Shown: positions 1 through 64,000, numbered from the stretch's first letter. The stretch is 64,000 bases of DNA from Malacoraja senta (GCA_038087875.1 CM075978.1:56482001-56546000), one strand, 5' to 3'. The notes: generated from the letters alone by a model not told the origin. Numbers and translations: made by a program.

Positions 1-173
1 TGCAACAAGTAAAAAACATTTCTTGCCATTAATGAATTAGTTGCTAACAATCAAATTCTCGGGGAAAGATTTTTCCCGATTTGTTTTTGGTTTGTTCATA
101 TTTAACATTCACACTATCCAAATATAAACTGCGCTCGCATTAAGTAAACCTTTCTCAAAATCACAATAATAAT

Positions 174-430
174 GACACTGCTGGTAGAGCTGCTGCCCTA
201 CAGTGCAGAGGCCAGAGTTCGATCTTGACCTCGGATGCTGTCTGTGTGGAGTTAGCACGTTCTCCCTGTGACTGCATGGGTTTCCTCTCGGTTCTTCCCA
301 CATCCTAAAGATGTGCATATTTGTAGGTTAATTGGCCTTTGTGTAATCATCCCTAATTTCTAGTGAGTGGATATGAAAGTGGGATAACATAAAATGGGTG
401 GGAATGGGTGATCCATGGTTGGCATGGAGT
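174..430 (+). mobile_element. tRNA-derived SINE (HE1/V-SINE-like), diverged
   Basis: Box A/B-like head (tggtagagctgctgcc...gttcgatcttgacc) followed by the V-domain-like core ggagttagcacgttctccctgtgactgcatgggtttcct, shared with other copies in the window. Confidence 0.8.
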
Positions 431-1029
431 TAGACAATAGACAATAGGTGCAGGAGTAGGCCATTCGGCCCTTCGAGCCAGCAATGTGATCATGGCTGAT
501 CATCCCCAATCAGTACCCTGTTCCTGCCTTCTCCCCATATACCCCGACTCCGCTATCTTTAAGAGCCCTATCTAGCTCTCTCTTGAAAGTATCCAGAGAA
601 CCGGCCTACACCGCCCTCCAAGGCAGAGAATTCCACAGACTCACAACTGTGTGAAAAAGTTCCTCATCTCCGTTCTACATGGCTTACCCCTTATTCTTAA
701 ACTGTGGCCCCTGGTTCTGGATTCCCCCAACATCGGGAACATGTTTCCTGCCTCTAGCGTGACCAAACCCTTTATAATCTTATATGTTTCAATAAGATGC
801 CCTCTCATCCTTCTAAATTCCAGAGTATACAAGCCCAGCCGCTCCATTCTCTCAGTATATGACAGTCCCGCCATCCCGGGAATTAACCTTGTGAACCTAT
901 GCTGCATCTCTCTCTATAGCAAGAATGTCCTTCCTCAAATTGGGGGACCAAAACTGCACACAATACTCCAGGTGTGGTCTCACGAGGGCCCTGTACAACT
1001 GCAGAAGGACCTCTTTGCTCCTATACTCA
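431..1029 (-). mobile_element. CR1 LINE 3' fragment
   Basis: ORF pieces [18 protein letters not shown] / RRMRGHLIETYKIIKG (CR1 ORF2 C-terminus); (ctattgt)n-type tail at 431-447; same subfamily as 41040-43028. Confidence 0.92.
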
Positions 1030-1494
1030 GTGGTGGGCAAAAGGGTCTGATTCCATGATGTATCTCTAAACTGGTCCCAAGTACATTGGAGGTCTGGGAT
1101 CATATAATTAAATGCATCCTTAATCATATCACATGCAGCAATATTTCAGCACACCATCACAAACACAGAAAAATAAAGTAATAGGGGAATTTGAAATCAG
1201 TACAAGTTGTTGGAAGAAATACATCTCATGCTGAATTTGATACCTGCATCCAGGTGACAAACATAAATCAATCTAGTTTTTTGTGTGTTGTGGTTTACAG
1301 TATCACCTGCGTTCCCCCACAAAGCTGATTGGATTACAAACTGATAAGTGGTCATTATCCATTCATTAAACAATTTAAAGGGATGAAAAGAGTCAGCAGC
1401 TGCAACATGAAACAAACACTCCCAGCAAATTGGCAGCTGTGATTTACATCCTGCATGACTATTTTCAACTGACTTGCCAGTTCGTCATATTTAA

Positions 1495-1693
1495 CAAGGA
1501 ACTGCAGATGCTGGAAAATCGAAGGTAGACAAAAATGCTGGAGAAACTCAGCGGGTGATGCAGCATCTATGGAGCGAAGGAAATAGGCAACGTTTCGAGT
1601 CAAGACCCTTCTTCAGACTGAAACGTCGCCTATTTCCTTCGCTCCATAGATGCTGCCTCACCCGCTGAGTTTCTCCAGCATTTTTGTCTACCT
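1495..1693. mobile_element. Penelope-terminus foldback element with a minimal hammerhead ribozyme motif on the minus strand (1586-1619)
   Basis: Arms ~1525-1596 and ~1620-1693 are reverse complements; minus strand reads agt-CTGAAGA-a-gggtcttgactc-GAAA-cgttgcc. Confidence 0.75.
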
Positions 1694-1967
1694 GCCAGTT
1701 CATCATAAATAGCTTTGCAACTTACTATTTTAATTCAATTTCAGTCCAGTTGGTATTCAGTTCAGTTGGTACAATGTAATATCGATTTATCATTTAGGAA
1801 ACCGATACAAGCAGATGAAAACTGTAATTTAAACTCCAAAACATATTTATTGCGAGTCTACAGATATGGATAAGAATATTTAAAGCATGACAAGGCATAA
1901 ACAGTGACCGAAAAAAGTTTACATTATTAACATCTAACAAAATTGAATAACAGCCCATATTACTCAC

Positions 1968-2084
1968 CAGTTCCTGAGGTGCAAAATTAGCCGAGTCAGA
2001 ATCCACTGACCAGTAACAGTAATCAAAGCTAAACTCCATATTACGCTGCCTTGAATCGCCAGGGCTATCAAGCCGTGGGTCCAA
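1968..2084 (-). CDS. STARD9: STARD9 (KIF16A) coding exon 3, kinesin motor N-terminal part
   Basis: 117 nt, acceptor ccag and donor gtgagt, phase 0/0; LDPRLDSPGDSRQRNMEFSFDYCYWSVDSDSANFAPQEL matches the STARD9 motif FDYCYWSV...Q. Confidence 0.93.
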
Positions 2085-2540
2085 CTGGAATTAAGAATTC
2101 AAAACAAATTTCATTTACTACAGATATCCTAGATTCCTTGCACCACACACTATACAGTTTGTCAATTCTATTAACTATGTTCTCATATTAGTTTATTAAC
2201 CATTATATTTTTTTGAGTCTGAGAAAGGTGACAATGTGAGTTGAAGCAGCCAACTTGCAGTAAATCAGAGCCAGGTAATGGACACAAAGGTACAGAACAC
2301 ATCAGGGAGGACCATAATACCATTGCCATTCAATGCGATGGCTTACATGTTAATCACTTATAATGGCGTGCCATAATTATTGAGCAATTTTATTAATATC
2401 ACTTTCTTTTTAAGAGTTCAAAATATTTTATAACGTTACACTAGAAAGGTACCCCTATAAAATGTTCACAAATGCAGAATTAGAACTCCTTTTGTGAATT
2501 CACAACATTTCCTGTAGCTCTAAATGTACACCTTGGCCAT

Positions 2541-3707
2541 CGGGTGGAAATCGCTATCAAAACATGGGGGGGGGGGGAACACAATTCCTTGGTGGACCCG
2601 CGCGTGTGCTCGCGAACACGCACACACACGCGAGGCTTTGGTGGCTTCAGCCGTGGGCCCTGTGGACGGTAACATCGGGAGCTGACCTGTTTAAGAAAGA
2701 ACTGCAGATGCTAGAAAAATCGAAGGTAGACAAAAATGCTGAGAAACTCAGCGGGTGAGGCAGCATCTATGAAGCGAAGGAATAGGCGACGTTTCAGGTC
2801 GAGACCCTTCCTCGGACCAGATCTGATGAAGGGTCTTGACCCGAAACGACACCTACGAAACGCTCCATAGATGCTGCCTCACCCGCTGAGTTTCTCCAGC
2901 ACTTTTGTCTACCTTTGGGAGCTGGCCTGGTTGGTGACCGACTCCGAACTCCAGCAATAGCAGCTTCATCCGCCCCGAATCTTGGGGCTTGAATCGGCCC
3001 GTTTGCCGGGCCTTTCATTGCCCGGCGTGGCTTAAAATCGGCCGGCGGGTGCTTCAACATCGGGAGCTTCAACATCGGGAGCCTTGATCACCTCGATCCA
3101 GCAGTTTGATTTTAAGCCGTGCCGGGCGATGAAAGGCCCCGCATTCGGGCTGATTCAGCCCTTAGAAAGCGTCTGACACCCGCTTGAATCTTTCAACAGC
3201 TACAATGTGATAAATAAAACAAACAAATACAACTGAAGCAAATAAAGGCAAACAGAAGAACCAACCTTGGAGGGGAGAGAGAGATGGTAAAAACATACTA
3301 AATAACGTGAGTGACCTGAACGAGGGACTTAACTGCAAGCCAGCCAGGAAACCAATTTGACCGGAGCCTAATGACTTGACCTGTTTGAATCCGATACTCA
3401 TTTAAATCTTTCCCATCCACCAATACATCCAATTAGTTCAAATTGTAATTGTACCCGCATCAGACAGCTTTAAGAAATTCTCCGTGAATACCTTCAGTAA
3501 TACTTGAAGTTCAAAACACAATTGATGACACATCGTGATAATACGATGTTAATTGAGACACCCCCACTGTCTCGCGGAAAGCGGAGATTTTAAATAGATT
3601 TTTTTTCACCGAATTTCAAAATCCGAATTACAAAACATGGGGGGGGGGGGATTGTCCGCCATCTCTCAAAACATGAGAGGGACGCCCCCCCGGGATTTCC
3701 ACCCACG
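2541..3707. mobile_element. Non-autonomous DNA transposon (probably hAT-type) with a nested Penelope foldback
   Basis: Terminal inverted repeats gggtggaaatc (~2542) and gatttccaccc (~3694-3704); repeated aaaacatg(g)n subterminal motif; imperfect flanking direct repeat ttggccat/ctggccat. Confidence 0.55.
2689..2915. mobile_element. Penelope-terminus foldback element; hammerhead core on the plus strand at 2823-2850
   Basis: Inverted arms; plus strand CTGATGA-a-gggtcttgaccc-GAAA-cgac (cleavage triplet mutated); the minus-strand copy has a mutated core (CCGAGGA). Confidence 0.72.
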
Positions 3708-4521
3708 TCTGGCCATGTGCTTTGGAATGCTTCATGGTCATGAAAGGTGCTACATAAATGCAGTACAATAAGCTTAGAATAAAACCGAGAATAAATATAT
3801 TCAGTTCACATATGAGTGATGCACATCATGTGAAACATATTAGATTTGAATGATACATTTCCTGTGGCTAAGCCACTAAATGCATAAGCATGAGAAAGGA
3901 ATTCTTGTTGGGAAGAACAAAGAAGAATAGAGGTTTGGTTATCTCGGGCTACTGTTGAGCAACTGCTGGCAACTGATTGTACAATGGGACTGCTGAAGGT
4001 CAGGACAAAATGCTCAGAAAAAACACATGCAAAGCAAGAAATAAAGTAAAATAGTGGTTCCACCAGAGCATCAAGCCATTGGTTCCAGTCACCAAGTACA
4101 ACTTCTCTGGAGATCTTTTACAGTGCCCCATCCACCCACAGACTTCTCCCCAAGATGCCAAAATGGACGTCCCCTTTCAGAAATACAAGACCCTCAGGGT
4201 TGAGAATGACTCATTGCCACTCTGGTTCTCTTAAGATTCTTACAGTACCAAAAATGTCCCTTCAGCCCATCGAGTCTGCTACAAGAATTAACCATCCATT
4301 TACATTAATCCACACTATTCTCATTTTAACATCTTATGTTACATTATATATAGGTTTGGAGGAATTTGAGCCAGCACATGCAAGTGCGAGTAGGTTAGAT
4401 ATCTTGATCAGCAAGGGCCTGTTTCCGTGCTGTTTAGCTCTATGATTCTCACTTGGCTGAACTTGTTCTCATAAATAACTCATTCAATTCAATTCCTTAA
4501 AAAAAAAAATCAAACCTGGAG

Positions 4522-4834
4522 CTTTAGTTTAGTTTAGAGATACAGCGCGGAAACAGGCCCTTCGTCCCACCGGCTCCGCGCTGACCAGCGATCCCCGTAC
4601 ATTGTCACTACACTACACCTACTAGGGACAATTTTTACATTCAAGTCAATTAACCTACAAACCTGTACGTCTTTGGAGTGTGGGAGGAAACCGAAGATCT
4701 CGGAGAAACCCACGCAGGTCACAGGGAGAACATACAAACTCCATTCAGACAGCACCCGTAGTCGGGATCGAACCCACTTCCGGCGCTGCATTCACTGTAT
4801 GGCAGCAACTTTACCGCTGCGCCACCGTGACCGC
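4522..4834 (-). mobile_element. tRNA-derived SINE (HE1-like), near full length
   Basis: Minus strand: ggtggcgcagcggtaaagttgctgcc...gttcgatcccgactacgggtgctgtctg..., ending tgtatctc(taaac)n. Confidence 0.9.
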
Positions 4835-4909
4835 CAATCCCTGAGAAAATCCCTGCACTGTTCAAGCTATCGGTCTCCTTATGGGATACATTGAACATTC
4901 CTTCTTTTA

Positions 4910-5420
4910 CTCTAGCTCAGGGTAACCTATCTCAAGTCTCTTTTTTTCTGGCATTGATGCCGATCAATATTGCTTCAATTTGCATATAACGCAATATTAT
5001 TTTTTTCTGCCACATACCATCCTGCACTCACTGTCACTTGCTCTAAATTTGACTCTTCCCGTCATTTCTCAATATCTCCATCTGCACCTCAGAGGATGGG
5101 TTAGCTGCAAGTCCATCAACTCCCACAGCTAGCTGAACCACACTTTTCCCAACCCAGCTTCTTGCAGAACTCCATTTCCATTCTCCCAGTTTTCCCATCT
5201 CTGTCACATCCTTCCACTCCACCAACCTCTAAATGCATCAGATCCTAGACAATAATTTCTGACATTTCCAACATGACACCACAGCCATATTTAACCTCCC
5301 ATCCCCTCCACTCCCCTTCTCCTCTTCCCACTGTCACTTGCAATTTTCCATCCCATAGCATCTTCCCACACAACTAAACGAGATATAACACCTGCTCTTT
5401 GATAGTTTATTTTCCTGTCA
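4910..5420 (+). mobile_element. Degenerate Penelope-like element RT C-terminal remnant
   Basis: Sequence resembles the PLE segments at 28590-28760 and 31071-31477 (PFLD..SISGD...PTDSHSYL region). Confidence 0.5.
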
Positions 5421-5493
5421 AATAGCTCTTCCTGGTGAAGCAGCAATCCACAAATAGATCCTCCAATTAAATAGTTCTGCTCAAGATGCAGAG

Positions 5494-6047
5494 CAGGGGT
5501 CGGCAACCTTGTTCTACATAGGGGCCAGGACGCACGTCTGTGAGCGGACGGCGGGCCACATCTATCACGTGTACACATGGATCCCGCCCCCATCCCGCCC
5601 CGGATGGCAGGCATCAAACCACGTGATCACATAGATCCTGCCCCTTCGAGGACGCCACCCGGAGCACTGGCCCCTAGTTACTCACTCGTCCCCGGCCTAT
5701 TGACAACCCCGATCCCGACAGTGAAGCCCAGACACAGAAGGTGCGCGGCCGTGCAGGCGGCTTTGCGCAGGATGCGGTACGGCCAGAGCTCGGCGTTTGG
5801 CGCTGCTCGGCGCCGCTCGGCATTTGGCCCTGCTCGGCGGCGCTCGGCCTGCTCGCCATTGCTCGGCGACTCTGCCAGCGCAGGCCTCCTTTCATCACCG
5901 TGCCTGGGCACCGCGGCCTCGGGAGGTACCAGAGATGATGGAAGTCTGTGGGCCGGATGATTACGGGGGAAAAAAATATACCTGCGGGCCGGATGTTTCG
6001 GGTTACGGGCTGCATTCGGCCCAGGGGCTGTAGGTTGCCAACCGCTG
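5494..6047. mobile_element. hAT (Charlie-type) MITE
   Basis: TIRs caggggtcggcaacc and ggttgccaaccgctg; 8-bp TSD atgcagag (5486-5493) / atgtagag (6048-6055); subterminal gcgggcc motifs. Confidence 0.88.
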
Positions 6048-7811
6048 ATGTAGAGTCCTCTGCATTGGAGTTCATAACAGTGACCCTAGATTTCCAATTA
6101 TCCTTAATTAACTTCTCCAGCTTTGGCCACCTTCATTGTTGCAACAAACAAATCCCTTGGGACTACACGAAAAGATACCTTCCCTTAATACAAGAATTAT
6201 TCTTTATCTCCATTCCCAAGAACACCCATAAAGAAAAACATTAGCTATTTTGGTCAAAAAGGTTTGTGCCAATTTCTCTTTTTGAATTTTAAAAGGGATT
6301 AAGAAATCAACAACTGCTCCTCGCGTTATCCAATTCTAACAATTGCTACATAAATAGACTAAAAATGCAAAGATGATATTTTATGTAAAAGGTCAGGTTT
6401 TAGCATTATGCTTTTAAGTATAGATTTTAAAATGTCAACTGTCAGCATTCCATGGCTTAGTTGCTGGAAACACTTCCTGTTTACAAAACCTCTGATCTGC
6501 TCACAAAAAACTTTGAAAGAAAAGAGGATAGTTTGCAATGTCAGAATTAGACATGGAGAACAATTGCCGACTGTTTTTTTTAACCATGGAAATTGTATTT
6601 AGAATACAAATTGGATTAACTCAAAGCGAGACTCACCTACATTGCACAGAGATGCAGCTCACACCAGTTTCACTTGACTGTGCATACAACCTGAAGGCTT
6701 ATCAATTCACCGATGGACTGTACAGTGCCCTCGGCAAGGTAAGAGGTGGAAGGATCTGCTTCCTTATCAACATCTTGTGATGCTCAGATGTGGAGATCCT
6801 GGCGAATTCCTGCACCCGTGACCTGGTGTGCTCCTACCACCTACAGTGGGAATTCACATCGGCTATTCTGACTGTAGTCTACATCCTATCCCACACGAAC
6901 ATAAAGCTTACATTGGATGTGCAATATACATCTACCAATAGCCTTGAAATGAAGTACTATGGCCTTTTACATCATAGCCAGGGACTTCAGGCAGGTCGAC
7001 CTCAAGAGTGTACTACCAAAATACGTCCTGTCACACCAGAAGGTCAAACCAGAGGGTCAAACAGCTTTGACCACTGCTATACAACAATTAAGGATGTTTT
7101 CCCCTTCACCCCTCAGCACTAATTTGGTAAATTTGGTAATTCAGACTGTGCTTCAACTCCCTGTCTACGAGCAGAAGCAGGAGGAGGAAAATCCAGTACA
7201 ATAAGTCATACAGTGCTGGTCTGAAGAAAGACACAAGATCCGTTGCGACTGCTTTGAGATGGTGGACAAGTCCACATGCAAGGATTCAGCAGCCAACCTA
7301 CGTGAGTATGCCACTGCTGTCACAGACCTCTTCAGTGAGAGTGCAAAGGAATGCATGCCTAAGATAACACAAGCTTCCCCAATCAGATACAGCAAGATCC
7401 ACACCCTAGCAAAGTATGTCTGATTTGGGTGAACTAAACCTGTACTGGAAATCTTAATGGGACCTTCACAAAGTGGCATGCTTTTACAGAATACAAAGCA
7501 AAGTTGGGCAGAATTGCCGGCATCAATGCATCCCTCCACCTCAAGCTCAATAGATTCCATGCTCGTTCAGAAGGTCATTAAAATTACGTCATCTGCACCC
7601 ATGCCATCAGCCCAGATGTATAAACCAGTGAAAAGCAACAGGCCCAGATGGATCCCTGGCCATGGCTTCAGAACCTGCATAGACTAGATGGCAGGAACAT
7701 TTGTGGCCATCTTTATCATCTCCATGCTCCAATCGAAGGTTCCCACCTGCTTTAAAACCATTATCATGTCACTGCCAAAGAAAGCCAAGGTAATATGCCT
7801 TAATGACCACC

Positions 7812-8215
7812 AGAAGATTGAGGGGGGATCCTATAGAAACGTACAAAATTCTTAAGGGGTTGGACAGGCTAGATGCAGGAAGATTGTTCCCGATGTTGGG
7901 GAAGTCCAGAACAAGTGGTCACAGTTTAAGGATACAGGGGACATCTTTTAGGACTGAGATGAGAAAAACATTTTTTACACAGAGAGTGGTGAATCTCTGG
8001 AATTCTCTGCCACAGAATGTAGTTGAGGCCAGTTCATTGGCTATATTTAAGAGGGAGTTAGATGTGGCCCTTGTGGCTAAAGGGATCAGGGGGTATGGAG
8101 AGAAGGCAGGTACAGGATACTGAGTTGGATGATCAGCCATGATCATATTGAATGGCGATCCAGGCTCGAAGGGCCGAATGGCCTACTCCTGCACCTATTT
8201 TCTATGTTTCTATCT
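7812..8215 (+). mobile_element. CR1 LINE 3' fragment (young subfamily)
   Basis: RRLRGDPIETYKILKG...RELDVALVAKGIRGYGEKAGTGY*; (ttctatg)n tail; nearly identical to the 3' end of 32578-33989. Confidence 0.93.
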
Positions 8216-8751
8216 ATGCATAGGCTCTGACATCCACCCCTACTTCCTGCTTCAAGGCTGCACATGGCACACAACTCCAGCCTCCCAGGTAACTTGATCT
8301 AGTGCCATTTACCAACCGCAACAAGTAGTCTAAAGCAGGTCCCATGTCCCTGGGCTTACACTCATCCCTGAAATATCTGGATAGCAAGAACACCTGCATC
8401 AGATTCCAATGGATTGACTACAGCTCCACCTTCCACACCATAACATCAATCAAATTAATCTGCAAATTCCTGGACCTATGACTCAACATCCCCTTCTACA
8501 ATTGAATCCTTGACTTCCTGACCCATAGACCACAATCAGTGAGGATATGCAACACAACATCCTCCACGATAATTCTCAACACCGCCGTCCTGCAAGGCTG
8601 TGTTCTCAGCCTTTAATATACTCCCTGTACTGTGTGTCAAATTCTGCTCCAAATCCATTTATGAATTTGCAGATGCCTCCACCTTTGTGGATCAAACAAT
8701 GGTGAGATAGAATGCAGGAAGGAGATAGAGATAGTAGTAACATAGTGTTAA

Positions 8752-9464
8752 GATGGTTGAAAGGGTCAAGAGGGTTGAAAGGGTCAAGAGCTTCAAATTC
8801 CTGGGCGTGCACATCTCTGAAGATCTTTCCTGGTCCGAGAACACTGATGCCATTATTAAGAAAGCACATCAGCGCCTCTACTTCCTGAGAAGATTATGGA
8901 GAGTCGGTTTGTCAAGGAGGACTCTCTCTAACTTCTACAGGTGCACAGTAGAGAGCATGCTGACCGGTTGCATCATGGCTTGGTTCGGCAACTTTAGTGC
9001 CCTGGAGAGGAAAAGACTACAAAAAGTAGTAAACACTGCCCAGTCCATCATCGGCTCTGACCTCCCTTCCATCGAGGGGATCTATCATAGTCGCTGCCTC
9101 AAAAAGGCTGGCAGTATCATCAAGGACCCACACCATCCTGGCCACACACTCATCTCCCTACTACCTTCAGGTAGAATGTACAGGAGCCTGAAGACTGCAA
9201 CGACCAGGTTCAGGAATAGCTACTTCCCCACAGCCATCAGGCTTTTAAACTTGGCTCGGACAAAACTCTGAACTTTAATAGCCCATTAACTGTTATTTGC
9301 ACTTTATCAGTTTATTTATTAATGTGTGTATATATTTATAGAATGGTATATGGACACACTGATCTGTTTTGTAGTCAATGCCTACTATGTTCTGTTGTGC
9401 TGAAGCAAAGCAAGAATTTCATTGTCCTATCAGGGACACATGACAATAAACTCACTTGAACTTG
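8752..9464 (+). mobile_element. Young Rex1/Babar-type LINE 3' fragment
   Basis: ORF 8753-9271 (VKSFKFLGVHISEDLSW...IIKDPHHPGH...RNSYFP), 3' UTR and (acttga)n tail; nearly identical to 40246-40952. Confidence 0.9.
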
Positions 9465-10475
9465 AGATAACAGACACTCCCACGATATCATCAAGACAAA
9501 GTCGCTGGTCATCGATTTCAGGAAGCAGGATGGAGTTCACACTCAAGTCTGACGTGGAGATGGTCAAGAGCTTCAAGTTCCTTGGCATAAATATCACCAT
9601 CAATTTGTTCTGATCCAACCACATTGAAGATACGGTCAAGAAAGCACACCAAAGCCTCTACTTTCTCAGAAGGCTAAGGAAATTTGGCATGCCTCCAACA
9701 ATTCTTACCAATTTCTACAGATGTACCATAGAAAGCAGCCTATCTGGATGTATCACAACTTTGTATGGAAACTGCTCTGCCTAAGATCTAAAGAAACTGC
9801 AGAGAGTTGTGAATGCAGCCCAATACATCATATAAAACTGCTTCTCCCACTACTCCATCTGCACTTCCTGCTGACTCGTGAAAGTAAGCGACAAAATTAA
9901 AGACCACTCACTCACACATTTTGTTTTCTCCCCTCTTCTGTTGGGCAGAAGATACAAAAGCTTGAAAGCATGTATCATCAGATTGAGAAACAGTTTCTTC
10001 CCCACTGTTAGACTCGTGATCGGACGTCATATGCTAAAGATAAATTACCAATATTCCAATCTACTCCAAAACTCTACTTTCTCAGTCGCTGTAACGCCAT
10101 ATTCTGCGATCTGTTCATTTTCTCTTTTACACTACCTGTTTACTACATATGGTATGATTTGCCTGGAAAGTATAAAAAACAAAGTTTTTCTCTGTATCAC
10201 GGTACGCATGACAATAATCAATCAAATCACAAAACTGCAAATGGAACTCTGAAATAAATACTGAATAGCTGTGAAATAAAAATCAGGTTGGACATGCTGG
10301 AAAGACTTAGTAGGTTTGTTGAAGGGTCAGGAACCCGAGGCATTCACCGCTTCTCTTTCCACAGCTGCTGACTGACCTGCTGGGGTTTTCCAGCATTTTC
10401 TATGTTTTCAATATTGTTTAGATGTAATGTTAGATATTATCTGAATTGAAACATACGTAACATAAGCTCACTTAC

Positions 10476-10545
10476 CCTGACATTTCTGATGCTGGCAACT
10501 TTGTCATCCACCTTCACAATTATACTCGAGCCTTCTGCGCATTCT
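10476..10545 (-). CDS. STARD9: STARD9 coding exon 2
   Basis: 70 nt, acceptor ttccag and donor gtaagt; (R)ECAEGSSIIVKVDDKVASIRNVR, in phase with exons 1 and 3; aligns with STARD9 ETKEGGRIIVEVDGKVAKIRNLK. Confidence 0.93.
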
Positions 10546-11114
10546 CTGGAAGGAGACATGGACATGATTAAAAACTATTCTAAACTGTGAAGTTCACAAC
10601 AAGCAAATAGCATAGTTAGACAAATATACTCTTTCCATATGCCAGTCACATAAGAAACAGAGTTGGTATAACTATCAAACATTTTGGATATCATTGCATT
10701 GTAAATAATCAATACTTAGCTATAGATATATCCAAGAATAAATCATTTTCAAAAGATGCATGCACACATGGTTTCAATCCATAATCTACTGGAAAAAATG
10801 AAAATATTTTTTAGCTTAACATCCACAATTTGCACCCGCTGACTTCAATCAGCTCACTGCAATATTCAACTTTGGAGAAATGCCTTAGCTTGGCTGCACT
10901 GATTCAGAATCACATTCAGTAAAGCAAAATCATAGGAACATGAGAAACAGCATAGTGCTACTGACTATTCACAAAGGGATAAAAATGACTGTATGGAAAA
11001 CCATTTCAACTTTTGCCAAACAAGATACAGACAACATAGTGCTGAAGTAACTCAGGTCAGGCAGCATCTCTAGCGCGCTGAGTTACTCCAGCACTGTGTC
11101 TTTTCACCTCGGCG

Positions 11115-11530
11115 TGCCCCACCATTCCATATGATCATGGCTGACATGTGCCCGCAACTCCTCTTCTGAAGCAACTCTCAATAACCCTCAATTCCTCAAT
11201 CTTTCACATATTTATCTCTCTCCAATTTATTTATTTCCAATGATCAGGCCTCTACCACCACTGGGCAGAAAAATCCAGAGATTCACTATCCTCTGAGAAG
11301 TTGTTTCTACACACCTCAGTTTTAAATGACCAGTCCTTTATCTTGTAGCTATATCCCCTCATTAATGCAAATATCCCAATATCAACGGCCAAGCCCCCTT
11401 AACATATTGTATGATATAACATAACATAAGGTCATCCCTTATTCTTCGAAACTTTAAGGAATACAGACCGAAAGAATCCAGCTTCTCTTGTTAGATCAAT
11501 CCTTTCATTCCAAGTATTAGTCTGATGATT
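11115..11530 (-). mobile_element. Degenerate CR1 3' fragment
   Basis: Resembles CR1 3' ends elsewhere in the window (ccattc..atgatcatggctga, agattcac, ctcagttttaaatg). Confidence 0.6.
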
Positions 11531-11654
11531 GTATTGGCTCCAATCATATTATAGACTTGTTTTATTTCCCAATCTACCTCATCGTGGACGATGCACTTTT
11601 TTTACAAGTCTGCGCTCTGTAACATAATGCCATAACACTATCTTCTGCATTCTG

Positions 11655-12490
11655 GAGACACAATGAACTGCAGATGCTGGTAACAAGAAAGACACAAAAT
11701 GCTGGAGTAACTCAGCGGGTCAGGCAGTATCTCTAGAGAACGGGCATAGGTGACGTTACAGGTCGGGACCCTTCTTCAGACTGGTGGTGGTTGTGGTTGG
11801 GGGGTGGAGAAAGCTGAAAGAGAGGAATGGTAAGACAAAGCCTGGCAAGTAATAGGTAGATTCTGGTGAGGGAATTTTTTAGGCAGATGGTTGGACAAAG
11901 GCTGGAAATGAAAAGACAGGTGTTGGACAAATGCTTTGAAAAAGTTGTGAATTGTGAAGCTCCCACCTAATCCCACTGCCAATCACATATTCCCATCCCC
12001 ACCCCTTTCCGCCTTCCAGACTGTTCCCTCCACAACTTCTTGGTTCACAGATTCCTTCCCACCCAAACCACCCCCTCCCCAGGTACTTTCCCTTGTAACC
12101 GCAGGAGATGCAACACCTGTCCCGATACGTCCTCCCTCGCATCTACCCAGGGGCCCCAGCAGTCCTTCCAGGTAAGACCGAGGTTCACATGCACCTTCTC
12201 TAACCTCGACTCCTGCATCCAGTATTCCCGATGTGGCTTCCTGTACATTGGCAAGACAAAGCGTAGATTTGGTGGCCATTTCGCGGAACACAGAGCTCAG
12301 TCAGTCAAGGCCTACTGGATCTCCCGGTTGTTAATCATTTTAGCTCCTCTTCCTATTCCCATAATGACCTCTCTGTCCTGGGCCTCGTTCATTGCCAGAG
12401 TGAAGCCGCACACAAATTGGTGGAACAGCACCTCAGATTCTGCTTGGGGAGCTTGCACCCAATGGAATGAACTTTAAATGCTCCAATGTT
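11655..12490 (+). mobile_element. Penelope-like element remnant: inverted hammerhead-bearing terminus (11655-11782) plus GIY-YIG endonuclease fragment
   Basis: ORF 12040-12477: PGTFPCNRRRCNTC...FTC...SRCGFLYIGKTKRRFGGHFAEH (PLE GIY-YIG with Cys motifs); upstream antisense pLTR with a core mutated to GTAA. Confidence 0.85.
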
Positions 12491-13454
12491 ATGTTACCAC
12501 AAACCCCTTCTCCTCCTTTATCCGCACCTCCCCTTTCTTTTTCTCCCCCCTCCCCACTCTCTCCCCTGTGCCTACATAGAATACCAGGCCTACCAGGAAT
12601 ACTGTGCCTACCAGGAATATTGCAATGTTCACTGTGGTGAAAACTGATGCAAAAAAAAAAAGAGGTAAGAACGTGGGGAGAATAAAAATGAGACTAACAA
12701 TGTTTGCTGCCAAAATCTGACTTTGCACACCTTTCTACTAAACTATTGCGCCCTCGACCATGTAATCCTGCATTTGCTCTTGGCCTCCTGAGACCTCCAA
12801 TCTGAAGTTCTCATGGTTGTCATTTTCATGGCTTCTTTCCTCCAAATGTAATCACCAGCTCTATTGGGAGGCCAAAATTCTCATTTTGTGTAATTCTGGT
12901 CTTCAAACCACTAACACACTTACCTCACTATTCCCTTAGCTACAGAATTGGCAGCAAAACCTTCAAACTTAGCCAAAGCCATAGAAACCATGCTCTAAAA
13001 CTCTGTTCCTGCCCGGTCTTCCTTAAAGCCACGATTTTGGTCACCCTCCCAAGCTCTATTGCATTGGCCAACATCTACTTCTGCCTGATTACACCTCAGT
13101 GATGCACCTCAAAAGTGATTTTCAAAAGTGATGTTACAACACTATTTTAAGCGCTTATGCCGTGCTGTTCAACAGAAGTGGCTGTGTCCACTTCCTTCAG
13201 AGTAGTAGTTATCGTCCCTGCCTTTTTAAAATATATTCAATAGGATATATACAAAATTGAAATGAACAAAAATCTGTACATTCGGTCATTAAAATGACAT
13301 AGCTCTTCAAAAAATGGGATAGTGCCAATCTTTGTCTGACTTTTGTTACATCAGATAGTAAGTGCAAAGGCAAAAAGGAAAAAAAATTGAAACCAAAATG
13401 TTACTTGTGTAATCTTAAAGAGCAAAGCAAGTCCTCTGGAATGGCACATTCTTA

Positions 13455-13824
13455 TGTGCCTGTCCCACTTAGGCAATTTTTTAGGCGACTACAGGCAATT
13501 AGGCTGTCGCCACATGGTAGCCGGGATGTCGCCTGCATGGTCGTGAGTAGTGTCCTCAGTCGCCCAAAGAGTTGTAGCGTCTTTCTGATCGCCGCTAGAT
13601 TTTCGACATGTTGAAAAATTTTCGCCGACCGTGGGTTTGACGCCAATGAGCGTAGTTTGACGTAGGTGCTGTCGTAGGTTGTCGCCAGGTTAACGTAGGT
13701 TGTCGCCAGGATGTCGTAGGTTGTCACCAGGTGATGTAGGTTGTCGCCGGTGCTGACTTCGGTGAATTCCAGTGTTGTATTCGCCGCCAGTCGCCTAAAA
13801 ATTTGCCTAAGTGGGACAGGCCCA
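13455..13824. mobile_element. PIF/Harbinger-type MITE with an internal ~21-bp tandem repeat
   Basis: ~36-bp TIRs tg(t/g)gcctgtcccacttaggcaa..ttttaggcgact; TTA TSD (13452-13454 and 13825-13827); repeats of gtcgtaggttgtcgccagg at ~13670-13750. Confidence 0.85.
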
Positions 13825-14204
13825 TTAGTAACCAAGTGGATAAAATGTGAAGCAAAAAAGAATAGAAATCCACTACAATAAAAAGACCCAAACCTAAAAC
13901 CTACATATGCATGTCTTTGGATAGGGCAGAAAATGAGAGTAAATAGGGAGAAACAGCTTGGGCTGGCAGTGAGACAGCAGAGGACACCGGTATACAATAA
14001 CATGCAAAAGAATTATAGTGACGCAAGTACATCTGACAGAAACTGGAAGAAAACTTTGGAGTCATAGATGAACAGCACGGAAACAAGTAATTCGGCGTAC
14101 TGACCATCAAGCACGACTTGCACAAATACAATTTTATTCTCCTAATTATACCCTGATCAACTCTCTCCTGATTCTGCCCCTCACCTGCACACCTTACAGT
14201 ACCA

Positions 14205-15005
14205 TAGAGTTAGAGTTGAACAGCATGGAAACAGTCCCTTCAACCCCAACTCATCCATGCCAATACAAGATGAAAATAGGCTCATCGGCCCACCAAGTCC
14301 ACGCCAACCATCGATCACATGTTCACACTAGTTCTAGGTTATCCTACTTTCTCATCCACAAATTGGGGACAATTTTACAGACGCCAATTAACCTCCAAAC
14401 CTGCATGTCTTTGGGATTGGGAGGAAAGCAGAACACCTGGAAGAAACCCATAAAGTCACAGGGAGAATGTGCATGCTGTACACAGACAGGACAGGACTGA
14501 CCCTAGGTTTCTTGCACTGAGGCAATAGCTCTATCACTGTGCCACTGTTGCACAACCGAGCGAGGCCTACCTGCCTGTGCCTGGCCTTTATCCCTCCAAA
14601 CCTTTCCTATTAGTGTAGCTGTCCAAGTGTCTTTTAAGTAACATAATTGTACCGGCCTTTGCCATTTCGCCTGACAGCTCATTCCTTGTACGCGCCACTG
14701 TGTGTGGAAAATGTTGGCCCTTAGATCCTTTTAAATCTTTGCCTCTCACCTTAAAACAAAGCCCCCTTTTATTTTTTGATCTCCCATCCCTAAGGAAAAG
14801 ATTGTAGCTACTCATCTTATCTATGCCTCTCTTGGTTTTATAATAAATCTCTATAAAGGTCTCCCTCAGACTCCTTCGCTCCAGGGAAAAAAGACCCAGT
14901 CTATCCAGTCCATCCTTAAAATTCAAACACGCCAGATCTAGGAATATTCTCATAAATCTTTTTACACATCTTTTCCAGTTTAACGACATCCTTCCTATAG
15001 CAGGG
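14205..15005 (-). mobile_element. Degenerate SINE (~14270-14550) and CR1 3' fragment (~14565-15005)
   Basis: SINE core ccaattaacctccaaacctgcatgtctttggga; CR1 peptide DRLGLFSLERRSLRETFIEIY. Confidence 0.7.
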
Positions 15006-15092
15006 CTAATGGCCCTTACTGATGTCTTTCACAGCTATAAGGTAACGTTGTAACCGCTGTACTGACCGATGAAGGCATGTGTGCAAGTGTCC

Positions 15093-15901
15093 AATAAGCG
15101 AGTTCGGTATTCCGACTGCGCATGCCCAGGTCAAAAGTCACAAGCGAAAAACACCCTTGGCAGCCGTGCCACGGCATGGACATAGACCTGCGCCTCATCT
15201 GCAGCCAGGATCGATCCCAGGTCTCTGGCGTCGCAATCACTGCTGAACCGCCACTGGACCATCCCCGTCTCCTCCTGAGTGCCCTCCCCCCCCCCGTCCG
15301 GGGCGGCCAGAGACGTTGGGAGTCAGACGGGAGCGGTGCCCCCAGGTCCAGAGCCAGCGCGGAGAAGCTGCGCTAAATCCAGCTCAACTCTGCCTTTTAA
15401 CCTATCAGCCCTGCCTGGACTTACGGGAACGACGGCCCAGGCCCACAGCCAGCGCGGAGAAGCAGCGTTAACTCCACGCTCCGGGCTGGTGTCTCGTCAT
15501 TCCAGGCAGGGCCGTAGGTTAACCCGACGAGACAGACAGAGTTGAGCTGAATTTAGTGCTGCTTCTCCGCGCTGGCTGTGGGCCTGGACCGTCGTTCCCG
15601 TCAGTCCAGGCAGGGTTGTCGGTTGACCCGGTGAGACAGGCAGAGTTGAGCTAGATTTAGCCCTGTTTCGCCGCGCTGGCTGTGGGCGCCGCTCCCGTCT
15701 GACTCCCGACGTCTCTGGCCGCCCCGGGGCACGGGGGGGGGCACTCGGGAGGGGACGGGGATGTTCCAGTGGCGGTTCGGAAGCAACCCGGGTTCGGTCC
15801 TGGCTGCAGATGAGGCACGGCTGTCAAGAGTTTTTATCGCTTGTGACCTTTGACAAATCCCGTGATTCCTTGCGTTTTTCGGAATACCGAACTTGTTTAT
15901 T
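15093..15901. mobile_element. Unclassified GC-rich foldback (long-TIR) element
   Basis: The ends aataagcgagttcggtattccg and cggaataccgaacttgtttatt are inverted; complementarity continues with indels through most of the element; internal ~120-bp subrepeats. Confidence 0.75.
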
Positions 15902-17184
15902 AATATGGCAACTCTTTGGAGTACGGGAGGAAAACAGAACATCTGATTTATATGGAAACAAATAAATTGTAGGGCAATGGGAGTGGAACGAGAGAAGTAG
16001 CTCTTTCAAAAAATTGGTTCAGGCACAGTGGGTCAAGTGGGCCTCTTCTGAGCTTTTCTATGGTTTGGAGGAGGAAAAAAAAGGCACCTCTAGGGACAAA
16101 TAAACTAAAATAGAACAAACCTGCTGAGAGCAAGTTTAGAGAAAGGTTATATGGAGCAAGATTTTAAGGACAAAGAGAGACTGAAAAAAGAGAGGAACTA
16201 AAGATTTTAAATATACTTATTCCAACTTTGATCCGCACAAAGTTGAAGGAAGATACACAATAATTTGAGATGTGAGGATATGAAGTGCCTTCAATCAATC
16301 AAAAACTATCCGATACATTTTACTGGATCAGATGCTTTGGAGAAAATCTACAACATGGGATGGACTCACTAGAAAGGAACTTTCCTTCCAATTAAATTTT
16401 GACAAAATCAAAGTAATAGCTGTAAATTCATCCATGGCTAAATAAAATTGCAAAGTTCAAAACTCAGTTCTTGAAGGGCTGTACATTTAGGTTAGAATGT
16501 GTTCAGAGTAGGTCTGGTACCTAAAAAAGGGGGATTCCCAGCTGGCTCCACAAGGAATGTCAACCCAGAGGCCCTCCTCAACTACATGGTCCCAATGCTG
16601 AAGAGCTGCCCCAGAACCTCAATGTGGGTTATGTCCATCGTGAGACACAACGGACAGGGTCATCACTGTGCATCAACCCCAGTCAATCAAGAGAGCAGCA
16701 GCAATCACTCAGTGTGACTTCATATTCATCTCGATTACTTGAAAGGTACAGTGGAAAATCCTTCTCAAATTTGCTTGCTGTCAAAAAATGTGTTTGCATC
16801 TATTGTCAGCGACATGGCAGCATGGAAATCATGCTCTTGGCCAAATGTCAATGAAGCCCAGTGTCAAGCAAGGCTGCAATATCACCACGACACGTTACTC
16901 AGTCTTTCTAACAATGTTACTCATATCAGCGAATCAGTCACCCCAAATCCAGTCATCGAGCAGTTATACTCAGATGACTCTTGTAAATTCACATAAATGG
17001 AGGCCAAGCTCAAATTACAGTCAACTCATTCACTTAAGTATATAAACTTACATTTGATAGCCAAAAAACAAAGATCCTCGCTAATCTGCCCTTACTGTAG
17101 ATCGCCAACCCCCATGACTATACTGTGGAAGATGCAGACTACTTTCTCGACTGCAGCAACCACCTCTCAGTGAAGGTAGACATC

Positions 17185-18215
17185 AGTGATGAAATTCAAC
17201 ACCTTCACAGCACCTAGCAAAGCCTCCAACTATCCAGGGAATAGGTTCAGCATGTCACCGGATACTCCAACAAACTCCTCCAGATGCACTGTAGAAAGTA
17301 TCCCGACTAGTTGCACCATGGTCTGCCACGGCAATTCGAAGGCACAGAAATATAAGGGATATATAATATAAAGAGTATTAGACTCAGCCCAGTCCATCAT
17401 GGTCACTGCCCAACCCAGCAATGAATGCATCTACGAGGCATTACCTCAGGATGACAGCGCCTATCATCAAGGATCCCCGCCATCCAGACAATACAGATCT
17501 GCCCACGACAGTTCAATCTTGTTGCCATCATCGGGCAAGAGGCTTAGAAGCTTGAAGCCTCCCACTACCAGGTTAAAGAACAGCTACTTTCCTACAACCA
17601 TCAGGTTCTTGAACTGACCAACAAAATCCTAATCCGACCTTGACAATGGAACACTGTAGACTATGTTTTGCATTACCATGGACTTTTTTTCTAATTGTGT
17701 TTTGTACTAATGCCTTGTATTTTGCACTTACGTTTAAGTTAGGTTTAGGTGTACTATTGTCACGTGTACACTGTGAAGCTTTCTTTTGCATGCTTTCCAA
17801 ACAGAACTGATACTATACATAAATAAATACAAGACAAACTCAAGTACAATAGATAAAACAAAGGTGGAGATATAGAATACAGAATATAGTTCTCAGCATT
17901 GTAGTGCATCAGTTCCATAGCCAATATCTAATGTTCAGAATGGAGTAGAGGTGAATCAGACAGTATCCTACAGATCTGCCCACGACAGTTCATTCGTAAT
18001 ATTACACCAAGGAACTTGAAGCGCGCAACCATTTTCACTTTGGCACCATTGATGCTGATTTGGGTAAGCACCCACCATGCTTGCGTTAGTTGGTCTTGTA
18101 GAACTTGTGCACAATGCAAGCACCATTTTTATTGTTAATGTGTTGTTAGAGTCTATGTGCCTGTGATGCTGCTACAAGCAGAATTTTCATTGCACTTGTA
18201 CCTCACTGTATATGT
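17185..18215. mobile_element. Cluster of degenerate Rex1/Babar LINE fragments on both strands
   Basis: SRCTVESI...; LPSSGKRLRSLK...KNSYFPTTIRFLN (+); INGAKVKMVARFKFLGV (-). Confidence 0.7.
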
Positions 18216-18387
18216 GCATACCATAAAAATTGTTGGGGACAGTCCTCTGTCATGAAGTAATCCTTAATAATGTTTTACAACTTTGGTAGGGATTCCACTT
18301 GCCAAAGGAGCATTGGTGTTTGTCATTGCTGAATAGCCTTTTCAACATTTTGCCAGGTTGGGATAACACCAAGATTGTTGCACATTG

Positions 18388-18600
18388 AAAGAACTGCAGA
18401 TGCTGGTTTACACTGAAGATAGGCACAAAATGCTGGAGTAACTCAGCGGGACAGGCAGCATCTCAGGATAGAAGGAATGGGTGATATTTCAGGTCGAGAC
18501 GCTTCTTTAGACTGTCAGGGATAGAGATATGGAAGGGTAAGGTGTGAAAACGAGACATCAAGGGAGATGAAGTTCAAGGAAAATGTAGAATAGGCACATT
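18388..18600 (-). mobile_element. Penelope terminus (pLTR) copy, degenerate hammerhead core
   Basis: gaactgcagatgctgg...aatgctggagtaactcagcggg...tttcaggtcgagacgcttctttagact. Confidence 0.7.
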
Positions 18601-18702
18601 GTTATTGGATGGAGTCAAGAACAGTCTCAACAAATACTCGTGCCTCATCCACCAGACTCTGACTGCCTCTGGCTTTAATAAACTCCTCCTTTTTAAACTT
18701 TC

Positions 18703-18880
18703 TGGCAGCATGATGGCACAGGTAGTTGTGTTACTATCTCACGGCCCCCGTGACCTAGGTTCAATACCGACCTTTGATACTGTCCATACAGTTTGCACAT
18801 TCTCCCTCCTTTGTTTTCCTCTGGGTGCTCCAGTTCCTCCCAAATCCCAAAGACAGCAAGTTGGTAGGTTAATTTGCTGC
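18703..18880 (+). mobile_element. Degenerate HE1-like SINE
   Basis: ggcagcatgatggcacaggtag...ggttcaataccgacc...tttgcacattctcc. Confidence 0.65.
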
Positions 18881-19289
18881 TGTATGAGAGTCGAAATGTA
18901 ATAGAATCTGGAGATAGTGGATTGGAAATTTGGGGTACTTAATAGATTGAGTGCGCTGTAGGGCCTATTTCTATCACTGTGACTGTCACTGTGGACCAAA
19001 CCCAGAGGTATTTAGGCCAGAGATGGCCTTTGAGATTCACCACCTGCTTATTGCAGGATTTCTTGAGATCTTTTCACCCACCATTTATCCTTAAGATGAG
19101 CATTTTGATGGACCTCCCCGTTCAGATGTTTGTGAATCGGATTCCAATGTGGCTCAATGGTCCAACCCCTACCCCCCTCCTAATCCCATTTTCCTGCCTT
19201 CTCTCCATAACCCTTAGCACCCGTTCTAATCAAGAATTTGTCTATCTCTGCCTTAAAAATATCCACTGTTGGCAGAGAACCCAGACACC

Positions 19290-20450
19290 TCACTTTGATA
19301 GATAGAGGGCGTCAGGGCAGTTGGAATATTGTGAATACTCTGCAGTTCCTGTGAGCACCCAATATAGAGTTGTCCATGGGGGCACTAACTTCTTCGTGGG
19401 GACTTCAATTCTCCTGCAGCTTCATCCCTGTGCCAAAATTGTTTGGAACAAGGTCAATGGAGATGAGACGTAATGAGCTAGAGTAACTCAGTGGGTCAGG
19501 CTGCATCTCTGAAGAACATGGATAGGTGATGTTTCGGGTCAGGAGCCTTCTTCGGATGTCTGCAGTTCCATGCGTCTCTCACTGGAGATGAGAGTGGATT
19601 GGGTGGTCAGTACATGGCGATCATGACATCCCTCCAGTCCCTCATTTGGACAATGATGTCCACTAGCAGGTGTTCAGATTGAGGATTTATATTTACTTTT
19701 CTGATGAAACTGGATGCTGCTTATAACAATGCCATGTTCCAAATATTTTGAGAGGAAGAGAAGTCCACTGGAATTCACTTTACCAACTTCTTTACCTCAC
19801 ACCTCTCCAGGAAGGTTGTATCTTTTCCAACTCTGGCACTAAATTGACCGAAGAAACTTTTTAGCTTCCTGCTGAGAATGTTCAAGGTCAGAGAAGAATT
19901 CCTCTCCAACTTCATCCCGTAACTCCAGGGAGTGTTTAGCCTGATGACTACAAAATACTTGTTGCACTCAAGAGTGGGCCCGAAGGGTTACAAATTCCCA
20001 ATCACAAATTCCAGGTGGTAAGCAGGAGTGAGGGAGTTGATATTGGCAGTAAAGCAGCAGACCAGCTCGCTCATAAAGCCGACCCTCCCATGAATGCTGC
20101 ATTCCTCTTCCCATCTGCTTCCAAAATGGACTCCACTTGCCCTGCAATGCTTGCTCCTGGAGTTGGCCATCTCCTATCCATCATGTGGCAATGTTTAGGT
20201 TCTTTTGCAGTTGGGGCTGCCCACAAAGGTCCCAATGTTCCGTTCCTCAGTTCATTGTAAGGAACAAGTGTTGCCATGTAATTTCCTTTAATATGTGGTA
20301 CCATCACACACCCACTACCACCCTGTCTTTGCAGAGCAAGGCTATGGTCAAAGGCAAGGTGATCCAAGACAATTAGAGACCAGGATCTACCATGTAAATT
20401 TACAACAGATACACAGTCAAACACACACAAGTCCTCCCACAGAATGGAAA
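19290..20450 (-). mobile_element. Possible highly decayed LTR-retrotransposon (Gypsy-like) pol remnant, containing a small pLTR insertion at ~19480-19575
   Basis: Only short motif-like peptides on the minus strand (NCPDAL; KYLEHGIVISSI; YNELRNG); no open frame. Confidence 0.25.
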
Positions 20451-21619
20451 CCCATCCATCATCTTCTGTCTTAGAAATCAGTGTTCTACCAATTCAATCA
20501 CCAGAGACAATAATGAACAGTATTAACTCTCACACCCAGCAGATCCTTATTTTTGCTTCAAGGAATGGTAGGTGGGAAGGCAGTAAGAGCCATTCAATGA
20601 ATCTTCCTTTGGCACCACGCACCTCCAGCCACATTCTCCGTCAGTGAAGAGAAACATCGGCAGGCAGGCATTCATACTGAAAGTTATACAGATCAAAGTT
20701 TATCATTTGCTTTTTATGCCTCATACTAAAGGTAAACACTCCAGACATTACAGTAGAATTGTAACAATACCAATACAGCTCTAGATCCCGGGTGCTCTGG
20801 AAACCAGCTTGTTTATACACAGGGCAGGATCCTCAGCACACCAAGCATCCTTGAAACAGCTTTGCATTTACAATCATTTTGCACCTGCCCAAGGCGTGAC
20901 CTGAGAAAAAGCCAAAAACGACTTCACTTGCTAAAAGACAGAAGACTCACTGCAAACCTAATTTTGGTTAAATTGCCAGGAGGACAAAGAAGTTCCCTGT
21001 GGCACACACAGAAGTAAAATACAAAGAGTCAACCAAGGCAATAATGACACTTCTTTAATGTTACCACATTAACAACTGTGAACTCTAATCATACATTTAA
21101 CATAGTAAAATGCCCAAGGGACTTTAGAAATATTGATATCAAGCCAAAAGGAAAAGCTTGTTGGACAGGTGACCAAAAACTGCATAAATCCTATAGGGGA
21201 AGATGAGGGAAGCAGAGAGGTTTATGGAACTTACTGAATTTAGTCCAGGACAGCTGAAGGAACAGCTGTCAAGGGTGGCCAAACAGTAGAGAATATATAC
21301 GAGCAACACTGATTTTTCAGATGTTTATGGGACTTGAGTAGAAGAGCTATTTGGAAACAACACATTTGAAACGAAGACACTGGAGGGTCAGGAGCCAAGT
21401 GCGGTTACTGAGCACAGGGGTGATCTGCAAATGGACTCCACAAGCTTTGCATTCACTCGAGATCCAGGCTGACAAAGCCGATGAGAGCATGGACTCTGTT
21501 TTCTACAACTATCTGAGAGTTCAGAGTAGCCGAAGATTAGTGTGAGAGGTGAATTTCATTTAAATTAACATATACATTTAATCACTTCAGAAAATTATTG
21601 CCCCCTCGAATTTGCAGTG

Positions 21620-21880
21620 ACACTGGTAGTAGGGCAGCTGCCTCACGGCGCCAGAGACCTAGGTTCAATTAGATCTCGGGGGCTGTCTTTTTGGAGTTTG
21701 CATGTTTTTCTTGACCTCGTGGGTTTCCCCCATTTCTCCCTGTCCCAAATATGTATGCGTCGGTATGTTAATTAATTGCTGTAAATTTCCCCTCATGGAA
21801 AGTGGTAGAATCCAGGGCGAGTTGATGGGATGTGGGGTAGGGTTAGTGTAAATGGGTGGCTGATGAGTTTATTTCCTTGC
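21620..21880 (+). mobile_element. HE1-like SINE, diverged
   Basis: gctgcctcacggcgccagagacctaggttcaat...ggagtttgcatgt. Confidence 0.75.
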
Positions 21881-22111
21881 CGTATACACACGCATAAATT
21901 CTCAACTAGATTTCAGTAATTCTCCAACAGATGTACATTACAGAGAACAAACACGAGTACAACAAGAAATTAATCACTTAAAGCACAGTGAAAGGTGATG
22001 TGATCATTCATGTTTAGTCGCACCTACTCGGCAATATAATGAGGGATTTAATGCATTCTTAAACAGTACCTAGGCAAGAATCACACTCATAAACACAGCG
22101 TTACAAAAGTG

Positions 22112-22425
22112 GGCACGGTGGCACAGCGGTAGACTTGCTGCCTTACAGCGAATGCAGCGCCAGAAACCCGGGTTCAATCCCGACTACGGGTGCTGTCTGT
22201 ACGGAGTTTGTACGTTCTCCCCGTGACCTGCCTGGGTTTTCTCCGAGACCTTCGATTTCCTCCCACACTCCAAAGACGTACAGGTTTGTAGGTTAATTGG
22301 CTTGGTAAATGTAAATGTAAAAATTATCCCTCAGGGGTGTAGGATAGTGTTAATGTGCGGGGATCGATTGTCGGCACGGACCTGGTGGGCTGAAGGGCCT
22401 GTTTCCGCACTGTATCTCTAAACTA
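22112..22425 (+). mobile_element. HE1-like SINE, full length
   Basis: gggcacggtggcacagcggtag...ccgggttcaatcccgactacgggtgctgtctgtacggagtttgtacgttctcccc...tgtatctctaaact. Confidence 0.92.
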
Positions 22426-22894
22426 AAAAAAACCTAATAAACTAAACTGAGACAAAGGTGGGAGGTTGGGAGTAGGTTGTTGGTGGTGCAGGGGGGACAT
22501 TGTGGTGGGCAAGATGTTTTCAAGAAATTGGGTCAAAGCAGAAATGTTAACATAACTTGCATTTATCATTCTACATTTATCATGCTCCATTATACAGCAT
22601 CCATATAGCACCAATATCATAGAACATCACAAAGTGGTTCTCATGATGCTCACTACTCTATAACGAAGGAGGCATTATCACAACAGCTATAAAAAGCATC
22701 CTAGATTGGGACACAGTATGGGCATGTTTGGCTGATGGATTTGCTCCCATGATGAATAACGCTGACTCTGGAACACCAAAGATGTAGAATAATTTGTTTT
22801 GCATTCAGTTTAATTAAAAAAATGTAAATCCTGCACTCTTCACAATTAGAGCATTTAAAATGCCACCTTTAAAATACAGATTTTCAGGTAAGAG

Positions 22895-23497
22895 TACATA
22901 TCTCTTGCATATATTCTCTTGCGTAAGTTTGGTGCGTGTACAGATGTGGTGAAGATGTCGCTGTTTAGAGCATATTGCACACCACTCTATACTGCGCACC
23001 TGTGGTCGAACTATGGAAAGACAAGTTTGCAGAGACTAAAGGTGTCCTATAATGATGCCATGAGAACACTGCTAAGGAAACCTAGATGGTGTAGTGCTAG
23101 TAACATGTTTGTGGCTGCAGGAGTCAGTACTTTAGAAGCTATCCTAGGAAATCATATGTATAAATTTATTTGCAGGATAAATTATTCTAAAAATGTAATT
23201 ATTGTGGCCTTGTCAAACATAAGCTTTAGCACCTCACGCTACAAATCCCAGTTGTGGAGACACTGGTATCGTTGTCTCGTTGTAGGACATTGATCATTCT
23301 TTTTTATTCTGGATTTTAATTCATGTATTGTTTTTTGTATTTTTTAAAAATATATATTTTATGATGCTCTTATGTGATATACTCAGATTTTATATGTATT
23401 TTATGATGTTTTTATATGCAATGTATTTTTATGTAAAGTTGTCCCTTGTCTGGACCTTGAGTCCGAAATATAGTTTATCATTATTATTATTTATTAT
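22895..23497 (+). mobile_element. Non-LTR retrotransposon 3' fragment (clade not assigned)
   Basis: ORF 22919-23293 RKFGACTDVVKMSLFRAYCTPLYTAHLW... resembles a LINE ORF2 C-terminus; AT-rich 3' UTR ending in (att)n. Confidence 0.7.
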
Positions 23498-24746
23498 ATC
23501 CACCTATCTGCAGTGAATCTCAACTGTAATATCCACAGACCTACTGTTCAATCCCTGAACTGAATAGAGACAGACTAGAATTTTACACCACAGAAATCAG
23601 AGCACAAATCATAAATACTACAGAATGCAGCTGAAACATATCTTAACAGAACTCACATTATTGCAACAATACCATATTATCAACAATGAGACATAATTTA
23701 ACAAAGTTTTCATTTAAGCAAATTTAAACCATAATTACAAAATTCTTAACAATAATTTCTTTGTCTGAGACTGACCAAAGCCTGAGGATAAGTGTGTAAA
23801 ATGCTTGCTGACATCAGAAATATTTCCTCCAGGGATATTCTTTGCGATGCAATGTGAAAAACTGGCCAATGTTTAGCCAACAGACAAGTTATGGTTTAAA
23901 TCAGCCCCTGAAGAAATCCATTTTCTCTCTGTGGATTGGACAGATAGTTTTAAGATTCAAATCAGCCCTAAACATTGCCCTGCTTATTTTTAAACGGAAA
24001 ACTGTTAAATTACATCTCTGCTCTATTAAGCACATCACAAGATAATAACCAGTGCAGATGTAGAATGATTTAAAAGCACAACATCGATATAATTTGTTTA
24101 TGCGTAATAAACGAGCATTGGAAAAGCAACAATGCTGCAGTTAACATGAAATGGCTGTCTCCAATTACGTACACTTGGAATTATGTTTTATGCACTCCAT
24201 TATAACAGCGGCCAACTCCCATGAGCTAACTGCTGCAATAATACAGAGCGGATATTAACAACTTTGCATATACACTTTCAGCAAAAAGTCAGCAATTGCA
24301 AACTATTTCTAATGTCCTGACCTACCATGCAACAGAGCTACACACTGAAGGGGTAGCTTCTAAGATGAACCTGAACAAGTCCGGGCATTGCTAATGTCCC
24401 AAGACGTTTTGTTTTATCTGATGTATAGCAGATAAAACAAAATGATTAAATTAATCATTGCAGAGAGACAAGGCGGATTGCAAGCAAGGCATGGGGTGAA
24501 TTCTGCACCAGTCAGAAAAGAAGACAAGTCAATTGCTGCAATCAGTCACCACCATTCACCGTGTGCAACCTATCGGAACATTTCCAAGACCAAGGTCATA
24601 CTCCTACAGTTGTTACCTCAGTAGCACTATCACAGATACCACTCATTCCCCATCAGCAAACCACACTTATGGTCTAATTTCATTTTGATGGGTGTTAACT
24701 GCATCACAAACTCACCACCAGCCCCATATCATTATCAATATGAGAA

Positions 24747-24951
24747 CAGGGAGGGAAGAGACGGAGACTAAGACTTTGCCTCCATCACAGTGAGGATGTG
24801 CTTGGTGAACTCACTGTGGTGGATGTTTAATTTGTGTTTATTGTATGTTTTGTTATTATTGGTTCTGTGTATGACTGCAGGCATCACAATTTCGTTCAGA
24901 CCGAAAGGTCAGAATGACAATAAAGGAAATCTTGAAATCTTGAATCTTGAA
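24747..24951 (+). mobile_element. 3' end of a non-autonomous retroelement with a Rex-type tail
   Basis: ctgtggtggatgtt...aatttcgttcagacc-gaaa-ggtcagaatgacaataaa...(tcttgaa)n; shares sequence with the 3' end of 55501-56412. Confidence 0.6.
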
Positions 24952-24954
24952 TAA

Positions 24955-26216
24955 CACATCCTTTTCACCCTACTGCCCTCATTTCCTCTTCCCGTCTCCC
25001 GTTAAGGCCCCTTCCGCATTCTCCTGTCCCACCACATATTCTCACACTCCCTCCCAACCTACCTCCCCCACTCTTGCCAACCACCCCCTCATCACGTCCG
25101 CCAGCTCCCCTCCCCATACGGTCCCGTCGTAGCCCCCTCTCACATCCTGTCCCTTTAACCCCCCTTCCCATCCCCACTCATCATGTGCCTCCAATCCCCT
25201 ACCCCCTTCCTGCCCCACCCTCCCCTTTATCGGACACCCTCCTCTCCCGCAATACCCCTTCCTCCATCCTTCCGACCGTCTCCCCTCGCATCCCTCCGAC
25301 CGCCCCCCCCATTCTCCTCTGACCCCCCCATCCATCTGAACCCTGCCTCCCCTCCCACCGACCCCCTCTCCCCCACACCAAATCCCTTCAACCCTTCCCC
25401 ATTCCTCTGACCCTCCCGTCCCACCCACTCTCTATCCCCCTTCACTTCTCTCCTCTAGCCTTCTTTCCCAATCCATCATCTCTCCTCCCAAAAGTCCTTT
25501 ATTCTGCTCCTTACTCACCCTACTTGAACCCTCTTCCCTTCTCTCCTGCACGAAACATAATTCTCTCACCTACCCCCTCCACCTCACTGCACGCCTCTCC
25601 ACCCTCACCCCTACACTCTCCTCCTCATCCCCTCCCTCCCAACTCCCCCTCGCCTTTCCACCCATCTCACTCTTCCCCTTGCAACACCTCTCCCCCATCA
25701 CTGCTTCCCCTCCCCTCTTCTCTCCCAACACTCCTCCCCCCCCCTCATTCCTCCCCTTTCCCTCTCCCCAATATGCCTCCCTCAGCTACTCATTCCTTTC
25801 ACCACCTCCCCTCTGCTCTTTCCACCCTCACACTCCTCTCCCTCACCTCCTCCTAAACCCATCGCCTCGCTCCTCCACTAAATTACCCCTCCCTTCTCAC
25901 CCTCCCCATATCTTACTGCTCCCTTCCCTCACCACTCCACTCTTCACTGCTTCCCCTCTCCCTCATCCATTCCCCTCTCCTCCCTCATCTCTTCTCCATC
26001 ACCCTTCTCTCTATCCTTCCTTCCCCCAAACTATCTTACTCCCCCTCCCCGACCTCCCCCTCCACTCCCCCTGACATTCCTCCCTCCCCCTCTTTTCCTT
26101 CCCCTCCATTGCTGCTCCCCTTCCCAACCTCAGTCCCCTCCATGACTTCTCCTCCCTCTGTCCTCCCTCCTCCCTCTCTTTCTCTCCACGACCTCCTCAA
26201 CTCCCCTCCCTCTCAC
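24955..26216. repeat. ~1.25-kb C/T-rich low-complexity tract (G/A-rich on the STARD9 sense strand) at the start of intron 1
   Basis: Plus strand is almost devoid of G over most of the tract, with many CCC runs. Confidence 0.9.
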
Positions 26217-26263
26217 CTCTTGCTCAGCGGACGGACCCTCACGGCCACTTTCACATTCGCCAT
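26217..26263 (-). CDS. STARD9: STARD9 coding exon 1 (start codon)
   Basis: ATG at 26263-26261; MANVKVAVRVRPLSK(R); 47 nt coding, then donor gtgaga; the phase-2 junction completes Arg with exon 2. Confidence 0.95.
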
Positions 26264-26555
26264 GGATGAAGACTTAGTTTACTCCACAGGTGTTGCTGTC
26301 ATTCCCCGTGGCCTTGTCAGGCGGCAACCGCCATCCCTCGGTCTGCCCACCTCCCCTCTACTCGGTCCGCATCGCCCACCGCCGGCGCTGGCCGCTCCCC
26401 ACCTCCTCTCTACTCGGTCCGCATCGCGGAGCCAGCTGTCCGTCACGGCGAGGGGCGGGGCGACGAGGGGAGCTGTGATAGGCCGACGGGGGGGCGAGGG
26501 ACGGGCCCGTTGGCTGGGCTGTCAATCATGTGCAGTCCAATGCCTGACAGCTGCA
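26264..26555 (-). promoter_or_regulatory. STARD9 5' leader and GC/CpG-rich promoter
   Basis: CpG-rich; GC box ggggcggggc 26452-26461; PBX/PKNOX decamer TGATTGACAG (minus, 26519-26528); CCAAT 26537-26541; four short uORFs between 26279 and 26424. Confidence 0.7.
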
Positions 26556-26569
26556 AGAAAGTTGCAGCG

Positions 26570-26681
26570 AGGAACTGCAGATGCTGGGTCACACCGGAGA
26601 TAGACACAAAGTGCTGGAGTAACTCAACGGGACAGGCAGCATCTCTGCATAGAAGGCATGGGTCGAGACTGTTCTTCAGAT
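26570..26681 (-). mobile_element. Penelope terminus (pLTR) copy
   Basis: aggaactgcagatgctgg...agtgctggagtaactcaacgggacaggcagcatctct...ttcttcaga. Confidence 0.7.
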
Positions 26682-26824
26682 TCAAGAAACCTTCCTCTGG
26701 CAAGGAGTCCTTGCTGCCCAGTGACGACCTCTTTCTCCCATCTCCAACATTCCTCCTCCTTATGGACTCCCCCTGCCGGCCTCTACACCTTCTTGGGATC
26801 TTATTCTTAATAACTGCACTTTCT

Positions 26825-27074
26825 TGTTTAAGAAGGAACTGCAGATGCTGGAAAATCGAAGGTACACAAAAGTGCTGGAGAAACTCAGCGGGTGCAGCAG
26901 CATCTATGGAGCGAAGGAAATAGGCAACGTTTCGGGCCGAAACCCTTCTTCAGACTGATGTAGGGTGAACGGCCTACATCAGTCTGAAGAAGGGTTTCAG
27001 CCCGAAACGTTGCCTATTTCCTTCGCTCCATAGATGCTGCCACACCCGCTGAGTTTCTCCAGCACTTTTGTCTA
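26825..27074. ncRNA. Foldback element carrying two head-to-head minimal type-I hammerhead ribozyme motifs (minus ~26923-26956; plus ~26981-27014)
   Basis: ~100-bp near-perfect hairpin (arms ~26863-26964 and 26973-27074, 8-nt loop); each arm reads cagt-CTGAAGA-a-gggtttc(a/g)gccc-GAAA-cgttgcc. Confidence 0.72.
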
Positions 27075-27737
27075 ACTGCACCTTCTTGACTTCCCCACTC
27101 CCCCACCCACTCCATTCTCACCCCCCTCTGAACACACTGTCCTCTGCTCACTCAACAACAATACCAACATTGTTCTTAAAGATAGATACAAAATGCTGGA
27201 GTGACTCTGCGGGACAGGCTGCATCTCTGGAGAGAAGAAATGGGTGACGTTTCGGGTCAAGACCCTTCTTCAACCCACCAACAGGGAGGTGCTGTTGTAG
27301 TCTGGCAGGCTGACCCCTACTGTGCTGAGGCCAGGTACCAGCTCTCAGACACCTCCTACCCCTTGCCCGTGACCTCACAGACAACTAGGCTATCATCTCC
27401 CAGACCATTACCCACTTCATCACCTCTGGTCATCTCCCTTCCAGAATCTCCAGCCGTATCATTCCTCAGCCCCGCATAGTCCACTTTTATCTGCTTCTCA
27501 AAATCCACAAACAGACCCATTGTTTCAGTCTGCTCCAGTCTTCCTCAGACCTCATCTCAAAATACCTTGATCACATCCAATCTGCCCTTGTCCAGCTCCT
27601 TCCAACCTACATCCATGAAACCTCACACCCCTTTGAACTCTTTAATAGCTTTAAATTTCTAAGCCCCCATTGCCTCATCTTTGCCATAGAAGTCCAGTCC
27701 CATTGCCTCATCTTTGCCATAGAAGTCCAGTCCAGTC

Positions 27738-28221
27738 CACCCCGATTCTGGCCTCTCTCCACTGGCTCCCTGTGCGGTTCCGAATAAATTTCAAGATCCT
27801 TTTTTATGTTTACAAAACCCTTAATGGGCTTGCCCCCACCTACATCAAAAGTCTGCTTACCCACCACACCATCTCCAGGTCCCTCAGATCGGCTGACTTG
27901 GGGCTACTGAACATCCCGTGGTCTAGGCATAAGCTAGGGGCGACCGCGCCTTTGCAGTTGCAGTTCCTAGACTGGAACAGCATCCCTCTTCCCATCAGAA
28001 CTGCCCCCTCCATCGACTCTTTTAAGTCGAGACTTAAAACTCATCTTTACTCTCAAGCCTTTCTTGACGTCCTCTGAGGGAGGGCTATATGTATGTATTT
28101 ATGTATGTACTTAATGTATGAACCACTGTTGTATAACGTTAGTACCTCCACCAATGTAAAGCACTTTGGTCAACGAGAGTTGTTTTTTAAATGTGCTATA
28201 GAAATAAAAGTGACTTGACTT
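27738..28221 (+). mobile_element. L2 LINE 3' fragment
   Basis: TPILASLHWLPVRFRINFKIL...FKSRLKTHLYSQAF (L2 ORF2 C-terminus); tgtaaagcactttg 3' UTR; (gactt)n tail. Confidence 0.9.
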
Positions 28222-28759
28222 GACACCTCCATCCCCCACAAACGTCTCAATGCCCTCCGGTTCTTCCTTGAACAGAGACCCAGTCAATTTCCCTCCACCA
28301 GGTGCATATTGTCCTCACACTCAAAGCTTCTATTTTGACTCCTCTCACTTTCTCCAAATAAAAGCCGCAGCCATGGGCACTCATGGACCCCAGCAGTGCC
28401 TGCTTTTTTATAAGTTACATCAAACAGTCCTTGTTCCAAATATACATTGGCACCATCCCCCAACTCTTTCTCTATTACATCGACGACTGCATCGGGGCTG
28501 CCTCCTGCACCTGTGCAGAACTCATTGGTTTTATTAACTTTACCACTAACTTCCAACCTGCCCTCAAATTCCACTTGGACTATTTCTGACACCTCTCTAC
28601 TTTTTCCTGATCTCTCTGTCTCCATCACAGGGAATGACTATCGATTGATGTCTGCTACAAACTTACTGATGCCCACAGTTATTTAGAGCACACATCTTCC
28701 TGCCCTGCCTTTGCAAAGACGCAATCACCTTCTGTTAATTTCTCCATCTCCGCCGCATC

Positions 28760-31070
28760 AGGTTCCATCAGCATGTTTCCTGCCAACCAGAGGAAACAAT
28801 ATTCTGGACTTAGTTTACACTAATATTACTGAAGCCTACAAAGCCCTCCCCCTCCCCCACCTTGGTCAGTCTGACCACCTCTGTTCCTGCTCCCCAAATA
28901 CACACCTCTGATCAGACGTGTGAACCTACCACGAGGACAGTGAAGGTCTGGCCTGAGGCGGCTGTCTCTGTTTTACAGCAGCAGTTTCAGCAGACAGACT
29001 GGAGTCTGTTTGCTACTCAGTCCACCTTCAATTCACAAGTGGACATCAACTCATACACCTCAACAGTTATGGACTATATAAAATTCTGCACCGATAATGT
29101 CACTACACACAAAGAAATAAAGACCTTCCCTAACCAGAAGCCGTGGATGAGCAGGGAGGTCAGACTCCTACTGAAGGCTCGCGATGCCGCTTTCAGATCT
29201 GGCGACGCTGAGGGATACAGCTCATCCAGGGCCAATCTGAAAATGGGAATTAGGAATGCCAAACTCAATCACAAACGGCGGATTGAGGAGCACTTCCAAA
29301 ACAACTCTGACCCCAGGCGCATGTGGCAAGGAATCAAATCCCTTGCCGATTACCAGAAAGTTAACACCCCTCCCCCAGACAACGCCACCCTTCCTGACGA
29401 ACTAAACCATTTCTATGCTCGCTTTGACCGGGATAACAAAACCCCAGCCATCAAAGTTGCTCCACCCCCAAATGAACAACCCCTCAGTCTCTCCACCTCT
29501 GCTGTACAAGATGCACTGAGCAAGGTGAATGAGCGCAAAGCTGCCGGCCCCGATGGCATCCCTGGCCGGGTGCTTAGGGCATGTGCTGGACAACTATCCC
29601 CAGTCTTTACCGACATTTTCAATCTCTCACTGGCCCAGGGTGTTGTCCCCACTTGCCTCAAGACATCAACCATCGTGCCAGTGCCCAAACAGTCAGCCAC
29701 AGGGAGCCTCAACGATTTCCGCCCAGTGGCACTCACCCCTGTCATTGCTAAGTGCTTTGAGCGGCTGATCTTGGCTCACCTCAAAGCCAGCCTCCCCCCC
29801 ACACTGGACCCCCATCAGTTTGCCTACCGGGCCAACAGGTCTACAGAGGACGCCATATCGGCGGCCCTACACTCTGCCCTGACCCACCTGGACAACAACA
29901 ACTCCTACATCAGGTTGCTGTTCATTGATTTCAGCTCCGCTTTTAACACTGTCATCCCTGCCAGCTTGATCACCAAACTCAGCGGGCTTGGCATCTCCAC
30001 CCTCCCTCTGCAACTGGACACTGGATTTCCTCACCAACAGACCACAGTCTGTTAGGGTCAACAACCTCACCTCCTCCTCCACTATAACACTGAACACCGG
30101 CGTGCCATAGGGTTGTGTGCTCAGCCCTCTCCTCTACTCCCTCTTCACCCACGACTGCATCCCTAAGTACGGATCCAACGCCATCATTAAGTTTGCTGAC
30201 GACACCACGGTGGTAGGACTGATCAGTGACAACGATGAGTCAGCCTACAGAGAGGAGGTCCAGCACCTGATAACCTGGTGTGCCAACAATAACTCGTCCT
30301 CAACTCCAAGAAGACGAAGGAAATTATTGTCGACTTCAGGAAGGTCAGAGGGGGCAGACATACCCCATCCATATAAACGGGACTGAGGTGGAGCGCGTCT
30401 CCAGCTACAAATTCCTCGGGGTACACATCTCGGAGGATTTGTCCTGGTCCCTCAACACCTCCAAGCTGATCAAAAAGGCACAGCAGCGCCTTTACTTCCT
30501 GAGCAGGCTCAAGAAAGCCCACCTGTCCCCCCAGATCCTGACCAACTTCTACCGGTGTACCATCGAGAGCATCCTGACCACCTGCTTCACGGTATGGTAC
30601 AGCAGCTGCACTGTTGCGGACAGGAAGGCACTACAACGGGTGGTGAAAACCGCGCAGCACATCATCGGTGCCCCGCTCCCTGCCATGGATGCCCTCCACC
30701 GAAAACGGTGTCTGAAACGGGCTGGGAAGATCATTAAAGACCCCTCCCACCCCAACCATGGACTGTTTGCCCTCCTCCCATCAGGGAGGCGGTACAGGAG
30801 CCTCAGGTCTCGTACCAGTAGGATGAGGAACAGCTTCTACAATTATACCGTCGCATTGCTGAACTCGGAGTCCCGCCGATAGATTCCTCTGGTCCCTCCG
30901 TCCCCATTGTTAATTATTCTGTATTTTGATTATTCTGTATCCTCTTTTTTTTAAATTTCTATATTGCACTACTACTACGGACTGACGCAAAACTGCATTT
31001 CGTTGTACCCATACTCAGTATTTGTGCAATGACATTAAAGTTGAATTGAATTGAATTGAATTGAATTGAA
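28760..31070 (+). mobile_element. Rex1/Babar-type LINE, 5'-truncated, frameshifted
   Basis: ORFs 28862-30055, 30117-30386 and 30280-30882 with KAAGPDGIPGR, FIDFSSAFNT, KFADDTTVVG, IIKDPSHP; (ttgaa)n tail 31041-31070. Confidence 0.93.
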
Positions 31071-31477
31071 TCTGCTCCCGAGATGAGACTTTCCATTCAA
31101 GGATATTCGAGATGTCCTTCTTCTTTAGTAAACGTGGGCTTCTCAAGACTGTCATAGATGGATCCCTCACCCATGTCCCCTCTGCGACCTGTAGTTCTGC
31201 TCCCCCACCCCCTACACCCAGATGGAACAAGGATAGGGTTCCCCAGGTTCTCATCTTTAACCCCCACCAACCTCCGCATCCAATACATCACACTCCGACA
31301 TTTCTGTCACCTTCAACATGATTCCACCAGTTACATCTTCTCACCTCAACCCCTTTCTGCCTTCCAGAGACCGCTCCCTCCACAATTCCTTGGTTCACTA
31401 ATCCCTTCCCCTCCAAATCACCCCCACACCAGTACTTCCTCCTGCAGCCACCGGATATATAACATCTGTCCCTATAA

Positions 31478-31992
31478 ATAGAAACATAGAAAATAGGTGC
31501 AGGAGTAGGCCATTCGGCCCTTTGAGCCTGCATTGCCATTCAACATGATCATGGCTGATCATCCAGCTCAGTATCCTGTACCTGCCTTCTCTCCATCCCC
31601 CATGATCCCTTTAGCCACAAGGGCCACATCTAACTCCCTCTTAAATATAGCCAATGAACTGGCCTCAACTACCTTCTGTGGCAGAGAATTCCACAGATTC
31701 ACCACTCTCTGTGTGAAATTTGTTTTTCTCATCTCGGTCCTAAAAGACTTCCTTAAACCCCTTGTTCTGGACTTTCCCAACATCGGGAACAATCTTCCTG
31801 CATCTAGCCTGTCCAACCCCTTAAGAATTTTGTAAGTTTCTATAAGATCCCCCTCAATCTTCTAAATTCTAGCAAGTACAAGCCGAGTCTATCCAGTCTT
31901 TCTTCATATGAAAGTTCTGCCATCCCAGGAATCAGTCTGGTGAACCTTCTCTGTACTCCCTCTATGGCAAGAATGTCTTTCCTCAGATTAGG
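31478..31992 (-). mobile_element. CR1 LINE 3' fragment (young subfamily)
   Basis: DRLDAGRLFPMLGKSRTRG...GEKAGTGY; tail atagaaacatagaaa on the plus strand. Confidence 0.92.
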
Positions 31993-32577
31993 GAAATCCT
32001 CCCTCACTTCCATCTAGTGATCCCAGAAGTCCTTCCAGATGAGGCAGATGTTCATATGCACCTCCTCTAACCTCATCTACTGCATTTGATGTTCCCGATG
32101 TCATCTCCTGTACGTCGGCTAGACCAAGCGAAAGTTTTCTCCGAAAATTTGTGCTCGTACACCATGGCCTAGTGCATTCCCTTGTTTGCTAACCATTTTA
32201 GTTCTTCTTCCATTTCCCACATTGATCTAACTCTCCTGGGCCTCCTCCATTGCCAGGGTGAGACCGCACGCAAACTGGAGGAACAGCATCTCATACTCCG
32301 CTTGTGTAGCTTACTGCACAACCCAATGATAAGAACATTACATTCTCCAATGTTAGGTAACTACAATCCTCCTCCCTTCTTCCCCCACAACCCCCCCCCA
32401 CTTATTTTTCACCCTCTCGCCTCTTTACCCTGTGACTCACCTGCATTCACACCAATTTATCCCCTCCCACCGCCCTTCCACATACATTCCTCCCTCTAGC
32501 TTCACAATTCGCAACTCTTCAATCCTTTTGTCTCACCCCGTCCAAGTGTAAGGATTAGTGAATGCGGCAGCACAGGT

Positions 32578-33989
32578 AGATACAGACCAGTTAGTCTAAC
32601 ATCGGTAGTGGGGAAACTGCTAGAGTCAGTTATTAAAGATGGGATAGCAGCACATTTGGAAAGTGGTGAAATCATTGGACAAAGTCAGCATGGATTTACG
32701 AAAGGTAAATCGTGTCTGACGAATCTTATAGAATTTTTCGAGGATGTAACTAGTAGAGTGGATAGGGGAGAACCAGTGGATGTGTTGTATCTGGACTTTC
32801 AGAAGGCTTTCGACAAGGTACCACATAAGAGATTAGTATACAAACTTAAAGCACACGGTATTGGGGGTTCAGTATTGATGTGGATAGAGAACTGGCTGGC
32901 AAACAGGAAGCAAAGAGTAGGAGTAAACGGGTCCTTTTCACAATGGCAGGCAGTGACTAGTGGGGTAACGCAAGGCTCAGTGCTGGGACCCCAGCTATTT
33001 ACAATTTATATTAATGACCTGGATGAGGGAATTGAAGGCAACATCTCCAAGTTTGCGGATGACACTAAGCTGGGGGGCAGTGTTAGCTGTGAGGAGGATG
33101 CTAGGAGACTGCAAGGTGACTTGGATAGGCTGGGTGAGTGGGCAAATGTTTGGCAGATGCAGTATAATGTGGATAAATGTGAGGTTATCCACTTTGGTGG
33201 CAAAAACAGGAAAGCAGACTATTATCTAAATGGTGGCCGATTAGGAAATGGGGAGATGCAGCGAGACCTGGGTGTCATGGTACACCAGTCATTGAAAGTA
33301 GGCATGCAGGTGCAGCAGGCAGTGAAGAAAGCGAATGGTATGTTAGATTTCATAGCAAAAGGATTTGAGTATAGGAGCAGGGAGGTTCTACTGCAGTTGT
33401 ACAGGGTCTTGGTGAGACCACACCTGGAGTATTGCGTACAGTTTTGGTCTCCAAATCTGAGGAAGGACATTATAGCCATAGAGGGAGTGCAGAGAAGGTT
33501 CACCAGACTGATTCCTGGGATGTCAGGACTTTCATATGAAGAAAGACTGGATAGACTTGGCTTATACTCGCTAGAATTTAGGAGATTGAGAGAGGATCTT
33601 ATAGAAACGTACAAAATTCTTATGGGGTTGGACAGGCTAGATGCAGGAAGATTGTTCCCGATGTTGGGGAAGTCCAGGACAAGGGGTCACAGCTTAAGGA
33701 TAAGGGGGAAATCCTTTAAGACCGAGATGAGGAAAAACTTTTTCACACAGAGAGTGGTGAATCTCTGGAACTCTCTGCCACAGAGGGTAGTTGAGGCCAG
33801 TTCATTGGCTATATTTAAGAGGGAGTTAGATGTGGCCCTAGTGGCTAAAGGGATCAGGGGGTATGGAGAGAAGGCAGGTACAGGATACTGAGTTGGATGA
33901 TCAGCCATGATCATATTGAATGGCGGTGCAGGCTCGAAGGGCCGAATGGCCTACTCCTGCACCTATTTTCTATGTATCTATGTATCTAT
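32578..33989 (+). mobile_element. Young CR1 LINE, 5'-truncated, with an uninterrupted RT ORF (32608-33891)
   Basis: 427-aa frame with [42 protein letters not shown]; (tctatg)n tail. Confidence 0.96.
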
Positions 33990-33999
33990 AAGGCAGTTG

Positions 34000-34590
34000 A
34001 GAAGCATACAGAATACTAACCTTCATTAGCCAGGGCATATAATATAGTAGCTGTAAGGTACAACTTTATACCACTGCTAGAGTATTGTTCTGGTTGCCAC
34101 ATGATAGGATGGACATCATTGTGCTGGCAAGGGTGTAGAGGAGATTCATCAGGATGTTGCCTTGAATAGAGGGTTTCAGTTATGAGAGACTAAATAGGTG
34201 GATTTATTCTCTCTGGAGCAGAGTTGGATGAGAATAACTATTTTTACAAAATAAAGTGGTTTACAAAATTATGAGGGGAATAGTGAGGTTAGATAGCAGG
34301 AAACTTTTTCCCTCTATCAAAGACTATGGCATTGGTTTAGAGTAAAGTTCAAAATGTTTAGAGAGGAACTGAGGAAGAATCTTTTCACCCAGACGGTGGT
34401 TAGAATCTGTCTGCGTGGTGGTAGCAGGTATTCAACAATACTTAAATATCTACATGAGAACTTGAACCATCAAGACAAAGACTAATGATCAAGTGCTGGT
34501 AAATGGGATTAGTATAGATATATACTTGATGGTCAGCATGGCCATGGTGGGCCGAAGGGTCAGTTTTTCAGCTGTAGGATTAATGCTATG
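34000..34590 (+). mobile_element. Old CR1 3' fragment
   Basis: Degenerate CR1 C-terminal and 3' UTR sequence (ggagattcatcaggatgttgcc, cttttcacccaga, ggtcagcatgg..gggccgaaggg). Confidence 0.65.
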
Positions 34591-35116
34591 ACTACTGCTC
34601 GGCTCCAAGCTCCCTCCCATCTTACTCCCTTCAAAGCCAAATTAGCCAGGCTAGATAAAGTAACTCATCTCGCCTAGCTAACCAGGAGGATAGATAATAA
34701 CTCATCATAAGGGACATTCTGTGACTATACAGAAGCTGTTGCTTATGGCCTCTGCGAATGGATTTAGTGAGCCAAGTGCCAGTTTACAGGATTCTCCCAA
34801 TCCTCATCCTGTCCTGGTTACCAAGTTGGAGGAACCCCTCGGGTTCGGAAACAGAAACCCAGCAGGAAAATGATAGGGGCATTAAATGCTCCTTTTTATT
34901 TGATTTGCAGGTTGGGCAATATCATCTAACAATTGGAAGCCCTGCACAGCATTCACAGTCCATCGAGGACAAACCCTAAGCCATCATGGCTTCATGTCAC
35001 ACTGCAGAGACACACAATATACTGACACCTGAGCACTAAAATGCTGCTCCGCTGTAGGTGCCATCTTTCTGTGAATTAATAAATGCACACCCATCTAATG
35101 TCAGAGGTAAAATCAA

Positions 35117-37275
35117 GATTCATTGTCGCATTTCAAGGTGGTGCCCTGTTCGTTGTCTATTCCTCAACAACCTCAGAGAGGCAGCTGAGCAGCCAATCTA
35201 TGGGCCGTGCGTGCACAATTTGCATTCCCTGCCTCACACCAACGCTTGGTTGATAAACGACAAGAACGCTGGATTGAGACGGTTGAATCGATCGACTTCA
35301 CCCACTCGAGCCGTAATGCAACCGCCTGATCGGCAGAGCTATATCCAAACCCAACAACTGCCCAGTGACCGTCAACGCAATCGCATCTCAACTAGTCAAC
35401 AATGGTCGATTCACAAACTCTGACCGTGATTTCTCGCGTGAAGTGAGCAAAGAGGTGGCCGAGTCATGGAAAACTGACAGAGTGGATACGGACCTAACAA
35501 TGGCTTTCACCTCCGAGGAAATGGCTACGGCACTCAAGATGTTGAAAGCAGGAAAGGCCCCGGATCTGACAGCATACACCCGGAGTTTCTACTACATTCT
35601 GGAGACGCTGCTACCAACTGGATCTCCATGGAGAAGTGCAAAATACCAAAGATCTGGCGTCGTGCAAGTCATCGCTCTTCCGAAGCCGAACAAGTCAAAG
35701 AATGATCCTAAAAGCTACTGGCCCATCTCGCTCCTCTGCATCCAATACAAACTCCTTGAGAGGCTGATCCAAGGGCGTATCAACCCCATCATAGACCGTC
35801 AACTACCCCACGAGCAGGCTGGTTTCTGCCAAGGTCGATCTACTGCGGACCAGGTAACCTTCCTCACTCAAGACATCGAGGACTGCTTTGAGGCAAATGA
35901 GAAGGCAGGAGCTGTTCTTATAGATCTGACAGCTACCTATGACACCGTGTGGCACCGGGGACTAACTGCAAAGCTACTTCGGGTGCTGCCAGACAGGCAC
36001 ATGGTACGCTACATCATGGAGCTGATATCAAACCGCTGCTTTGTGCTTAAGACCAGTGATGTACAACAGAATAGGCTACGTAGACGGAAGAATGGCGTCC
36101 CACAGGGATCCGTCTTGGCTCTGCTGCTTTTCAACGTGTACATCAATGACCTCCCAGAGACCATCGCTGGAAAATATGGGTATGCTGACGATCTAGCCAT
36201 CCTGATGAGACACAGAGTGGAAGACAATCGAAAGCTCCTTGAGTCAAGACATGGAGACGTTGGCAGTATACCTACGACAGTGACATCTAAAGCTGAGCGA
36301 AGGCAAAACAGTGTCAACAGCATTCCATCTAAACAACAAGGAAGCTAAGCGAGAGCTAGCTGTCTTCGTTAACAACAGGCGCTTGGACTTCCAACAAACA
36401 CCCACTTACCTCGGCGTAAAGCTGGACAAGTCACTTACATTTCTTCAACACCTGGCTGGGCTCCACGACAAGATCATGGCACGTAGCGGCTTCATCCAAC
36501 GCCTGGCAGAAACAATTTGGGGAGCCAGTCCATCAACTTCGCACTGCTGCCTTAGCTCTTGTGTATGCCCCAGCTGAGTACTGCGCACTCGTATGGAGTA
36601 GAAGTAGACATACTAGCCTGGTAGACACGAGCCTAAACAGTACCTTGCGGACCATCACTGGGTGCCTTCAAACTATTCCAGTCGAGCAGCTCCCTATACT
36701 TGCAGGCATTCCGCCTGCAGGGATCCGAAGGCAAGCAGCAACTCTGCACTATCTCGTCGTGCCATGGACCCAGATCACCTCATCCATCAGGCTATCAGCA
36801 GAGAGCAGAGGCCACCCAGACTGAAGTCCCGTCACCCCTTTGCTCCACATGGAAAACAACTCCTAGCATCCATCCAGCCAACTGAGACAAAAGCACGTTG
36901 GATAGTCACCAAGTGGTCACCCCAGTGGAAGGCAACCTCATCTCCATTACACAGCTACATCTCTTCACCAGATAAAAGCTGTCCAGGGTCTGACCTCCCC
37001 AGAGGAGCATGGGTGAAGCTCAACAGACTTCTTACTGGAGTTGAGCATTTCAATGCCAGCATGTGGAGATGGGGACTCCACCAGAGCCCAGCCTGTGAAT
37101 GCGGAGCAGAACAACAGACAGCCAACCATGTCATCTCTGGGTGCCCGCTCCACCACCCAGCAAATGGTGCTCAGGGCCTGGCAGACATTGACGCAGAGAA
37201 AACAACCTGGCTGCTCAACACCCGGCTTGAGACCTAACTATTCCTTTGGTTTATGTTTCATTCGCAAGAAGAAGA
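35117..37275 (+). mobile_element. Vingi (Ingi-related) non-LTR retrotransposon, 5'-truncated and frameshifted
   Basis: RT EQAGF..GRST, DLTATYDTVW, GVPQGSVLA, YADDLAI; LGVKLDKSLTF; AEYCALVW; C-terminal CECGAEQQTANHVISGCP zinc motif; no RNase H seen; (gaa)n tail. Confidence 0.75.
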
Positions 37276-37408
37276 GACCAACGATGCACTTGGAACACTT
37301 TCAATACCGCATAAAGGGTTTGGTTGCAAAAGGCGTAATAGAAATGGAAGGCTTTAGTATGCATTGTCCCATCAGAAAAAAACATAACATTGATCTATGC
37401 TGTGACGT

Positions 37409-37697
37409 TTAGACTTGAGATACAGCGCAGCAACAGGCCCTTCAACCCACCGAGTCCATGCCGACCAGTGATCACGCTATACACTAACACTATCCCATAC
37501 ACTAAAGACAATTTATAATTTTACTGAAGCCAATTACCCTACAAACCTGTACATCTTTGGAATGTGGGAGGAAACTGGAAAAGCCACGCGGTCACAGACA
37601 GAACATACCAACTCCACACAGACAGCATCCGTAGTTGGGATAAAAACCTGGGTCTCTGGAGCTGTAAAGCAGAAAATCTGTGCCACTGTGCCTCCAC
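37409..37697 (-). mobile_element. HE1-like SINE
   Basis: ttgagatacagcg..aacaggcccttc...ccaattaccctacaaacctgtacatctttgg...tgccactgtgcc. Confidence 0.85.
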
Positions 37698-38356
37698 TGC
37701 AATTGATTTACTTGTATCCAGTGTTTGGTTTTAAAAATCTGAAATAAATGATAGTAAATTTGTTATTAATTCTTGGGACGTGGGCTTCACAGGCTGAGCC
37801 AACATCTACTGGCCCATCTCTAGTTGCCCTGCAGAAGGTGGTGGTGAGTTGCCTTCTTAACCACTGCAGTCGAGGTGCGGTTTATGCACAATGCTGTTGG
37901 GGTGGAGTTCCAGGATTTTAAGCCAGAAACATTAGATACTAAATATATTAATTATGTAGACATCTTTTTATGTCATTTCCATCACTTGGAAAAGCCACAT
38001 AAATTGAAAGTGAACAAAATGAATGGTTGAAAACTTTCTATGGCAGTTAAAAACTGGGATGCTGGGGGGACACAAGAAGCAGAAAAAGCAGTGAGTTTGG
38101 TCACAGTTGAATGCAGAGCTGTGATTCAGTGAAGTGCGGATAAACAACACCAGCCATCCGGCAGCTGTGGAGAGAACAGTCAACATTTCAGAACTCAGTG
38201 AAGTGCGTGGCCTGAAACATTAACCTAACTCTCCCCCAGAACAGGCACCCACAGATCCAGCATTTTCTGTGTTGATAATAAAACTACACATTGTCTAAAT
38301 TGGAACACTTTTCTAATTCAGAAACCGTGAGAAATTTTTGGGTAACAGCTAGATTC

Positions 38357-38369
38357 TGCCATCTAGTGG
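38357..38369 (-). promoter_or_regulatory. Candidate CTCF-binding motif
   Basis: Minus strand CCACTAGATGGCA, a close match to the CTCF core consensus, in apparently non-repetitive intergenic DNA. Confidence 0.45.
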
Positions 38370-38939
38370 GGACCAGAAAATAATTTTCAATCCACACAAA
38401 ACACGTTAAAACTGAGGTTATGATTAAATTAACTGTTTTCATTCGTCCATGATAAAAAAAATTTAAAGGGCCAACTAAGTTAACTGCAGTTTATAGAGAG
38501 CGTGCGGAACAGGGGCCCAGGGAGTTTACAGGGAGAGAGGAACAGGGGCCCAGTGAGTTTACAAGGGTGTGGGGAATGGCTCCCCGATGACTAGAAGCCG
38601 AACCATTGAGATTTCTGAACAATGGGAGAGTGGATTATCAGAGGTTTACTGTGGCTTGTTGACATCTCTGGCAGCATCATCATTCAGATAACGATTGCTC
38701 TAGATGCCCCACCATTCAATATGATCACAGCTAATCTCCCAAAGCCTCATTCCCTCCTCTATGTTAGACCCACAGAGGCATCAATACCCTAGTTTTTTTT
38801 TAAAATGTATCTATCTCCTTTTTAAATAGTACTTCTAATCATTCGGCCTCTACAACTCTCCAGGACAGAAAATTCTGGAGATTCATCCTGTCTGAGAGAA
38901 GAGACTTCACACACTTCACTTTAAATGACCACTTCTTGT

Positions 38940-40952
38940 CCGCTGGATTTCATTAAGAAATGTGTGGAGGACTGCATCCCTACAAAAACCTTCCGAGTGT
39001 TTCCCAATCAGAAACCTTGGATGAACTTTGAGCTCCTCTCTCTCCTGAAGACCAGACACCAGGCCTTCATGTCTGATGATACAGTGGTCTACAAGAAGTC
39101 CAGATACGACCTTGGTAAGGCCATCAAAAAGGCCAAAAGGGACCTGCTCCAAACTGGAGGAAGAAACAGATGTTCGGCGGCTGTGGCAGGGCCTGAATGC
39201 AATCACCTCTTACAAGGCGAAATCAGGAGGCAGCTCGAATGTCGGCGAAACATCACTCCCTGATGAGCTCAATGCGTTTTACGCACGCTTTGATAGGGAG
39301 AACACCGATGTGCCTTCCCGAGCCCCCATTCGCTGTGATGGTATTTCAGTCTCAGTCACAGAGGCCGACGTCAGGAAATCCTTCAGAGGGGTGAACCCTC
39401 GAAAAGCTCCTGGACCTGATGGTATACCTGGTCGTGTTCTAAAAACCTGTGCGGACCAACTGGCTGGAATTTTTACGGACATTTTCAACCTCTCACTTCT
39501 GAGGTCTGAGGTTCCCACCTGCTTCAAAAGGGCATCAATTATACCAGTGCCCAAGAAGAGTAAGGTGAAGTGCCTCAATGACTATCGACCTGTGGCACTA
39601 ATGCCTGTGGTGATGAAGTGCTTTGAGATGTTGATCATGGCGCAGATCAACTCCTACCTCGACAAAAACCTGGACCCACTGCAGTTCGCTTACCGCCACA
39701 ACAGATCAACGGTGGATGCGATCTCGCTGGCCCTCCACTCCGCTCTGGACCACTTGGACAACAAAATCTCATATGTCAGGCTGTTATTCATCGATTACAG
39801 CTCGGCATTTAATACAATCATCCCATCCAAGCTGGTTACCAAACTCGCAGAACTGGGTCTCTGCGCATCCCTCTGCAATTGGATCCTCAACTTCCTCACT
39901 CTCACACCAGTCTGTTCGTATTGGTGGAAATGTGTCAGACTCGATAACAATCAGCACGGGAGCACCTCAAGGCTGCTTGCTCAGCCCCCTGCTGTACTCA
40001 CTCTATACTCATGACTGCGTAGCCGGTCATAGTGCGAACTCCATCATCAAGTTCGCTGACGACACCACTGTTGTGGGACGTATCACTGATGGGGATGAGT
40101 CAGAGTATAGAAGAGAGATCGAGCAACTGTCCATATGGTGCCAGCACAATAACCTGACCCTCAACACCAGCAAAACCAAGGAACTGATTGTGGACTTTGG
40201 AAGGAGTAGGATGGGGACCCACAGTCCCATTTATATCAACGGGTCGATGGTTGAAAGGGTCAAGAGCTTCAAATTCCTGGGCGTGCACATCTCTGAAGAT
40301 CTTTCCTGGTCCGAGAACACTGATGCCATTATTTAGAAAGCACATCAGCGCCTCTACTTCCTGAGAAGATTACGGAGAGTCGGTTTGTCAAGGAGGACTC
40401 TCTCTAACTTCTACAGGTGCACAGTAGAGAGCATGCTGACCGGTTGCATCGTGGCTTGGTTCGGCAACATGAGCGCCCTGGAGTGGAAAAAACTACAAAA
40501 AGTAGTAAACACTGCCCAGTCCATCATCAGCTCTGACCTCCCTTCCATCGAGGGGATCTATCGCAGTCGCTGCCTCAAAAAGGCTGGCAGTATCATCAAG
40601 GACCCACACCATCCTGGCCACACACTCATCTCCCTGCTATCTTCAGGTAGAAGGTACAGGAGCCTGAAGACTGCAACGACCAGGTTCAGGAATAGCTACT
40701 TCCCCACAGCCATCAGGCTATTAAACCTGGCTCGGACAAAACTCTGAACTTTAATAGCCCATTAACTGTTATTTGCACTTTATCAGTTTATTTATTCATG
40801 TGTGTATATATTTATAGAATGGTATATGGACACACTGATCTGTTTTGTAGTCAATTTCTACTATGTTCTGTTGTGCTGAAGCAAAGCAAGAATTTCATTG
40901 TCCTATCAGGGACACATGACAATAAACTCACTTGAACTGGAACTTGAACTTG
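38940..40952 (+). mobile_element. Rex1/Babar-type LINE, 5'-truncated
   Basis: ORFs 39076-40014, 39716-40336 and 40385-40747 with KAPGPDGIPGR, FIDYSSAFNT, KFADDTTVVG; (acttga)n tail. Confidence 0.93.
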
Positions 40953-41039
40953 GATTGAGACCCTTCCAGCAGATACATATCAACCCGTTTCCACTGGTGG
41001 AAGTCTCATCATTTTGATTCCATCCGATTTCCCCTTGTC

Positions 41040-43028
41040 AATAGACATATACAATAGGTGCTCCTGCGACCCTCATTCGGCCCTTCGAGCCAGCACCGCC
41101 ATTCAATGTGATCATGGCTGACCATCCACAATCAGTACCCCGTTCCTGCCTTCTCCCCATATCCTCTGACTCCACTATCTTTGAGAGCCCTATCAAACTC
41201 TCTCTTGAAAGTATCCAGAGAACCGGCCTCCACGGCCCTCCGAGGCAGAGAATGTCACAGACTCACAACTCTGTGTGAAAAAGTGTTTCCTCATCTCCGT
41301 TCTAAATGCCTTACCCCTTATTCTTAAACTGTGGCCCCTGGTTCTGGACACCACCAACATCGGGAACATGTTTCCTGCTTCTAGCGTGTCCAAACCCTTA
41401 ATAATCTTAAATGTTTCAATTAGATCCCCTCTCATCCTTCTAAATTCCAGAGTATAGAAGCCCAGCCGCTCCATCCTCTCAGCATATGACAGTCCCGTCA
41501 TCCCGGGAATTAACCTTGTGAACCTATGCTGCACTCCCTCAATAGCAAGAATGTCCTTCCTCAGATTAGGGGACCATAACTGCACACAATACTCCAGGTG
41601 TGGTCTCACTAGAGCCCTGTACAACTGCAGAAGGACCTCTTTGCTCCTATACTCAAATTCTCTTGTTATGAAGACCAACATGCCATTTGCTTTCTTCACT
41701 GCCTGCTGTACCTGCATGCTTACTTTCGTTGACTGATGAACAAGGGCCCCCAGATCCCGTTGTACTTCCCCTTTTCCCAACTTGACACCATTTAGATAAT
41801 AATCTGCCTTCCTGTTTTTGCTACCAAAGTGGATAACCTCACATTTATCCACATTAAACTGCATCTGCCATGCATCTCCCCACTCACCCAACCTGTCCAG
41901 GTCACCCTGCATTCTCATGGCATCCTCCTCACAGTTCACACTGCCACCCAGCTTTGTGTCATCTGCAAATTTGCTAATGTTATTTTGAATCCCTTCATCT
42001 AAATCATTGATGTATATTGTAAATAGCTGCGGTCCCAGCACCGAGCCTTGCGGTACCCCACTAGTCACTGCCTGTCATTCTGAAAGGGACCCGTTAATCC
42101 CTACTCTTTGTTTCCTGTCTGCCAACCAATTTTCTATCCATGTCAGCACTCTGCCCCCAATACCATGTGCCCTAATTTTGCCAAATAATCTCCTATGTGG
42201 GACCTTATGAAATGCTTTCTGAAAGTCCAGGTACATCTCCCTTGTCCATTTTACTAGTTACATCCTCAAAAAATTCCAGAAGATTAGTCGAGCATGATTT
42301 CCGCTTCGTAAATCCATGCTGACTCAGACCGAACCTGTTACTGCTATCCAAATGTGTGGCTATTTCATCTTTTATAATTGACTCCAGCATCTTCCCCACC
42401 ACGGATGTCAGGCTAACTGGTCTATAATTCTCTCTCTCCCGCCTTTCTTAAAAAGTGGGATAACAATAGCTACCCTCCAATCCACAGGAACTGATCCTGA
42501 ATCTATAGAACATTGGAAAATGATCACCAATGCGTCCACGATTTCTAGAGCCACCTCCTTAAGTACCCTGGGATGCAGACCATCAGGCCCTGGGGATTTA
42601 TCAGCCTTCAGTCCCATCAGTCTATCCAACACCATTTCCTGCCTAATGTGGATTTCCTTCAGTTCCTCCGTCACGCCAGATCCTCTGGTCACTACTATAT
42701 CAGGAAGATTGTTTGTGTCCTCCTTAGTGAAGATGGATCCAAAGTACCTGTTCAACTCATCTGCCATTTCCTTGTTCCTCATAATAAATTCACCTTTTTC
42801 AGTCTTCAAGGGTCCAACTTTGATCTTAACTAATTTTTTTCTCTTCACATACCTAAAGAAGCTTTTACTATCCCCCTTTGTATTCTTGGCTAGCTTACCT
42901 TTGTACCTCATCTTTTCTCCCTGTATTGCCTTTTTAGTTATCTTCTGTTGCTCTTTAAACATTACCCAATCCTCTGGCTTCCCGCTCATCTTTGCTATGT
43001 TGTACTTCTCTTTTATTTTTATACTGTC
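41040..43028 (-). mobile_element. CR1 LINE ORF2 fragment
   Basis: ORFs 42408-42989, 42205-42402 and 41193-42068 (KSPGPDGLHPRVLKE, GVPQGSVLGP, KFADD); CR1 tail at ~41040. Confidence 0.95.
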
Positions 43029-43600
43029 TTATAAATTTCCGGGCTCCTATTGCCTCATCTTTACCATGGGGTCCCAGTCCCTTTAAACATGCATCTTCCC
43101 CCAGGAAGGAATCAAAACCCACTGGTTCTTCCTTGAACAGAGATCCATTCAGTTTCCCTCTACTAACACTCTCCTCCACTCTCCTATGCTCCCGAGATAT
43201 TAACCACCTATACGATATGTACAATTTATGTTTTTGTGTGCTGTCCGAGTCTGTGTCTGTGATGTTGCTGCAAACAAGATTTTCGTTGTAGCTGTACCTC
43301 ACCTTCCTTGTGCATCTGACAATAAACCCAATTCAACCTGACTTGTGAATCAAGCGCACACCCCATTCCGTGGCCCTGTATGTCACCCTGTCAGTGGCAG
43401 GTTTCAATATTTAGATGAAAGTGCCAGCACTTGAAGAAATTGCAACAGAAATACAGCAAATAATTTATCTTTTGCATTTTCCTTATTTATTAGGAAATGG
43501 TTCTTTAATAAATAGCTCAATAAAAATGTGTACAAAAAGTTCATTTTTTTTAGGGCAAGAGATTTAATACTGTTCCAGCCAACCAACCATACCATCGAGG

Positions 43601-43780
43601 GAGGAACTGCAGATGCTGGTTTAAACCGAAGACAGACACAATAGGTTGGAGTAACTTAGCGGATAAGCAGCATCTCTAGAGAAAAGGAATAGCTGAAAAG
43701 GAATCAGATCTGAAGAAGGGTCTTGGCCCTTAACGCCACCTATTCCTTTTCTCCAGAGATGCTGCCTGAACAGGTGAGTT
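43601..43780. mobile_element. Penelope-terminus foldback, degenerate hammerhead core (ctgaagaagggtcttggcccttaacg)
   Basis: Inverted arms gcagcatctctagagaaaaggaatag and ctattccttttctccagagatgctgc. Confidence 0.7.
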
Positions 43781-44044
43781 GCAATTAACCATACCATTCG
43801 GTTCACACATTACTGATAATGTTGACAATGCCATGGAATTCAAGTAAGGCCCTGAATTGACTAGAAAGACGAAACGAGCTGTACAAAGTAATAACATTGA
43901 CTCATCGTGTATACACACAGCAGCCGAGGTTTTATGGCTCAATATGCTGCCGAGGTATTTACCACAAACACACAAACGCATTACCTGAAGATTAAGCAAT
44001 TTGCATGATTGTGATGTCTAACTCAAGCTGTGACAGAATATTGT

Positions 44045-44420
44045 ATGTGTATGTGTGCACATATCTGTAATTTATTAGGAGTAGCAGGGAAACAAAGTTC
44101 CTCTATTGTTATGCACTTATAAATCTATATAATACAATTGGTACCTTATGTTTTGTCCCTCTTTTGAGGGTCGCTCAGTGGCGTGTCACTGTTAGCCATT
44201 GTTTATATTTAAATGTAAGGCAATCATACAGAGTATCCCAGGAAACATCCCCACTTTTAAATGTAAACAATGGCTGACACTGCTGGGCAACCCTCAAAAG
44301 AGACAGTAAACATAAGGTACCAATTGTATGATATAGCTTTACAAGTGCATAACTATGGAGGAACCTTGTTTACCTGCAACAGTTACTAATATTAAAATAC
44401 AAATATACACACACACACAT
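44045..44420. mobile_element. Unclassified AT-rich palindromic MITE
   Basis: ~170-bp imperfect inverted arms (e.g. atacaattggtaccttatgttt and aaacataaggtaccaattgtat) around a ~35-bp spacer. Confidence 0.75.
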
Positions 44421-44699
44421 CACGTAAGGTTGCAGCATTTTGAACCAGTGTGAAGTACATGCCCCGGATGTGCATTACATGCAATGTCCAAGCCACAAGA
44501 TCACTTCAAGTAAATAGCCCACACTTGGGGAAAGAGCACGAAAGAAGATTTTGAAGAGACTTTATCTGAAAAAACCCCACCAATGTTTATGATTTGGATT
44601 CTTATGTCTGAAGGTTCAATGTTCAGCAAATCAACATCAACTTTATTGAACTTGAGCCTGTAGGGGGAAACATGGGTATTGAACTAAGAGTGATTTTTG

Positions 44700-44815
44700 A
44701 AGACACAGGAACTATAGATGCTGGTTTACAAAAGATGACAGAGTGCTGGAGTAACTCAGCGGGTCAGGCTACATCTCTGGAGAACATGGGTAGGTGATGT
44801 TTTGGGTTGAGACCC
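44700..44815 (-). mobile_element. Penelope terminus (pLTR) copy
   Basis: ggaactatagatgctgg...gtgctggagtaactcagcgggtcagg...ggtgatgttttgggttgagaccc. Confidence 0.65.
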
Positions 44816-45476
44816 TGGAGAATGCAGGGATTTTTGGATATTTATTTTAGTTAATTTTCCAAAAATTGCTGGTACAAGCACTATAAGTCTCCTTTATCAG
44901 CTGGAGTGGCCGAACGTGGGCTAGTGGGAGAAAATAGGTAACAGGAAGAAAATCGAGGAAATGGGACTCATTGATAGTCACAGAGTTATACAGCAAAACA
45001 GATCCTTTGCCCAACAAAGTCCAAACCGACCACAGTGCCTACCTGAGCTAGTCCATTTGTCTGCATTTGCCTCATATTCATATAAACCTTTCCTATCCAT
45101 CTATCGGTCCAACTGTGATGAATTTGCACCCACCTTTATCACTGGTTGACAGGATTGCTCAAGCTGACACAGACTTGTTGGGTTGAATGGTTTACACCTA
45201 CTTTGTTAGGGGAACGGAGACATTGCTGCTGGGCCATCCGCAGACTGCATTTCAGCCCGATGTTTAGACGGGAAGCTCACTGCTGCCCAAAACCCCCAGA
45301 TCAAGTCTGACACAGCATTTGCATTAATACTCACTCAACACTCTGTCACAAACCTGTGCAGTCTCTGCCTGGAAACAAAATACTGTCACAAGAACAGACA
45401 GATAGGTGGATAGAAAGGGCTTTGAGGAATAGGGGCCAAATGCAGGCAAATTGGACCAGTTTGGAATGCCATCTTG

Positions 45477-46863
45477 TAGCGTTGTTACAAATTCCTGCCA
45501 ACAGTGGTGCTCTTGATCTGCTCACTGCCTGTGCGTGCGACTCAAGAGGCTGTAGGGGTTAGTAAAATACAGGTTTTTATTGGTTGTCAAGGAGGGATTT
45601 CCTTGTAAGACAAGCTTATGAGGAAATTTCCTTCTGTCATACCGTTCGCAATTTAAAAAAATTTTTTGCTTAACTATTGATTCGCTGGGTGAAAATTGGG
45701 ACAGCTTCAATGTGTTCAAAATCACGGATCGCAAGTTCAGGACAAAACAAAATGTATGTACTGTCGGGCGTTTATTTAACATCTTATCTCGTTTTTGGTG
45801 CAATTTCATTTTAATCTGTTGATGCGAAATATGTTATTTAGGCCCCGATATCGGCCATGTCCTGCCTGCCGGCTGTGACTGTGAGTGTGCGCAAAATCAT
45901 GGCAGTGGCCACAATCCGATTTCTGTATCGTAATACACAAACATCCACTCTCAAGATAATCAAATTCATTATTTTTTGCACAATCATGTCATAAGAACAT
46001 CTAAATTATCTATGTTTTGTGTTATTGTCTTTCCATGATCAATATTTTCATACTAAATATCTGACTAAATACTTCCACAGTAAATAGTATAACAGAGTAA
46101 AATTTATGGGAATTAAACATTCAATTCCTTCAATTTGGCATAGAAATTCATGACAAAGTGAGATTTAAACCATGTTATATTGTGAATTCTTGTGTGAATG
46201 GGATCAGTTTGTTATTTGGATACTTTGGCTATTAAAACAAATATTTTTAGCCTTTTCTTAAGAATGGGATAGATGTTTCGATCTAGTAATTGAATTCAGA
46301 TAAATTTAATTGATTTGATGACACTGATGAATAAGAATTTTTTGTTGGGTATTTACTATTTGTTTTAACGTTACAATAATATCAGTTCTGATCTTGAGAA
46401 TATCACATTTTTGAATTTTCAAGGCAGTCTGGGTGTTTATTACTATTTCCGTCACAACGGTTAATTTTGTAATTAGCTACTTAATTAGGTAATTAACTAA
46501 TTATATACTTTAATTTCAGGTCATCCAAGTAAGATGTATCATATTTGTATCAGAATGCTTCAATCTATAATAACTGAAAATTTCATTCAGTTCTCTTAAT
46601 TTTTAAGAACGTTTTCATTTTTAATTTTTAAGAAAGGCTTTTATGTCAATTGACTGTCCTCGATCACAGCTTTTGTGTTAAGTTAATGGAAAAGCAATAG
46701 GGAACAAGATGCTAATTGCCGAGTATGAAAATGACCATAACTTTTTTAATACTGAAGATATGAAAGTGAATTGGGTATCAAATTAAAGTTATTTTTATGC
46801 TTTATCTGATGGGATAAATTACAGGCGTGATTTTTTAAATCACAACATTTTGTAACATTCCTA
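45477..46863. mobile_element. Non-autonomous DNA transposon with a 7-bp TSD (hATw-like), copy A
   Basis: TIRs tagcgttgttacaaa and tttgtaacattccta; TSD catcttg at 45470-45476 and 46864-46870. Confidence 0.8.
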
Positions 46864-47214
46864 CATCTTGGTTAGCATGGACACGTTGGGCAGAATGGTC
46901 TGTTTCATGCTGTGCACCTCTATAACCCTAACACGCCTTAAATTATCCTAGCCAAGCTCAGAACCTCTGAAAACCAAAGTTTTTTGTCCGCTGGAAAATG
47001 CAGTAATCGGCTTTATCCCAGGGCAGAAGGCTCACTGGAGTTTTTCCTGCTTATTTAAACATCTCTTTCATTGGAAGAAGCTGGTTTTCCAGGGTGGAAA
47101 TGAAGACTTAGCAGGTCGAGATGCATCTGCGGAGATTCAGCAGTCCTCACTGGCATGAGGCAGAGTTCAAACCTCGCTCAGAACCCAGGCTGAACCCTCC
47201 TGCAGGACTGAGGG

Positions 47215-47400
47215 ACTTTCGCATCCATTTCCCATACACTAGGGGCATGTTTTTGGGGATGTGGGAGAAAACTGGAGAAAACCCAAGTGAGAACATGCAA
47301 ACTCCTCATAGAGAGCACCCAAGGTCAGATTTGAACCTGGATTTCTTGCACTGTGAGTGCAGAGTGACGCAGCTCTATCAGCTGCGCCACTGTGCCACTC
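47215..47400 (-). mobile_element. HE1-like SINE fragment
   Basis: gatgtgggagaaaactggag...gagaacatgcaaactcc...gctgcgccactgtgcca. Confidence 0.75.
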
Positions 47401-47639
47401 TTGCTGTGCTGGAGTGAGTAAGTTGCCCAACCACAGTGATCATATCTTAAACCATTTGAAGGTGTTTGGGATGTTCTGAGATACTGAAAGGATGGGACTT
47501 TCAGTGGGACACCTCTGGATATTTCATGTTGGCCAACAATCATGAGCTTGTTCTTCACAAAGAGCTTTGAGCTTCCGTTGGTATGTACAGAAACACATCA
47601 ATGAAGGCTGTCGGAATCTCTAAAAGGGCAGAGGTAGAG

Positions 47640-48614
47640 TAGCAATGTTACAAAATTTTGAGATTTTCAAAATCGTCTGTAATTTATCCCATCAGATAAA
47701 GCATAAAAAGAAGTTTAATTTGACACCTAATTCACTTTCATATCTTCAGTATTAAAAAAGTTATGGCCATTTTCATTCTCGGAAATTAGCATCTTGTTTT
47801 TGCTTTTCCATTGACTTAACACAAAAGCTGTGATCGAGGACAGTCAAAAGCCCATAACTTTCTTAAAAATTAAGAGAACTGAAAGACATTTTCAGTTATT
47901 ATAGATTGAAGCATTCTGAAACAAATATGAAACAATCTTACTTAGATGACATGAAATTAAAGCATATAATTAGTTAGTTACCTAATTGTAGCTAATTACA
48001 AAATTCATTTACTAGATCTAAACATCTATCAATTTCTTAAGAATAGATTAACATTTTTAAATAGCCTAAGTGTCCAAATAACATTCACACAAGAATTCAC
48101 AATATAACATAATTTTTTTATCTCATTGTCATGGGCATTTAAATCATCTTGCGAGTGGGGTTTTCTGGAACGCGATAATTTGGAACATTGATTTGCGGTG
48201 AATTTAACCCCGTATCGGCATGAAAAATTCTGCCGTTAGTTTGGGGAAAAGAATCACCGTTTCGCATTAAAAAATGTGAATTAAAGGCTTCTTAAGAAGC
48301 ACTTTTATACAAAAAAATAAACTGCTTATGTTTACCTGTCCCGTGCGTGAAATCCGTCCCCGTTGTCGGCGTTGACGGCTTTCGAAGCTGATTTTAAAAT
48401 AAATCCAGCGCTGACATTGTCGATCGAATAAAATAAAAAAATACACAAAACGCCCATCGGAACGATTTTTCAGCAAACGTTTGCACTCCAACGAAATATA
48501 ATACAGGACAAGGTAGGAGGAACCTGCGTTTTAACCCCACCCCCCCTCAAAGGCACCAAAATCGCGCACATGGTCAGTGGTAGAATTGCAGCGCCGCTTA
48601 TTGTAACATACCTA
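47640..48614. mobile_element. Non-autonomous DNA transposon with a 7-bp TSD (hATw-like), copy B
   Basis: TIRs tagcaatgttacaa and ttgtaacataccta; TSD ggtagag at 47633-47639 and 48615-48621; the first ~490 bp are an inverted homologue of the right end of copy A. Confidence 0.8.
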
Positions 48615-50147
48615 GGTAGAGGTTGGTGTTTGTGGTCACTAACTCTCACTGGGGCTCCCTGATATTGAAGGAAACCCCCTCCCTCCCAATGTCCCAACTG
48701 TCTATATGGAGGTCTGAGACTGATGCCTCACTGATGTTGCCTGACCCGATGAGTACTTCATGAATGTTCTATTTGTAAGGTCCAAAATGTGCCAGAATGT
48801 GCAGACAGAATGTGTGTGCCTTTTTTGTCTTTTCCGCCATAGGAAAACCAGACCTCTTTTTTTAAGTAGGATTAAAAACATTTAAAATTTGTTTGTCTCC
48901 ATTTCAGTCAACACCAAGTATCAGGACAATGAAAATTTGCTTTGAACAGAATGAAATACGGTGACAATGGTGAGTATGAATAAAGTGAAGACAATGACTG
49001 AAGTGACAGCCCAGCACACATCCACACATGCGTGATGAGAAAGCTCCTGCCTCATCTCATTCTGTTAGTGCTCCTAGTGAGAGCTCTCCACCTTCACCAT
49101 ACTCACGTCAAGGGGCCAGTGTGCAGGGTAATTCAGTGGATCACTCCTGCTCCTCGAACGCGGTACCTTCCTTAGTTGGACCCCCTCTCCTCACCTGTGG
49201 GATGATATTACAAGCACTCCACTACCTCCACCCGGTTCCAAACCACAATGGCAGCACAATTCCCACGGACATCTTTGGATCCTGATTCCCACATTCCAAC
49301 TGGTTTACTGACTGACACCCTACAAGCTGTACAGATGGGAATGCACTGACCTCAGCCTGAGGATGCTCAGTGTCAATCGACAGGAGGAGTTCGGAGATCG
49401 CTCAGATGTTCTCTCCGACCTTTAACAACAGTTGAGGATCAATCAACATTGCAGACCACGATAAAGATAACAGGGGATCAGGAAGCCACTTTTAATTCAG
49501 ATCTGCATGCATTCTTTGACCTGTTGTAGCCCTCGAAACATTAATAAACCCTCATTAATACATCTGTAAGAGTTGGAAGCCAGTTTTGTTACATCAACTT
49601 TGGGGATTTCTTCAGCTTTAAATATCCTGTGGTAATCATAAAAACAGTATTATAGGTCTGACCCGAGAAAGGTGAAAGTGCTTTCTTTCTCAAACCAGGC
49701 TTGGTAAAGGTGCCAACTCAGGAGTTCATTGAACCACAAAATTCTATGTGGATGTCTTGTTCTAGCAAGATGCTTCTGCGAATGGCTGATTATGGACTAA
49801 AGCTGCAAAACCCAATGTCAAAGTTAAAAAATTGTAAATAAAATAAACATTTCTGGTTTATATCAAGGTGACATGATCCCCGAAAAAGTGCAAGACAATC
49901 TTGATTTAAATCATACTTTTTAAAATTAAATATAGATCAGTGGAATACATTTCTTGCAAAGAAATATATTCTAAAAGTTGCAATTTTTGCAACAATTCCA
50001 GATTAAGAAGAATTTGTCTTTATAAACACTGATTCATAATTCCTATAGACAGAATATTCATCGGTAAAGATCATCTGTTCATGTGAATTCTGAGAACATA
50101 TTTCAAAATGATTCAACAAGTTTCAAAACCCAAATGCTTAATAACCT

Positions 50148-50360
50148 GGAGACATAAGGAATTACAGAAGATAGACACAAAATTACTCCAGCATTTTGTA
50201 TCTATCTTTGGTTTAAACCAGCATCTGCAGTTCCTTCCTACACATGAGGAATTACAGATGCTGGTTTACAAAAAAAGACACTTTGTGCTAGAGTAACTCA
50301 GCGAGTCAGGCAGCATCTCTGGACAACACAGATAGGTGATGTTTCGGGTCAGGACCCGAA
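50148..50360. mobile_element. Two nested Penelope-terminus copies
   Basis: A pLTR interrupted by a collapsed foldback; duplicated cat(a/g)aggaattacaga at ~50154 and ~50243. Confidence 0.6.
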
Positions 50361-50903
50361 CTTCATGATTGAACTATGTCCTGCTGGGGTGTATGAAAGA
50401 AACCCCCAGGAAACTGGTGTCAACCTGTCTCCAGAGGAAGGAGGAACTATGACAACCATGGACCATAGTGCCAACCCACACATGACTGGAAATTCTGTCC
50501 ATGAAGGAACATGTTAAAGGCAGTGAGAAACACAGGGCTGCAATAACCAGGATTCAGTGCTGTGAGATGAGTAAACCAGTGATCAATAAAATCCTCCAAC
50601 TGACCACTGCACACTTTGAGGTACACTTGGAGGTTTATCAAGGATTGAAACATCTGATTTGGTCTTTAGTGTTAATAAATAATGCTATTGTACAAAACTG
50701 CTTGTGTAGGTGTCAGCTGCTTTATCTACAGCTTGACCTTCTCCTGCACAACTGGTATTATATAATAATCTGTGTAGGCACTGTCCAGGGGACTGTTCAA
50801 CTCTAGTTTTCTGCACTCAAACCAAAAGACAGGTGCAATGTTTTTAAAATTAAACATAATTTCCAACCTATTCCTCTTACGTTCCAGCATCTCCCTAGTC
50901 GCT

Positions 50904-51988
50904 TCAGGTGCTGTTTACTATCTCTCCCAGAGTGGAGGTCTCAGCTCCAATGATACCACTTTCTTGTTCTTGTTGCATGAAGTCCTCCAAGGGAGAGCTA
51001 GGGGAGCAGGGAGGGGTGCTCAGCTCGGCTAGCTCAGGAGGCTCTTCCTCTGATGTCTGCAGCCTCTGCAGGTCCAGGATGCTGTTGATGGCGCTCTGCA
51101 GGTGCTGATTCAACGCGCTGTCCTGGGGACTGTCGCTGGAGAAGCTGCCGTTCTCCTCCGACTCAGACCTACGCCGCTTGGGCCGAGGGAGAGACAACTC
51201 CCAGGGCAGGTGGCAGATGGAGTCCACCTCCATCAGACCCCGCGCGATGGTGTCCTCCACCTCGTTGCTTGTGCGGTCGCCCCACCTCCCTCCTGGCCGA
51301 CCCCTGGTTCTGTACGGCAAGCTGCTGCCTGCATTCCTGCTGTCGGAGGTCATGTGCCGAGCTCCAGTGCCCAGTGGGCAGCAGCTAAGACTGACCTTCT
51401 GGTCGTCTCCAAGTCTACTTGCAGCACTGTCCTGTGGCAGGTATGTTCTGGTTGGATCAGGTACCAGAATGGGGCTGCAACAACAAGGGCGATTCATTTT
51501 GCCTTTCGCAAGGTGGAGCCTTTGTTTCGACAGGTCCCTGGTGCCCAAACGTTCCAGCAGCCGTCTCTCAGCCAGGGACGGGCCGGTGCAATTGCAAACT
51601 CTGTTGCTGTGATTGAAGGAGCTTGGAGTACAGCCTCTGGTACCTAAGAGCTGCTTGACTGGACTTACAGGTAGATGGTCAAATTCTGTGTTATGGACAA
51701 CCTGGTTGTAACCCGCCTCCTGCTTTATCTTCAGCTTGAGTCCACTTCTGCTTCTGACTGTGTAGATTTTCGGAGGGCTGGGGGGGCTGGAGACAACGGG
51801 ATCTTCTCCAGCCGGCGAGGCTCTCACACCAGCGTCCAAGGGCCAGCTCCTGGCCTGCCTGATATCCAGCTCGGGGGCTGCGAGCTGCTTTGTACTTTGA
51901 ATAAGCATATTGGGAGCAACAAGAAGACAAGCAGAGGTTGGTGGAGAGTTATCGATGTCTGGTTGGAGAACCGATGAAATATATGCAT
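50904..51988 (-). CDS. BICRA: BICRA/GLTSCR1-family protein, last coding exon (orthology to BICRA vs a further paralogue unresolved)
   Basis: Acceptor tttttag at 51989-51990, TGA at 50904-50906; motifs GLKLKIKQEAG..VVHNT, KRRRSES and SFSSDSPQDSALNQHLQSAINSILDLQ match the BICRA C-terminus; phase agrees with the upstream exon. Confidence 0.88.
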
Positions 51989-52624
51989 CTAAAAATAAAT
52001 GAAACAAACATTCTCAACACTAATATCGAATTAGGAGCAGCAGTGAGTCATCAAACCTTTCGACTCAGCTCAAATATTAATCCTTAACCTCAACTACTCT
52101 CCTTTCTATCACTACTTGCTCTCAATCATATCAAGAACTTTGTCAATCTCAGCCTTGGATGATTGGGAATCTATGATTCTCTGGCTTGAGAAATGCACAG
52201 ATTTACAATTCTCTGCATCAGTTTCTCCTCAACTCAGTCGAAAACCTCAGAACAAGATCCTTGAAGAGGACTGAGACTGAAAGAGATGCATTGTGCCCTT
52301 AGAACAGGCAAACATATGCTATATCATTCTTCGATTCTAATGACTGACGGGAAGGACTTTGGATCTTCCTACTTCAATAGCCAGCAAAAAGAGGAGTGGA
52401 ATGGTCCTGTGAGCGAGGATAATGTCCAAGGTTTTCGGGAGAAGGGGATTGAGGCCGACGGGATTGCTCTGCTGGCAGCCAGTGTGGGCACAATGGGTGG
52501 AGTTAACGGCCGGTGTCACAATCATGATGCTGGCAGGGTTTGGCTTTGAGCTCCCTCTACTCTGCTGGAGAAATACTCCAAGAGTGGAATTCATTGCGTG
52601 AGAACCGTCCTCATTTCAGTCTTA

Positions 52625-52992
52625 GGTTTGTCTGCTAAGTTTCAGGTTAGTTTACTGTCACCTGCAGCGAGGTACAGTGAAAAGCTTCAGAAAGACAAGA
52701 TATGATTACAATTGAGCCATTCACAGTGCATAGATACATGACAAGGGAGTAACGTTTAGTGCAAGGTTAAGCCAGCAAAGTCTGATCAAGGATAGTCCAA
52801 GGGTCACCCATGAGGAAGATAGTAGTTCAGTACTACTCTCCAGTTGTGGTAGGATGATTCAGTTGCCTGATAACAGCTGGGAAGAAACTGTCCCTAAATC
52901 TGGAGGTGTGTGTTTTCACACTTCGATACCTTTTGCCTGATGGGCGAGGGGAGAAGAGGGAGTGGCCAGGGTGCGATTCGTCCTTGATTATG
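52625..52992 (-). mobile_element. Rex1/Babar LINE 3' fragment
   Basis: IIKDESHPGHSLFSPRPSGKRYRSVKTHTSRFRDSFFP. Confidence 0.85.
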
Positions 52993-53834
52993 TTAATTGT
53001 GTAAAAAGATCCCACTCCTAACTTGCTTGCAACTAATTACCAGGGTAGGGTCCCAGCCCACAGTCACTCACCTTCAGAGCTGAACGGCCCAAGTGTCTGC
53101 ACGGCTCCTCATCACATTGAGCTCTCACACCTTACAGTGCACCACTGTTTGAGTGTGCCTCTCTGGCGGCTGAGAAGGGGCTCCAAGTAGTACATTGGAA
53201 ACTGTTTTACAACTTTCTATTTGCCTTCAAAGGAAGTCTGGACAAGAGTGGCAGCTTTGGCTCAGTAGGAATCACTCGAGTCAATTGATTTTTTAGTTGG
53301 CTCAAGTCCCCCTGTGGAGATCTCGTTGGTTCTCCAGAGGGAGTGCTGCATTGTAGGAACTGGAGTCACCTGGAATGTAGCTAACCTGAGGTCCACCTGC
53401 TCACCTCAATGGCACAGAGATAAAGAGTGCAGAGGCTGGAGGTCACTTTGTGTCTGGAAAACATTTGTCCTTCAACCAGTATCACTACAATAGGTTATTG
53501 CCATCTATGGGACCCTGCTATGTAAAATTGGCCAATATCTCTGCTGACTTCAACTGGACAGGAAAGTGGCCGATGATGCCCAACGGTTGGGAGGAGTGTT
53601 TTTTAGAGGTAATTCCCACAATTTTTAATACTACCGCATATCTGTAACAAATATCCAAAAATATAGCACTAGATTGCTTTGATTTTTATGACTCAACCTA
53701 TAATTGCTAGGTTATAGGTTGTCAGTCATAAAAATGTAAAAAGATTTGACTTGAATTACTGCCCAGCCGTGGGCATATGAACGTCCACACCTCCGAAGTT
53801 TGCTAATGTTAAAGTATTGAAAGAGCTGTCTCAC

Positions 53835-53937
53835 CGGGACTGTCCCTGGCCAGTTGTCTTGCTTCCAGGAAAGCCACCTTTTCTTCCTGAATGAACATCC
53901 GATTGATCATCACCATCTCAGCGGAGGATTTTGTCCT
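53835..53937 (-). CDS. BICRA: BICRA-family penultimate coding exon (GLTSCR1 domain)
   Basis: 103 nt, acceptor tttcag and donor gtgaga; RTKSSAEMVMINRMFIQEEKVAFLEARQLARDSP(D), cf. BICRA SAEMVMIDRMFIQEEK. Confidence 0.93.
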
Positions 53938-54834
53938 CTGAAAAACAGAGAAAATTAAGCAGTGAGCACCAGGACCAATGGTTTACCAAGATTGGAGCAG
54001 GAGAAGGCCCTTCAGCCCCTCAAGTGTGCTTCACCATTCAATCTGATCACATGTTGTCTGCACCTTGCCTTTGGTTGAAAATACCAGGGACTTTCAAAAT
54101 ATATCAAGTTCATTGCAGACTCAAGAACTGCAGATACTAGAAATTTAAGCAAAATACCTCAATGGCTTCTGGAATACATCAAGGGCTTAGGCAGCATCTG
54201 TGGAGGGAATGGATAATTCACTCAAACCTGTTCCAGTTTTTAGGCCAATTTACAAGCTTTATACTTTGCTAACACGTTTATTGATAGGTACAGTCAGACC
54301 ATTCATCCTGTTTTTTTTCCTCACATACACTATGTACCCATTCTTTAAAAGTTAACCGCAGCTGGCTTACTGGCGTGCCTTTAATGTACTTTACTAACTA
54401 TCATAAGGGGAAAGGGAGTGGGATAGTGGAGGAAATGGGTGCAAATCCAAGTGGGACACAGGGATTGGTTAGTTACCAAAAATTGGAGAATTCAATGATC
54501 ATTGCGTTGTCAAGTGTAATACGAGATGCTGTTCCTTCAGCTTGTGTTTGGCCTCACTCTGATGATGGAGACGGCCCAGGACAGAAATGGGAATGGGAAG
54601 GGGAGTTAAAATGGTTAGCAACCGGGAGATCCAGCAGGTCTTGGCAGATCGAGCATAAGTATTCAGCAAAACGGTCGCCCAGTCTACGCTTGGTCTCGTG
54701 GTTGCAGGGGTAAGTACCTGGAGAGGGGGTGGTTTGGGTGAGAAGAGATGAGTGAACCAAGGCGTGCAGAGGGAGTGGTCTCTGAAGAAGGCAGAAAAGG
54801 GTGGGGATGGGAAGATGTGGCTGGTGGTGGGATC

Positions 54835-55140
54835 ACTTTAGACTTTAGAGATGCCAAGTGTAAACAGGCCCTTCGGCCCACTGAGTCCATGCCAACTAGT
54901 GATCACCTCATACATTAGCATTATCCTACACACTAGGGGCAATCTTCTATTTTACAGAAGTCAATTAACCTATAAACACATCTTTGGAATGTTGGGGAAA
55001 ACAGAAGCACACGGAGTAATCCACGCGGTCACATGGAGAATGTATAAACTCCATACAGAGAGCACCCGTAGTGAGAATCGAACCCAGGTCTCTGGCACTT
55101 AAAGGCAGCAACAATACTGCTGTTCCACTATGCCACCCTA
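54835..55140 (-). mobile_element. HE1-like SINE
   Basis: actttagactttagagat...aaacaggcccttcggccca...gaatcgaacccaggtctctggcac...ccactatgccacc. Confidence 0.85.
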
Positions 55141-55500
55141 GTTGAAGGTGGTAGAAATGTTGAAGAATGATGTGTTGGATGCTGAGGCTGGAGGGTTGAA
55201 AGGAAAGGACTAAGGCAATCCTATCCTTGTTCTGTCTTGGGGTAGGGGGCGTATGGGTAGAACTGTGGGAGCCATCTACAACAGCAGGCGGGAAACCACG
55301 TTTACTAACGAAAGAGAACATCTCGGATGTCCTAGAGTGGAAAGCCTCATCTTGGGAGCTGATGCAACGGAGATGGAGAAATTGAGAGGGGATGGTGACT
55401 TTGGAAGAGGCATGGTGAGAGGAGGTGTAGTCCAGATAGCTGTAGGTCAGTGGGTTTATAGTAGACATCAGTTGATAGTTTGTCTCCTGTGTTGGTGACA

Positions 55501-56412
55501 AGTCAAGTCAAGTTAAGTCAATTTTTATTCGTCGCTTGCACATAAAGTGCAAGTGAAATGAATTTGCCAGCAGCGGTACAATAAAAAAAGAACACACAAT
55601 ACACAATAAAAATTTAACACAAACATCCACCACAGCATTCATCACTGTGGTGGAAGGCACAAACTTCAGCCAGTCCTCCTCCATTTTCCCCCGTGGTCGG
55701 GACCTCAACCCTCCGCAGTCGCCGTTGCGGGCGTCCAGATGTTCAGACAAGGTAAGTCCAGAATCGGTGCTTCCCCACCGGAGACTGCGGCTTCAAGATG
55801 GTGTAGGCCGCAGGGCGGCGGTCGAAGATTTAAAGTCCCCGCCGCGCCGCAGCCAGAAGCACCGCAGACTGCAGGTCCGGTGGTCGGAGCTCCCCTCCAG
55901 GGATCCCCGGCGAGGGACCACGCTCCGGATGGTAAGTCCCCGCCGCGCCCGCGGTAGAAGTAGGCCATGGGCCGGCAGTCGGAGCTCTTCTCCTCCGGAG
56001 TCCCCAACGAAGGATCGCAGGCTCCAGACGCCGCCAGCTGGAGCTCCGCAGACCGCGTCTTCAGGCTGCCGCGGGCCAGGGAACGGAGCGCTCCCCTCCG
56101 GCGGCCCCCGACAAGGGCTCACCCGCTCCGCGACGAGAGTCCGCGCTGCGCCCGCAGCTGAAGCCCCGGGCACGTCTCCTAGAAAGGCCGCACCGATCCT
56201 CGATGTTAGGCCACGGGGAGGCGACATGGAAAAAGTTGCCTCTCCGTGGAGGAGGCGACCAAAACGGTTTCTCCCTTACCCCCACACACTGCCCCCCACA
56301 CAAGACACACAGAGAGACATTAAAAACATACATTAAGACACACTAAAAAAACAAAAGAAGTAGAAAAACAAACACGCTGCTGGCAGGGCTGCCGGTTCGC
56401 AGCGCCCCCACC
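55501..56412 (-). mobile_element. GC-rich non-autonomous retroelement with a Rex-type 3' tail
   Basis: Minus-strand 3' end atttcacttgcactttatgtgcaagcgacgaataaa...(acttg)n; interrupts a PLE RT sequence; 4-bp flanking repeat gaca. Confidence 0.7.
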
Positions 56413-57149
56413 GACAACTGATCAAGAAAGGGGAGAGCGGTATCAGAGGTAGTCCAAGTGAATTTGAGGACAGTGTGTATGTTAGTGGTAACGTTTATGA
56501 AGTTCTGCAGGGTAGCAGGAGGCCGCTCCAGTGCAGTCATCGATAGAGTGGAGAAAGAGTTGGAGGATGGTGCCAGTGTACGTTCAGAACAAGGACTGTT
56601 CGATGTAACCTACAAAAAGTCAGGCCCAACTGGGGCCCATGGCTTCATCTTTAACTTGATGAAAGTGAGAGGAATCAAAATAGAAATTGTTGAGGGTGAG
56701 GACAAGTACTGCCAGGCAGAGGAGAGTGTTAGTAGATGGGAACTAATTGGGTCTCTGTTCAAGAAAGTACTGGAGGGCCTTGAGACTTTCCTAGTGGGAA
56801 ATGGAGAGATAAAGGTGGTGGACATTCACGGAAAGATGGGTCAATCGGACCTAGGAATTGAAGGTTATTGAAGTGTTGAAGAGCGTGTGACATGTCTTGG
56901 ATGTAGGTTGGACAAAGGGCAGATAAGATAGCATCAAGGTATTTAGAGCTGTACATTTGGGGATTGGGGGGTGGGTGGGTGGGTGGCGGTGGCAGGAGCA
57001 GGCAGAAACAATGGGTCTGGCAGGGCAGTCTTGTTTGTGGATTTTGCGAAGGAGATAGAAGTGGGCAGTGTGGGGCTGGGGAACATTAAGGTTAGTGGCT
57101 GTGGTAGGCAGCCTGGTGTTTATCTCTGGAGTCTGCAGATGTTGTCTAT

Positions 57150-58130
57150 GTGAACATCAGCAAGGCTTTTGACAAGGTTCCGCATGTTGGCTGCTCTTGA
57201 AGGTTAGATCACATGGGATCCAAGGAGAGCTAGCCAATTGGAGAGCGAATTGGCATCATGGAAGGAAGCAGAGGGTGATGGTGGAAGGTTGTTTTTCAGA
57301 CTGGAGGTCTATGACTAGTGATGTGCCTCAGGGATCGGTGCTGGGCCCATTGTTATCTGTGGTTTTTATAACAACGATTTGGATGAGAACAAAGAAGGCA
57401 TGATTAGAAAGTTTGCAGATGACACTAAAGTGGGTGTTATCATAGATAGTGAAAATGATTATCAAAAATTATAGCAGGATCTTGATCAGTTGGTTAAGTC
57501 AAGTCAATTTTATTTCTATAGCACATTTAAAAACAACTCTCGTTGACCAAAGTGCGTTACATTAGTGCATGTACTAACGTGCTACAAAGTGGTACATAGA
57601 TCAACAATACATACATAAATACATACATACAGCGCTCCCTCAGAGTGGGAGTGAAGTGGACTGATTCGGTCTAAGGGTCCGAACCTGAAACAGCACACAT
57701 CCATGTTCTTCAGGGATGCTGCCTAACCCACAGAGTTACTCCAGCACTTTGTGTCTTTTTTTGTAAACAGGATGGTCAAGAAGGCTTTCAGTACATTGGC
57801 CTTCATCAGTCAAGGCATTGAATATAGAGGTTGGGATGTTATGTTACAGTTGTACAAGACATTGTGAGGCCGTATTCAAAGTATTGTGTTCAGTTTTAAT
57901 CACCCTGCTATAGGAAGGTTGTTCTTATGTTCTTAAGCTGGAAAAAGTGCAGAGAAGATTTACGAGGATGCTGCCAGGACTTGAGGGCCTAAGGAATAGG
58001 GAGAGGTTGGGCAGACTAGGACTTTATTCCTTGCAGTACAGGATGATGAAGGGTGATCTTACAGAGGTGTATAAGACCATGAGGGGAATAGATAGGGTTA
58101 ATTCACAGAGTCTTTTCCCCTGCGTAGAGG
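57150..58130 (+). mobile_element. Degenerate CR1 RT fragment containing an L2 tail (57497-57645, minus) and a pLTR (57660-57770)
   Basis: SHGIQGELANW...VPQGSVLGP; QRRFTRMLPGLEGL; the L2 tail is of the same type as 28075-28221. Confidence 0.8.
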
Positions 58131-58844
58131 AATAAAAAAGATTCTATCTTTACATCAGCGATAAATATTGAATAAATATAAAGGAGGAAAAAGTGCAGGT
58201 CCACAATAAAAAGGGAAAGGAGGTCTGTGTTCAGAATGAGAGGTAATCTCATTGGAAACGTGTAGAATTGCTCTGGTTTGACAGAGTGGATGTTGAGCCT
58301 GTTCTCACCCGTCATGGGTCATGATCTGGGCATATTTGTGCAGGATAACCGACTGACCTTTCATCAGAGAGATAAGAAGAGTTGTCTTCACTAAGAGGGT
58401 TGGAGCTCCGTGTCCGGGAGGACAGCGGACTCGATACAGAACTGAGATGGGCAGATATTGGGCACTCTGAGTGTTGTGGTGAAGGTCAGGTCAAAAACTA
58501 TTTTCGATCTTAGGAAATCTGCACAAAAAGGATCTATGGCCTACACCTGATCCTATTCATTGATGTTCTACGCCAGGATAGCTCAAGTCTGCTTTGTACC
58601 TTTTAAGCCCTGATATTATTTGGTGCACTCAGAAGATAAGTGCTGTTACTGTAGTGTTCCTGGGCTTAAGGAGGGCAAAGAGAAATGGCCATCCTTCTTC
58701 TCCATCACCCACAGCTGGAGACTATTAATACTGAGTAAGGGTATGGGATCCATTGACCTCTGTTCCAAGGAAAGAACCCCTATGGTTGAGCTACATTTGT
58801 TTTTTGATCTCTGAAGATCATTTAAAATATCTTGAAGACCTTAC

Positions 58845-58939
58845 CCTGGACTCTTCGAAGAGCAGCATACGATATTTGTTCTGCATGGCCTGGGTCTGCT
58901 TGAGGAGATTTGTCGACACAACCTGAAACTCTTCATCCA
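58845..58939 (-). CDS. BICRA: BICRA-family coding exon (GLTSCR1 domain)
   Basis: 95 nt, acceptor ccgcag and donor gtaagg; (V)DEEFQVVSTNLLKQTQAMQNKYRMLLFEESR, cf. BICRA VDEEFETVSTQLLKRTQAMLNKYRLLLLEESR; the upstream exon was not found in the window. Confidence 0.93.
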
Positions 58940-59827
58940 CTGCGGGCAGAAAGATCCAGAAGAACCGTAAGAATACTACGAAGCGAACGATAACGTGAAG
59001 TTTACATCTTGTAACCTAACATTCAATTACAAAATACTGGAGGTTATTTCATTCATTCATTCAAAAGCTTTCATCTGCAGGGCTGTACAAGGAGCACCAT
59101 CAAGGCCAGGTTCCCATTACTGGAATATGTGTACACTCTTTCTTTTCACAGAGAGTGGACTCAGATAGGAACACACAAAAGGACTATAGTGCTGATGAAA
59201 TTCCAGAAGGAAACCCCATATCTATATGATGGTCTTTAGCCCATGAAGGAGTTCAGGGAAAAGTTTTTTTGCTCAGACAATGGTTACAATATGGAACTTA
59301 CATTCACAAGAAGTTAGTAGTTGAATTATAAAGATATGCTTCAAGGAAAGCTGCAAAAATATTTGAGGGAGAAAATAAAATTGTTCCATTTGGGTATGAA
59401 ATTACATACAATTACAACCAGACCTGGCTATGGTCACTCCAAACCTACCCCAATCCAACCAGGGTCAATCTGAGCCAGATCTAACCAGGGCCAATCCAAA
59501 TTTGATCTGATGTGACCAGGTCTAATCTAAACCCAACCCAATCATAGCCAATTCAAACCTAAACACAGAAAATGTGGAAATACTCAGGTAGTCAGGCTGC
59601 CTCTGTGACTAGAGAAAGAGCGCTAACGTTTCAGGTCATCGTCCTGACCGTCTAAATCTGACTCAACCACATCCAATCCAAATTTGATCCAACCAGGGCA
59701 CATCTGAATCCAACACAAACAATTCAAATCCCAGCCTAAACCTACGCGGACCAATCCAGACTCAGCTGCTGCCATTCTGAATGGTGTCCGATCCCCAGCC
59801 CAACACAGCCACTCTGACATGGTACGA

Positions 59828-60030
59828 AAAAAGACACAAGGGCTGGAGTAACTTAGCAGGTCAGGAAACAACCCCTGGAGAACATGGATATGCGATGTTT
59901 CGGGTGGGGATCTTTCTTCAATCCAGATCCCCAATTTCACCTATCCATGTTCTCCAGAGATGCTGCCTGATCCGCTGAGTTACTCCAGCATATTTGTGTC
60001 TATAACAGCGTCTGCAGTTCCTTGTTCCTA
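59828..60030. mobile_element. Penelope-terminus foldback (long arm on the right)
   Basis: gctggagtaacttagc...ctggagaacatggata and tatccatgttctccag...gctgagttactccagc...tctgcagttcc. Confidence 0.7.
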
Positions 60031-60129
60031 CTTCTGACATGGCACAACTTTACCAAAGTCAATCTGTAACTGATCACGCTGGACCCAGTGCCAGTCCAAA
60101 CCTAACCTAAAGCTCCTGTGATGTAGTGG

Positions 60130-60780
60130 AAGGATAGGTCAGATAAATGCATGGTTAAACGAGGTGCAGGGAGTGTGGGCTTTAGGTTCCTGCATTATTT
60201 GGACCATTTCTGGGGAAGATGGGACCTGTATAAAAAGGACATGTTGAACCAACATCCTAGCAGGGAGGTTTGCTGCTGGTGTAGGGGGAGGTTTAAACTG
60301 TTGGGAGAGGAATGTGGCTCAGAATCGATGTTTAGATAGAGTGGTGTAATTACCTTGATGAGAAAAGGTCATTAGGTCCAGTAGGCTGAGCAGAAGGATA
60401 AATGTACTCGAGAAAAATACAAAGCAAAATTGCATCTAGTATAATGCAGGGAGTCAATTTAGTATGATCGCTTACCTCAGAGCCTTAATTAACATGGGGA
60501 CTACATTATTGTTGCCATTACTGAAAGACAAGCGGGACTGGCATCTCAGTATCCTGGGGTACAGAACTTTCATCTGATGCAGGGGTGCAGTAAACGAGAA
60601 GATGATGCTGCATTGCTCATTAAGGAGTGCATTACTTCACATTGAGGGAGGGGATCCTTGAAGGATCCTCAAATGAGGCCATATGGGTAAAGATTAGGAA
60701 CAAAAAGTACGTCATCACTGTGGAGATGTAGTACAGACTATCTGCACACAACGGGAGCGAGGAGACAGATATGTAGGAGC
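60130..60780 (+). mobile_element. CR1 5' region remnant (ORF1 esterase-like C-terminus and ORF2 endonuclease start)
   Basis: GFRFLHYLDHFWGRWDLYKKD; downstream degenerate YNAGS, VAITE, EAIWVKIRNKK. Confidence 0.7.
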
Positions 60781-61599
60781 TGCTGACCATCTTGTTCCCA
60801 TGGAGATGCTCATTCTGCTATGCTCTGCATGCATCCTTTTTGTACCTCTGACTAATCTGTTGTGTCTCTTTCTACTGACCTTTCTATCTCAGCACAGAAC
60901 TGCTGGGAGGTTCCTACATTTGTGTCCTTTCTGCCTCTCCTTGTTCCCGGGACCTGTGCTAGGTGCTCTGAATTTGATTTATGTTCTCCCGTTGTCAATG
61001 CCTGCATTGATCCATTCGTTAGGCAAAGAATCTCAGTAATTTGTTTTGTAATTCTCCTTTGTATACACTCAACTGAACTTAATCATACCATCATATTCAA
61101 CTCAATCCTGGTGCAGGGTCTCGTCCTGAAAAATGGATGGACCTTCTGCTTCTACAGATGCTGCCTGACCTGCTGAGTTTCTCCAGCAGTTTGTTTTTTG
61201 CTCCAGATTCCAGCATCTGATGTCGCATGTCTCAATTATACTGTAATTACATTGCATATCACTATTAAAATGAAAGTTAAACTCTCCTGGTATTAAAACC
61301 AAACCACCAGTTTCTACTTTGGCTACTTCTGATTGTTGTCACCCCATAGCCGTTACTGGAATGCTCATATAATTCACACTCAATTTTTAGAAGCTTTTCA
61401 TTTCCTAATTTTACACATTGACCCTTATGACATCACCTCGCTCAGCAGTGAAACGATTACAACCTTGATGACACCGCCATTTTCCATACAACATAAGCAG
61501 TTGAGATAGAAGCAAGAATAGTCGTGTGTCTGCCTTACCATTTAATAACATGACTGTGCTTTTACCTTAGTGTCACTTTCCTGAACTAACCCATGTCCC

Positions 61600-62110
61600 T
61601 GATCAGTCTGAAGAAAGGTATTGACCCAAAACATTACCTGTCCATTCTCTCTCCAGATGTTGCCTGACCTGATGAGTTCCTCCAGCACTTTGTGTTTTGT
61701 TCAAGATTCCAGCATCTGCAGTCCCTTGTGGTGCAGTTTCTTGATATGCAATAATCCATTGATTCCTGTCTGGAATGCACTCAGTGACTGAGCTCCCACA
61801 GCTCTCTTGGGTCAAGAACTCCATAGCTAACCTTTTTCTCAACTCTGTCTTGAATGGCTCACCCCTTATTTTGAGATTGTGACCCTCATTCAAGAAGCCT
61901 CAGCCAGAGGAACCACCATCTTTGCATCGATCCTGTCAAGCCTCTTAAGAATTTTGCATGTTTCCACAAGATCACCCCTCATTCTTCTACATTCAGCAGC
62001 TTGGGCCCATCTGCTTCATCTTTCCTCAGCGAGCCCCACTGCCCCCCATCTCTGTAATCAGTCTGATAACCCTTCGTCACATGTAGGTAGTGTGGACCTC
62101 CACATAACAC
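61600..62110. mobile_element. pLTR copy (+, ~61600-61730) followed by a degenerate CR1 fragment (-)
   Basis: cagtctgaagaaaggtattgacccaaaacatt...ccagcatctgcagtccc; GHNLKIRGEPFKTELRK. Confidence 0.65.
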
Positions 62111-62534
62111 TACAAAAGCAAACATTATTTGAAAATTGCATTGATTTTGTTTAGTCCACGTACGAGTTGGTCGCCTACTGTGTTTACCGTAAACAGTGAA
62201 TATAATTCATTTGTTCATATCATTAAGGCCAACCACCCAGCTAATTACATTGGCATTTTGCTCCTCCCCCCTCTCTGCAGCAAGAGACAATTTCAAGAAT
62301 ACCTTTGATAAAATCCACACTAGATGGCATTGTCCCCTCGCATACGTGATAGGGCAAAAGACTCAAAACAGTGTCTTCAATGGAATGAAACCGAGTGTTA
62401 CAATCGGGCTGCATAACTGAGGTCTGGTCCTTGCAGAATCTTTCAAGTAACCTGCATGTGTCATAATTAGAAAAGAGTTACTTCCAACAGAATAACACAA
62501 AATCTGGTCATTTTCCCACTCCTGCGTAGTCATT

Positions 62535-62945
62535 GAATCATACAGCATAGATACAGGCCCTTTGTCCCAACTTGACCAGGAGCTGGTCTTATTTGTGTTT
62601 GGCCCATATCCCTCTAAACCTTTCCTATCCATGAACCTGTCCAAATGCCTTTTAAACATTGTAATTGTACCCACCTCTACCACTTCTTTTGGCAGCTCGT
62701 TCCACATCCACTCATTCACTGTGAAAAAAATGGCCCCCAGGCCTCCTTTAAATCTTTCGCATCTCACGTTAAATGTATGCCCTCTAATTTTAGACTCCAC
62801 TTCCCTGGGCAAAAGACTGTAGCCATTCACTCTGCCTATGTCCCTCATGATGCTACATACCTCTTCACCCCTCTGCCACCTACACTCCAGAAGAAAATGC
62901 CCCAGCTTTTCCAGTCACTCCTTATAACTCAAACCCTCCAGTCCC
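62535..62945 (-). mobile_element. CR1 3' fragment
   Basis: RGHTFNVRCERFKG...WNELPKEVVEVGTITMFKRHLDRFMDRKGLEGYGPN. Confidence 0.85.
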
Positions 62946-63829
62946 GATACCTGAGATTTTGCTGTGTTAACTGGCCACCGTGTTTTTATATTGCTGATGA
63001 CCACCCCTCAAGAAATTCCTTCAGCGAAAAGTTGCCATGTCAAAACAAGTTCTTTACTTCTCATAAAATGTAATTGAGCAGTTTGTTAAACAGTGTTGTA
63101 AGAGATGTCAGTATCCAATAATTTGGTTTACAATAAACAGCATGATCAATTTCTTCGCCTGAGTGACAGAAAGACTCAAGATGAATACCAATGTCTAGGC
63201 ATTACATTGCCCAAATAACACTGTTCTGACAGCTTGGATCACTTTGCTTCTGAAACAGAACTTAATTAAAATGCTTCCTGTCCATTTCCCTCCACAGATT
63301 CTACTTGATCTGCTGAGTTCCTCCAGCAGGTTGCTTGTTGCTAACTAAATGCTAAATCTTACAAACCAACTTCTTCCCCCATTCAAACACTCTCTTTAGA
63401 CTTTAAAGTTAGACTTAGATTTTCTCCTTGCATGAATTCCCACAAATAGTTAGCAGGTCAGGCAGCGCCCGCAGGGAGACAAAGAGCTAACAGTTCAGGT
63501 CGAAGCTGTTGAACCCACAGAGAACCTCTAGCATTCTCTCTTTATTTCACACTTCCGGAATCTGCATCATTTTACTTTCTGAAGTCTGAAAGCGGGTTCT
63601 CAAGTTTATCAGATTGATCAGTCCCCGAGATGCGATCTCGGCTTCCTTATCTTTGCTAGTCTTTGTGATTCTGGTTCCACACTAACTTTTATAATGCTAA
63701 CAAATCTCTTAGTTCTATTAACTCCATCATTCGAGCGACTTCCTCAACTCTCCAAGACAACAAGTACATAAATGGGATCTTGCCATAGATGAACAGTGGA
63801 AATATTCCCAAGCATTCCTTATTCCTTTA

Positions 63830-64000
63830 AGGAATTTGTGGTGGATTTTAGGAGGTGAGGAACACCCCTGTCCCCTGTCTCCATCAAGGGTGTTGATGTG
63901 CGGTTTACTAGGGAGTACAAATACCTTGCAGTTTACCTGGACAGTAAACTGGACTGGTCCAGGAACGCTGAGGCCCTGTCCAAGAAGAGATAGAGCTGAC
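63830..64000 (+). mobile_element. Rex1/Babar-type LINE fragment running off the window
   Basis: EFVVDFRR...PVSIKGVDV...EYKYLAVYLDSKLDWSRN. Confidence 0.75.

What the first reader, a model, noticed from the sequence alone, without database searches (positions are those of the whole stretch)
50904..58939. BICRA-family gene next to STARD9: candidate third BICRA/BICRAL ohnologue
Seen: three spliceable, in-phase, stop-free exons encoding a GLTSCR1 domain and BICRA C-terminal motifs, ending ~24.6 kb upstream of the STARD9 start on the same strand. The protein diverges from BICRA at normally conserved positions (MINRMF vs MIDRMF; AMQNKYRM vs AMLNKYRL) and ends in LGEIVNST, reminiscent of the BICRAL-type AAVNSIL terminus. 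Established: in human, BICRA lies at 19q13 beside EHD2 and BICRAL at 6p21 near UBR2/TTBK1, while STARD9 lies at 15q15 near UBR1/TTBK2/EHD4, where I know of no BICRA-family gene. Inference: this may be the copy from the 15q15 paralogon, retained in cartilaginous fish and lost in mammals. That would imply a third alternative defining subunit of the ncBAF/GBAF chromatin remodeller.
Basis: partly seen in the sequence, partly recalled or inferred. Interest (0 to 1): 0.72.

Follow-up and report, generated by a model that had tools for sequence, protein, structure and literature searches.

The report
Third BICRA-family gene in a skate
The window holds the 3' end of a real, spliced, selectively constrained gene for a chromatin-remodeller (GBAF/ncBAF) subunit that is neither BICRA nor, most likely, BICRAL; it belongs to a third gene line kept in sharks, rays, coelacanth and ray-finned fishes and not seen in land vertebrates, where databases model it under inconsistent names.

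Summary
On the minus strand, the three exons 58939-58845, 53937-53835 and 51988-50907 have AG/GT borders and join in phase. I found a fourth exon at 62451-62303. Together they encode a complete GLTSCR1 ("GiBAF") domain and a C-terminal tail. A kinesin-3 gene with STARD9-like motifs starts 24.6 kb downstream on the same strand.

The window comes from a skate (about 94-95% DNA identity to Amblyraja radiata). Against A. radiata the gene has no indels, keeps its splice sites and shows dN/dS 0.32. RNA-type contigs of a related species cover the exons and 3'UTR but not the unique intron sequence.

All sampled cartilaginous fishes have this gene plus a separate BICRA gene, which in a skate lies next to an EHD gene as in human. 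The coelacanth also has both genes.

In the tree the gene groups with a ray-finned-fish gene (zebrafish si:ch211-168d23.3), which sits between ERH and EXD2 (human 14q24). It does not group with BICRA.

So the third-ohnologue idea is largely supported. However, the gene is not restricted to cartilaginous fish and already has database models.

The main gap is that I could retrieve no BICRAL sequence, so "this is the fish BICRAL orthologue" remains a rival at about 0.2.

The parts
62303..62451 (-). Coding exon (149 nt) for the N-terminal part of the GLTSCR1/GiBAF domain (..LLERFCKDQ...LLPYHVCEGTMPSSVDFIK).
   Evidence: tblastn with the Rhinoraja orthologue P0001, 92% identity. AG acceptor and GT donor read directly. 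97% DNA identity to A. radiata with the donor conserved.
58845..58939 (-). Coding exon (95 nt) for the middle of the GLTSCR1 domain (VDEEFQVVSTNLLKQTQAMQNKYRMLLFEESR).
   Evidence: Splice sites read directly. Pfam PF15249 positions 43-76, E 3.9e-06. 99% DNA identity to A. radiata.
53835..53937 (-). Coding exon (103 nt) for the end of the GLTSCR1 domain (RTKSSAEMVMINRMFIQEEKVAFLEARQLARDSP).
   Evidence: Splice sites read directly. Pfam PF15249 positions 73-101. 100% DNA identity to A. radiata. In the RNA-type contigs, the depth in the 200-nt bin equals contig depth times 65/200 in all four runs, so coverage starts exactly at 53835.
50904..51988 (-). Last coding exon: 360 codons plus the stop at 50904-50906. 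It encodes a disordered tail with the family motifs GLKLKIKQEAG..VVHN, PKRRRSE, SFSSDSPQD..LNQHLQSAINSILDLQRLQ and a shortened ...TLGEIVNST end.
   Evidence: ORF listing. Acceptor read directly. phmmer hits P0001 at E 1e-207, 13 relatives at E below 1e-10 and 35 at E up to 1e-3. One contig of a related species ends its match exactly at 51988 and carries 214 further letters (record 22).
48700..50903 (-). Probable 3'UTR of at least about 2.2 kb, interrupted by a high-copy repeat at about 50100-50500.
   Evidence: Low-depth single-copy contigs from four RNA-type runs tile 48.7-50.9 kb continuously with the last exon. Unique intron stretches 52100-52299 and 53100-53499 have depth 0 in all four runs. 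This part is inferred, not proven.
26214..26263 (-). First coding exon of the downstream neighbour, a kinesin-3 gene (MANVKVAVRVRPLSKR, then GT donor), taken to be STARD9.
   Evidence: Motif scan and direct reading of the sequence. The STARD9 assignment comes from memory of the human N-terminus.
1965..2084 (-). A further motor-domain exon of the same kinesin (LDPRLDSPGDSRQRNMEFSFDYCYWSVDSDSANFAPQELV).
   Evidence: Translation. Best solved-structure matches are KIF13B and KIF1A motors, residues about 40-75.

Best explanation
The finding is the 3' third of an active protein-coding gene of a skate. Its product belongs to the BICRA/BICRAL (GLTSCR1-domain) family, which in mammals supplies the defining subunit of the GBAF/ncBAF chromatin remodeller. 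The gene is the skate member of a third, ancient orthologue line. That line comprises the cartilaginous-fish 'BICRA-like' genes, the coelacanth gene XP_064420756, and the ray-finned-fish gene that Ensembl projects as si:ch211-168d23.3. The line is separate from true BICRA, which skates also have next to an EHD gene. It lies in chromosome surroundings that correspond to human 14q24/15q15, whereas BICRA lies at 19q13 and BICRAL at 6p21. The most likely history is a whole-genome-duplication copy kept in fishes and lost on the way to tetrapods. Inferred mechanism: the intact GiBAF domain, whose core is predicted as two long helices, docks on the SMARCC/SMARCD coiled coil and BRD9. This would make a third, mutually exclusive flavour of GBAF. 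The long disordered remainder, with the shared N- and C-terminal motifs, would recruit partners such as BRD4. The gene structure, conservation, apparent transcription and tree position are shown here; the biochemistry is inferred. Within this line the skate copy is a somewhat eroded, faster-evolving version.
For: Gene reality: in-phase AG/GT exons. Pfam GLTSCR1 matches. Against A. radiata: 477 codons, no indels, splice sites kept, dS 0.056, dN 0.018, dN/dS 0.32, Fisher p 0.001. Contigs from four RNA-type runs of a related species cover exons and 3'UTR only and stop exactly at exon borders. Orthologue line: best hits are Rhinoraja LOC144597725 and the A. radiata 'BICRA-like' gene (90%). Next come Pristis, Narcine, seven shark genera and Callorhinchus, then Latimeria. 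Distinct from BICRA: the same species have a second gene that falls in a 100/100 BICRA clade with tetrapods. BICRA ends ..NGGLGARTxxR, whereas this line ends ..TLEEAVNSIL.. and has YHVC rather than YHVY. BICRA keeps an EHD neighbour in a skate and in a teleost. Link to the ray-finned-fish gene: the unrooted ML tree, when rooted on BICRA, gives (cartilaginous fishes,(coelacanth, ray-finned fishes)), which is the species tree. The first 26 residues are identical in the coelacanth gene and the ray-finned-fish genes (GTCLLDVLC..HGT), and this region was not used for the tree. Chondrichthyan members are the best non-actinopterygian hits of the bichir gene. Location: the teleost gene lies PSEN-ERH-gene-EXD2-NUMB, and the EXD2 neighbour is also present in Amia and Danio. 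The skate gene is followed by a kinesin-3 with STARD9-like motifs. Mechanism: 28 invariant domain columns are kept across all three lines. The model has helices 51-88 and 94-120, with block-mean pLDDT 88-95 over about residues 51-80 and 72-86 over 81-120. Literature: the GiBAF domain alone pulls down BAF155, BAF60a and BRD9 (bioRxiv 10.1101/445148), and GLTSCR1L binds the SMARCC1/SMARCD1 coiled coil through a long helix (PMC12708618).
Against: No tetrapod or fish BICRAL sequence could be fetched, so the tree has no BICRAL branch and no outgroup; separation from BICRAL is therefore argued, not shown. The BICRAL-like C-terminal ending (..AVNSIL..) would also fit orthology with BICRAL. Orthology between the skate gene and the ray-finned-fish gene rests on the tree and one N-terminal signature. 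Their immediate neighbours differ (kinesin versus EXD2), and no ERH, EXD2 or PSEN was found in the skate, sawfish or sevengill flanks available. The placement of the coelacanth gene is weakly supported (83/69; AU p 0.38 for the alternative). The run type of the 'RNA?' libraries is guessed, and two of them are flagged 'probably DNA'. The skate copy has changed otherwise near-invariant residues (D to N in MIDRMF, L to Q in AMLNKY). It has also lost the CDILQQSLQEANIT motif and the last residues of the tail, so its function may be weakened.
Confidence: 0.74

Rival explanations
1. The gene is simply the cartilaginous-fish (and coelacanth, ray-finned-fish) orthologue of BICRAL. The family would then have only two members in jawed vertebrates. 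Tetrapod BICRAL would be a fast-evolving, relocated version of the same gene.
For: The line's C-terminus (LQRLQ......TLEEAVNSIL..) and the YHVC motif resemble what I recall of BICRAL rather than BICRA (for this line; the BICRAL side is from memory). NCBI's name 'BRD4-interacting chromatin-remodeling complex-associated protein-like' is literally the BICRAL protein name. In every cartilaginous fish and in the coelacanth I saw only two genes, never three. The ray-finned-fish relatives are as distant from the skate domain (34-44% identity) as human or mouse BICRAL (37-40%). A fast-evolving orthologue is therefore conceivable.
Against: BICRAL lies at 6p21 beside UBR2/TBCC/TTBK1 (from my knowledge), the paralogous counterpart of the UBR1/TTBK2/STARD9 region. 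A relocation into exactly the sister paralogon is unlikely. The fish line sits in 14q24/15q15-type surroundings in both a teleost and the skate. Zebrafish literature uses 'bicral' and 'bicra', while Ensembl-derived names still carry si:ch211-168d23.3 for this line, which suggests three loci. Ensembl-derived UniProt names give this line no BICRAL name in coelacanth, chimaera or bichir. With the coelacanth gene as query, no tetrapod BICRAL reached the 287-bit cut, although tetrapod BICRA did.
Confidence: 0.2
2. The gene is a lineage-specific duplicate of BICRA that arose within cartilaginous fishes.
For: The skate domain is closer in identity to human BICRA (50%) than to BICRAL (37-40%). The protein-atlas nearest cluster is named BICRA.
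Against: Cartilaginous-fish BICRA genes group with tetrapod BICRA at 100/100, apart from this gene. The line is present in chimaera, sharks, rays and coelacanth, and it groups with a ray-finned-fish gene. It therefore predates the split of cartilaginous and bony fishes.
Confidence: 0.03
3. The skate copy is a decaying or non-functional relic whose open frame is kept by chance.
For: Skate-specific changes occur at otherwise near-invariant positions, the C-terminal motif is truncated, and an N-terminal motif is lost in A. radiata. The tree has a long skate stem branch of 0.29.
Against: There are 477 codons without a stop or indel between two skate genera. dN/dS is 0.32 (p 0.001) and all splice sites are kept. 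The gene is 90% identical to a third genus. Exon-limited, spliced contigs appear in four RNA-type runs.
Confidence: 0.03

Closest known systems
Ray-finned-fish gene 'si:ch211-168d23.3' (Ensembl/UniProt name in gar, Scleropages, Poecilia and Cyprinodon; RefSeq calls it 'BICRA' in most teleosts)
   Same: It lies on the same side of the tree relative to BICRA (100/100 split). It has the same C-terminal ending ..ALEEAVNSIL.., the LQRLQ motif and the YH(V/T)C motif. Its N-terminal 26 residues are identical to those of the coelacanth member of the skate gene's line. It is a third locus besides an EHD-linked BICRA.
   Different: It evolves much faster (LERLF instead of IDRMF) and has a shorter tail without the ELDIPQFSPMASS block. 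Its neighbours are ERH and EXD2, not a kinesin. Domain identity to the skate gene is only 34-44%.
BICRA (GLTSCR1), human 19q13.33, GBAF/ncBAF subunit
   Same: It shares the GLTSCR1/GiBAF domain with 28 shared invariant positions and 50% identity over 152 residues to human BICRA. It shares the GLKLKIKQEAG..VVHNT and SFSSDSPQD..EHLQSAI.SIL motifs. In sharks the N-terminus MDDEDGRCLLDVICDPQALNDFLHGS is the same.
   Different: It forms a separate clade. Its C-terminus differs (..NGGLGARTLNR), and it has YHVY rather than YHVC. BICRA keeps the EHD neighbour in a skate and a teleost, whereas this gene does not.
BICRAL (GLTSCR1L), human 6p21.1, alternative GBAF/ncBAF subunit
   Same: It shares the GiBAF domain, with 37-40% identity to human and mouse BICRAL. 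From memory, it has a similar ..AVNSIL.. C-terminal ending and the YHVC motif.
   Different: From my knowledge, it has a different chromosomal neighbourhood (UBR2/TBCC/TTBK1). Its domain identity to the skate gene is lower than BICRA's. No BICRAL sequence was available to place it in the tree, so the relation (sister paralogue or orthologue) is open.

Membership tests
BICRA/BICRAL (GLTSCR1-domain) protein family | GLTSCR1/GiBAF domain (Pfam PF15249) | tested here: met
   Exon pieces hit PF15249 at profile positions 43-76 and 73-101. The upstream exon supplies the first part. All full-length orthologues carry PF15249. 28 invariant columns are kept.
BICRA/BICRAL (GLTSCR1-domain) protein family | Long, mostly disordered protein with the conserved N-terminal motif MDDEDG.CLLD..CDPQALNDFLHG | tested here: inconclusive
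   The N-terminus lies outside the window. Shark, chimaera and coelacanth orthologues have the motif. The A. radiata model has a diverged version (MDEEDDMSLLDVICDSQALNDFLHGC). The Rhinoraja model starts differently, probably through a mis-modelled first exon.
BICRA/BICRAL (GLTSCR1-domain) protein family | Incorporation into BRD9-containing GBAF/ncBAF, mutually exclusive with the other paralogues | not testable with these tools
   This is inferred only from the conserved GiBAF domain. That domain is sufficient for BAF155/BAF60a/BRD9 binding in GLTSCR1L (10.1101/445148) and contacts SMARCC1/SMARCD1 by a long helix (PMC12708618). The model here has long helices 51-88 and 94-120.
BICRA orthologue group | Falls inside the BICRA clade | tested here: not met
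   The BICRA clade (23 sequences, including two skates) is separated at 100/100 from this gene.
BICRA orthologue group | EHD2-type neighbour directly downstream | tested here: not met
   The neighbour here is a kinesin-3. The true BICRA of Rhinoraja has an EHD gene 8.8 kb downstream, as does the teleost BICRA.
BICRA orthologue group | C-terminus ..NGGLGARTxxR | tested here: not met
   The alignment of C-termini shows ..TLGEIVNST here and ..TLEEAVNSILGD in other members of the line.
BICRAL orthologue group | Falls inside the BICRAL clade in a rooted tree | not tested
   No BICRAL sequence was returned by any of the capped searches. Only identities are available: 37% to human and 40% to mouse BICRAL, against 50% to human BICRA.
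BICRAL orthologue group | UBR2/TBCC/TTBK1-type neighbourhood | tested here: inconclusive
   Only one neighbour is visible in the window, a kinesin-3 with STARD9-like motifs. That points to the 15q15-type region instead, but the wider chromosome could not be read.
Fish 'si:ch211-168d23.3' orthologue group (third line) | Groups with it to the exclusion of BICRA, in species-tree order | tested here: met
   The tree gives ((ray-finned fishes, coelacanth),(cartilaginous fishes, BICRA)) unrooted. Rooted on BICRA this is the species tree. The inner node is weak at 83/69 and the alternative is not rejected. An N-terminal signature links coelacanth and ray-finned fishes.
Fish 'si:ch211-168d23.3' orthologue group (third line) | ERH/EXD2 (14q24-type) neighbourhood | tested here: not met
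   No ERH, EXD2 or PSEN exon was found in the window or in the 10-kb flanks of the A. radiata and Pristis genes, and the Pristis and Heptranchias flanks hold no called neighbour. Human 14q24 and 15q15 belong to one paralogon (from my knowledge), so this is a rearranged rather than a contradictory setting. Shared microsynteny is nonetheless not shown.

The most novel reading that the evidence does not exclude
Jawed vertebrates began with at least three GBAF-defining subunits. The third one, on the 14q24/15q15 paralogon, survives in cartilaginous fishes, coelacanth and ray-finned fishes, including zebrafish, and was lost in the tetrapod stem. If so, fish have a third, unstudied flavour of the ncBAF remodeller. 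Zebrafish models of BICRA disease would then need to take this extra paralogue into account.
Probability: 0.65. Interest if true: 0.5.

Novelty: new member of a known kind. Interest (0 to 1): 0.42.

Why it matters
GBAF/ncBAF is defined by BRD9 plus one of two mutually exclusive subunits, BICRA or BICRAL. BICRA is a human disease gene (Coffin-Siris syndrome 12) that is modelled in zebrafish. A third family member in fishes would mean a third possible complex. It is also a possible source of genetic compensation in zebrafish knock-outs. It would be a clear case of a whole-genome-duplication copy lost in tetrapods.

The practical point is annotation. One orthologue line is currently called 'BICRA' in teleosts, 'BICRA-like' in sharks, 'uncharacterized' in one skate, and si:ch211-168d23.3 in Ensembl-derived records. 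This invites mistaken orthology calls.

Retention or loss of one duplicate is otherwise a common pattern, and the gene itself is already modelled in public annotations. I found no paper text mentioning the zebrafish symbol.

Tried and rejected
- BICRAL retrieval. One exhaustive representative search and three word-index searches returned only this line, BICRA and the ray-finned-fish line. Fragments I first took for BICRAL (P0029-P0034) proved to be teleost members of the ray-finned-fish line, about 80% identical to the grass-carp gene.
- Solved structures. The Protein Data Bank has no chain with a GLTSCR1 domain.
- Protein atlas. It gave only 'BICRA' (0.89) and 'BICRA like' (0.79) cluster names. 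For the kinesin exon it gave nothing beyond 'kinesin'.
- AlphaFold DB clusters. They listed unnamed fish fragments only.
- Earlier notes of this scan. None mentions BICRA, BICRAL, UBR2, TBCC or TTBK1.
- Neighbour look-ups. They were limited to 10-kb flanks. No neighbour was seen for A. radiata, Pristis or Heptranchias. Latimeria, Rhincodon and A. radiata BICRA were not on record.
- Papers not held. Barish et al. 2020 and Alpsoy & Dykhuizen 2018 could not be read.
- EXD1 idea. I first thought the fish neighbour might be EXD1 (15q15). The exonuclease exon matches human EXD2 (6k17, E 7e-22) and the gene carries an HNH-like motif, so it is EXD2 (14q24).
- Other genes between this gene and the kinesin. 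The long ORFs there are LINE reverse-transcriptase debris.

Full report
**What is in the sequence**

The finding lies on the minus strand. Reading the DNA shows three exons with canonical borders:
- 58939-58845 (95 nt), acceptor cag|, donor |gtaagg
- 53937-53835 (103 nt), acceptor cag|, donor |gtgaga
- 51988-50907, acceptor tag|, stop at 50906-50904

The phases fit (1-0, 0-1, 1-end). The four exons join into 477 codons without a stop.

Pfam recognises the GLTSCR1 domain on both small exons, at profile positions 43-76 and 73-101. The new exon supplies the first part of the domain. The gene runs on upstream beyond the window. In Amblyraja radiata the orthologue spans 43 kb, and the window's end corresponds to about three quarters of the way along it.

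**Is it a live gene?**

The window is about 94-95% identical in DNA to A. radiata, so it comes from another skate. Across the 477 codons the two species differ by no indel, and every splice site is kept. dS is 0.056 and dN is 0.018, giving dN/dS 0.32 (Fisher p 0.001). A third genus, Rhinoraja, is 90% identical in protein.

I laid contigs of four 'RNA?' runs of a related species (96-97% identical) on 48500-54499. They tile the last exon and about 2.2 kb downstream at single-copy depth. They leave unique intron stretches (52100-52299 and 53100-53499) at depth 0 in all four runs. One contig stops matching exactly at the acceptor (51988) with 214 letters to spare. In all four runs the depth over the bin holding exon 53937-53835 equals the contig's depth times 65/200, so coverage begins exactly at the donor-side border 53835. 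This is the pattern of a spliced transcript. The caveat is that the library type is guessed by the tool, and two of the runs are flagged 'probably DNA'.

**Relatives**

An exhaustive profile search with the last exon and three word-index searches define three groups.
- This gene's line. It includes Rhinoraja LOC144597725 ('uncharacterized') and the A. radiata 'BICRA-like' gene. It also includes Pristis, Narcine, Pristiophorus, Heterodontus, Carcharodon, Heptranchias, Scyliorhinus, Mustelus, Rhincodon, Chiloscyllium, Stegostoma and Callorhinchus. Next comes the coelacanth gene XP_064420756.
- BICRA proper. It is present in the same skates, rays, sharks and coelacanth as a second gene, and in lungfish, tetrapods and teleosts.
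- A ray-finned-fish gene. It occurs in bichir, sturgeon, paddlefish, bowfin, gar and many teleosts. UniProt carries the zebrafish-derived name si:ch211-168d23.3 for it, and RefSeq mostly calls it 'BICRA'. After ray-finned fishes, its best hits are the shark genes of the first group.

**Tree**

I built a maximum-likelihood tree of 57 sequences from the domain to the C-terminus (490 columns, LG+C20+F+G4). It separates BICRA (100/100), the ray-finned-fish gene (100/100) and the cartilaginous-fish gene (98/91). The coelacanth gene sits between the last two (83/69).

Rooted on BICRA this is (cartilaginous fishes,(coelacanth, ray-finned fishes)), which is the species tree for a single gene. The AU test does not reject the alternative of coelacanth with sharks (p 0.38). 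That alternative is equally compatible with a single orthologue line.

Independent support comes from the N-terminus, which was not in the tree alignment. Its first 26 residues are identical in the coelacanth gene and the ray-finned-fish genes (MDDEDGTCLLDVLCDPQALNDFLHGT). Shark members keep the BICRA-like MDDEDGRCLLDVICDPQALNDFLHGS.

Shared motifs of the line against BICRA are YH(V/T)C for YH(V/L)Y, LQRLQ for LQQPQ, and the ending ..ALEEAVNSIL.. for ..NGGLGARTLNR.

**Neighbourhoods**

- Teleost BICRA sits beside NAPA-, EHD- and EIF3K-type genes. The Rhinoraja BICRA is followed 8.8 kb downstream, on the same strand, by an EHD gene. From my knowledge this is the human 19q13.33 arrangement.
- The ray-finned-fish third gene sits in the order Presenilin - ERH - gene - exonuclease - NUMB in Parambassis. 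The same exonuclease neighbour is present in bowfin and Danio. That exonuclease matches human EXD2 in the Protein Data Bank (6k17, E 7e-22). From my knowledge this is human 14q24.1, where no BICRA-family gene exists.
- In the skate window the downstream neighbour, 24.6 kb away on the same strand, is a kinesin-3. Its first exon reads MANVKVAVRVRPLSKR. A further exon reads ..FSFDYCYWSV.. and aligns to residues 40-75 of KIF13B/KIF1A motors. From memory these motifs are those of STARD9 (15q15), which I could not test with a tool.

From established paralogy maps (EHD1-4, FOS family, KLC1-4, UBR1/2, TTBK1/2), 14q24 and 15q15 together form one of four sister regions. The others are 19q13 (BICRA), 6p21/2p (BICRAL) and 11q13. 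This paralogon argument is my inference from knowledge. It fits a third whole-genome-duplication copy.

**What could not be done**

The tree therefore has neither a BICRAL branch nor an outgroup. I also could not count family members in this genome.

The only direct comparison is through a structure search. The skate-type domain is 50% identical to human BICRA and 37-40% identical to human and mouse BICRAL.

Several points argue against the rival reading that this line is the fish orthologue of BICRAL:
- The neighbourhoods described above.
- The use of 'bicral' and 'bicra' as zebrafish symbols, while si:ch211-168d23.3 persists for this line.
- The absence of a BICRAL name on the Ensembl-derived coelacanth, chimaera and bichir entries.
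- The absence of tetrapod BICRAL above the 287-bit cut when the coelacanth gene is the query.

I put the rival at about 0.2.

MINRMF, AMQNKYRM and the ..LGEIVNST end are real, but they are peculiar to skates. Sawfish, electric ray, sharks, chimaera and coelacanth read MIDRMF, AMLNKYR(M/L) and ..TLEEAVNSILGD. The A. radiata protein also has a diverged N-terminal motif and lacks CDILQQSLQEANIT. The skate stem branch is long at 0.29. The skate copy is thus a faster-evolving member that is still under purifying selection.

**Likely function**

The GiBAF domain keeps 28 invariant positions across all three lines. It is predicted as two long helices, 51-88 and 94-120. Block-mean pLDDT is 88-95 over about residues 51-80 and 72-86 over 81-120. 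The overall pTM is low, as expected for an isolated docking helix.

In GLTSCR1L this domain alone pulls down BAF155, BAF60a and BRD9 and is needed for nuclear localisation (bioRxiv 10.1101/445148). In the ncBAF reconstruction GLTSCR1L contacts the SMARCC1/SMARCD1 coiled coil mainly through a long helix (PMC12708618). I therefore infer, without having tested it, that the product enters a BRD9-containing GBAF-type complex as a third alternative subunit.

**Verdict**

The gene is not confined to cartilaginous fishes, and it is already modelled in public annotations under inconsistent names. I found no paper text for the zebrafish symbol.

The finding is a sound, moderately interesting case of a duplicate kept in fishes and apparently lost in tetrapods. 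It has practical weight for zebrafish BICRA models and for annotation. The one decisive test, a rooted tree with BICRAL plus a locus count, is still outstanding.

Noticed in passing
window 28814-43100, both strands: The 24.6-kb gap between the BICRA-family gene and the kinesin is filled with LINE debris. Five long ORFs hit reverse transcriptase RVT_1 (E 3e-31 to 4e-12). One ORF (30274-30879) hits the 'ALKBH8_N' Pfam model, which I read as part of the same retroelement rather than of a host gene.
   Followed up: partly
window 50100-50500 and 52500-53100: Two short stretches, one in the probable 3'UTR and one in the last intron, collect enormous contig depth (10^4-10^5) and many rearranged joints in all four runs. 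They are high-copy interspersed repeats.
   Followed up: no
window 24000-32000, especially 24950-26600: There is strong negative GC skew (-0.53 to -0.26) and GC up to 0.54 around and just downstream of the kinesin's first exon. Long plus-strand stop-free runs rich in P, S, T and L indicate a C/T-rich low-complexity tract in the promoter and first intron.
   Followed up: no
P0001 (Rhinoraja LOC144597725) and P0043 (A. radiata), outside the window: The Rhinoraja RefSeq model starts with a non-family N-terminus (MDGAQSVPTL...) and a PRPA(I/T)PSTP repeat, probably a mis-modelled first exon. The A. radiata model has the family start in diverged form.
   Followed up: partly
database names of the orthologue line: One orthologue line carries four kinds of name: 'BICRA' in most teleosts, 'BICRA-like' in sharks and rays, 'uncharacterized protein' in Rhinoraja, and si:ch211-168d23.3 in Ensembl-derived UniProt entries. 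Meanwhile the true, EHD-linked BICRA of several rays is also called 'BICRA-like'.
   Followed up: partly
L005 (Parambassis) 20205-23091; L001 and L002 downstream flanks: The convergent neighbour of the ray-finned-fish gene is EXD2, with an HNH-like motif (..DHNSHDILLLCTSCH....WSVDHNHSK..) conserved from bowfin to teleosts.
   Followed up: partly
I did not examine it.
   Followed up: no
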